From the NCBI GenBank assembly GCA_964514965.1, contig CAZETV010000001.1:693063-725062 (forward strand): a stretch of DNA of 32,000 bases. The letters run 5' to 3'. The position numbers and the translations under genes are program-made. Below are positions 1 through 32,000 of this stretch, in pieces. The notes below the pieces were generated by a model, which did not search any database, was not told the DNA's origin, and was given only the letters and a program-made list of their open reading frames with translations. Position 1 is the first letter of the stretch; every line of letters starts with the position of its first letter. This DNA comes from Candidatus Hadarchaeota archaeon (lineage in GTDB: Archaea; Hadarchaeota; Hadarchaeia; Hadarchaeales; Hadarchaeaceae).

Positions 1-143
1 TTCCGGACGAACTCGCAGAATAGCGAGGGCGCCTTAGGCCGCGGGGCACTGATTTCCTCGTCTGAAATTTTTATCGCCACGGGACTAGTTGGGAGCTGAA
101 AGAACTTCTTGAACTTTTTTGAAAGCTCCTCTAAACTTTTCAC
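1..143 (-). CDS. partial CDS (N-terminal ~47 codons), DUF169-like protein
   Basis: GTG at 143-141 directly abuts the stop of the upstream SepCysS gene (TAA, 146-144) and reads open to the window edge: VKSLEELSKKFKKFFQLPTSPVAIKISDEEISAPRPKAPSLFCEFVR. The PVAxK...FCE pattern resembles DUF169/COG2043 N-termini, from memory. It is absent from the ORF track because it is truncated. Confidence 0.4.
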   Translation of the reverse strand, partial: MKSLEELSKKFKKFFQLPTSPVAIKISDEEISAPRPKAPSLFCEFVR

Positions 144-1337
144 TTATTCCACCTCAACACCGTAAGCTCGAGCGATTTCGTAAAATGCATCGACGACTTT
201 CTGGAGCTGCTCCTTGGTCAACCCATAAGTGTTGAGCTTCATCATCTTGGTCATCCCCGCGTGAATACCCGCAATTTTCCTTTTCTTGAGTTCCTCATAC
301 AGGAAGAAACCTCTCCGCGGGTGTTTCTTCGCGACTTTGTGGAAGGACGGAGTTTCAAAGGCTACCAATGTATGTTGTCGTGGGCGCTCCCCAAGTTGGT
401 GGAAGTCTTTAATGCGTTCGAACTCCTTGACCAACCACCTAACCTTTTCCACCTCCTCATCCCAACGCTTGACCCGCTCGACCACATGTGGAAAACTCGC
501 CATCAACGTCGCGATGGGGGCACCAAAGACCGGCGGGCACCCAAAAAGGTAGACATCTTTCTTGGTGAAAGCACGACCACTCCATGGCCCCTTAATCGTC
601 GAAGTTCGGAATACCTTTCCCGAGAACTCATAGGTGGTGGCGAGCATTCCAATAGGACCACTCGATGACCACGACTTATGCCCACTACAAACCAAGAAAT
701 CAACCCCCAGTTTCTTCCCATCGACAGGCATCACGCCCGCAGTATAAGCAGCGTTGAGAATGTAGGGCACTCCGTATTCCTTCGCTATCTCCCCTACCCC
801 AGCGGCATCGACGAGGTTCCCGTAACGGTAGTCCACATGCGTGAGCAAAATTGCCGCTGGAAGCTCTCCTGTTTCCCGCTTGACCTCCTCAATCTTCGCC
901 GCGTAATCATCGATTTTTATTTTGAATTCGGGATATCCTCCGTGAGGCACTTCAACTATTTTGAGGCCGTTAACTTCAGCTGCGATATAGGTGGTGTAAT
1001 GCGCAAGCGAGTCAATCACAATTGTATCGCCTGGCTCCGCGATTGACTTGAAGATTGCCTGCTTTGCGCCCCGAGCTCCAGGCGTGAATTGGACTTCATC
1101 CATATTCAAGAACTTTGCAACATCACTTGCAAAATCTAAAATAGGCGGCGTTTTTACTAGGTCTATACGGCTCTCAAGACAGAGGTCGCAGGTGCTGTAT
1201 CCATCGCCGAAGGAAAGCAAAGCCTTTCTGGACTCGGGCGGCAACACACCACCGCGTTGGATGGGATGGACGTTAATCCAACTCTCGTCAACCACCCGGC
1301 GAAGGTTTTTGTATTTATCGACATTTATTTTAACCAT
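144..1337 (-). CDS. pscS: O-phosphoseryl-tRNA:Cys-tRNA synthase (SepCysS), PLP-dependent
   Basis: Fold-type I PLP enzyme with the lysine motif CSGHKS. It has the N-terminal INVHPIQRGG block, the CxxC pair (STCDLC) and a third Cys (LFGCPP) typical of SepCysS. I chose the ATG at 1337 (MVKINVDKY) because GGTGA lies 5-9 nt upstream; the track start at 1358 is less likely. Confidence 0.85.
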   Translation of the reverse strand: MVKINVDKYKNLRRVVDESWINVHPIQRGGVLPPESRKALLSFGDGYSTCDLCLESRIDLVKTPPILDFASDVAKFLNMDEVQFTPGARGAKQAIFKSIAEPGDTIVIDSLAHYTTYIAAEVNGLKIVEVPHGGYPEFKIKIDDYAAKIEEVKRETGELPAAILLTHVDYRYGNLVDAAGVGEIAKEYGVPYILNAAYTAGVMPVDGKKLGVDFLVCSGHKSWSSSGPIGMLATTYEFSGKVFRTSTIKGPWSGRAFTKKDVYLFGCPPVFGAPIATLMASFPHVVERVKRWDEEVEKVRWLVKEFERIKDFHQLGERPRQHTLVAFETPSFHKVAKKHPRRGFFLYEELKKRKIAGIHAGMTKMMKLNTYGLTKEQLQKVVDAFYEIARAYGVEVE

Positions 1338-1413
1338 TAACTCACCTTTGAAAAACATTCACAGGTTATAACCCTAAATAACCTTCTTTATAAATTGGGA
1401 GTAGTTGGTTAAT

Positions 1414-1970
1414 ATGGCCGAAGAACTCACCGATCGATTGCTTCGCCAGCCCCCGACGACCGTGGTAGATTTAGTGATGACCGCGAATGGGCTGAAAACT
1501 GGCTCAGAGATTTTGCGAAATCAACGAGATGAAGAGCTTGAGCGGATTATCAAGGAAATGGGATTAATCTATGAGTGGAAAGACGGGTTCTATCTTGTTG
1601 CTTGCTCGAAGGAAGATATAACCAAGCAGGTACCGACTCGGTCTCGCGCGGACAGTGGTTCGGCATCCCCGAGTGCTATATCCAGAACTATCAGGGAAAA
1701 GACAAGGAGGAGCTTCGAAAGCGGCTCACGCTCGAGGAACTCGAACTCCTCGAACGGAGCGAGGGCGTGCCTGATGAGTTCTACCTCTGATCGATGGGTT
1801 ACATCCCATGCAACATGAGGTGCAAACACACTTTAGATCGTGGGCAAAAAACGCGCGCTGCGCTTGACCAAATTGACTCACGCCTCTGGCAAAAGTTCAG
1901 AAATTTCCACATCCACCGAAGACTCGCAGAGTACGGCGGAGAAATCAGAGTGGCAGAAAGGCGAAAATAG
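1414..1970 (+). pseudogene. disrupted gene for a Cys-motif protein (frame switch near 1620-1650 plus an in-frame TGA at 1788-1790)
   Basis: Frame 1 (ATG 1414) is protein-like up to ...YLVACSKEDITKQ, then degenerates into an S/R-rich tail. Frame 3 becomes protein-like from about 1620 (GQWFGIPECYIQNYQGKDKEELRKRLTLEELELLERSEGVPDEFYL). It stops at TGA 1788-1790 and continues open in the same frame for 59 more codons (SMGYIPCNMRCKHTLDRGQ...AERRK) to TAG 1968-1970. A TATA-like CTTTATAAAT lies at 1386-1395. Confidence 0.45.
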
Positions 1971-2021
1971 AATCTGATATTTTAAATATTCATGCCTCCG
2001 ATATAACAGCGTGATACCGCG

Positions 2022-2999
2022 ATGACAGATAAGATGAAAAAGATTCTGGTCACAGCTGCTTTAGTTCTCTTGATATTAATAGCGGGCGACTCAATAGTAA
2101 AAAACCTGACTAAAAAAGATATGTCACCCGCTACACCCGCCTACCTGCGCGGTTTCGCGTACAACAGCTATGACGACATGACGCAATTTTTAGATCACAT
2201 GAAAGAGGGCAACAGCGTCATGGCTTGGTACGGCGATTGGGACGATGGTGGGCCCGGTGGAGTAGCACGTACGGTCACAGATGACGCAAATCAAAGCAAC
2301 CTCATCCCGCTTGTGATATTCCAGTTCTTCCATCAGGATAACGGTCAACTTCTCCGCCCCCTTGATAACGCAAATAGAACGAACTATAAGGAAATTGCGG
2401 AGAATTACGCATGGGAGCACCATCCGAGATGGTTGGGATTGGGTATAGAGGTTAACATATTGTACGAAAAAAATCCCCAAGATTTCTATGAATTTGTCTC
2501 ATTTTACAACGAGGTCTACGATGCCGTGAAGGCGAAGTCTCCGGAAACAAAAGTTTTCACAGTATTCCAGCTTGAGGCGATTAAAGGTCTTAGCGGTTTG
2601 TCCGGGTCGCACCAGCAGGCGTGGCAACTCATAGATGATTTCAAGCTTGACGCAGTTGGGTTCACGACATACCCTGAGCTGGTGTTTAAGAAACCGAGCG
2701 AAATCCCGGACAACTACTACACAGAGATAGCATTGCACACCAGCAAGCCCATCTTATTTACCGAGATTGCATGGGCGTCCGCGCCGCTGAACACTGCGTG
2801 GGATGCCGATACCACGGCCAGCACACAGGCCGAATTCGTCACGAAGTTCTTTAACTTCACAAGAAGTCTCAACAAAGAACTCGTCGTGTGGCCGTTCATG
2901 CACGACTTGCCCGCCAGCTTTGGTATATTCAAAAAAATGGGGTTAAGAACAGCTAATGACGTGGCCAAGCCCGCGTGGGATGTCTGGGCTAGCTCTTGA
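2022..2999 (+). CDS. membrane-anchored or secreted hypothetical protein, possibly a TIM-barrel glycosidase-like fold
   Basis: 325-aa ORF with an N-terminal hydrophobic anchor (KKILVTAALVLLILIAG). Glu-containing strands GLGIEVN and ILFTEIAW are reminiscent of clan GH-A acid/base and nucleophile positions, but the canonical NE motif is absent. The functional call is weak. Confidence 0.6.
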   Translation: MTDKMKKILVTAALVLLILIAGDSIVKNLTKKDMSPATPAYLRGFAYNSYDDMTQFLDHMKEGNSVMAWYGDWDDGGPGGVARTVTDDANQSNLIPLVIFQFFHQDNGQLLRPLDNANRTNYKEIAENYAWEHHPRWLGLGIEVNILYEKNPQDFYEFVSFYNEVYDAVKAKSPETKVFTVFQLEAIKGLSGLSGSHQQAWQLIDDFKLDAVGFTTYPELVFKKPSEIPDNYYTEIALHTSKPILFTEIAWASAPLNTAWDADTTASTQAEFVTKFFNFTRSLNKELVVWPFMHDLPASFGIFKKMGLRTANDVAKPAWDVWASS

Positions 3000-3142
3000 G
3001 TAGAAGAGCGCTTACCTATCACCTCTAAAAAATGAATAATCGGAGGTCAAGCCCTAGCGCGAGGCGAAATAACCCCGCCAGCGTCAATTTCGCTGCATCG
3101 TGCTGGGGTTCTTTCAGATATAACTGCGAGGAATGATAATCC

Positions 3143-3154
3143 TTTTAAAGTATA
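3143..3154 (+). promoter_or_regulatory. TATA-like box upstream of the thrC-like operon
   Basis: TTTTAAAGTATA lies 33-44 nt upstream of ATG 3187, and a GAGGTG Shine-Dalgarno sits at 3176-3181. Two TAACTAG direct repeats follow at 3153-3159 and 3165-3171. Confidence 0.4.
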
Positions 3155-3186
3155 ACTAGATATTTAACTAGGTTTGAGGTGTTAAA

Positions 3187-4452
3187 ATGGGCAACGTGAC
3201 CGGATTGAGGTGCCGAGAATGCGGCGAGGTTTATCTTAAAAAACTTGTCCACGCCTGCAGTCTGTGCTTCGGCCCACTCGACGTCACCTACGATTATGGG
3301 AAAATTGCCGAGGTAGTGTCGAAAGAATCAATCGCCTGTGGCCCCCCGACCCTTTGGCGCTACCGAGATCTCCTGCCCATCGAGCAATATGCCTCAATAG
3401 TCGACATAGGCGTAGGTTTCACCCCGTTACTGCGAGCCGATAACCTCGCTAGTGAGCTTGGTCTCAAAGAAGTTTACGTGAAGAACGACTCGGTCAATCC
3501 TACCTTCTCTTTCAAGGATCGACCATCAAGCATCGCGGTTTCTAAGGCGATCGAATTCGGCTCTCCCGCAGTGGGTGCTGCTTCGACGGGCAACCTCTCG
3601 GGAGCGATGGCTGCCCATGCTGCTAAAGCTCGCCTGCCATGTTTCATCTTTATCCCCGAGGGCCTAGAAATCTCAAAGGTCGCTCAAACGCTCTCATACG
3701 GCGCCCACATCATCGAAGTCAAGGGCACTTACGACCAAGCGAACCGGCTTGCCACAGAAATAGCCCTTACGAGCAACATCGCCTTCGCAAACATCAATGT
3801 TCGCCCTTACTATGTCGAGGGCTCGAAAACGCTGACGTTCGAAGTCTGTGAACAGTTAGGCTGGAAAGCGCCCGAACACATCATCATACCTGTTGCTTCG
3901 GGAGCTCTTCTTCACGCTGCTTGGCGAGGGCTCAAAGAGCTTGAGGAAGTCGGGCTCATCGATAATTGGAGTACCCGAATCTCCGCAGCACAAGCTGAGG
4001 GCTGTTCTCCAGTAGTTCAAGCTTTACTGAAAGGAGCTAGCGAGATAAAACCCGTCGAGAAGCCAGACACTACTTGCAAATCGCTTGCCATAGGCGACCC
4101 CGCCGATGGGTACTACGCCATCCAAGCCGTACGAGCCACCAAGGGCTCAGGCAGGAATCCTAACGACAAACAGATTCTCGAAGGCGTCAAACTCCTAGCC
4201 AAGACGGAAGGTGTATTCACCGAGCCCGCGGGTGGAACCGTCGTTGCTGCACTCAAACAACTTGTTGAGGACGGCGAGGTTGAGCGCGACGAACAAGTGG
4301 TACTCTACATCACTGGTAACGGGCTGAAGACGCAGGAAAGCATTGCCTCTGCGCTTCCCAAGACTCACCGAATTGAGCCAGCAATCGAAAGTTTTAGGGG
4401 GCTAGTCAACAAACTTCAAACTCCCGGAGTAAAATGGTTGGAGGGGATGTAA
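3187..4452 (+). CDS. thrC: threonine synthase family (ThrC-fold) PLP enzyme with N-terminal Zn-ribbon; context suggests a thiocarboxylate-dependent sulfhydrylase role
   Basis: N-terminal CRECG...CSLCFG ribbon as in archaeal ThrC. PLP-lysine motif NPTFSFKDRP (K110) and an ASTGN loop are present. It is first in a tightly coupled gene string; the next ATG comes 1 nt after its stop. Confidence 0.8.
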   Translation: MGNVTGLRCRECGEVYLKKLVHACSLCFGPLDVTYDYGKIAEVVSKESIACGPPTLWRYRDLLPIEQYASIVDIGVGFTPLLRADNLASELGLKEVYVKNDSVNPTFSFKDRPSSIAVSKAIEFGSPAVGAASTGNLSGAMAAHAAKARLPCFIFIPEGLEISKVAQTLSYGAHIIEVKGTYDQANRLATEIALTSNIAFANINVRPYYVEGSKTLTFEVCEQLGWKAPEHIIIPVASGALLHAAWRGLKELEEVGLIDNWSTRISAAQAEGCSPVVQALLKGASEIKPVEKPDTTCKSLAIGDPADGYYAIQAVRATKGSGRNPNDKQILEGVKLLAKTEGVFTEPAGGTVVAALKQLVEDGEVERDEQVVLYITGNGLKTQESIASALPKTHRIEPAIESFRGLVNKLQTPGVKWLEGM

Positions 4453-4453
4453 A

Positions 4454-5557
4454 ATGGTGAAAGTAAATGTGAAATTTTCGGTGATGTTCAAGGACGCGAC
4501 AGAGACCACTACGACCACTGTGGATATGGCGGGTGAGACGGTAAAGGATCTCATTGACACCCTGATCAAACAGTTTGGACCGCAATTTGGCGAGCGAATA
4601 CTAGATGCGAAGACGGGCGGAGTCTGGAGGTTCGTCAACATCTTCGTTAACGGCAAGGATATCCGGAACCTACAGGGGGTCGACACGAAGCTTGAAGAGG
4701 GGGCCGAGGTGAGATTGATCCCTGCGGTCGCGGGCGGTAGCGAGTTTCTCGGCTTCACTCAGGACCAAATCGTGCGCTACAGCCGACAGATAATTTTGAA
4801 GGAAGTCGGCGGCAAGGGGCAGCGAAAGCTCCTGAACTCGAAGGTATTGGTCGTGGGTGCTGGGGGCCTCGGCTCGCCCGCCTCCCTCTACCTCTCTGCG
4901 GCAGGCGTAGGAAAGATTGGAATCATCGACAGCGACAAAGTCGACCTGAGCAACCTCCAGCGGCAGCTCCTCCACACGAATGACGACATCGACCGACCGA
5001 AAATCGAGTCAGCCAAAGAGAAACTCTTAAAGATAAATCCTGAGATAGAAGTCATCACCTATAATGAGAAGCTTACCACTGATAACGCTTTAAACATCGT
5101 CGGGGAATGGGACTTCGTGCTCGACGGAAGCGACAACTTTCCCACAAAATTTCTCATAAACGACGCCTGTGTGCTTAAAGGTGTTCCACTTTCCCATGGT
5201 GGTGTCCTGCGCTTCACGGGGATGACGACAACTATCCTTCCCGGCAAGGGGGCCTGCTATCGCTGCCTGACGCCCGAAGCTCCCCCTCTTGGGATGATCC
5301 CGACCTGCCAGGAGGCCGGGGTGCTGGGAGCGGTACCAGGCGTGATTGGGACGATCCAAGCCACAGAGACTTTGAAATACCTGCTCGGCGCCGGTAATCT
5401 CCTAGTCGGACGCATCCTCTTCTTCGACGCGCTCGAGATGTGCTTCGAGGAGTTTGAGCTAAAGCGAGACCCCAAGTGCCAAGTCTGTGGAAACCAACCT
5501 ATTATCAAGGATCCATCCCAAGTGGACTACGGCCATGTCTGCGAGGTGCGATTCTGA
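4454..5557 (+). CDS. fusion protein: ThiS/MoaD-like beta-grasp sulfur-carrier domain (aa 1-95, ends AVAGG) plus ThiF/MoeB-type E1 adenylyltransferase
   Basis: The N-terminal 95 aa align with the standalone beta-grasp protein at 8400-8684 and end in GG (codons 4733-4738). The E1 core follows immediately: RYSRQIIL, VLVVGAGGLGSP, SNLQRQ, the active-site region PTCQEAGVLG, and Zn-site CxxC pairs CYRC and CQVC. There is no rhodanese domain. Confidence 0.85.
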   Translation: MVKVNVKFSVMFKDATETTTTTVDMAGETVKDLIDTLIKQFGPQFGERILDAKTGGVWRFVNIFVNGKDIRNLQGVDTKLEEGAEVRLIPAVAGGSEFLGFTQDQIVRYSRQIILKEVGGKGQRKLLNSKVLVVGAGGLGSPASLYLSAAGVGKIGIIDSDKVDLSNLQRQLLHTNDDIDRPKIESAKEKLLKINPEIEVITYNEKLTTDNALNIVGEWDFVLDGSDNFPTKFLINDACVLKGVPLSHGGVLRFTGMTTTILPGKGACYRCLTPEAPPLGMIPTCQEAGVLGAVPGVIGTIQATETLKYLLGAGNLLVGRILFFDALEMCFEEFELKRDPKCQVCGNQPIIKDPSQVDYGHVCEVRF

Positions 5558-5796
5558 TGGTTGAACACAAGGTCAACCAAAAAATCGACATTCGTGGTGA
5601 TGTCTGCCCCTACACCTTCGTCAAGTCCAAGCTCGCCCTTGAGGGTCTCAAGAGCGGTCAAGTATTGGAGGTAATCGTCGACCACACTCCCGCGACCGAG
5701 AATGTGCCACGTAGCATGGAGGCCGAGGGACACAATGTGCTCGAGGTCGCAAAGATAGGCGAGCACGAGTGGCGAATTGTTATCCAGAAGGCCTAG
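5557..5796 (+). CDS. tusA: TusA/SirA-family sulfurtransferase
   Basis: 79 aa with the motif IDIRGDVCPYTFVKSK (the conserved Cys-Pro of TusA). ATG 5557 shares its A with the E1 stop TGA 5555-5557. The track extension back to 5476 overlaps the E1 C-terminus in another frame and is not credible. Confidence 0.8.
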   Translation: MVEHKVNQKIDIRGDVCPYTFVKSKLALEGLKSGQVLEVIVDHTPATENVPRSMEAEGHNVLEVAKIGEHEWRIVIQKA

Positions 5797-6209
5797 TGGG
5801 TCTCGATTTCCAGCTCTTCAACTTTGCTTTTTTTCAAAATGTATGCTTTTCGTTCTAAAACCCGGTCCTTCACCACGCTCAAAATCAGCCACGCTACCTC
5901 CGGCCATAAATTCATTATCTCTGCATCACGCGCACTCACATAAGCATGAATGTTAGGGTGGGAGTGGTATATCCCAACAAGCTCGAACCCACTCCGCTCC
6001 GCGCGGTCGACCGCCTTAAACACGAATTCAGGATCTGCCTCGAACGCAACGGGGGATCCGAGCACGTTCTCTGCTTCGACGGCTTCCTCGACCTCAATTA
6101 CGTCCTCGCTGGACTTGCCGAAAATCAGACCACAGCACTCGTAGGGGAAATTCTTCAGCGTGTGGGCCTCGATCGCCTTTAGGTCCTTGGGTTTTAGCTT
6201 GAGCTTCAT
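5793..6209 (-). CDS. JAMM/MPN+ metallopeptidase (Mec+/QbsD/HcyD-like)
   Basis: Complete JAMM signature: an upstream Glu (PYECCGLIFG) and GIYHSHPNIHAYVSARD (HxHx7Sx2D). The ATG at 6209 (MKLKLK) follows a G-rich SD; the track TTG start at 6221 is an alternative. Its stop overlaps the tusA stop on the palindrome CTAG at 5793-5796. Confidence 0.85.
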   Translation of the reverse strand: MKLKLKPKDLKAIEAHTLKNFPYECCGLIFGKSSEDVIEVEEAVEAENVLGSPVAFEADPEFVFKAVDRAERSGFELVGIYHSHPNIHAYVSARDAEIMNLWPEVAWLILSVVKDRVLERKAYILKKSKVEELEIETH

Positions 6210-6377
6210 CCGCCCCCCCAACTAACTCACAGTCTTGCTAAAAATAGCTCGTTTTGAGTTATTCAGATGACGTCTACTAGACCTGCTCCCGCCATAAATA
6301 TCTCAAAGGAACCATCAGATTTTGTAAGTTTTGGTTTACACGCCTCGCGGTTTAAGGGAACGTTTGTTCTACTAAGC

Positions 6378-6986
6378 CTAACCTAGCGGATTTCTGAGAT
6401 ACCTCAATAGGTACTCCTGACCTGATGCTCTCAACCTTTTCCCGATTAACTTCTTTAACTCGGGAACGCACTCGCCAGTCTTGGCTGAAATCGGGACCAA
6501 AATGTCGAGCCACTGACGCCATGGAAAAGACATGCCAAGCTTCTCGCAAATGTTATCGAACACTTCATCGCGCTCCTCAGGGTAAATGAGATCGATCTTG
6601 TTCGCGACAACGATTGGACGGAGTTCAAGTTCCTGCAAAAACTGAAACATCTCAACGTCTACGGGTATCTGGCCCCGCCGTTCCCACCGTTCTACAATCT
6701 CGCCGAAAGCACGGGCATCGAGCACCTCAAGTGCAAAAATAATCCTTCGCCTATTTCGCTCCAAGTAGCGCACAATACTCGTCTTTATTCCTTCCTGCCT
6801 TTCGCGACTGACGCCCACCATAAAACCAAAGCCCGGCATGTCAACCAGCTCAACCTCACCGTACCGATAACGGTAAGGTCTACGCGTCACCCCGGGCCGC
6901 TTGCCCACTCGAACCCGCTTTCCCGTGAGCTGCCGAATTACGCTCGACTTCCCGACGTTCGAGCGGCCGACTAACACAATCTCCAT
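6378..6986 (-). CDS. engB: GTP-binding protein EngB/YsxC family
   Basis: G1 GRSNVGKSS, G3 DMPGFG, G4 NKID and G5 SAK, in a size typical of archaeal EngB. Confidence 0.8.
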   Translation of the reverse strand: MEIVLVGRSNVGKSSVIRQLTGKRVRVGKRPGVTRRPYRYRYGEVELVDMPGFGFMVGVSRERQEGIKTSIVRYLERNRRRIIFALEVLDARAFGEIVERWERRGQIPVDVEMFQFLQELELRPIVVANKIDLIYPEERDEVFDNICEKLGMSFPWRQWLDILVPISAKTGECVPELKKLIGKRLRASGQEYLLRYLRNPLG

Positions 6987-7028
6987 CTTTACCCAATTAC
7001 CACTATGACCACTAAACTATAGCAATTT

Positions 7029-7048
7029 ATATGAATGTATATTCATAT
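7029..7048. promoter_or_regulatory. perfect 8-4-8 palindrome ATATGAAT-GTAT-ATTCATAT overlapping the acr3 TATA region; probable ArsR operator
   Basis: Read directly from the sequence. It lies 17 nt upstream of the preferred acr3 ATG (7065) and overlaps the TTTATAT TATA-like element at 7026-7032. An ArsR gene is co-transcribed downstream. Confidence 0.55.
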
Positions 7049-7064
7049 CTTAGCAGATGAAAAT

Positions 7065-8120
7065 ATGGTCGAAAGAAGATTGGGCGTATTCGAGAAATAC
7101 CTTACAGTCTGGGTCATCGCCTGTATAATCGCTGGTATAGTTCTAGGTAGGTTCCTTCCCACGTTAGCTCAAACTCTCAGCAATATTCAGTACGCCAACG
7201 TTTCAATCCCGATTGCGATTTGCCTTTTCTTCATGATTTATCCGATAATGATTCAAATCGACTTCAAAAAGGTAATCCAAGCTGGGAAAACCCCAAAACC
7301 CGTTGGGATAACACTGTTCGTGAACTGGCTAATCAAACCTTTCACCATGGCCTTCTTTGCTTGGCTCTTCATGTCAGTGATTTGGGCCCCGTTCATAACT
7401 CCTCAGATGGCCTCACAGTACGCGGCGGGAATGATACTTTTAGGTGTCGCCCCGTGTACAGCGATGGTGCTGGTCTGGAGCTATCTCTCTCGAGGTAACA
7501 TGGGGCATACGCTGGTGATGGTCGCCATAAACTCTCTGATTATGCTAGTACTCTATGCACCCCTCGGAGGATTTCTGCTTGGCGTTGCACAGATTCCGGT
7601 TCCGTGGATTACGATTGCGTTTTCCGTTGGAGTTTACGTAGGATTACCGCTGGTGGCGGGCTACTTCTCACGGAAGGAACTCCTGCGAAGGAAGGGGCGC
7701 GAGTGGTTCGACGGTTTTTCTTCCCGCCTCCACTACGTCTCAATCATCGCCTTACTCATCACACTCGTGGTGCTATTCAGTTTGCAAGGGGATGTAATCA
7801 TTCAACAACCACTGGTCATCGCAATGATCGCTCTGCCCCTGATGATCCAGACTTTCCTGATATTCTGGGTGAGCTATGGTATATCCAAAGTAGGGGGACT
7901 GACATACGAGGATGCTGCGCCTACATCGCAAATAGGCGCGAGCAACCATTTCGAAGTTGCGATTGCTGTGGCAACGGTGCTCTTTGGCCTCAACTCTGGA
8001 GCCGCGCTCGCGACTGTAGTGGGGGTTTTGATTGAAGTCCCCATCATGCTCACGCTAGTGAAAATATGCCTTCGAACCCAACATTGGTTCCCGAAAAATG
8101 GAGCGAGTAAAATTGACTGA
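7065..8120 (+). CDS. acr3: arsenite efflux permease, ACR3 family
   Basis: Polytopic membrane protein whose N-terminus FEKYLTVWV and motif [13 protein letters not shown] are characteristic of ACR3. I preferred ATG 7065 because the track start at 7035 falls inside the promoter palindrome. Confidence 0.85.
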
Positions 8121-8388
8121 TGGACAACTTCGATTACTCAAATGCGTGGCAGATGAAACGAGATTCCAGATTCTCCTAACATTGAAAAAGGGCGAGCGTT
8201 GCGTGTGCGAGATTATGGACGAACTCAACAAGGAGCAATCGTTAATATCACACCATCTGCAAGCCCTACGTAAGTGCGGACTAATCGATAGACGGCGCGA
8301 GGGAAAAAAGATAATGTACCGACTTTCGGACCCTTCGATTTTGAGATTCTTGGAAGATATCAAGGAACTATCCAAGAGACTCTACTGA
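8098..8388 (+). CDS. arsR: ArsR/SmtB family metalloregulator
   Basis: wHTH protein with the metal-site motif [11 protein letters not shown] (ELCVCDL-type) and [12 protein letters not shown]. It overlaps the acr3 end by 23 nt. Confidence 0.85.
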
Positions 8389-8399
8389 GCACTTCAGCA

Positions 8400-8684
8400 C
8401 TAGTCGCTTGCACCGGGCGGAAAAATCGCGACCTCGTCCTTATGCTTGAGCTTCGTGTGAATCCCGCGGATATGTTGAATCTTTCGGCCGTTAAGCAAGA
8501 TGTTGAAATTCTCCTGAAGCTCCCCCGTTGTCGGGTCAAGGAGCATTTCTACCACCCGAGGATGACGCCGGCTGAGCTTCATGAACAAGGCATCAACAGT
8601 CTCGTCCTCGCCAATCGAAACTTTTATCGTACTAGTGCCAGCCTTCTCGCGCAGTTCACCGTGCAACTTTACTACCACTTCCAT
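8400..8684 (-). CDS. standalone ThiS/MoaD-like beta-grasp protein lacking the C-terminal Gly-Gly (ends PPGASD)
   Basis: 94 aa, alignable end to end with aa 1-95 of the carrier-E1 fusion (NILLNGRKIQHIRGIHTKLKHKDEVAIFPPGASD versus NIFVNGKDIRNLQGVDTKLEEGAEVRLIPAVAGG). S-D occupies the G-G positions. Confidence 0.75.
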   Translation of the reverse strand: MEVVVKLHGELREKAGTSTIKVSIGEDETVDALFMKLSRRHPRVVEMLLDPTTGELQENFNILLNGRKIQHIRGIHTKLKHKDEVAIFPPGASD

Positions 8685-8855
8685 CTATACAATCCCCGCT
8701 ATTTCCACACCCGAAGGCTCAACTGTAGCGATGGAGGGCGAACACTAAAAGGTTTTCGGAGGCAAAGCACGATTTATTTACGTTGCCCTCCCGCATTCGA
8801 CCCAAAACACCTCAAACCTTTTATGCCAACTTTATAAACAACAAGTGGTGAGGAA

Positions 8856-10037
8856 ATGAAAGCCGTGCTCGCTTACAGCGGAGGGCTGGATACTAGCATC
8901 GCGATTCGTTTACTCCAAGACAAGTACAAGGCCGATGTCATCACAGTTTCAGTTGATGTCGGACAGGATCCCAAGGAGCTAAAGGAAATAGCAGCAAAGG
9001 CGAAACAGCTAGGTGTTATTAAACACATTCACGTCGATGCGCGCAAAGAATTCGTCGAAGATTATATCTTCCGCAGCATCAAAGCGAACGGGCTCTACGA
9101 GGGGTATCCTCTCTCTACAGCTCTCGCCCGTTATCCAATCGCGAGCAAACTCGTTGAGGTCGCACGCAAAGAAAAGGCCGACGCCGTGGCACACGGTTGC
9201 ACAGGTAAGGGAAACGACCAGTTTCGCTTCGATACAACCATTGCAATCAAAGCCCCCGAACTCAAAATCATTGCGCCAATTCGAGAACTTAATCTCGATC
9301 GGAAGTGGGAACTCAAGTATGCGAAAAAACAGAACATCGCCCTCCCTAAAGTAGGTAAGTCCTATAGCATTGACGAAAATCTATTGGGACGATCCATTGA
9401 GGGAGGTGTGCTCGAAGACCCCTCACATGCTCCACCTGAAGAGATTTACGTGCGTACTCGCCCACCCGAAAAAGCTCCCCCCAAACCACGCATCATTGAA
9501 ATCGAGTTCAAGAAAGGTGTGCCGATTGCTATCGATAAAAAACGCATGGACGGTATCCAACTCATCACCAAACTAAACAAGATAGCTGGCGAGTACGGCG
9601 TCGGTAGAATCGAACTCATCGAAGATAGAATCCTCGGGCTGAAGGCGCGGGAGAACTATGAAGCACCGGCAGCTACTGTCCTGATACAAGCTCATCGAGC
9701 GCTTGAACAACTCGTGCTGACGAAACAGGAACTGGCATTTAAGCAAATAATCGACCAAACTTGGGCGGACTTGGCGTACAGTGGGCTATGGTTCGACTCT
9801 CTACGCGAGGACTTAGATGCTTTCATCGATAGCACGCAAAAGAGAGTTACTGGCAAGATAAAGGTTGAACTCAACCGCGGCAACTCGCGCGTGGTGGGCC
9901 GCAGCTCACCGTACTCCCTCTACAACAAGGGACTTGTTTCATTTGAGCGCTACGGCTTCGACCAGCGCGATGCTATCGGAGTTATAAAATTCCACGCACT
10001 TCAGAGCAAGATCCTACACAAGAAGAAGGGTGATTAG
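8856..10037 (+). CDS. argG: argininosuccinate synthase
   Basis: AYSGGLDTS ATP-PPase motif, the GCTGKGNDQxRF block, and typical length. GGTGAGG SD lies upstream. Confidence 0.95.
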   Translation: MKAVLAYSGGLDTSIAIRLLQDKYKADVITVSVDVGQDPKELKEIAAKAKQLGVIKHIHVDARKEFVEDYIFRSIKANGLYEGYPLSTALARYPIASKLVEVARKEKADAVAHGCTGKGNDQFRFDTTIAIKAPELKIIAPIRELNLDRKWELKYAKKQNIALPKVGKSYSIDENLLGRSIEGGVLEDPSHAPPEEIYVRTRPPEKAPPKPRIIEIEFKKGVPIAIDKKRMDGIQLITKLNKIAGEYGVGRIELIEDRILGLKARENYEAPAATVLIQAHRALEQLVLTKQELAFKQIIDQTWADLAYSGLWFDSLREDLDAFIDSTQKRVTGKIKVELNRGNSRVVGRSSPYSLYNKGLVSFERYGFDQRDAIGVIKFHALQSKILHKKKGD

Positions 10038-11516
10038 GTGCTTCGCCGGGGACGCTTTGAGCAAGAAATGGACCCTCTGGCTAGCGAGTATATCTCCTCG
10101 ATGGAAGCTGATGCTAGGATTTTCTACTCGGTCGTGCAAATCAACATGGCCCACACAATTATGCTCGCTGAGCGCAAGATTATCGACAGCGCAGACGCGG
10201 CTGCCATCCTCCAAGCGCTCTACAAGCTTCACGAGCAAGGCGTTAGTGGGTTGGACCTTCGCCCAGAGCTCGAGGACATTCATATGGCAGTTGAGGATTT
10301 TGTGACAAAAGCGACGAGCGAAGAAGTTGGAGGCAAGCTCAACACTGCGAAGAGCCGCAACGACCAAGTCGCCACGGCAATCCGTTTGACTCTGCGCAAG
10401 AACCTACTAGATGTTGAGGATAGTCTATTAGAACTAGTAAGTACCTTGGTCGCACTCGCCGAAAAAAATATCGATACGATAATGCCCGGCTACACTCACC
10501 TCCAAGTGGCTCAACCCACCACCTTCGCGCACCACCTCACCGCCTACTCTTTCGCCTTTCTACGTGATATCGATCGCATCGAACAGGCCTATGAGGTCAC
10601 GAACTCATGTCCAATGGGAGCCTGTGCGTTCGCGGGAACGAGCTTCCCCATCGATCGTTTGCGGGTGGCGCACATATTGGGTTTTAAGCGTACCGACGAG
10701 AACACCATGGATGCCGTCAGCTCACGCGATTTCGCCTTGCAGGTTATGAGCGCCCTAGCAATCGCAATGGTTAATCTCAGCAGGCTGGCCGAGGAGCTCG
10801 TGCTCTGGAGTTCGGAGGAATTCAACTTCATCGAATTGCCCGAGGAATTCGCGGCGACAAGCAGCGCCATGCCACAGAAGAAGAACCCAATCGTGGCCGA
10901 ACTTGCGCGCGCGAAGGCTGGGCGTGTCTTCGGGAACCTCTCAGGGGCCTTTGCGGTGATGAAGGCCATCCCCCAATCTTATAACCTCGACCTTCAGGAC
11001 TTAACGCCCTCACTGTGGAATTCCGTCGACGAGGTGAGGAATGGCGCGAAAGTGATGGCAAAACTAATCAGCGCAGCCGAGCCGAATCGAGAACTCATGC
11101 GCAGGCGGGCAGAAGGAGGATTCGCGACCGCGACCGAACTTGCCGATGCGCTTGTGTGGAAGGGGTTGGCCTTCAGGGACGCTCACACAATCGTTGGAAG
11201 ACTAATTGCCCGCGCAACCCAAGAGGGCCGGGCTTTAGGAGAGCTGAAAATAGAGGACCTACAAGCAGCATCGAAAGAAGTTTTCGACAAAGAGGTTCAA
11301 CTAACGCCCGAGGAGCTGAGAGAAGCTCTCGACCTCAACAAATGCATTGCTGCTCGGAAACTACCTGGTGGCCCCGCGCCAAAAGCTGTTAAAAATCAAC
11401 TCAAGTTAGTAAAGCGAGGAGCAAAACACCGCGCAAAGATTACGCGCACCCGAAGGCGAGCAATCACAAAAGCAGAAGTAAAGTTATTGAAGGAAGCCAA
11501 GAGGCGTTCGCGATGA
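10038..11516 (+). CDS. argH: argininosuccinate lyase with a basic C-terminal extension
   Basis: Fumarate-lyase signature SSAMPQKKNP and the TAKSRNDQV block. GTG start sits directly after the argG stop. The final ~33 aa are Lys/Arg-rich. Confidence 0.92.
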   Translation: MLRRGRFEQEMDPLASEYISSMEADARIFYSVVQINMAHTIMLAERKIIDSADAAAILQALYKLHEQGVSGLDLRPELEDIHMAVEDFVTKATSEEVGGKLNTAKSRNDQVATAIRLTLRKNLLDVEDSLLELVSTLVALAEKNIDTIMPGYTHLQVAQPTTFAHHLTAYSFAFLRDIDRIEQAYEVTNSCPMGACAFAGTSFPIDRLRVAHILGFKRTDENTMDAVSSRDFALQVMSALAIAMVNLSRLAEELVLWSSEEFNFIELPEEFAATSSAMPQKKNPIVAELARAKAGRVFGNLSGAFAVMKAIPQSYNLDLQDLTPSLWNSVDEVRNGAKVMAKLISAAEPNRELMRRRAEGGFATATELADALVWKGLAFRDAHTIVGRLIARATQEGRALGELKIEDLQAASKEVFDKEVQLTPEELREALDLNKCIAARKLPGGPAPKAVKNQLKLVKRGAKHRAKITRTRRRAITKAEVKLLKEAKRRSR

Positions 11517-12541
11517 AAATCACGGCTGCGGTAGTTGGAGCATCAGGTTACACGGGAGTAGAACTCTTCAGGCTGCTCGCCGGCCACCCCGAGGTAAGTC
11601 TCATTGGAGCCTACGACATCCAAAACGTCGGGAAACTCGTGGGTGATATCCATCCAAATCTTCGTGGAATAGTTAATCTAAAAATAACTGAACCCGACTA
11701 CATGAAAATCGGAAAGCAGGCCGACGTCGTCTTCGTGGCTACTCCGCACCGTGTCGCGATGAACTTTGTGCCAGAGTTGCTCAAGGGGAAAGCAAAGATA
11801 ATTGACCTTAGCGCGGACTACCGACTCGATGACGTTAAAGTGTATGAGCGATACTACACCAAGCACAAGAGTCCAATGGTCAAAGGAGTTTATGGGATAC
11901 CTGAACTTCACCGCGCAAAAATCAAGCGTGCACGCCTCGTCGCAAATCCGGGATGCTATCCGACAGCTGCAATTCTGAGCTTGGCACCGCTAGTCAAACA
12001 ACACCTGATTGACCTCGACCACATCGTAATCGACGCTAAGACTGGAACCTCCGGTGCGGGGGCTACACCCAGTGAGGTGACTCATCATCCATTAGTATGT
12101 TCAAACATTCGAGCTTACGCCGCGACCACCCACCGCCACGCCCCTGAAATCGACCAAGAGTTGAGCAAGCTGGCTGGAGAAAAGGTCAAAGCCCACTTCA
12201 CACCTCATCTTATCCCAATCGTACGAGGAATCCTCTCGACAGCACATGTCTTCCTGAAAAAGTCGACTGTTAAAAAATCGTTACTTGGCCTCTACCAAAA
12301 GTTCTACGCCAGCGAGCCCTTCGTGCGGATACTTGAGGAACTACCGCAGGTGAACTTCGTGGCTGGATCAAACTACTGCAACATTGGATTCGAACTCGAC
12401 GCGACGAGCAATCGACTCGTCGTGGTTTCGACTATCGATAATCTCGTCAAGGGCGCCTCGGGACAGGCTATTCAAAACATGAATCTGATGTTCGGATTTG
12501 ATGAAACAAAGGGATTAGAGGCCCCAGCGTTACGGCCATGA
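11513..12541 (+). CDS. argC: N-acetyl-gamma-glutamyl-phosphate reductase
   Basis: N-terminal GASGYTG NAD(P)-binding motif and the active-site ANPGCYPTA. ATGA overlap with argH. Confidence 0.9.
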   Translation: MKITAAVVGASGYTGVELFRLLAGHPEVSLIGAYDIQNVGKLVGDIHPNLRGIVNLKITEPDYMKIGKQADVVFVATPHRVAMNFVPELLKGKAKIIDLSADYRLDDVKVYERYYTKHKSPMVKGVYGIPELHRAKIKRARLVANPGCYPTAAILSLAPLVKQHLIDLDHIVIDAKTGTSGAGATPSEVTHHPLVCSNIRAYAATTHRHAPEIDQELSKLAGEKVKAHFTPHLIPIVRGILSTAHVFLKKSTVKKSLLGLYQKFYASEPFVRILEELPQVNFVAGSNYCNIGFELDATSNRLVVVSTIDNLVKGASGQAIQNMNLMFGFDETKGLEAPALRP

Positions 12542-12618
12542 CAGCTTTATGGTCGAAACTAGTAAACCCTGCGCGAAAAGATTAAAGTTGTCCTCGTACC
12601 TCTTTTATTGGTGTTCGC

Positions 12619-13851
12619 ATGATCACTGTGCTTGAGGGCGGTGTAACAACGGTTCCTGGATTCCTAGCGGCTGGCGTGCGAGCTGGGATCAAACGCCGCG
12701 GACTTGACATGATGTTACTCGCGAGTGAAGATGGACCGATTACATCCGCGGGGATCTTCACCACAAATTTAGTGAAGGGCGCCCCGGTGCTCGTTACAAT
12801 GAAACACATAAAAAACGGAACGCTCGGAGCGATAGTCGTGAATTCGGGAAGCGCGAACGCGTACACTGGTAAGCGGGGGTTGCGGGACGCGCTTCGGATG
12901 ACTCGCCTCGCGGCGCACCTGCTGAAACTCCGCACAAATGATGTTGCCGTTGCATCGACTGGCATAATAGGATTACACTTGCCCATGCGGAAAATAGAGA
13001 CTGGAATCCGTGCGGCCGTCGAAGAACTATCGAATTCGCGAGAGGCAAGCCTGAGCGCAGCTAAGGCAATCATGACCACTGACACCACACCCAAGGAAAT
13101 TGCCATCCGGGTCGACCTCGAGGATGGAACACCTGTAACTATCGCGGGTATGACAAAAGGTGCCGGTATGATTCGCCCAAATCTACGAACCGCAACAATG
13201 CTCGCATTTATCGTCACAGATGCCGTGGTGAGCTCTGCAGCACTCAAGGCAGCACTTCAAAACTCGACCGATCAGAGTTTCAATATGATTAATATCGACA
13301 ACGAAACAAGCACCAGTGATATGGTGCTCGCGCTCGCGAACGGGCGCGCAAAAAATCGTCCAATCACTCTAAAGCGCCAAGATAAACAGTTTCAGGCAGG
13401 GCTCGATTATGTACTTACTGAACTTGCGTGGATGATCGCCAAAGACGGGGAGGGCGCATCGCATTTAATCGAGGTCCAAATTAAAAACGCCCGCAACCGA
13501 GAGGACGCACGCCGCGCCGCCCTTGCGATTACGGGGTCGAATTTAATCAAAGCTGCTATCTTCGGACGCGATCCCAACTACGGTCGTATAATCGCTGCCC
13601 TTGGTTATTCGGGAGCGTCGTTTGACCCTTCAAAACTGAGTTTAGAGCTAGTCAGCGATCGAGGCCGCGTTAACTTAGTCGTGCACGGAAAACCTAAAGC
13701 AAAGCGAGCGTTCAAGCGGGCGCGTGACATCATGCGCAGCAAAGAAATCGAAATCCACGCTGATCTCGCCGCCGGAAAAGCCTGTGCTACCGCCTGGGGG
13801 TGCGACCTAACTTATGACTATGTACGCATCAACTCGAAATACACGACCTAG
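12619..13851 (+). CDS. argJ: bifunctional ornithine acetyltransferase / N-acetylglutamate synthase
   Basis: ArgJ family with the autoprocessing site context RTATMLAFIVTDA and the KGAGMIRPN block. Confidence 0.92.
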   Translation: MITVLEGGVTTVPGFLAAGVRAGIKRRGLDMMLLASEDGPITSAGIFTTNLVKGAPVLVTMKHIKNGTLGAIVVNSGSANAYTGKRGLRDALRMTRLAAHLLKLRTNDVAVASTGIIGLHLPMRKIETGIRAAVEELSNSREASLSAAKAIMTTDTTPKEIAIRVDLEDGTPVTIAGMTKGAGMIRPNLRTATMLAFIVTDAVVSSAALKAALQNSTDQSFNMINIDNETSTSDMVLALANGRAKNRPITLKRQDKQFQAGLDYVLTELAWMIAKDGEGASHLIEVQIKNARNREDARRAALAITGSNLIKAAIFGRDPNYGRIIAALGYSGASFDPSKLSLELVSDRGRVNLVVHGKPKAKRAFKRARDIMRSKEIEIHADLAAGKACATAWGCDLTYDYVRINSKYTT

Positions 13852-13897
13852 TTTGGATTATCTTTAAGAACATGTAATTTAATGAAATCAATTTAGG

Positions 13898-14788
13898 ATG
13901 AAAATGCAAGACCGCGCCACAATATTGCTCGAGGCCCTGCCTTACATCCAGCAATTCCACGGCAAGACGATAGTTATCAAGCTCGGCGGAAGCGTGATGG
14001 GAAAAGAAAAACTGCTCGATGCCATGCTCCGCGACATCGTGCTCCTAAGCTACGTTGGCATGAAGATCGTGATCGTACACGGCGGCGGACCTGAGGTAAG
14101 TGAGGAGATGCGCAAACTGGGGAAGAAGCCGAAGTTCGTCGAAGGGCTCCGCGTGACTGATGAGAAAACGATGGAGATTCTGCATGAGCAGCTCGCGGGA
14201 AAAATCAATAAGGAAATCGTGCTGGGGATAAACAAACATGGAGGGCGTGCGGTGGGTATCTCGGGTATGGACGGGAATTTCATTCGTGCTCACAAACTCC
14301 TCTACAAGACCACGACGAGCAAAGGGCGAGAGGTCGAAGTAGATCTTGGGTTGGTTGGTGAAGTCGAGCAGATAAATCCAACCGTCATAAACTATCTCGT
14401 GGGCACAGGATACATTCCGGTGATAGCTCCGATAGGCATAGACGCAGAAGGGCGCAGTCTGAACATCAATGCCGACGTCGTGGCTGCCGAACTCGCAGAC
14501 GCTATGCATGCAAAAAAGCTCATTCTGCTCACTGACGTTATAGGCGTAATGCGCGACCCGAAGGATGAAAAAACACTCATCTCACAGCTAACTGCTGAGG
14601 AAACACAGAAGCTCATCCAAGAAGGAATCATAAAGAAGGGTATGATCCCAAAGATTGAGGCCTGTCTGCGGGCCGTGCAGGGGAGCGTGGAGCGCTCTCA
14701 CATTATCTGCGGCACCGCGCCTCACGTGCTTTTGCTTGAAATTTTGACCGAAAGCGGTATAGGCACAATGATTGAACGAGGCAAGTAA
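13898..14788 (+). CDS. argB: acetylglutamate kinase
   Basis: Amino-acid kinase fold: VIKLGGS, VIVHGGGP, and the NINAD block. Confidence 0.92.
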   Translation: MKMQDRATILLEALPYIQQFHGKTIVIKLGGSVMGKEKLLDAMLRDIVLLSYVGMKIVIVHGGGPEVSEEMRKLGKKPKFVEGLRVTDEKTMEILHEQLAGKINKEIVLGINKHGGRAVGISGMDGNFIRAHKLLYKTTTSKGREVEVDLGLVGEVEQINPTVINYLVGTGYIPVIAPIGIDAEGRSLNINADVVAAELADAMHAKKLILLTDVIGVMRDPKDEKTLISQLTAEETQKLIQEGIIKKGMIPKIEACLRAVQGSVERSHIICGTAPHVLLLEILTESGIGTMIERGK

Positions 14789-15976
14789 ATGCAGCGCATC
14801 AAAGAACTCGATGAGCGCTACATTGCAAGTACCTACAGACGCCAACCTTTAGCAATTGTAAAGGGCCGTGGGATGTTCGTCGAGGACATTCAGGGAAAAC
14901 GTTACTTAGATTTCGTGGGGGGGATAGCGGTCTGCTCTTTAGGATACTGCCATCCAGCCCTAGTCAAAGCAATCTCCACTCAAGCAAAGAAGTTAATGCA
15001 CACATCAAATCTTTATTATATCCAACAACAAGCAGAGCTAGCAGCATTGCTCGCACGTGTCGTCCCAAAGGGTATCAACAAGTTTTTCTTTTGCAACTCT
15101 GGCACAGAAGCTATCGAGGGTGCATTCAAGCTCGCGATCAAACACACCAAACGTCAGCGTATTATCACTATGCAGGGCTCCTTTCACGGCAGGACGGCAG
15201 CTAGCGTTGGCGCTACATGGAAATCCAGTTACCGTGAGCCATTTGAGGCCCTCATCCCCAAAATCTTCGATTTCGTGCCTTTCAACGACCTGGCTGCTGT
15301 AGAGCGAGCGATGGGCGAGCAAACGGCTGCTGTAATCGTAGAGGCAATTCAGGGCGAGGGCGGCGTAAACTTGCCATCCAACGATTACCTGCCAGGACTA
15401 CGAAAACTATGCGATGAGCATGGAGTACTCTTAATCTGCGACGAGGTTCAAACTGGAATGGGGCGCACGGGTAAATGGTTCGCGTGCGAGCACTGGAGTG
15501 TGGAACCTGATGAACTCACAATGGCGAAGGCGCTTGGCGGCGGTTTTCCAATCGGGTGCCTCAGCGCTAGAGCTGAAGTGATGGAGTCTTTTTCGCCAGG
15601 TGACCATGCTTCAACTTTTGGCGGGAATCCCTTGGCATGTGCGGCTGCAAAAAGCGTGATAAAAACTATGATGAAGTTAAAGCTCCCCCAACGAGCCACG
15701 AAAATTGGTGAGTACTTCAAAAAGCGCCTGAATGAACTCGCAGACAAACACGAGTGCGTGCAAGAGGTGCGAGGGCTCGGGCTAATGCTTGCGATGGAAC
15801 TCTCCACCAAACAAATTGCCGACACTACACTAGTCAAAGCTAGAGAACGAGGTTTCCTGATAAACTGCACCGCCGATAAAGTTTTGAGGTTCGTCCCGCC
15901 ATTGATAGTTGAGCGAGAACATGTCGATCGCTTGATAGAGGCTTTGGATTCAATATTTGTCGAGGTTGAGAAGTGA
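14789..15976 (+). CDS. argD: acetylornithine aminotransferase (class III PLP aminotransferase)
   Basis: Blocks SGTEAIEGAFK, CDEVQTGMGRTG and TMAKALGGGFP (PLP Lys). It starts at the base after the argB stop. Confidence 0.9.
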   Translation: MQRIKELDERYIASTYRRQPLAIVKGRGMFVEDIQGKRYLDFVGGIAVCSLGYCHPALVKAISTQAKKLMHTSNLYYIQQQAELAALLARVVPKGINKFFFCNSGTEAIEGAFKLAIKHTKRQRIITMQGSFHGRTAASVGATWKSSYREPFEALIPKIFDFVPFNDLAAVERAMGEQTAAVIVEAIQGEGGVNLPSNDYLPGLRKLCDEHGVLLICDEVQTGMGRTGKWFACEHWSVEPDELTMAKALGGGFPIGCLSARAEVMESFSPGDHASTFGGNPLACAAAKSVIKTMMKLKLPQRATKIGEYFKKRLNELADKHECVQEVRGLGLMLAMELSTKQIADTTLVKARERGFLINCTADKVLRFVPPLIVEREHVDRLIEALDSIFVEVEK

Positions 15977-16908
15977 TGGTTAAACACCTCCTCTCCATAC
16001 AGGACCTAAGCTCGAGCGAAATCAAGGCAATTTTGGATGAAGCCGCGGAACTCAAGGAAAAACTTCAAAAAGGGGAAGCGCACGAACTGCTCAAAGGTAA
16101 AACGCTTGGCATGATATTCGAAAAACCATCCTTGCGCACACGTGTAACATTCGAAACTGGGATGACTCAACTCGGTGGGCACGCGATCTACTTGGCGCCC
16201 ACTGATATCCAGCTGGGAGAGCGGGAATCCGTCCCTGATGTAGCCCACAACCTTTCACGCTGGGTTGACGTGCTGATGGCAAGATTATTTAAACACGATA
16301 TCATTGCCGAACTCGCGCGTTACTCAAGCGTACCTGTAATTAACGGGCTGACCAACTTACACCACCCGTGCCAAACTTTAAGTGACCTGCTCACAATTCG
16401 CGAGCACAAAGGTGAACTCAATAAACTTAAAATAGCGTGGATTGGCGATGGGAACAACGTTTGCAATTCTTTATTGTTGGGATGCACACTAGTCGGTACA
16501 AACATTTCAGTTGCCTGTCCGCATGATTATGAGCCGCCCGCTGATATCGTAAAGCAGGCACGGGCCAACGCGAGGAAAAGCGGCGCAAAGATAGAATTTA
16601 CGCCCGACCCCCAACGAGCCGTTGATGGAGCAGATGTCATCTATACAGACGTGTGGGTTTCGATGGGGCAGGAGAAAGAAGCCCGAGAACGGATGAAGAC
16701 GTTTAAGGGTTACCAAGTTAATGCCCAGTTGTTAAATAAAGCAAAGCCGGATTCCATCGTCATGCACTGCTTGCCAGCTCACCGAGGACAAGAAATCACG
16801 GACGATGTCATCGATGGGCCGCGCTCGGTTGTCTGGGATCAAGCCGAAAATCGAATGCATGTACAAAAAGCCCTACTCGTCGCTTTACTTAAAAAGAAAG
16901 AAAAGTAA
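15973..16908 (+). CDS. argF: ornithine carbamoyltransferase
   Basis: Carbamoyl-phosphate site SLRTRVTFE, DVWVSMG, and HCLPAHRGQE. ATGA-type overlap with argD. Confidence 0.93.
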   Translation: MMVKHLLSIQDLSSSEIKAILDEAAELKEKLQKGEAHELLKGKTLGMIFEKPSLRTRVTFETGMTQLGGHAIYLAPTDIQLGERESVPDVAHNLSRWVDVLMARLFKHDIIAELARYSSVPVINGLTNLHHPCQTLSDLLTIREHKGELNKLKIAWIGDGNNVCNSLLLGCTLVGTNISVACPHDYEPPADIVKQARANARKSGAKIEFTPDPQRAVDGADVIYTDVWVSMGQEKEARERMKTFKGYQVNAQLLNKAKPDSIVMHCLPAHRGQEITDDVIDGPRSVVWDQAENRMHVQKALLVALLKKKEK

Positions 16909-16987
16909 GCTTCTAATCAGTTAAAATATATTTAACTATGTAGAAATTCTTTCTAGAAAAATAAATTCGAGCTAGCTTGATTGGAAA

Positions 16988-17785
16988 TTAAATAGACTTC
17001 AAAATAGCTGGAAGTTGAATTAACTTATCAATCGAAGCGTCAGGTTTGAGTATTTCCTTGTCTGGGAGAGTGGGAGAAGTGATGGATCGGAAAAGAATCG
17101 CGCGCATGCCTACTTTTTTGGCCCCATAGACATCGTCATGCAAGCGGTCACCTACATGAACAGCATCGCTAGCCTTAACCCTTAGCTGAGAAAGGGCGTG
17201 AAGAAATATCTTTGGGTGAGGTTTACTCGCATCTACCTCATCTGAAAAACTCTCGGCGTCAAAATATTTTAGTATCCCGTACCTAGCCAAAACGATTCTG
17301 AGGACTCTACCTGACGTCCTGACAGCGTTGGATACTATCCCTAATTTTATACCGTCGTCCTTCAATTGGCTGAGACATTCGCGCGCATTTTCCGCACAGA
17401 TGGGCAATTTCTCAAGTGAAACTTCGGCATAGAGTTTAACGAGTTCTTTAACCCACGGCCCTTGAACTTTAAAGTTGAGAAGTCTCAGGAAGAGCTCAAC
17501 TTGGTCTGTGACTGTCATCTCACCCATCGATCCAAAATGCTGCCCCGAAGAACTCGTGCAGCTAGTTGGCGAAAGGACTTCCTCCCCTTTAGATAACGAC
17601 ACCATGGAAATTTTTCGCTCCAAAATATCGTAGGCTTTACTGACCTCGCCCATGTTGTAGTTATATCCAAGTATTCTCAGTACTTTGAACATGCCCCCTT
17701 TTCTAGCCTCTCGCCAGTACTCGCTCAGCTCAGGCGTATATCCCAGCAGAGTGCCCCATACGTCAAAGGTGACTGCGCGAATCAC
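16988..17785 (-). CDS. HAD-superfamily hydrolase
   Basis: Motif I variant FDVWGTLL, motif II SNA, and motif IV VGDRLHDDVYGA. Contains a cap insertion. Confidence 0.75.
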   Translation of the reverse strand: MIRAVTFDVWGTLLGYTPELSEYWREARKGGMFKVLRILGYNYNMGEVSKAYDILERKISMVSLSKGEEVLSPTSCTSSSGQHFGSMGEMTVTDQVELFLRLLNFKVQGPWVKELVKLYAEVSLEKLPICAENARECLSQLKDDGIKLGIVSNAVRTSGRVLRIVLARYGILKYFDAESFSDEVDASKPHPKIFLHALSQLRVKASDAVHVGDRLHDDVYGAKKVGMRAILFRSITSPTLPDKEILKPDASIDKLIQLPAILKSI

Positions 17786-17927
17786 GTCATTCCCGCTCCT
17801 GACATCTACCTTGGTTTAAAAGATAACGACACTATGGAAGTATTAATTCTTTTCGCGATCAAGCAACCCCATAAAAGAAACGAATCTAAAGCCAAAAATC
17901 TTATGTCACAGCAAGGATAAAATTAGT

Positions 17928-18521
17928 ATGAAAATTGAAGTGCTGTCTATGCCGCGCGTCATTGGCCCCTTGCCGCGATTTGCCGAAGTTCATGTTCGCA
18001 GAGCGCTTGAACTCATAGCGAAGCACAAAAGAATTGGTCGTAAACAGCTTGCCAGAGAGCTTGGGGTGGGCGAAGGCAGCATGCGCACGGTCCTTAACCA
18101 ACTGAAGAAGCAGGAACTAATCACATCATCGCGCGGTGGACATGCGCTCACGGTCAAAGGCAAACGTTCACTAGGAAAACCTCTCGAATTCGCGCAAATC
18201 GATGCTGGAAACCTTACAGTCGGAAAAGTTGATGTCGCGGTAATCATTCGCGGCGCTGCGAAGAAAGTCAAACGGGGCATCGAGCAACGAGATGAAGCGA
18301 TAAAAGCCGGCGCTCAGGGGGCGACGGCCCTCGTATTCACAAGAGGTAAACTTCAGTTCCCGGATAGATTCACCAAAGTTGGGGAGAGAGATAGCGAAAT
18401 CATTATTAAAAAATTCAAACCTCGCGAAGGAGATGTAATCATAATCGGTACGGCTAACGAAATCGTTCCTGCTGAGACCGGGGCTAGGGCAGCTTCGCTA
18501 ACTCTCACTACTCGAGCTTGA
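17928..18521 (+). CDS. wHTH transcriptional regulator with a C-terminal domain resembling archaeal DUF4443
   Basis: N-terminal winged-helix segment (IGRKQLARELGVGEGSMRTVLNQLKKQELI). The C-terminal domain assignment is from memory only. Confidence 0.6.
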   Translation: MKIEVLSMPRVIGPLPRFAEVHVRRALELIAKHKRIGRKQLARELGVGEGSMRTVLNQLKKQELITSSRGGHALTVKGKRSLGKPLEFAQIDAGNLTVGKVDVAVIIRGAAKKVKRGIEQRDEAIKAGAQGATALVFTRGKLQFPDRFTKVGERDSEIIIKKFKPREGDVIIIGTANEIVPAETGARAASLTLTTRA

Positions 18522-18906
18522 AAAGCAGAAGGTTGTCCCCATCACGAAGCTGGTATTCCTGCATCGCTACCCCTGGTGTCTCACCGTTCACCTTGTATCC
18601 CCAGAACTGCGCTTTCCCACCAATCTCGGTCACTACTGAACCCATGTTCACATAGTAGTCGGTCTTAACGCTGATAACCCTTAAAATCGCATCGAATGTC
18701 GACATCCCTTTGAAAAGTTTCACCTGCTGGTCGATACCTAAATCCGGAATGCTCACGTTGACCTCCATGTTCTCGCCGTAAGCATACTGCGCCGTTTGTG
18801 CTTTTGCTCCCCCTGCCAACACAAAACCAGCGGCAAAGCACACGAACCCGATTGCTATAAGTAATTCCGCAATCTGGCCGACGAACTTTTTCTCCCTCTT
18901 TTTCAC
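18508..18906 (-). CDS. membrane-anchored DUF4430-like (transcobalamin-like fold) protein
   Basis: N-terminal TM anchor. The C-terminus FWGYKVNGETPGVAMQEYQLRDGDNLLLF matches the W-x-Y-x-V-N-G...Y-x-L-x-D-G-D pattern of DUF4430. Confidence 0.7.
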   Translation of the reverse strand: MKKREKKFVGQIAELLIAIGFVCFAAGFVLAGGAKAQTAQYAYGENMEVNVSIPDLGIDQQVKLFKGMSTFDAILRVISVKTDYYVNMGSVVTEIGGKAQFWGYKVNGETPGVAMQEYQLRDGDNLLLFKLE

Positions 18907-18918
18907 CTTCTCACCCCC

Positions 18919-19659
18919 TCATGCGCTCTCCCGAACTCCAACTCCGCGTTTTACCGAGACCGATACCGGGACTTGTATCTTAATCTTCGCCATTGCCTTG
19001 ACCAGCCCGACTAGCGGCGGCACGAACACGAGTGAGGAGAGATGATAAAGCGTGAAGGGCAATTGGGCGATGAAAACGGCTGTTAGTCCTGCACCGGTGA
19101 GCATGGCCCATCCAAAAGCTGTGTAGATATCAAACGCAATAATCGCAACAGCGGCCGTGAGTGTGGTGCGGTAGAGAAGGCGTGCGAATCGGTCAAACAT
19201 CGAAAGCTTGTTTCGCATCCCTAGAAGCCAACAGATGATAAAACCTGACCACGTGAAGACGTAGATGCTCTTGAAGCCCCAGAATCCGATATCTATGAAG
19301 AAGACGCTAGCGAGCGCGATTACTCCGAAATATCGCGTCAAGAACCGCCAAGAACCTCTACTTCCAACGGAGAGTGAAAAGCAACCAACGACGACCAGAG
19401 TTGGGATTACCAACTCGAAGTTAGGAAAGGTAACACCACCTAAGTACAACAATTTGCTCAAAGCGATAAACAATGCCCCCAAAAGAATGAATAGCTTGAT
19501 GCGCCTAGCCAACACCCGCTCTGGCGCCCCGATCCCCCACAGCTTTGCTGCCCCTCTTTTCCACCCACTAAGGATTTTGGCTCTGAAAATACTTATCAGA
19601 AATAGAGCCAATAGGCCGAGCACAAAGACGGCTAGAGCAAACATTATCTCCTCAAACAT
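18919..19659 (-). CDS. polytopic integral membrane protein of unknown function (about 6-7 TM)
   Basis: 246-aa ORF with multiple hydrophobic segments, directly upstream of and co-oriented with the DUF4430-like gene (12-nt gap). Confidence 0.7.
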   Translation of the reverse strand: MFEEIMFALAVFVLGLLALFLISIFRAKILSGWKRGAAKLWGIGAPERVLARRIKLFILLGALFIALSKLLYLGGVTFPNFELVIPTLVVVGCFSLSVGSRGSWRFLTRYFGVIALASVFFIDIGFWGFKSIYVFTWSGFIICWLLGMRNKLSMFDRFARLLYRTTLTAAVAIIAFDIYTAFGWAMLTGAGLTAVFIAQLPFTLYHLSSLVFVPPLVGLVKAMAKIKIQVPVSVSVKRGVGVRESA

Positions 19660-19672
19660 GCTTCCCCCTTAG

Positions 19673-19691
19673 TTGGATTATATATCCAACA
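19673..19691. promoter_or_regulatory. 7-5-7 inverted repeat GTTGGAT-TATAT-ATCCAAC around a TATA-like core, upstream of the membrane-protein operon
   Basis: Read directly. It lies 14-32 nt upstream of start codon 19659 on the minus strand. Confidence 0.45.
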
Positions 19692-19781
19692 TAAAAAGCT
19701 TTGGCCCGCTCACGTTTGCAATAATCAAGGGGCGTGTTAATCAACGGGATTTTACCGTGATAAACTAGAGTGTTAATCAGC

Positions 19782-19898
19782 CTACGCTTTCCTCTGCCTG
19801 ATCCTGCGCATCTTCCGACGCATACGCTTACGTACCCACTTCCAACGCATATGACCCTTCTTCTTCCACTTTCGAGGTCGCTTTCCCATGAACATCAT
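19782..19898 (-). CDS. rpl41e: 50S ribosomal protein eL41 (small basic protein, 38 aa)
   Basis: Not in the ORF track because it is under 60 aa. Manual translation of the minus strand gives MMFMGKRPRKWKKKGHMRWKWVRKRMRRKMRRIRQRKA, then stop. The KWKKKGxMRWKW...RRxKRxR pattern matches archaeal L41e as I recall it. Confidence 0.75.
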   Translation of the reverse strand: MMFMGKRPRKWKKKGHMRWKWVRKRMRRKMRRIRQRKA

Positions 19899-19921
19899 CA
19901 ACTTCTAAACTCTGCCAACAG

Positions 19922-20530
19922 CTAAAAGATTGCTCTCGCCCGCAATATAAATAGTTCCTCAAATGACAATTTTCTGCGCGCCACAACCTCGACTCGCAAA
20001 CCGTTCGCATCCAACGCTCGAATTGTTTTCTCAATATTCGCCAGCGAAGACTGCACAAATAACACGCGACCATTAGGCGTCAAATACTCTGCCACTTTAT
20101 TCAAAAATCGATTGATGACTAAGCGGCCGTCTGGCCCCGCTTCCCAAGCTAAATCGAGTGGAGTACCAAAAGCCTCTTTGGGTTCGATAGGCAAATAAGG
20201 CGGGTTAAAAATCACTAAATCAAAGCGTTCCTTGGATACCGTCTCAAAAAGGTCCCCAAATCTAAGATCAATACGATTTGCAACACCATGAGCATGAGCA
20301 TTTACGCGAGCACATTCGAGCGCAGCTTGATTTATATCAGTTGCAACGACCCAAGCTCCCGCCTTGGCTGCTAGAATCGCGAGTAATCCACAACCTGTAC
20401 CAATCTCTAAAACGCGTTCACCTTGGCGCGCATCTAAATTATCCGCAAGGAGAAATGTATCTTCAGCCGGCGCATAAACATCAGACCCGATTTTAAAAAT
20501 TTCTCCATTATAAACTATTTCAATCATCAA
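19922..20530 (-). CDS. HemK/PrmC (Mtq2-like) SAM-dependent N5-glutamine methyltransferase
   Basis: SAM motif I VLEIGTGCG and the catalytic NPPY tetrapeptide (VIFNPPYLP). Size is typical of the archaeal release-factor methyltransferase. Confidence 0.8.
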   Translation of the reverse strand: MMIEIVYNGEIFKIGSDVYAPAEDTFLLADNLDARQGERVLEIGTGCGLLAILAAKAGAWVVATDINQAALECARVNAHAHGVANRIDLRFGDLFETVSKERFDLVIFNPPYLPIEPKEAFGTPLDLAWEAGPDGRLVINRFLNKVAEYLTPNGRVLFVQSSLANIEKTIRALDANGLRVEVVARRKLSFEELFILRARAIF

Positions 20531-20638
20531 ATTTTCCCCACCAATTATTGTTTTTCATTCACTTAATGTACTCGAACCAAAAGGCACTACCATATACTTT
20601 AAAAGAGGAGCAAATCATTTTTACATGGAGGGTGAATC

Positions 20639-21022
20639 TTGGCAAGTGAAAAGGCTGTTAAAATTGCCCTAATCGGTCCAGCAGCGTTCTATATTGGATT
20701 ACTAATAGCGTTAGTTGCAGCGTTCGTAACTCCGGCAAGTTGGCTCTACTTAGCGCTTGGTGTGCTGGGAGTGATTGTTGGACTCCTCAACATAACGGCC
20801 CGCGAAACCAGTCCATTCTTGCTGGCAACAATTGCATTTATCGTCGCTGCTTGGGGAATGTGGACATTAACGATTTCAGCATTTACTTTAGCATCAGTCC
20901 CCGCCCCAGAAATTTTAACAAAGGAACTTCTTCGACTAGCAACGAATCTAACGGTACTCGTGGGTGCGGCGGCGATGGTCATTTCACTGAGGGCAATCTA
21001 CGAAGCTGCGAAGGGCAGGTAA
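20639..21022 (+). CDS. small integral membrane protein (4 predicted TM), unknown function
   Basis: 127-aa hydrophobic ORF. TTG start is preceded by GGAGGGTGA. Confidence 0.6.
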   Translation: MASEKAVKIALIGPAAFYIGLLIALVAAFVTPASWLYLALGVLGVIVGLLNITARETSPFLLATIAFIVAAWGMWTLTISAFTLASVPAPEILTKELLRLATNLTVLVGAAAMVISLRAIYEAAKGR

Positions 21023-21047
21023 ACTCTGCCCTTCATTTTCTTTTTTT
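21013..21047 (+). terminator. hairpin plus oligo-T terminator-like element
   Basis: GGGCAG (21013-21018) pairs with CTGCCC (21026-21031) across a 7-nt loop. The tract TTTTCTTTTTTT follows at 21036-21047. The element spans the stop codon of the preceding gene. Confidence 0.5.
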
Positions 21048-21197
21048 AAACAAACCTTAGCCTGCGCAACCTTTTTTGAGATATTCCCTTCGGGTTACAC
21101 CCATGAACAGCAAAGCTCTAGTAATATCTTCGAAAGCGATTATGTAAAAATTGAAGTTTATAAGCTTGAATTATTTTAAACAAAAACAAACCTACAC

Positions 21198-21452
21198 TCA
21201 CCTTTTACGGCGCGGAGGTCGGTTTTTCCTCTCGGTGCTGAGGAGTGAACACAACTTGTCGACGCTCGCCTCGACACGTTCTGTGTGCCGATCAAGCTCA
21301 CTCAGGTGACTATCGAGTTTCTTGATGTGGCAGTCTAGTGCCTTTGTGTGGTTATCAAGCTTGCGAAAATGGGTTAAAAGCAAAAATACCACCACAATTT
21401 CAGCTAACAACACAGTCAGTTCAAAGAAGAGAATAATGGTTTGGGTGTCCAT
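21198..21452 (-). CDS. small membrane-anchored coiled-coil protein with four x-L-D-x-H-x-x heptads
   Basis: 84 aa with an N-terminal TM (IILFFELTVLLAEIVVVFLLL), then KLDNHTK ALDCHIK KLDSHLS ELDRHTE, and a basic tail RPPRRKR. TATA-like TTTTAAAAAGTATA lies upstream on the minus strand. Confidence 0.6.
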   Translation of the reverse strand: MDTQTIILFFELTVLLAEIVVVFLLLTHFRKLDNHTKALDCHIKKLDSHLSELDRHTERVEASVDKLCSLLSTERKNRPPRRKR

Positions 21453-21545
21453 GAGAATCCTGTAATTAGATATTCGGTATACTTTTTAAAATGCCTTAGG
21501 CTCAAGTTCTAAGATACTGCCACTGAACTCTTTGACCCAGCTTGG

Positions 21546-22706
21546 CTACTCTGCACTTGGTTTGCCCTGCTCCATGATTAGATTGTCGTCCGCAAAAACT
21601 TGCCCGTGCCGCATGTCTTTAATGAGGTCGAGATGGCTGGAAGCTCGATTTTTGCCGTGGTAGGCTCCGCGGTTGTTGCCTATAGCGATGTGAATCGTGC
21701 CAAAAATCTTCTCGTCGATAATTATGCTTCCTCCCGTGTAAGCCGCACCAAGATTTGTGCCTATACCGAACTCCCCGATGCGGTCCTTTTCGCCCGTGTT
21801 CACCTTGAGGAATTTGGTGAAGTTCTCCCTGCCGCGTACCGCTTCGTAACTCACTACCTTACCCCTCATGAACTCAAGCTCTAACCCGTCAATTTTTCCA
21901 AATCCTGGGATTGCAACCTTTTCAAACAGTATCTTTCCATCCGCACTAGTCTCAAGCGGTGCAACGAAAACCTCACCTGCTGGGATGTTCACCCCAACGT
22001 CATCGTGCACAATGTCTTCATTAGAAATTATTCCATCGTCGACCAGCACTGGGCGGCCTTTTATCCGGAAAGTCAAATCAGTACCATCTGTCGCCGTTAT
22101 CCGAACTTTATTTTTTTCCGCGAGTGCATCACGATAAAATTTACAAATTTTGATGAGTTCAGACGCGAAAGTTTTTCGAATACTGTCAAAAAAAATTCTC
22201 CTAAATTTATTGACCGCGCAACCGTAAGCTAGAGCTGCCTCTGGGATGGGCCAGCCGAAGTATGCCCATCGGGTCTTCCGCCTATCAGTAATCTCGTGAA
22301 GTTTTATCCTGACAGGTGCCGTGAGTTTTAATTTCGCCGTGAGACCCTTTGCCCAATTTGGATCGTCTTCCTCTCCGATGAAAATCAAAGTGTCTGCTCG
22401 CCTCGCTATCGCCTCCGCGAACGGGCTTATTTCACGCAGGGATTTTTTGGGGGACACCACGTATTTTATCTTTTCTCTCTCGGATGAAGTGCCAAGCAAG
22501 AGAGTATGTGCGCCCACTTGCCAGCACTCCTCCTCAACTTTAAGAGCAAATTTTTCACAGCTTGGATCAATGCGGTTGTAAATTATCCTTACGGCATCAT
22601 ACCCGCCGTTACGCTTTTTTCCTATTCTCATCGAGCGCCTTACAAAATTCCTCGCCAAATCCGTCATTTCTCTATTCGATAATTCCAGAAACATTCGGGT
22701 ACCCAT
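21546..22706 (-). CDS. M29-family aminopeptidase (AmpS/PepS/aminopeptidase T-like)
   Basis: The length and the C-terminal blocks EFGIGTN and HIAIGNN...HLD are characteristic of thermophilic metalloprotease M29. Confidence 0.75.
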   Translation of the reverse strand: MGTRMFLELSNREMTDLARNFVRRSMRIGKKRNGGYDAVRIIYNRIDPSCEKFALKVEEECWQVGAHTLLLGTSSEREKIKYVVSPKKSLREISPFAEAIARRADTLIFIGEEDDPNWAKGLTAKLKLTAPVRIKLHEITDRRKTRWAYFGWPIPEAALAYGCAVNKFRRIFFDSIRKTFASELIKICKFYRDALAEKNKVRITATDGTDLTFRIKGRPVLVDDGIISNEDIVHDDVGVNIPAGEVFVAPLETSADGKILFEKVAIPGFGKIDGLELEFMRGKVVSYEAVRGRENFTKFLKVNTGEKDRIGEFGIGTNLGAAYTGGSIIIDEKIFGTIHIAIGNNRGAYHGKNRASSHLDLIKDMRHGQVFADDNLIMEQGKPSAE

Positions 22707-22787
22707 TTCATTCTTAATTTCTAAGATTTAAATTCTCAACTTACAGAATCGAGCGAGAAATAGCTCGCAATTCAGCCACGAAAAGCG

Positions 22788-23522
22788 TCACCGGATGTAG
22801 CTGACTTCTTCCTCGACGCCGCTTGGCAGTTTGAGCCTAGGCGGCTTGAACCTAGGCAAAGTCGCCGCGTGCTTGTGAAGTTCTTCCAAATCCAGCTTGA
22901 ACCCCAATATATCGCTCAAAGCTCTGAGAACGGCCTCCGCTGCCCCGACATCGAGCAGCCCTCCTCGGGTAGCGCCTAGCAGACAAAATCCTCGCATGCC
23001 CCGCGCCGCGGCCAATCCAGGAAGCAAGCCATTCATCCCCACTATCATCCCACTATCGAGAAGTTTCACCCCGTGCTTGCTGAGAAGCTTAACCGTTTCA
23101 ACATCCGACGCCGCCGCGACCACCTTCGCCTTAGACTCATTAGGAGAAAGAACGTACGCCGCCATCGTGATTACAGTATCCGCGCCATGCTGCGCCGCTA
23201 AATCTAAAATTTCACCCGTGAGTCTGTACTGTCCCTCTGGCGAGGCCGCTTGGGCGTCGGCAGTAGCGAGCAAGAGATCGCGCTTTAACCCATCTGGCTT
23301 GCAGTAGGAGAAATCTATCTTCAACATCTTGACCGAGCCATCATCCCGGACGACCCACTCGGGGAAATGCTCGGAATACAACTCAACAAATTTTTTTGCT
23401 CGAAGCTGGTGGGTCAAATACTCGGCTGCTAACTTGCCTATGTGGGCTATCCCGGGTAAGCCTGCAACGAGCACTGGTTTCTTGAACCTCGGGCGCTTCA
23501 AGTAGTTCACGCGTAAGGGCAT
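22788..23522 (-). CDS. PAC2-family proteasome assembly chaperone (PbaA/PbaB-like)
   Basis: The PVLVAGLPGIAHIGKLA N-terminal block and GMNGLLPG are typical of archaeal PAC2/COG1938. I preferred the ATG at 23522 (MPLRVNY); the track start at 23558 would overlap the divergent gene. Confidence 0.7.
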   Translation of the reverse strand: MPLRVNYLKRPRFKKPVLVAGLPGIAHIGKLAAEYLTHQLRAKKFVELYSEHFPEWVVRDDGSVKMLKIDFSYCKPDGLKRDLLLATADAQAASPEGQYRLTGEILDLAAQHGADTVITMAAYVLSPNESKAKVVAAASDVETVKLLSKHGVKLLDSGMIVGMNGLLPGLAAARGMRGFCLLGATRGGLLDVGAAEAVLRALSDILGFKLDLEELHKHAATLPRFKPPRLKLPSGVEEEVSYIR

Positions 23523-23580
23523 GGTTAGGTGTATGGGTGCTTCGCATTTAAATTTCATGGGGAGAAGTGGATTCGATTAC

Positions 23581-24519
23581 ATGGAGCCAGTACCTGTGAA
23601 GAACGGCGAAATTCGAGTGTTGCCTCTTGCCTTCGAGAGCTTTGGTGTTCGGAGTATGGCCACGCTCGTTGAAACCGACGATGTCAAACTCGTTGTTGAC
23701 CCCGGCTCTGCGCTCGGGCCGCGGTTTAGATTAAGCCCTCACGAGCGCGAGTACATGGCACTTTCTCAATCACGGCAGATTATCATCGACGCAGCACGTG
23801 AAGCCGATATTCTGACGATAAGTCATTACCACTTCGACCACTACGTCCCGAATTTTGAGGATTGGACATGGACTTGGAGCTCCCCAGAACTCGCCGAGCG
23901 TCTATACCGCAGCAAGCTGATCCTGACAAAGGACATCTATTCCAATATAAACCTGAGTCAACGAAAACGGGGATACATGTTCCAGAAGCTCAATTCGGAA
24001 ATCGCGGAAGAAATACAAGTCGCAGACGGGAAAAAGTTCAAGTTCAATCGGACCACATTAGAGTTCTCGAAACCTGTTTTTCATGGCGCGGCTGACTCGC
24101 AGCTTGGATTTGTGCTGATGCTGATGGTGCGAACGCCGACATGCTCGTTCATGCACGCCTCGGATGTACAGGGGCCGATCGACGAGGGAGCACTACGACT
24201 GATTTTAAAGCAACGGCCTGACATGCTGGTGATAGGCGGACCTCCACTATACCTCAAAAACTTCAAGATCAACGAGGAAAAACTTGCAAATGCTCTCAAA
24301 AATATGGCGAAAATAGTGAAGGCAATACCGCTGACCGTGATCGACCATCACCTTTTGAGATCACTTGACTACAAAGAATATCTGACACCGGTGTTCGCCG
24401 AAGCCGAAAAAAGTGGTCATCGCGTGCTCTCGGCCTCAGAACTTATTGGCCAAGAGCCACAATTGCTCGAAGCTAAGCGAAAGGAGCTTCATGCACAGGA
24501 GCCAATAAAACGTGAGTAG
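23581..24519 (+). CDS. UPF0282-family metallo-beta-lactamase-fold protein
   Basis: LPLAFESFGVRSMATLVETDD...VDPG and SHYHFDH (HxHxDH) are present. I preferred the ATG at 23581 (MEPVPV) by family N-terminus. Confidence 0.75.
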   Translation: MEPVPVKNGEIRVLPLAFESFGVRSMATLVETDDVKLVVDPGSALGPRFRLSPHEREYMALSQSRQIIIDAAREADILTISHYHFDHYVPNFEDWTWTWSSPELAERLYRSKLILTKDIYSNINLSQRKRGYMFQKLNSEIAEEIQVADGKKFKFNRTTLEFSKPVFHGAADSQLGFVLMLMVRTPTCSFMHASDVQGPIDEGALRLILKQRPDMLVIGGPPLYLKNFKINEEKLANALKNMAKIVKAIPLTVIDHHLLRSLDYKEYLTPVFAEAEKSGHRVLSASELIGQEPQLLEAKRKELHAQEPIKRE

Positions 24520-24758
24520 TACGAGCGATTAATCCAAAGAGAGTTTAAAAGAGATTTTCGAAAATCGCATCTCAAATAGAATTAGGAGTAGAATAGCCTT
24601 AGCGCCAGAGCTACGCGGTTCAACGCTTTAAGCCGATAAACCTGGTCAGAGTTAATTCCCCAAGAAGTAAAAGAAAAACCATATACAACAGCTTATCTTC
24701 CAAAGGCTACGAATGTCCATTCCCCACTAAACTGAATTTATACACAGCCACACTTAGC

Positions 24759-26612
24759 CTACATACGCTCGGGCGCGGTTATCCCAAGCAAGTTAAGCAC
24801 GTTCCGCAGCACTATTCGAACGCAGTTCACTAGGTGGAGTCGGGCGCCACGCAGTTCAGGTGTTTCAGCCTCGATCACGGGGGCTGCTTCATAAAATTTA
24901 TTGAACGCCAGCGCAAGCTCGGACGCGTAAAACGCAGGCAGGTGGGGCTGAAGCTTTTCGCCGGCCTCACGCACGATCTCAGGGAACTTCGCCAGCAGTT
25001 TGACCAGACGCTCTTCCTGAGGTAACTTGAAAATATCGAAGTGTTTTCCGCCCCGGCGCTTCGCTTTGCGCAAAATGCTGCAAGCTCGAGCGTGTGAGTA
25101 TTGTACCGCAGGGCCGCTATTGCGGTCGAAGTTGAGTGCCTCCTCCCACTTGAACGTGATTCGCTTCTCGGGAGAGTTACAAACCAATGAATATCGAACT
25201 GCTCCTACCCCAACTAACTCAGCTGCCTCACGTTTGAATCGCTCGCTCGCCTTAGAGGCGTGTTCCTTGACCACCACGTATGCGCGGGCTACCGCCTCCT
25301 CAATGACATCATCAACGGAAAACCCAACCCAAGTGCCCTTGCGTCCGGAAAACCTGCCACTTGGGAGCCAGACGTGTTCGTAAGCGAGGTGGTACGAGTT
25401 CTTGTGTTCCTGTTCCAGCCCTAGCGCCTTTACGGCTGTGAAAACAACTTGCTGGGGGAACCTCTGCTCCGCCCCAACGACGTTAATCACTTTATCGGCG
25501 CGGCCAAACTTCCTATTTGACCTGCCTCGCTGAACGGTTGTGTACGTGTTGGTACCATCAGGGCGTTTGGAGTGTAATTTAAAAAGTAGCCCTGCCTTCG
25601 TCTGTCCGAACTTCCAGAGCTGGTAGGCAATATCGCGCGCTGTATAAACGGCGGTATTATCGGAGCGCACAAGCACCTTGTCCCCGATCCCGAATTCTGC
25701 CAGCCTCAAGACCAGAGTTCCAGCCAACTTGTCTGTGCCTTCGGCCACATACGGGGTTGCGCGCAGTCGATCAAGTGTTTCTTTAAGCATCCCTGAGCGT
25801 GCAATATCGCTTTCCCATGTTAGCAAATCGTAACTCACACCCAGTCGATCGGTTGTCTTTAGGTTCGCCTCAACACAGCGTTCAGCAAGCCGCCTCGCCC
25901 TGCGAACGGTGGAACCCTTCCCGCGCTCGAGCTGCGCGAGCACTTCCCTCACTTGCTGCTCAACTTTCGACTCCTCTTCCAGGCGTTTGTGCATATCAGC
26001 ATAAATCAATCCCAAAACATGGTCAAACTTCGCACGAGGCTTTCTTTTAGTAAACCGGTATGCGAGCAGGGTCTCCGCTACCTGTCGCCCCATGTCGTCA
26101 ATGTAGTTCTGCACCTCAACCTCGTGTCCTAATCCGCGCAGAATTCGCGCCATGGTGTCGCCGATAACCGCGTTCCTTCCATGACCGATGTGAAGCGGCT
26201 TCGTTGGGTTTACGCTTGTGTGCTCGATGACAATTTTTTTGCCCTTCCCGATATCAAAACAACCATACTTGGCATCAGCCCACTCGATTGCCCGCAGCGT
26301 GAGTTCGGTGAGTTTATGAACATCAACGAAAAAGTTCACATAGCTGTCCACGACATCTACTCGCGCGATCAGGCCTGCAGATTTTATCGCCTTCCCCAAC
26401 TCTTCTGCAAACCACATTGGGGACTTGTGGAAGGCCTTCGCGAGCTCAAAGCAAAGTCTCGTGGACAGGTCACCAAGCTTCGGGTCGGGAGGCTCCTCTA
26501 ATGTCTGCTCTACCCCTACCGACAACTTCCAACCAAGTTTGGAAAGCGCTGCCTCTAACGCATCGCATACGTCGCGCTTAAACTCACCCCAAGGACTGAC
26601 TAACCTAGTCAT
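24759..26612 (-). CDS. argS: arginyl-tRNA synthetase
   Basis: Class I aaRS with PLHIGHGRN (HIGH), an Arg-RS N-terminal add-on domain, a DALR-type anticodon-binding C-terminus, and terminal ERM. Confidence 0.93.
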   Translation of the reverse strand: MTRLVSPWGEFKRDVCDALEAALSKLGWKLSVGVEQTLEEPPDPKLGDLSTRLCFELAKAFHKSPMWFAEELGKAIKSAGLIARVDVVDSYVNFFVDVHKLTELTLRAIEWADAKYGCFDIGKGKKIVIEHTSVNPTKPLHIGHGRNAVIGDTMARILRGLGHEVEVQNYIDDMGRQVAETLLAYRFTKRKPRAKFDHVLGLIYADMHKRLEEESKVEQQVREVLAQLERGKGSTVRRARRLAERCVEANLKTTDRLGVSYDLLTWESDIARSGMLKETLDRLRATPYVAEGTDKLAGTLVLRLAEFGIGDKVLVRSDNTAVYTARDIAYQLWKFGQTKAGLLFKLHSKRPDGTNTYTTVQRGRSNRKFGRADKVINVVGAEQRFPQQVVFTAVKALGLEQEHKNSYHLAYEHVWLPSGRFSGRKGTWVGFSVDDVIEEAVARAYVVVKEHASKASERFKREAAELVGVGAVRYSLVCNSPEKRITFKWEEALNFDRNSGPAVQYSHARACSILRKAKRRGGKHFDIFKLPQEERLVKLLAKFPEIVREAGEKLQPHLPAFYASELALAFNKFYEAAPVIEAETPELRGARLHLVNCVRIVLRNVLNLLGITAPERM

Positions 26613-26997
26613 GGATGTCCAAATCCCTGTTAGCTCGACTCAATAAGTCTTTATTCATATCTTACAAAATATTTCAAAAGGAGACTGAATGGACTTAGTG
26701 ATAACCGTAACTGGTGATTTTAGTCTTTATAGTTGCCATCGTTAGCGCATTCATTCTTTTGTCTGGAAAACTTAGCCGCTTCAGAAGCTCTGATAACTGC
26801 CGATAGATGCATCATCCTGCGAGCAGCTCGACTTGCTGTGCCGTCCCCATCTGCACTGTTCTTAAGAGTAAAAAGCATGAAAAAATGTCTGTACAAAACA
26901 CTCTCAAGTTTTACCAATTTTTTAAATTTAGTTTTAAAAATCTATAAAACTGCCGCCAAAAGCGACACCCCTTATGTTAATTGAATGGAATAGTTGA

Positions 26998-28302
26998 ATG
27001 GCGATGAACTTGGCGCTGCTTCACATCGGCATCGACGACACGGACTCGAAGCAGGGCATGTGCACAACATACGTTGGAGCTGTGGCTATCTACCGTCTAA
27101 AAGCCATAGATATCAAAATCGAGGGATATCCCAAATTAATCAGACTCAACCCAAATTGGAAATTAAAAACGAGAGGAAATTGCGCTATAGCTTTTACAGT
27201 TAAGGTACGAAAACATCAAATCCCAACTGTTAAAGGAATAATTCTCCGCACCGTTGAAGAACTGGCCGAACTCCACATCGAAACCACGAACCCTGGCGTT
27301 GTGTTTTATGAAAGTGAAAAGGTTCCCATAAAGCTGAGAAAATTCTCGAAGAAGATTGTGCAGGATATCGCAACGATTGAGGAAGCTGAAACCTTGGCGA
27401 TGGAAATCGGCGCGGAAGTGCACAAATTCAAGCTCGGGCGTGGTATCATAGGCGCTCTAGCTGCAATCGGTAACACCCTCAAGCGTGACTGGACGTTCGA
27501 ACTCATAGCGTACCGCACGCCAGAAAATCGAGGGACCCCGAGAAAAGTCGATGCTGCCTCAGTTGTTAGGATGAACAACCAAACTTTCCCAAAAACTTTC
27601 GACAATTTGGACCCTTTCACCGGAGAGTTCCGTATCACCCCACACACACCCTGCCCAATTCTCTACGGTATTCGTGGAGAGGACGCTAAAATCACGCTAA
27701 AATCTCATAAACTCGTGAAAGCCTTGGAATCCATCGAACGCTTCATTATTTACAAAACTAACCAAGGAACAGATGAACACCTCAGGCGAGCTAAAATCAC
27801 GGGGGTCAAACCCTATTGGTCGGTAATTGTCAAAGGTGAGGTGTCAAGCACGCCAAAAATTATTCCGGGAGGTCATGTTATTTTCAGCATGCGGGATAAA
27901 ACTGGAGAAATCGATTGCGCTGCCTACGAGCCTACCCGCCAGTTTCGCGACGTTGCAAAGAAGCTCATGGTCGGAGACAAAGTCGTTGCCCACGGTGGAG
28001 TTAAAGAGAAGCCCGAGCTACCTCTTACCATCAACTTGGAAAAACTTTCAATCCTAAAGCTTGTGCCGGTACTCCAAAAAGTTAATCCGACGTGCCCAAG
28101 CTGCGGCAAGCGGATGAAGTCTGAAGGAAAAGGCAAAGGATATTCGTGTAAACGGTGCAAGGTTAGGGTGCCAACCAACGCGGCAAAAATCTTGGAGGTA
28201 AAGAGGGAAATCGGAGTGGGGGCTTTCGAAGTTCCACCACGCGCCCGTAGACATCTAGCTCGGCCCCTCGTGCGGGTGGCATATCCAAGGAGAGAATATT
28301 GA
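26998..28302 (+). CDS. tiaS: tRNA(Ile2) 2-agmatinylcytidine synthetase
   Basis: N-terminal HIGIDDTDSKQGMCTTY is diagnostic of TiaS. An OB-fold region and a C-terminal Zn ribbon (CPSCG...CKRCK) are also present. Confidence 0.9.
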   Translation: MAMNLALLHIGIDDTDSKQGMCTTYVGAVAIYRLKAIDIKIEGYPKLIRLNPNWKLKTRGNCAIAFTVKVRKHQIPTVKGIILRTVEELAELHIETTNPGVVFYESEKVPIKLRKFSKKIVQDIATIEEAETLAMEIGAEVHKFKLGRGIIGALAAIGNTLKRDWTFELIAYRTPENRGTPRKVDAASVVRMNNQTFPKTFDNLDPFTGEFRITPHTPCPILYGIRGEDAKITLKSHKLVKALESIERFIIYKTNQGTDEHLRRAKITGVKPYWSVIVKGEVSSTPKIIPGGHVIFSMRDKTGEIDCAAYEPTRQFRDVAKKLMVGDKVVAHGGVKEKPELPLTINLEKLSILKLVPVLQKVNPTCPSCGKRMKSEGKGKGYSCKRCKVRVPTNAAKILEVKREIGVGAFEVPPRARRHLARPLVRVAYPRREY

Positions 28303-29228
28303 TGGAAAAACGCGTCGAGCACATCGAGCTCAAACCTGAAATGCGGGTTGACGAACTCGTAGAGGAGATGGGCAAGTCGGGCGTCTTCAGTGCAGGAAGG
28401 GTCGCAAAGGCCGTTGAAATTTATCACGAGATGCTCAAGGCCGGGTCAACAATTTTCATGGGCGTTGGAGGCGCGATAATCCCTGGAGGTCTTCGCCGAG
28501 TTCTGACCAAAGCGATTAATGAAAAACTTGTCGACGTCATCGTCACCACTGGAGCGAACGTGACCCATGATCTTATCGAAGCATTCGGTGGCCACCATGC
28601 GCGGGGAGAGGCTCTAGTGGATGATGCTGGGTTACGCGAGCGAGGCATAAGCCGCATCTTCGATGTCTATGTCCCACAACAGATTTTCGAACTCTTCGAG
28701 GATAAGATTCAACCGATGTTCGATGAAGTCACGAAAAAGGGAGCGCGACTTTCATCGGCTGAACTCCTCCGAAGAATCGGGTCACACCTTGAGGATGAAA
28801 ATTCTTTCGTGAAAGCCGCCGCAACCAAAAATGTGCCTGTCTTCTGTCCGGCGATAGCGGACTCGATCCTCGGGCTTCAGGCGTGGCTTTACTCACAAGA
28901 ACACGAGCTGAACATCGATTGCCTGCGCGATGTGCATGAGATGGTTGATTTGGCAAGCGACGCGAAGAATCCGGCAGCGGTGTTGCTAGGCGGGGGTGTC
29001 TCAAAGAACTTCATTTTCCAGAGCATGTTACTCACGCCTAAATCTTTCAAATATGCAATTCAGATCACAATGGATCGCCCCGAGCACGGAGGGCTAAGCG
29101 GAGCAACCCTCGAAGAGGCAAAATCGTGGGGGAAAGTTACGCCAGATGCAAAACTCGTTACCGTGGTAGGCGACGTGACAGTTATCCTCCCCATGCTAGT
29201 CACTTCAGTACTTGGGAGAACCAAGTGA
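28302..29228 (+). CDS. dhs: deoxyhypusine synthase
   Basis: DHS-family blocks (TTGANVTHD, LLGGGVSKNF, EEAKSWGK). ATG 28302 shares its A with the tiaS stop TGA at 28300-28302. Confidence 0.88.
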   Translation: MEKRVEHIELKPEMRVDELVEEMGKSGVFSAGRVAKAVEIYHEMLKAGSTIFMGVGGAIIPGGLRRVLTKAINEKLVDVIVTTGANVTHDLIEAFGGHHARGEALVDDAGLRERGISRIFDVYVPQQIFELFEDKIQPMFDEVTKKGARLSSAELLRRIGSHLEDENSFVKAAATKNVPVFCPAIADSILGLQAWLYSQEHELNIDCLRDVHEMVDLASDAKNPAAVLLGGGVSKNFIFQSMLLTPKSFKYAIQITMDRPEHGGLSGATLEEAKSWGKVTPDAKLVTVVGDVTVILPMLVTSVLGRTK

Positions 29229-29773
29229 TGATCATCGGGCTTGACCTCGCCGGCGTTCCGAAGAACCCTAGCGGCTTTGCACGACTTTCGAACAGCGAAC
29301 TTCAGACTAGCTTGATTTACTCTGATGATGAAATCTTGGGACAATGTACGCGCTCGGATGCCAAGCTGGTTGCGATCGATGCCCCGCTTAGTCTGCCCCA
29401 GCAGGGAAACCTAAGACGGGCTGACATGCTACTCATTCAGCGCGGCTTCCGAGTCTTTCCGCCCACTTTCGCCGGCATGCTGTCGCTCACGGAGCGAGGT
29501 ATACGCCTCGCAGGCGCACTTCGAGCGAAAGGTCTTCGGGTAATAGAAATACACCCCCGGACTTCAGGCATGCTTCTCTTTAAAACTCATAATCGTCGTC
29601 GATGGATAGTCAAGCTTAATAAAAAGGGTATGAAATTGGAAGAAAACGCGAATAAACATGAAATCGACGCGACTCTAGCTGCGCTGACCGGTGCACTCCA
29701 CCTCAAGGGAAAAACTGAAGAAGTCGGCGAAATCAGCGAAGGAACTATAATCATTCCTCACGGGAAATTGTGA
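29228..29773 (+). CDS. DUF429-like protein (predicted RNase H-like fold)
   Basis: IIGLDLAG...AIDAPLSLP...EIHP...EIDA pattern. ATG 29228 shares its A with the dhs stop. The track extension to 29126 lies inside dhs in another frame. Confidence 0.6.
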   Translation: MIIGLDLAGVPKNPSGFARLSNSELQTSLIYSDDEILGQCTRSDAKLVAIDAPLSLPQQGNLRRADMLLIQRGFRVFPPTFAGMLSLTERGIRLAGALRAKGLRVIEIHPRTSGMLLFKTHNRRRWIVKLNKKGMKLEENANKHEIDATLAALTGALHLKGKTEEVGEISEGTIIIPHGKL

Positions 29774-30647
29774 GTTCTCGGACTTGCGCCACGTTTTTAG
29801 AAATGGAAGAAATTGCAAACCCCGTTACATCCCCAATTTTTTTGAGAGGAACTTTTTCACCACTTGCTTCTGCTGCAAGGTAAAGTACGGCCGCTGAGAG
29901 TGAAAGTGGGTGCCTCGTCTGTTTGAATTTTTTGGGCAAAGAATGATAAAGTTCGTGAGCGTGCTTGATTATCTGTGTAGAAAATCCTAGTTGAACGGAG
30001 AAACGGTTGATGTAATCGTCAGTTGAAACGCGGGGCAATTTAAGCTTCAACTTTTGAGTGAAAAATTTTGTGAGCCGACGAAGATTACGTGAAGCCTCAT
30101 AGTTTCCTATGCCCAAACGGTCCGTAAGCGTGCGCGAAATTTCACCTTCTGTGCGCGGTAAACCCCTCATCCTGCATGCAATAAATGTAAGCGCAGCGAG
30201 AACTTGGTGAGTTTCTCTGCCGCTAGTCAACCTCGCTGCCCTAGCCCGCCGATAAAAAATGCTTATCTCGGCTTTGATCCCTTTAGGCAACGATAAGTCC
30301 TCACATAGCTTATCTAGCTCTATTAAAACCTCACGCAAACTTCGCTTTTCCCATGTGTTTGCGCGCGAGCGCTGCTGCCAGAGCCGCATCCGCCTCAGGC
30401 TGGCGCGCCAGCTTGGGGGGAGGTCCTTCGGGACACTGAACTTGCTCCCCAATCCAAAATCATGCTGCGTTACATCTATGCCCGCCGTAACGTCCGCGCG
30501 CTCCAATTCTTCCCCCGGCCTACTGCGCCATTCCGGCTTGAGTTCGAGCGAGTGTTCCATGAGCACGAGGCCACAGCGCGTACAGATGTGTTCCCCTCTA
30601 AGCGTGTCGTGTAGTACCGCTGAACTGCTGCATGAAGGGCAGCGCAT
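29751..30647 (-). CDS. tfb: transcription initiation factor IIB (TFB)
   Basis: N-terminal Zn ribbon CPSC...CTRCG followed by two cyclin-fold repeats, in about 300 aa. Confidence 0.9.
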   Translation of the reverse strand: MRCPSCSSSAVLHDTLRGEHICTRCGLVLMEHSLELKPEWRSRPGEELERADVTAGIDVTQHDFGLGSKFSVPKDLPPSWRASLRRMRLWQQRSRANTWEKRSLREVLIELDKLCEDLSLPKGIKAEISIFYRRARAARLTSGRETHQVLAALTFIACRMRGLPRTEGEISRTLTDRLGIGNYEASRNLRRLTKFFTQKLKLKLPRVSTDDYINRFSVQLGFSTQIIKHAHELYHSLPKKFKQTRHPLSLSAAVLYLAAEASGEKVPLKKIGDVTGFAISSISKNVAQVRELTISREE

Positions 30648-30666
30648 TTAAAAACCTCAAATCGCA

Positions 30667-31869
30667 CTACTTCAGAGCAAGTATTTTCTCAATCGTTTCT
30701 CGTCCAAAGATTCGGGAAATCTCCTCATCCTTCAACAAAGCTTCAAGCGGACCCTTAAGTTTGAACCCTGTGAACACATCGATGAAGGCCTGTTGGAGCT
30801 TGGGCTTGTCCTCTAGCGCACCCAGCAGCGCATCCATCCGCTGGTCTTGTGAAACACTCAATGAAGAGTGTAGGAGTTGCCCGGCCCTCAGTTCGGCACC
30901 AAACTCAGCTCGCCATTGCCGTTCATAATCGGCCAGCCCCTCTATCGAAACATCGCCCTCGGTAATCGCGTTGATTGCTACCTTGCCTGCAATCTCTCCG
31001 CAGCGCAACGCGTAACGAAGTCCTTGCCCCGATAACGCATAGATTTGGCCAGCCGCACTTCCAGCTGCGATTATCCCGCCTGCGCATGTCTGGTTCAATG
31101 GCCCCTCAAGGGGAAGCTGACCACGGAATGCAGCCACCGGCGCCGCTCGCTCGAGTCTAGGCATGCCACGTCGCCCTATGAACTCGTCTAAAGCGGCATC
31201 CGGATGGATACGCACTCCTTGAACCCCCGTCATCGCGAAGCGCTTGCCGAAGGGATAAACCCAAGCGTGCCCGAGTGGGGCGAAGTATGAAGTAAAAAAC
31301 AGATCCATACTTTGATCGTTTGTCACGTTCCCCATCAGATACTCGTTGCTTAGCGCGAGCAGCTCACGCTTCCAATCCCGCTTCAGCACCTTCCTGAGCA
31401 ACAAACTCGACCACTCGCCTCGGGCGCCCGTAGCGTCTATTATTATTTCGCTCTCGATTTGCTCGGCCCAATCTCCAGCTTCGACGTGCACCCCCCGTAC
31501 GGCATCCCCCTTCAACAAAAGTTCCTTGACAGGGGAACTCACCCATAACTCGGCGCCGCTCGCTACGGCCTCTGCGGCTAGGAGCTTGTCAAACAGGCGC
31601 CGATCAACGATGACGCCGAAGTCCCCCTTTGCCGAGAGCTCCTTGTGGGGCGAGTGAAGCCTTATTTCTTTCACGTTCGCGACAATCGATTTTTTCAGTG
31701 GGGGTATTATGAAATCGGCTGGCGCCCAAGTAGCGGATTGAGCCTGTCCACCTATCTGGGCTTGCAGCTCAAGCAGCAGCACTTTTCCCCCCTCAGCCGC
31801 CGCCACCCTCGCTGCGGCCAATCCAGCTGGACCACCCCCAGCCACAACTACATCATATCTTTCAACCAT
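30667..31869 (-). CDS. geranylgeranyl reductase family FAD-dependent oxidoreductase
   Basis: The YDVVVAGGGPAGLAAA dinucleotide-binding motif, a length of about 400 aa and the overall pattern fit archaeal digeranylgeranylglycerophospholipid reductase. Confidence 0.8.
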   Translation of the reverse strand: MVERYDVVVAGGGPAGLAAARVAAAEGGKVLLLELQAQIGGQAQSATWAPADFIIPPLKKSIVANVKEIRLHSPHKELSAKGDFGVIVDRRLFDKLLAAEAVASGAELWVSSPVKELLLKGDAVRGVHVEAGDWAEQIESEIIIDATGARGEWSSLLLRKVLKRDWKRELLALSNEYLMGNVTNDQSMDLFFTSYFAPLGHAWVYPFGKRFAMTGVQGVRIHPDAALDEFIGRRGMPRLERAAPVAAFRGQLPLEGPLNQTCAGGIIAAGSAAGQIYALSGQGLRYALRCGEIAGKVAINAITEGDVSIEGLADYERQWRAEFGAELRAGQLLHSSLSVSQDQRMDALLGALEDKPKLQQAFIDVFTGFKLKGPLEALLKDEEISRIFGRETIEKILALK

Positions 31870-32000
31870 TTGTCTCCCTCCATCCTTTAGTTATTAGTTA
31901 TTTATTAGATGGAAAATGTTTCACTAAAGACTGTTTGGATTTGCGTAGCGTATGCTCAAGAAAGACCTCGAAAAGAAACAGATTTTTGAGAAAGATGGTT

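Follow-up and report, generated by a model that had tools for sequence, protein, structure and literature searches.

A Hadarchaeota gene cluster with a carrier–E1 fusion as a probable archaeal version of MetM/MetO-type homocysteine synthesis

Introduction

In the HcyS/HcyF/HcyD/MetY system of Wolinella succinogenes and the CysO/MoeZ/Mec/CysM system of M. tuberculosis, both from the Begley laboratory, an E1 enzyme makes a thiocarboxylate on a beta-grasp carrier, which then supplies sulfur to a PLP enzyme. A JAMM protease acts to process the carrier, to hydrolyse the carrier–amino-acid adduct, or both. The PLP enzymes are MetY, of fold type I, with O-acetylhomoserine as substrate, and CysM, of the CysK family, with O-phosphoserine and CysO-COSH as substrates. 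JAMM1-type enzymes cut after the Gly-Gly of carriers, linear fusions included. In methanogens, the COG1900/NIL-ferredoxin pair (MA1821/MA1822) converts aspartate semialdehyde and sulfide to homocysteine. A methanogen homocysteine route of this kind is mentioned in PMC5424206.

The MetM/MetO pathway is known from Streptomyces albulus (Hasebe et al. 2024, Appl Environ Microbiol 90:e01247-24, cited here through GapMind 2026 and through PMC12172450). In it, MetM, a ThrC homologue, reportedly forms homocysteine from O-phosphohomoserine and MetO-thiocarboxylate, helped by Mec and MoeZ; it is described as 'often misannotated' as threonine synthase. According to PMC12172450, a Microcystis homologue acted in vitro as a threonine synthase and deaminase, and had no clear role as a MetM in vivo. 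A 'MoaD-MoeB fusion' (cluster 356.1; 61 of 98 Thaumarchaeota and a few other assemblies) was interpreted as serving molybdopterin (molybdenum-cofactor, Moco) biosynthesis (PMC11237513).

Here, we analyze a 32,000-nucleotide stretch of Hadarchaeota DNA (the window) with a gene cluster whose products probably make homocysteine in the MetM/MetO manner, by way of a protein thiocarboxylate.

Results

The relevant features of the window are as follows:

144-1358, minus strand: SepCysS (Sep-tRNA:Cys-tRNA synthase; NF006810, 572 bits; TIGR02539, 510 bits)
3100-3186, plus strand: putative operon promoter region, kept among four Hadarchaeota loci
3187-4452, plus strand: thrC-like (MetM-like) gene (ORF call; TAA 4450-4452) for a predicted MetM-like homocysteine synthase of threonine-synthase fold (PLP fold type II)
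4454-5557, plus strand: carrier–E1 fusion gene (TGA 5555-5557; 367-aa product)
4454-4738, plus strand: MetO-like beta-grasp sulfur-carrier domain (aa 1-95 of the fusion; ThiS Pfam, SAMP1 and MoaD_arch NCBIfam matches)
4739-5557, plus strand: E1-like adenylyltransferase domain (MoeB/ThiF/UbaA type; ThiF Pfam)
5557-5796, plus strand: tusA (ATG 5557-5559, TAG 5794-5796)
5793-6209, minus strand: JAMM gene, convergent with tusA (likely ATG start at 6209, MKLKLKPK...)

The ORFs and junctions confirmed the original prediction of four tightly packed genes with overlaps at two of the junctions. The carrier–E1 ATG (4454) lies directly 3' of the thrC-like stop (4452), and base 5557 is common to the carrier–E1 TGA and the tusA ATG. 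The tusA TAG ends at 5796 and the minus-strand JAMM gene at 5793, and therefore the two stops overlap in CTAG (5793-5796). The JAMM start had been placed at TTG 6221; ATG 6209 is more likely, because the homologue at the related locus L001 begins at the equivalent Met. In the putative promoter region, a TATA-like CTTTTAAA lies about 40 nt 5' of the thrC-like ATG, two (A/G)TATAACT copies are located around CTTTTAAA, and a GAGGTG Shine-Dalgarno-like motif precedes the ATG. Profile HMMs assigned all four proteins as expected (PALP/ThrC, ThiS plus ThiF, TusA and Prok-JAB).

The MetM-like protein (PALP/ThrC Pfam, E = 7e-70; TIGR00260, 287 bits; NF006050 for threonine synthase, 310 bits with a cut-off of 303) has an N-terminal 4-Cys Zn ribbon (C9, C12, C24, C27) and the signature motifs NPTFSFKDRP and PVASGALL. 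It is 39% identical to solved ThrCs and 45% identical to the product of a Nonomuraea gene that has a SAM riboswitch 5' and a MetO-like gene 3'. In a neighbor-joining tree whose outsiders were four threonine synthases of solved structure and four further genes annotated as thrC, it grouped with ThiS-linked homologues of many bacterial and archaeal phyla in 200/200 bootstraps. This clade is separate from the four solved ThrCs, and the window protein thus falls outside the sampled threonine synthases. The Zn ribbon, which had been taken as a distinguishing feature, is not a marker of the clade: thrC-like genes of Haloterrigena, Azospirillum, Aliarcobacter and Chlorohelix encode it too, yet lie outside the clade (32-36% identity to the window protein) and have no ThiS neighbor. 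At five bacterial loci, a canonical thrC (NPTGSFKDRGM, PVGNAGN, no Zn ribbon) is located at most 8 kb from the MetM-like gene, of which it is a distinct paralogue. The 32-kb window itself showed no second thrC.

The association with a carrier gene extends far beyond Hadarchaeota. Among 80 genome loci of the clade obtained from a GTDB scan and representing more than 15 phyla, 76, bacterial and archaeal, have a ThiS-like ORF just 3' of the thrC-like gene and in the same orientation; its tail reads [IV][IVL]PA[VI][AS]GG, and the carrier ends PAV(A/S)GG; at one of the other four there is no room 3' of the gene. A SAM riboswitch (RF00162) directly precedes the gene in Nonomuraea and at 10 of 11 further loci (11/12 in all, from Actinomycetota and Chloroflexota), while none was found at the Hadarchaeota window cluster. 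This riboswitch and carrier arrangement matches that of S. albulus metM-metO, as PMC12172450 reports it.

The carrier and E1 are encoded by a single ORF, with ThiS at aa 15-95 (Pfam E = 8e-12) and ThiF at aa 109-344 (E = 4e-83). The carrier Gly-Gly is internal (aa 94-95), with LIPAVAGG directly followed by SEFLGF at the start of the E1 domain. Both the junction GG and the MetO-type PAVAGG tail are kept in 13/13 fused homologues examined. The same fused ORF is present in the independent assemblies L001, L003 and L010, and is therefore not an assembly artefact. The carrier domain and the MetO-like protein of Nonomuraea are 36% identical (61 bits) and share the tail IPAVAGG. By sequence reading, the E1 domain has a GAGGLGS nucleotide loop, the CxxC pairs CYRC and CQVC, and a loop cysteine in PTCQEAGVLG; no rhodanese domain was found in it. 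It matches PDB ThiF/MoeB structures with E = 4e-56, and its NCBIfam matches to MoeB, UbaA and MoeZ are all under the equivalog cut-offs. The window has another ThiS/SAMP1-like gene at a distance of 2.6 kb (8400-8684); its product is 28% identical (45 bits) to the fused carrier domain and ends PPGASD, without Gly-Gly, and so looks unfit for adenylation.

The fused architecture, for which the original prediction knew no characterized precedent, occurs at 10 of the 80 loci, eight of these in Nitrososphaerota; one Elusimicrobiota genome has it too. It is the one catalogued in PMC11237513. The Hadarchaeota, Elusimicrobiota and all eight Nitrososphaerota fusions are located immediately 3' of the MetM-like gene, in Nitrososphaerota with a start -24 to +45 nt from its end (8/8 loci). 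This position argues for homocysteine synthesis, instead of or besides Moco synthesis. In Planctomycetia, a MetO-like carrier is fused to a NIL domain.

The TusA-family protein (Pfam E = 6e-23; PDB matches TM0983 and TsuB/YeeD) has the Cys-Pro motif GDVCPYTF. Its gene adjoins the E1 gene in the window and at L001, L003, L005, L010, L012 and L028; TusA is upstream of the E1 gene at L068, and TusA-like matches lie more than 2 kb upstream at L026. The JAMM/MPN+ metalloprotease (Prok-JAB Pfam E = 5e-18) has an intact motif HSHPNIHAYVSARD (HxHx7Sx2D) and an ECCG glutamate upstream, and among solved proteins it most resembles JAMM1 of Pyrococcus furiosus (E = 4e-17). The JAMM gene is kept at the same place at L001 and L010; none is nearby at the fused Hadarchaeota locus L003/L004 or at any Nitrososphaerota fusion. 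Over the loci, which are not phylogenetically independent, a JAMM gene accompanies 6/17 with a long C-terminal extension or fusion of the carrier versus 1/66 without (Fisher p = 2e-4).

The originally reported SepCysS is indeed nearby, and neighbors the cluster also at the Hadarchaeota loci L001, L003/L004 and L010. It is a conserved neighbor whose link to the pathway is positional. The neighborhood is conserved: thrC-like, ThiS–E1 and TusA genes stay together in Hadarchaeota relatives. The cluster adjoins TauE, sulfite reductase, PAPS reductase and ATP sulfurylase genes at L003/L004, and sulfite reductase and TusA genes at L001. In close relatives, the sulfur context is thus that of assimilatory sulfate-reduction genes beside the cluster.

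Discussion

The original prediction proposed a gamma-replacement on O-phosphohomoserine by a ThrC-fold enzyme with carrier-COSH, which the clade, the ThiS synteny, the SAM riboswitch and the sulfur context support. With all chemical steps deduced from homology and gene context, the 367-aa product would be a proprotein that JAMM cuts after Gly94-Gly95, giving a MetO-like carrier of 95 aa whose C-terminal glycine is free. The E1 domain would adenylate this glycine, and a persulfide on the TusA cysteine would bring the sulfur, in place of the rhodanese domain of bacterial MoeZ, converting the acyl-adenylate to carrier-COSH. The MetM-like enzyme would then eliminate phosphate from O-phospho-L-homoserine, and the carrier thiocarboxylate would add at C-gamma, in place of water at C-beta. 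Homocysteine, the precursor of methionine, would come free either spontaneously or, following an S-to-N acyl shift, through hydrolysis by JAMM, and would go on to methionine. As cysteine is made on tRNA by SepCysS here, the route would sulfurate methionine without free cysteine. Release of a carrier–homocysteine adduct had been assigned to JAMM; the identity of the protein holds, and freeing the carrier by cleavage after the internal Gly-Gly is at least as likely a role, although maturase function is inferred, as some fusion loci have no nearby JAMM. The threonine-synthase scores in NCBIfam, the in vitro activities of the Microcystis homologue as summarized in PMC12172450, and the lack of a JAMM gene near L003/L004 or Nitrososphaerota fusions speak against the MetM/MetO reading.

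The carrier thiocarboxylate could instead have another acceptor, either O-phosphoserine, giving free cysteine by chemistry like that of M. tuberculosis CysM/CysO on a ThrC scaffold, or one leading to a different sulfur metabolite, as the ThrC paralogue cysteate synthase might suggest. With SepCysS, the organism is oriented towards phosphoserine, and cysteate synthase is a Zn-ribbon member of the ThrC family whose model (TIGR03844) aligns from residue 7. We consider this unlikely, since the score under that model is only 86 bits, with the cut-off at 325, and SAM-riboswitch control of the bacterial orthologues indicates methionine rather than cysteine. In Bathyarchaeota and Nezhaarchaeales, moreover, a separate ThiS–CysK-like fusion adjoins the MetM-like gene, which suggests a division of labor with the CysK-like enzyme making cysteine, and the characterized family member uses O-phosphohomoserine.

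It is somewhat less likely still that an ordinary threonine synthase stands beside a general ubiquitin-like/SAMP system for Moco, tRNA thiolation or protein conjugation. The best NCBIfam matches, above cut-offs, are threonine-synthase models, the window holds no second thrC, UbaA/MoeB and SAMP1/MoaD models match the E1 and the carrier almost equally well, the nearest JAMM of solved structure is of desampylase type, and the Thaumarchaeota fusion has been read as Moco synthesis (PMC11237513). However, this would leave aside the clade apart from solved ThrCs, the carrier gene at 76/80 loci, the riboswitch at 11/12, the coexisting canonical thrC paralogues in bacteria, the tight Nitrososphaerota spacing, and the absence of MoaE, MoaA and NcsA genes from the cluster. 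Least probable of all, the fused domain could be a permanent regulatory or docking domain of E1 with a separate free carrier as the real substrate, as the second ThiS-like gene and the fused loci without nearby JAMM might suggest, but that protein lacks Gly-Gly and is less similar to the fused domain than Nonomuraea MetO is, and the fused domain has the exact PAVAGG tail in 13/13 fusions and sits where the free MetO gene does.

Among known systems, the archaeal SAMP/UbaA/HvJAMM1 system and Pyrococcus JAMM1 share families with the carrier (SAMP1-like), E1 (UbaA-like) and protease (JAMM1-like) of the window. No NCBIfam equivalog score, whether for UbaA, SAMP1 or desampylase, exceeds its cut-off, and, unlike in the SAMP system, the gene context consists of a PLP enzyme and sulfur assimilation, with nothing in it indicating protein conjugation. 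The MoaD-MoeB fusion has an identical architecture, ThiS/MoaD N-terminal to ThiF/MoeB. The methanogen route is likewise archaeal, SepCysS-associated homocysteine synthesis without free cysteine, but its proteins and substrate are unrelated. The cluster would follow the carrier-thiocarboxylate logic of the Hcy and CysO systems, in which the PLP enzyme takes an activated hydroxy-amino acid as its substrate; their carriers are free-standing, and the PLP enzyme here is of the ThrC family.

The Streptomyces route mentioned in the original prediction is the MetM/MetO pathway of Hasebe et al. 2024. The system is thus not without precedent: the pathway is already known, and the Hadarchaeota cluster is probably an archaeal version of it, with the carrier fused to E1. 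The link to S. albulus is indirect, through SAM-riboswitch/MetO synteny in other Actinomycetota and published identities of cyanobacterial homologues. As in S. albulus, a gene for a ThrC-homologous PLP enzyme lies directly 5' of a ThiS/MoaD-like carrier ending in Gly-Gly, a thiocarboxylate-forming E1 (there MoeZ) and a carrier-maturing JAMM hydrolase (there Mec) would take part, and O-phosphohomoserine and homocysteine are the presumed substrate and product; the window protein also falls in one clade with the actinobacterial SAM-riboswitch/MetO-linked genes. Unlike in S. albulus, the host is an archaeon, the riboswitch is absent, and the actinobacterial homologue is no more than 45% identical. 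Translation yields the carrier as an N-terminal part of E1, so endoproteolysis would be obligatory, versus one-residue trimming in S. albulus. The E1 lacks a rhodanese domain and its gene is followed by one for TusA, and E1, TusA and JAMM genes share the cluster with MetM. The distinctive trait of this locus is that a MetM-like enzyme, a putative carrier–E1 proprotein, TusA as a probable substitute for the rhodanese domain, and JAMM are all encoded in one cluster.

Gene Organization of the Cluster

The four adjoining genes that the original prediction had read as a ThrC-fold enzyme, a carrier fused to its E1, TusA and a JAMM hydrolase were borne out, together with their junctions, by the ORF list and the raw sequence, and a profile-HMM search matched all four to the expected domains (PALP/ThrC, ThiS plus ThiF, TusA and Prok-JAB). 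The gene set proposed for the span 3187–6221 stood; as the JAMM start, an ATG at 6209 is likelier than the TTG at 6221.

Genes of the cluster and the adjoining SepCysS gene
144–1358, minus strand: SepCysS (Sep-tRNA:Cys-tRNA synthase), from the profile search
3187–4452, plus strand: thrC-like (MetM-like) gene, from the ORF list and raw sequence; PALP/ThrC Pfam E = 7e-70
4454–5557, plus strand: carrier–E1 gene, an ORF that begins 2 nt past the thrC-like stop
5557–5796, plus strand: tusA, with TusA profile match and Cys-Pro motif; its ATG has base 5557 in common with the E1 TGA
Start probably at ATG 6209, minus strand: JAMM gene (Prok-JAB); its stop and that of tusA overlap in CTAG 5793–5796

The G+C content of the window is about 50%. 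The sequence upstream of the MetM-like gene (3100–3186 in the window) is kept among Hadarchaeota (7900–8000 in locus L010 and 5900–6000 in locus L001, both from Hadarchaeota relatives), and contains a TATA-like CTTTTAAA(G) with two (A/G)TATAACT copies on its flanks. This could be a regulator binding site.

The ThrC-like Protein and Its Relation to Threonine Synthase

The nearest homologues of the ThrC-like protein of the window were those of Hadarchaeota/Hadesarchaea (75–91% identity), followed by MSBL1 (66%). The protein scored 310 bits with NF006050 (cut-off 303) and 287 bits with TIGR00260 (cut-off 167); these top models are both named threonine synthase, and no MetM-specific model was among the NCBIfam matches listed. 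Neither of the two tells MetM-like from ThrC function; the MetM-like protein of Nonomuraea gerenzanensis, the gene of which is linked to a SAM riboswitch, likewise exceeds the TIGR00260 cut-off (270 bits). The Nonomuraea gene was found by a tblastn search of PLSDB, and is 44% identical to the window protein in an alignment that spans 97% of the query and takes in the Zn ribbon. When its product was used as the seed of a protein search, the best 120 matches all came from Streptosporangiales, and all were annotated "threonine synthase". Cysteate synthase was rejected as an assignment (86 bits against a cut-off of 325).

In a neighbour-joining tree of 38 sequences with 200 bootstraps, the ThiS-linked proteins, including those of the window and Nonomuraea, formed one bipartition in 200/200 replicates. 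The window protein did not nest inside the orthologous threonine synthases, the placement that would have spoken for a threonine function; the solved ThrCs of Aquifex, Bacillus, Thermus and Mycobacterium fell outside this separate clade and are 39% identical to the window protein, as compared with 45–56% for clade members of other phyla. The Zn-ribbon "thrC" proteins of Haloterrigena, Azospirillum, Aliarcobacter and Chlorohelix, which have no ThiS neighbour, were also outside (32–36% identity). The Zn ribbon was rejected as a clade marker, since it is present in thrC-like genes without ThiS linkage too. Members of the clade have motifs of their own at the PLP lysine (NPT[F/Y/H]SFKDR[P/V]) and at the PLP-phosphate loop (P[V/I/T]ASG), as opposed to NPTGSFKDRG and PVGNAGN in canonical ThrC; the window protein shared neither the grouping nor the motifs of the latter.

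In five bacterial loci, from genomes of Chloroflexi, Nostoc and Nitrospirota, a second ThrC-family gene lies within 8 kb of the MetM-like gene. As this second gene shows the canonical motifs but lacks a Zn ribbon, MetM-like genes and thrC are coexisting paralogues. The window, which covers 32 kb of a contig of roughly 1.03 Mb, has no PALP gene besides the MetM-like one.

Canonical thrC paralogues (NPTGSFKDRGM, PVGNAGN) near MetM-like genes, by locus
L063: 2564–3691
L065: 16117–17214
L068: 9811–10896
L072: 15632–16735
L074: 2138–3265

Carrier Synteny and SAM Riboswitches across the Clade

One genome per GTDB species was scanned with an alignment of ThiS-linked homologues as a query, which gave at least 597 loci. 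The best 80 of these were 48–56% identical to the window protein, apart from one Hadesarchaea locus at 88%, and included archaea (Nitrososphaerota, Bathyarchaeum, Hydrothermarchaeota, Thermoproteota, Methanobacteriota) as well as bacteria (Cyanobacteria, Actinomycetota, Chloroflexota, Nitrospirota, Aquificaceae, Planctomycetia, Elusimicrobiota and others). Partner genes were sought in six-frame segments with ThiS, ThiF, TusA and JAB HMMs built from three to seven sequences each, so that divergent genes may escape. Among the best 80 loci, 76 had a ThiS-like ORF immediately 3' of the gene, on the same strand and with the tail [IV][IVL]PA[VI][AS]GG; one of the other four has 32 nt of contig after the gene. 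In the window, the carrier domain that follows the thrC-like stop has the tail PAVAGG. The next gene in the Nonomuraea locus encodes a 91-aa ThiS-like protein ending in IIPAVAGG, which is 36% identical to the carrier domain of the window, with the same tail.

Directly 5' of the Nonomuraea MetM-like gene there is a SAM riboswitch (RF00162, 68.7 bits), and Rfam searches placed RF00162 in the same position in 10 of 11 further bacterial loci, or 11 of 12 with Nonomuraea. The exception is the Chloroflexi locus L063, in which a T-box leader (7116–7542, 104 bits) was observed just 3' of the MetO-like gene. An Rfam search of the whole window returned no family at the gathering threshold, and hence no SAM riboswitch. 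No SAM riboswitches are known from archaea. RF00162 in the bacterial members thus documents a link to methionine for the clade, rather than for this locus in particular. In PMC12172450, which cites Hasebe et al. 2024, metM of Streptomyces albulus is described as preceded by a SAM riboswitch, and a Microcystis "ThrC" with a MetO-like neighbour as 51.6% identical to MetM.

Taken together, the Nonomuraea counterpart, the genome scan, the tree and the coexisting paralogues assign the window protein to the MetM clade. The rival reading, an ordinary ThrC that adjoins a general system for SAMP or Moco, is contradicted by the structure of the clade, by a ThiS synteny that is nearly universal, by the SAM riboswitches and by the canonical paralogues that coexist with MetM-like genes. 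As an interpretation, the homocysteine route put forward in the original prediction is essentially right.

The Carrier–E1 Fusion

The carrier and its E1 form one polypeptide with ThiS at aa 15–95 and ThiF at aa 109–344. The carrier tail ..LIPAVAGG runs unbroken into SEFLGFTQDQIVRYSRQ, a stretch that can be aligned to the N-terminal end of E1 proteins encoded on their own (MNLNEIKRYSRQ in the homologous locus L005). The E1 domain (Pfam ThiF E = 4e-83; PDB ThiF/MoeB E = 4e-56) has the nucleotide loop, the Zn-binding CxxC pairs and the loop cysteine. A rhodanese domain of the MoeZ/Uba4 type had no match in the fusion protein, the MoeZ model aligning over 15–275 of 392, its E1 part only; with tusA as the next gene, this agrees with the proposal that TusA takes the place of the rhodanese domain.

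The carrier is fused to E1 in 10 of the best 80 of at least 597 loci (one Hadesarchaea, one Elusimicrobiota and eight Nitrososphaerota), and Gly-Gly is kept at every carrier–E1 junction. In other lineages, the carrier runs one to four residues past Gly-Gly, or into a NIL domain (Planctomycetia). The view that the fused architecture had no known counterpart has to be given up, as the fusion occurs also in Nitrososphaerota and had been catalogued under another interpretation: a survey of archaeal fusions reported a MoaD–MoeB fusion in 61 of 98 Thaumarchaeota, interpreted it as serving Moco biosynthesis, and pointed out that the C-terminus of the carrier has to be freed from them by cleavage (PMC11237513). 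The fusion genes of the eight Nitrososphaerota loci all start between −24 and +45 nt from the end of the MetM-like gene, which argues that the fusion serves homocysteine synthesis. The Thaumarchaeota "MoaD–MoeB fusion" thus probably serves methionine synthesis instead of, or besides, molybdenum-cofactor synthesis.

Nitrososphaerota fusions (L015 3913–5238, L039 7408–9003, L069 9258–10604, L088 7477–8934, and others) have at their C-terminus a further domain of about 100 aa with the pattern ..EELCGRDRGKRTY..GAKDE.DA..IY.. and no Pfam match; a JAMM domain was rejected for it, in that it also lacks the HxHx7Sx2D motif. The window encodes a second ThiS/SAMP1/MoaD-like protein (8400–8684, minus strand; 94 aa; SAMP1 model, 70.8 bits), which ends in ..FPPGASD and not in Gly-Gly, with no obvious frameshift in the DNA that would hide a Gly-Gly end. 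A non-carrier role of the fused beta-grasp domain is unlikely in view of its MetO-type tail and its operon position, and in view of the PPGASD end of this other ThiS-like gene.

The JAMM Enzyme

The metal site E...HxHx7Sx2D of the JAMM protein is intact (ECCG ... HSHPNIHAYVSARD; Prok-JAB E = 5e-18), and its closest solved protein is Pyrococcus JAMM1. ORFs with the JAMM motif were found in seven loci: with E1 fusions in the window, L001 and L010, with a CysK-like fusion in L007, with NIL fusions in L017 and L057, and with an unextended carrier in L025. JAMM accompanied a long carrier extension or fusion in 6 of 17 loci, but only 1 of 66 loci without one (Fisher p = 2e-4), the loci representing about three independent lineages. 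From this pattern we infer that the first job of JAMM would be to cut the fusion after Gly95. HcyD and Mec hydrolyse a carrier–amino-acid amide, and by analogy JAMM may also hydrolyse the carrier–homocysteine amide. There is no nearby JAMM gene in one fused Hadarchaeota locus (L003/L004) nor in any Nitrososphaerota locus, which makes JAMM cleavage the least secure step.

In the Planctomycetia loci L017 (9264–9812) and L057 (6331–6903), the NIL domain follows the Gly-Gly of the MetO-like carrier, and the JAMM gene lies 3–5 kb upstream. The NIL domain is also part of the NIL–ferredoxin protein of the methanogen homocysteine pathway.

Neighbourhood in Relatives and Sulfur Context

The neighbourhood was found to be conserved in related archaea: the thrC-like gene, the ThiS–E1 fusion and TusA occur together in 3/3 Hadarchaeota contigs (89%, 88% and 75% identity), and the convergent JAMM gene is retained in 2/3. 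All three have DUF483 just upstream: DUF483, MetM-like, MetO–E1 and TusA share one strand, DUF169 and SepCysS are on the other, and JAMM follows in L001 and L010 but not in L003/L004. At the 75% locus, the cluster is continued by genes for TauE, sulfite reductase, PAPS reductase, TusA and ATP sulfurylase. An archaeal locus at 60% identity has the same genes in unfused form, namely a ThiS ending in GG, a CxxCxxCC protein, ThiF, TusA and DUF169, and genes resembling sulfite reductase precede them. In Bathyarchaeota and Nezhaarchaeales, the loci further include a ThiS–CysK-like fusion, E1, a class-V aminotransferase and JAB. With neighbours of these kinds, the context is sulfur assimilation throughout, and no threonine or Moco synthesis genes were found in the neighbourhoods of the relatives examined.

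The ThiS–CysK-like proteins beside the MetM-like gene (L007 2433–4052 and L008 10150–11772; about 540 aa) consist of ThiS (PAVSGG), a linker of about 200 aa and a CysK/CysM-like PALP domain, and by this domain order look like a fused CysO–CysM-type cysteine synthase. That the window enzyme uses another acceptor, such as O-phosphoserine, or makes another product is unlikely, given this separate CysK-like partner in other archaea and the methionine-specific regulation of the bacterial orthologues.

The DUF483 gene of the Hadarchaeota relatives is intact (184–193 aa) and directly 5' of the MetM-like gene; that of the window (1414–1970, plus strand) is broken by a frameshift near 1625–1630 and an in-frame TGA near 1789, where the relatives have Gly. 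It may correspond to the "tRNA-Thr-ED"-like small gene beside SepCysS of MSBL1/Hadesarchaea, a SepCysS noted to have "a few sulfur metabolism genes" alongside it (Mukai et al. 2017). A 325-aa ORF (2022–2999, plus strand) separates the DUF483 remnant from the MetM-like gene. It encodes a hydrophobic segment at its N-terminus, matches glycoside hydrolase family 53 weakly (E = 0.003, below cut-off), and has no counterpart at that position in L001, L003 and L010. Farther downstream, an SBF/ACR3-like transporter gene (7035–8120) overlaps that of an ArsR/SmtB-type regulator (8098–8388); the two probably serve metal(loid) resistance and have no connection with the MetM-like cluster. The complete arginine biosynthesis row argG, argH, argC, argJ, argB, argD and argF at 8856–16908 indicates that amino-acid biosynthesis is kept despite the small genome.

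Proposed Pathway and Comparison with Known Systems

What was observed is the gene content and its synteny, the place of the enzyme in the clade and the conservation of motifs; from these we infer the following chemistry. JAMM would cleave the carrier–E1 proprotein, and the E1 domain would adenylate Gly95; sulfur would then be passed on from a TusA persulfide to give carrier-COSH, with which the MetM-like enzyme would carry out gamma-replacement on O-phosphohomoserine, and homocysteine would be released.

The conserved block of SepCysS, MetM-like, MetO–E1 and TusA genes in L001, L010 and L003/L004 also raises the thought, which we consider rather improbable, that the Hadarchaeota proprotein and TusA form one sulfur-delivery hub for both homocysteine and tRNA-bound cysteine. 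In such a hub, the MetM-like enzyme and SepCysS would both receive sulfur from the thiocarboxylate of the carrier or the persulfide of TusA. If true, this would reveal the physiological donor of sulfur to SepCysS, which has long been sought.

Homocysteine synthesis is poorly documented in non-methanogenic archaea without the classical trans-sulfuration and sulfhydrylation enzymes. The archaea of the MetM clade include Hadarchaeota, MSBL1, Nitrososphaerota (with ammonia oxidisers), Bathyarchaeia, Hydrothermarchaeota and others, and metabolic reconstructions of these organisms should assign this gene, for which "threonine synthase" is the widespread annotation, to the synthesis of methionine and no longer to that of threonine. 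The value of the locus lies in the re-annotation of this very widespread archaeal gene and of the "MoaD–MoeB fusion", in the compactness of the cluster and in its conserved adjacency to SepCysS. As all partners of the Hadarchaeota cluster lie within 3 kb, adjoining SepCysS, they are a convenient set for in vitro reconstitution, and the carrier–E1 proprotein offers a clean natural test of whether JAMM frees a ubiquitin-like protein that is made as part of a linear fusion. The pathway is not without precedent: the cluster is an archaeal variant of the already known MetM/MetO homocysteine pathway of Streptomyces albulus (Hasebe et al. 2024), and its fused architecture is found in Nitrososphaerota too.

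What the first reader, a model, noticed from the sequence alone, without database searches (positions are those of the whole stretch)
4454..4760. Sulfur-carrier/Ubl domain translated as an N-terminal fusion to its own E1, with an internal Gly-Gly
The first 95 residues form a ThiS/MoaD-type beta-grasp domain ending ...EVRLIPAVAGG (GG codons 4733-4738). Only about 10 residues later (SEFLGFTQDQIV) the E1 core RYSRQIIL begins. A carrier can only be adenylated or thiocarboxylated on a free C-terminal glycine carboxylate. The fusion therefore implies obligatory endoproteolytic release, formally like processing of ubiquitin precursors by deubiquitinases, and the adjacent JAMM peptidase is the obvious candidate. 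A fusion would also enforce 1:1 stoichiometry of carrier and activator.
Basis: partly seen in the sequence, partly recalled or inferred. Interest (0 to 1): 0.7.

Follow-up and report, generated by a model that had tools for sequence, protein, structure and literature searches.

The report
Sulfur-carrier protein fused to its activating enzyme
An archaeal gene really does encode a small sulfur-carrier protein joined head-to-tail to the enzyme that activates it, so the carrier almost certainly has to be cut free by a protease encoded nearby. This design was catalogued and predicted years ago and has been proven for sister fusions, so it is a good example of a known kind rather than a new one.

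Summary
ORF 4454-5557 (+) is one uninterrupted 367-aa protein: a ThiS/MoaD beta-grasp domain ending in Gly94-Gly95, then a complete MoeB/ThiF-type E1. It is not an assembly error. In one search, 62 independent homologues from Hadarchaeota, Omnitrophota, Chloroflexota and Elusimicrobiota show the same fusion, and all keep the internal GG.

The gene sits in a tightly coupled operon: ThrC-like PLP enzyme, then Ubl-E1, then TusA, with a convergent JAMM gene carrying an intact catalytic motif. Free relatives of this carrier lie next to ThrC-like genes (65 of 89 copies). Many carry 1-8 extra residues after GG, or other fused domains (NIL, CMD, rhodanese-E1). In Geoglobus the same genes are unfused, with 1-2 nt between the carrier's stop and the E1 start.

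Best reading: a MetM/MetO-type, thiocarboxylate-dependent homocysteine pathway whose carrier is made as a proprotein and released at GG by the JAMM. This is inferred, not shown.

The idea is not new. Iyer et al. 2006 listed Ubl-E1 fusions and proposed JAB cleavage of fused ThiS/MoaD. Cleavage at GG has been demonstrated for MoaD-MoaE fusions. No cleavage of a natural Ubl-E1 fusion was found in the literature. Interest is moderate to low.

The parts
3187..4452 (+). ThrC-like PLP enzyme (421 aa) with an N-terminal Cys4 zinc ribbon. It is the proposed MetM-type homocysteine synthase that consumes the carrier thiocarboxylate.
   Evidence: Pfam PALP E 6.7e-70. NCBIfam PRK08197 'threonine synthase' scores 310 bits against a cut-off of 303. 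The closest solved structures are threonine synthases. Its stop TAA lies 1 nt before the ATG of the fusion. A ThrC-like gene lies within 3 kb of 65/89 copies of this Ubl family.
4454..5557 (+). Single ORF (367 aa) encoding the Ubl-E1 proprotein.
   Evidence: AF2 model: mean pLDDT 88, pTM 0.82.
4454..4738 (+). ThiS/MoaD-type beta-grasp carrier domain (aa 1-95), ending in AVAGG.
   Evidence: Pfam ThiS E 7.8e-12. NCBIfam moaD_arch scores 54.4 bits against a cut-off of 49.5. pLDDT is 84-94 over aa 1-90.
4733..4738 (+). Gly94-Gly95 codons. This is the predicted cleavage, adenylation and thiocarboxylation site.
   Evidence: Invariant in 62/62 fused homologues and in alignment A1.
4739..4774 (+). Junction SEFLGFTQDQIV. 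It is a short variable linker followed by the native N-terminal segment of the E1.
   Evidence: pLDDT is 55-60 over aa 91-120. The distance from GG to RYSRQ is 7-16 aa across homologues, and the first residue after GG is not conserved.
4775..5554 (+). MoeB/ThiF-type E1 adenylyltransferase core. It has RYSRQ, GAGGLG, two zinc CxxC pairs and the PTCQEAG cysteine. There is no rhodanese domain.
   Evidence: Pfam ThiF E 4.1e-83. Motif coordinates. These residues are invariant in A1. Foldseek to MoeB 1jw9_B gives target-normalised TM 0.90.
5557..5796 (+). TusA-family sulfur-relay protein (79 aa, CPY motif). Its ATG shares the A of the E1 stop codon.
   Evidence: Pfam TusA E 1.4e-22. The overlap TGATG is shown. 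TusA follows the E1 in L001, L003, L005-L010 and L012.
5793..6209 (-). JAMM/MPN+ metalloprotease (138 aa from the first ATG), convergent with the operon. It is the candidate maturase that cuts after Gly95 and a possible carrier-product hydrolase.
   Evidence: Pfam Prok-JAB E 5.4e-18. E28 and HSHPNIHAYVSARD at aa 86-99. PfJAMM1 5lda E 3.8e-17. The arrangement E1, then TusA, then a convergent JAB gene is conserved in L005, L007, L008 and L009.
144..1358 (-). SepCysS (Sep-tRNA:Cys-tRNA synthase). It is a conserved neighbour of the E1 module in Hadarchaeota and is listed as context only.
   Evidence: NCBIfam PRK09331 scores 572 bits. A SepCysS gene is next to the E1 in L001, L002, L005, L007 and L008.

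Best explanation
The gene encodes a proprotein in a protein-thiocarboxylate sulfur-assimilation operon of a Hadarchaeota archaeon. The proposed steps are below, each marked as shown or inferred.

1. ThrC-like, Ubl-E1 and TusA are translated from overlapping or abutting genes. The coupling is shown in the sequence.
2. A JAMM metalloprotease, most likely the convergent neighbour at 5793-6209, cuts after Gly95. This releases a 95-aa carrier with a free GG carboxylate and a 272-aa E1 with an essentially native N-terminus. Inferred.
3. The E1 adenylates Gly95. Inferred from intact catalytic residues.
4. Sulfur arrives through TusA, because the E1 has no rhodanese domain, and gives the carrier thiocarboxylate. 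Inferred.
5. The ThrC-like PLP enzyme uses the thiocarboxylate and O-phosphohomoserine to make homocysteine, as in the Streptomyces MetM/MetO/MoeZ/Mec route. Inferred from gene context.
6. The JAMM may also hydrolyse a carrier-homocysteine adduct. This is by analogy with Mec+ and HcyD, which I cite from my own knowledge.

The fusion is an evolutionarily easy variant of two translationally coupled genes, and it has been gained or lost many times.
For: Fusion and domains.

Breadth and GG invariance: 62/62 fused homologues in at least four phyla keep GG.

Internal control: the solo SAMP1-like paralogue of the same archaea has lost GG in most of its 108 homologues. Conservation of the internal GG therefore reflects use.

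Same-slot relatives: in Geoglobus L010 and L012 the order is ThrC-like, then Ubl ending GG-stop, then 2 or 1 nt, then the E1 ATG, then TusA.

C-terminal processing is a family trait:
- Of 89 Ubl copies in GTDB representative genomes and earlier loci, 41 end exactly at GG, 32 have 1-8 extra residues, 9 are fused to E1 and 7 are fused to other domains (NIL x5, CMD, rhodanese-E1).
- A rough motif count on 149 library representatives gives 78 exact GG, 48 extended and 11 fused.

JAMM:
- It is competent, and its closest solved relative is PfJAMM1.
- A JAMM gene lies within 10 kb of 19/44 carriers that need trimming against 7/41 that end at GG (Fisher p 0.0105).

Precedents for cleavage:
- MoaX is cut between Gly82 and Ser83 and needs the cut for activity.
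- DR0402, HvJAMM1 and PfJAMM1 cut linear MoaD/SAMP fusions.
- QbsD and CxnF are proposed to trim residues after GG.
- Mec is listed as needed for MetO maturation.

Homocysteine assignment:
- A ThrC-like gene lies within 3 kb of 65/89 Ubl copies.
- The MetM/MetO pathway is described.
- Hadarchaeal loci that lack both the ThrC-like gene and the fused Ubl carry HcyBio/NIL-ferredoxin or MetY/MetX genes nearby instead.

Other support:
- The junction has low predicted order, pLDDT 55-60, between two confident domains.
- Fused and unfused E1s interleave on an E1 tree, with about 14 state changes.
Against: - There is no direct evidence of cleavage.
- Fused loci L001, L003, L006 and L039 show no JAMM gene within the 6-10 kb I could see.
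- The JAMM association is not corrected for phylogeny. Nitrospira and Leptospirillum operons keep a JAMM whether or not the carrier is extended.
- The module of E1, TusA and a convergent JAB gene survives in Hadarchaeal loci that have lost both the Ubl and the ThrC-like gene. E1 and JAMM must therefore have at least one other substrate.
- The ThrC-like protein also passes NCBI's threonine-synthase model, and I could not compare it with an authentic MetM sequence.
- There is no rhodanese domain, unlike MoeZ.
Confidence: 0.7

Rival explanations
1. The fused beta-grasp domain is never cleaved. It works non-covalently, for example as a docking, chaperoning or auto-inhibitory module, and the E1 activates some other free carrier encoded elsewhere.
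For: [quoted passage not shown]
- L058 and L063 carry both a free Ubl and a Ubl-E1 gene.
- Hadarchaeal E1s that have lost the Ubl still keep TusA and the JAMM, so the E1 serves other carriers, such as the L007 ThiS ending GG-IREC.
Against: - GG is invariant in 62/62 fusions, while the unused GG of the solo paralogue decays in the same lineage.
- The only other ThiS-fold gene in the window ends ...PPGASD and cannot be adenylated.
- The fused domain sits exactly where free carriers sit in unfused operons.
- The ThrC-like partner would have no carrier nearby.
Confidence: 0.17
2. The carrier is released, but not by the neighbouring JAMM. Another protease cuts after GG, or the protein cleaves itself, and the JAMM only hydrolyses carrier-amino-acid adducts or conjugates in the manner of Mec+ or a desampylase.
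For: - Several fused loci lack a nearby JAMM.
- A JAMM is present in loci where the carrier ends exactly at GG, such as Nitrospira L069-L071.
- The MoaX protease was reported as 'as yet unidentified'.
Against: - The residue after GG is not conserved, so there is no Ser/Thr/Cys nucleophile for autoproteolysis.
- JAMMs of this clade cut linear Ubl fusions whatever follows the Gly.
- JAMM genes are enriched near fused carriers: 8/12 against 7/41 for exact-GG carriers, p 0.002.
Confidence: 0.1
3. The fusion is an assembly or sequencing artefact: a lost stop codon or an indel between two adjacent genes.
For: In unfused relatives the two genes are only 1-2 nt apart, so a single indel would join them.
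Against: The same in-frame fusion occurs in 62 clusters from independent assemblies at 47-100% identity, with a lineage-specific conserved linker. One apparent split case, P0043, turned out to be a mis-called start on an in-frame fusion.
Confidence: 0.01

Closest known systems
MetM/MetO/MoeZ/Mec thiocarboxylate-dependent homocysteine pathway of Streptomyces (Hasebe et al. 2024, known here only through GapMind 2026 and PMC12172450)
   Same: A ThrC-like PLP enzyme is encoded next to a ThiS/MoaD-type carrier. The carrier needs C-terminal maturation by a JAMM (Mec) and is activated by a MoeB-type E1.
   Different: - Here the carrier is covalently fused to the E1 rather than being free with a short tail.
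- The E1 lacks the rhodanese domain of MoeZ, and a TusA gene follows instead.
- The host is archaeal.
- Orthology of the ThrC-like protein to MetM could not be tested directly.
Cleaved MoaD-MoaE fusions: M. tuberculosis MoaX, and D. radiodurans DR2607 cut by the JAMM DR0402. HvJAMM1 and PfJAMM1 also act on linear SAMP fusions.
   Same: The carrier domain is N-terminal and GG sits at the junction (MoaX is cut at GG|S, and the window reads GG|S). Cleavage is required to expose the Gly carboxylate. A small JAMM of the same clade does the cutting.
   Different: The fusion partner there is the downstream sulfur acceptor enzyme MoaE, not the upstream activating E1. The pathway is molybdopterin synthesis, not amino-acid synthesis.
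Ubl-E1 fusions catalogued by comparative genomics (Iyer, Burroughs & Aravind 2006; Makarova & Koonin 2010)
   Same: A Ubl domain lies at the N-terminus of a ThiF/MoeB Rossmann domain. [quoted passage not shown]
   Different: The listed cases are thiamine operons with a second solo ThiS, a Campylobacter Ubl 'distinct from ThiS', and Thaumarchaeal Ubl-E1-TBP. None is the ThrC-linked carrier family, and none has been tested experimentally.
Sulfur carriers with short tails trimmed by JAMMs: QbsE/QbsD, CxnE/CxnF (both proposed) and HcyS/HcyD
   Same: GG is followed by extra residues that must be removed before adenylation, and a JAMM is encoded in the cluster.
   Different: The tail there is 1-10 residues, not a 272-aa enzyme. 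HcyS/HcyD is cited from my own knowledge (Krishnamoorthy & Begley 2011) and was not read here.

Membership tests
ThiS/MoaD sulfur-carrier (beta-grasp Ubl) | Sequence match to the ThiS/MoaD profile | tested here: met
   Pfam PF02597 E 7.8e-12 (46 bits against a cut-off of 22.5). NCBIfam moaD_arch scores 54.4 against 49.5.
ThiS/MoaD sulfur-carrier (beta-grasp Ubl) | Beta-grasp fold | tested here: met
   In the AF2 model, aa 1-90 have pLDDT 84-94 with a strand-helix-strand pattern. The domain was not searched on its own against structures.
ThiS/MoaD sulfur-carrier (beta-grasp Ubl) | Gly-Gly at the end of the domain | tested here: met
   G94-G95 are invariant in 62/62 fused homologues.
ThiS/MoaD sulfur-carrier (beta-grasp Ubl) | Free C-terminal Gly carboxylate in the gene product | tested here: not met
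   GG is internal, followed by 272 residues with no stop. The feature can be met only after proteolysis, which cannot be tested here.
MoeB/ThiF-type E1 | ThiF Rossmann domain with the nucleotide loop, Arg finger, catalytic Asp and two zinc CxxC pairs | tested here: met
   Pfam ThiF E 4.1e-83. R108, R111, G135-G140, D159, D161, K183, D227, C268, C271, C342 and C345 are invariant.
MoeB/ThiF-type E1 | Structural similarity to MoeB/ThiF | tested here: met
   Foldseek to 1jw9_B: E 3.8e-28, target TM 0.90, 41% identity.
MoeZ-type E1 (E1 plus rhodanese) | C-terminal rhodanese domain | tested here: not met
   Only ThiS and ThiF domains are found in the window protein. Some homologues do carry one (P0092, P0113, P0118, L037).
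JAMM/MPN+ metalloprotease (neighbour at 5793-6209) | E...H-S/T-H-x7-S-x2-D metal-binding motif | tested here: met
   E28 and HSHPNIHAYVSARD at aa 86-99. Prok-JAB E 5.4e-18.
JAMM/MPN+ metalloprotease (neighbour at 5793-6209) | Cleaves after the Ubl C-terminal Gly in linear fusions | not testable with these tools
   Support is by homology only, to PfJAMM1 (E 3.8e-17), for which this activity is reported.
MetM/MetO homocysteine pathway | ThrC-like PLP enzyme encoded next to the carrier | tested here: met
   In the window the genes are 1 nt apart. A ThrC-like gene lies within 3 kb of 65/89 family members.
MetM/MetO homocysteine pathway | Orthology of the ThrC-like protein to characterised MetM, and use of O-phosphohomoserine plus thiocarboxylate | not tested
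The protein also passes the threonine-synthase model PRK08197.
Thiamine-type ThiS-ThiF fusion (Iyer 2006, Table 1 row 1) | Thiamine operon context (ThiG, ThiC, ThiE and others) with a second solo ThiS that is functional | tested here: not met
   No thiamine genes were found among the ORFs I annotated around the fusion. The neighbours are ThrC-like, TusA, JAMM and SepCysS. The only solo ThiS lacks GG.

The most novel reading that the evidence does not exclude
The fusion may be more than a convenient gene merger. It could be a zymogen-like control point. In the uncleaved proprotein the Ubl is tethered about 3 residues from the E1's N-terminal Arg-finger helix, where it could occupy or block the adenylation site. 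JAMM cleavage would then switch on carrier and E1 together and gate sulfur flow into homocysteine. The same JAMM, E1 and TusA module would serve a second carrier for SepCysS-linked sulfur delivery, which would explain why the module survives when the Ubl and ThrC-like gene are lost.
Probability: 0.12. Interest if true: 0.65.

Novelty: new member of a known kind. Interest (0 to 1): 0.35.

Why it matters
If cleavage is confirmed, this would be the first demonstrated case I know of in which a sulfur carrier is released from its own activating E1. It would extend the JAMM maturase logic, a prokaryotic parallel to the processing of ubiquitin precursors, from MoaD-MoaE to the E1 step.

It would also place the recently described MetM/MetO homocysteine route in uncultured archaea (Hadarchaeota) and several candidate bacterial phyla. 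That helps metabolic reconstruction, because the ThrC-like gene is routinely annotated as threonine synthase and the fusion as MoeB.

It does not change the concepts of the field, because both the architecture and the proposed mechanism were published in 2006-2018.

Tried and rejected
- **Assembly artefact:** rejected on conservation.
- **Self-cleavage through a nucleophile after GG:** rejected, because that position is variable.
- **The solo ThiS at 8400-8684 as the real E1 substrate:** rejected. It ends ...PPGASD with no visible frameshift, and most of its family lacks GG.
- **Thiamine-type ThiS-ThiF fusion:** rejected on gene context.
- **'Split' Hadarchaeal E1s as evidence for a two-gene ancestral state:**
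  - P0043 is a mis-called start on an in-frame fusion.
  - The true split loci L005, L007 and L008 have lost the Ubl and the ThrC-like gene altogether.
  - Split E1 proteins P0030 and P0036 (the E1 of L008) keep a vestigial ...LAGG N-terminal stub.
- **Reading Hasebe et al. 2024 for the MetM sequence:** the paper is not held.
- **Literature search for an experimentally studied natural ThiS/MoaD-E1 fusion:** nothing found.
- **Representative-library search with the Ubl domain**: it confirmed that free carriers dominate. It cannot give a clean fused fraction, because fused proteins cluster with E1s.
- **AF2 and Foldseek**: they confirm both folds and a low-confidence junction. Coordinates are not returned, so I could not measure whether the tethered GG can reach an active site.
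- **The JAMM proximity statistic**: suggestive only. It is not corrected for phylogeny, and contig ends truncate many loci.
Full report
**1. The observation.** ORF 4454-5557 (+) is a continuous 367-codon frame.
- Pfam places a ThiS domain at aa 15-95 (E 7.8e-12) and a ThiF domain at aa 109-344 (E 4.1e-83).
- NCBIfam places archaeal MoaD/SAMP1 models over aa 4-95 and MoeB/UbaA models over aa 102-366.
- The beta-grasp domain ends AVAGG at aa 91-95, with the GG codons at nt 4733-4738. RYSRQ begins at aa 108.
- The E1 has the nucleotide loop GAGGLG, the Arg-finger helix, two zinc CxxC pairs and the PTCQEAG cysteine. All are invariant among homologues.
- Its predicted fold superposes on E. coli MoeB with target-normalised TM 0.90.

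**2. The fusion is not an artefact.**
- A search of 5.8 billion proteins returned an exact match on a 1.03-Mb contig.
- Among the best 120 hits, 62 are fused proteins of 356-482 aa at 47-100% identity. They are labelled Hadarchaeota, Omnitrophota, Chloroflexota and Elusimicrobiota and come from independent NCBI, JGI, ENA and Logan assemblies.
- Every one keeps GG at the junction, in the pattern P-x-x-[AS]-G-G. G94 and G95 are invariant in a 50-sequence alignment.
- The distance from GG to RYSRQ is 7-16 residues. Free-standing E1s start about 9 residues before RYSRQ, and E. coli MoeB/ThiF residues 5-7 align to query residues 103-105. The true linker is therefore only about 2-3 residues.
- Cutting at GG would regenerate both native proteins.

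**3. The neighbourhood.**
- The upstream gene (3187-4452) is a ThrC-like PLP enzyme with an N-terminal zinc ribbon. Its stop lies 1 nt before the fusion's ATG.
- The downstream gene is TusA (5557-5796). Its ATG shares a base with the E1 stop codon.
- A 138-aa JAMM (5793-6209) converges on TusA from the minus strand. It has the full motif (E28, HSHPNIHAYVSARD), and its closest solved relative is PfJAMM1 (E 3.8e-17).
- SepCysS lies upstream. The annotated ORFs in the rest of the window are mainly an arginine-biosynthesis operon.

**4. Related loci.**
- In Hadarchaeota the order SepCysS ... ThrC-like, Ubl-E1, TusA recurs, with a convergent JAB gene after TusA (L001 and L009). L001 itself shows no JAB in the region read.
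- In Omnitrophota the fusion sits with a CysK-like PLP gene, a ThrC-like gene, a NIL-domain gene, Thi4, sulfite reductase, PAPS reductase, ATP sulfurylase and a JAB-LMWPc protein.
- In a Chloroflexi MAG it sits with TusA and DsrE/DsrH genes.
- This matches operon type 4e of Iyer et al. 2006: ThiS/MoaD, JAB, E1, SirA and sulfate-assimilation genes.

**5. The split state.**
- In two Archaeoglobi-type MAGs (L010 and L012) the gene order is the same: ThrC-like, Ubl, E1, TusA.
- There the Ubl ends GG-stop and the E1 ATG follows after 2 or 1 nt, in another frame.
- The fusion is therefore one small indel away from a translationally coupled gene pair.
- On a neighbour-joining tree of the E1 domain, fused and unfused forms interleave. 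Parsimony gives about 14 state changes among 118 sequences. This is a rough figure, because some 'split' calls are start-codon errors.
- One such error is MSBL1 P0043, which is an in-frame fusion with a TTG start.

**6. C-terminal processing is a trait of this carrier family.**
- A pattern scan of GTDB representative genomes with the Ubl alignment gave 80 loci. Together with the earlier loci they hold 89 Ubl copies.
- Their C-terminal states are as follows:
  - 41 end exactly at GG.
  - 32 carry 1-8 extra residues, such as A, SR, RSRA, TLCRT and LGSRSRQA.
  - 9 are fused to an E1.
  - 7 are fused through GG to other domains, confirmed by Pfam: NIL (5), a CMD/AhpD-like domain (1) and rhodanese-E1 (1).
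- Among 149 representatives from the 1.84-billion-protein library, a rough motif count gives 78 exact GG, 48 with extensions of 1-40 residues and 11 fused.
- What follows GG is variable, but GG is constant. That is the pattern expected if a protease recognises the Ubl and cuts after GG.

**7. An internal control.**
- The window has a second, solo ThiS/SAMP1-like gene (8400-8684, minus strand). It ends ...AIFPPGASD, with no sign of a frameshift.
- Its 108 homologues, mostly Hadarchaeota at 59-100% identity, keep the beta-grasp body. Only about a quarter keep PPV[AG]GG; the rest have degenerate tails.
- In these same genomes, then, a diglycine that is not used decays.
- The invariance of the internal GG in the fusion therefore argues that it is used, which requires a free carboxylate and hence cleavage.
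- The control also removes the only other candidate carrier in the window.

**8. Is the JAMM the maturase?**

Evidence for:
- The motif is intact.
- It is homologous to PfJAMM1. PfJAMM1 and HvJAMM1 cut linear SAMP fusions whatever follows the Gly.
- DR0402 cuts the natural MoaD-MoaE fusion and generates a C-terminal Gly.
- MoaX must be cut between Gly82 and Ser83 to work.
- QbsD and CxnF are proposed to trim residues after GG.
- Mec is listed as required for MetO maturation.
- In the GTDB sample, a JAMM gene lies within 10 kb of 19/44 carriers that need trimming against 7/41 that end at GG (Fisher p 0.0105). For fused carriers alone the figure is 8/12 (p 0.002).
- A split Hadarchaeal locus (L007) that keeps E1, TusA and the convergent JAB gene has a free ThiS ending GG-IREC, which also needs trimming.

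Evidence against, or limits:
- The test is not phylogenetically corrected.
- Nitrospira-type operons keep a JAMM regardless of extension.
- Four fused loci show no JAMM in the DNA available.
- The JAMM persists where the Ubl has been lost.

I conclude that the JAMM is the best candidate for cutting the fusion, and that it probably has further roles such as adduct hydrolysis or acting on other carriers.

**9. What the pathway makes.**
- A ThrC-like gene lies within 3 kb of 65/89 copies of this Ubl family. Most of the remaining copies sit next to another PLP-dependent (PALP-family) gene, probably CysK/CysM-like.
- A ThrC-like enzyme paired with a ThiS-type carrier is the signature of the MetM/MetO route from O-phosphohomoserine to homocysteine. 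That route was described in Streptomyces in 2024 and is now in GapMind. GapMind notes that MetM is routinely mis-annotated as threonine synthase.
- The NIL domain occurs here both as a separate gene after the Ubl and as a Ubl fusion partner. Outside this system it is known from methionine-related proteins, which I state from my own knowledge.
- Hadarchaeal loci that have lost both the ThrC-like gene and the Ubl carry the HcyBio/NIL-ferredoxin genes or MetY/MetX/MetW nearby.
- I could not compare the protein with an authentic MetM sequence, and it also passes a threonine-synthase model. The homocysteine assignment is therefore an inference from context.

**10. Structure.**
- AF2 with the 50-sequence alignment gives mean pLDDT 88 and pTM 0.82.
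- The Ubl (aa 1-90) and the E1 (aa 121-360) are confident. The junction at aa 91-120 scores 55-60 and falls below 50 at aa 111-113.
- This is compatible with an exposed, cleavable junction but does not prove it.
- No solved chain covers both domains.

**11. Comparison with what is known.**
- Iyer, Burroughs and Aravind (2006) list Ubl domains fused to the N-terminus of ThiF and ThiS-ThiF fusions.
- Makarova and Koonin (2010) list a Ubl-E1-TBP architecture in Thaumarchaeota.
The mechanism has been demonstrated for MoaD-MoaE fusions.
- I found no experimental work on cleavage of a natural Ubl-E1 fusion, and none placing such a fusion in a MetM-type operon.

**12. Verdict.**
- It is a new member of a known kind.
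- The most useful practical output is better annotation: a MetM/MetO-like pathway in Hadarchaeota and several bacterial phyla, and a clean experimental system for JAMM-dependent carrier maturation.

Noticed in passing
window 8400-8684 (-): A solo SAMP1/MoaD-like gene ends ...AIFPPGASD with no diglycine and no visible frameshift. Across its 108 homologues (mostly Hadarchaeota, 59-100% identical) only about a quarter keep PPV[AG]GG; the rest have degenerate Ser- or acid-rich tails. This is a conserved beta-grasp paralogue that cannot be adenylated. Its GG-independent role is unknown.
   Followed up: partly
L033, L054, L062, L067, L075 (Ubl-NIL); L011 (Ubl-CMD); L046 (Ubl-rhodanese-E1); L037, P0092, P0113, P0118 (Ubl-E1-rhodanese): The same carrier family is fused through its GG to several other domains. 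Pfam confirms NIL, a carboxymuconolactone-decarboxylase/AhpD-like domain, and rhodanese placed before or after the E1. NIL also occurs as a separate gene right after the Ubl or the Ubl-E1 (L004 7110-7361; L027).
   Followed up: partly
L005 6001-6876, L007 6001-6840, L008 5547-6428: In these Hadarchaeal loci the ThrC-like gene and the Ubl are absent, but E1, TusA and the convergent JAB gene remain next to SepCysS. Some of these E1s (P0030, P0036) keep an N-terminal stub ending ...LAGG, apparently a relic of the lost Ubl. The loci have HcyBio/NIL-ferredoxin/ApbE-like genes or MetY/MetX/MetW genes close by instead.
   Followed up: partly
L007 3499-3792: A free ThiS (97 aa) between the HcyBio cluster and SepCysS ends ...FPPVSGG-IREC. 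It is a carrier with a 4-residue tail in a locus that keeps E1, TusA and JAB. This hints that the module also serves sulfur delivery linked to SepCysS or HcyBio.
   Followed up: no
L006 5728-6831 (MSBL1 archaeon SCGC-AAA259O05, LHXV01000003.1): The deposited protein P0043 (276 aa, 'adenylyltransferase') starts at an internal GTG inside ...PAVAGG. The in-frame upstream 285 nt encode the full Ubl from a TTG start, so the gene is a mis-annotated fusion.
   Followed up: yes
P0267 (representative library hit): A 1907-aa protein has 11 separate stretches matching the 95-aa Ubl query. It looks like a giant poly-Ubl protein. Origin and context are unknown.
   Followed up: no
window 5528-5542 (aa 359-363 of the fusion): The C-terminal tail of the E1 has an invariant Tyr359 and Cys363 (consensus IDYxxFCG) across 50 fused homologues, beyond the second zinc CxxC. 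It could be a persulfide-accepting cysteine that stands in for a rhodanese domain. This was not examined.
   Followed up: no
window 8856-16908 (+): A contiguous arginine-biosynthesis operon. Pfam confirms ArgJ, an amino-acid kinase, a class-III aminotransferase and an ornithine carbamoyltransferase. I assigned argG, argH and argC at its start by eye from the translations and did not search them.
   Followed up: partly
window 7035-8388 (+): From the translations, this looks like an ACR3-like membrane transporter followed by an overlapping small ArsR-type HTH regulator, lying between the GTPase gene and the solo ThiS. I read these by eye and did not search them.
   Followed up: no
L058 9225-9437 and 9532 onward; L063 10001 and 17284: Two Dehalococcoidia genomes carry both a free Ubl with a short tail (GG-GWA, GG-SQAARTG) and a Ubl-E1 fusion in the same locus. 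In L058 the two genes are about 95 nt apart; in L063 they are about 7 kb apart. That is two GG-bearing carriers per system.
   Followed up: no
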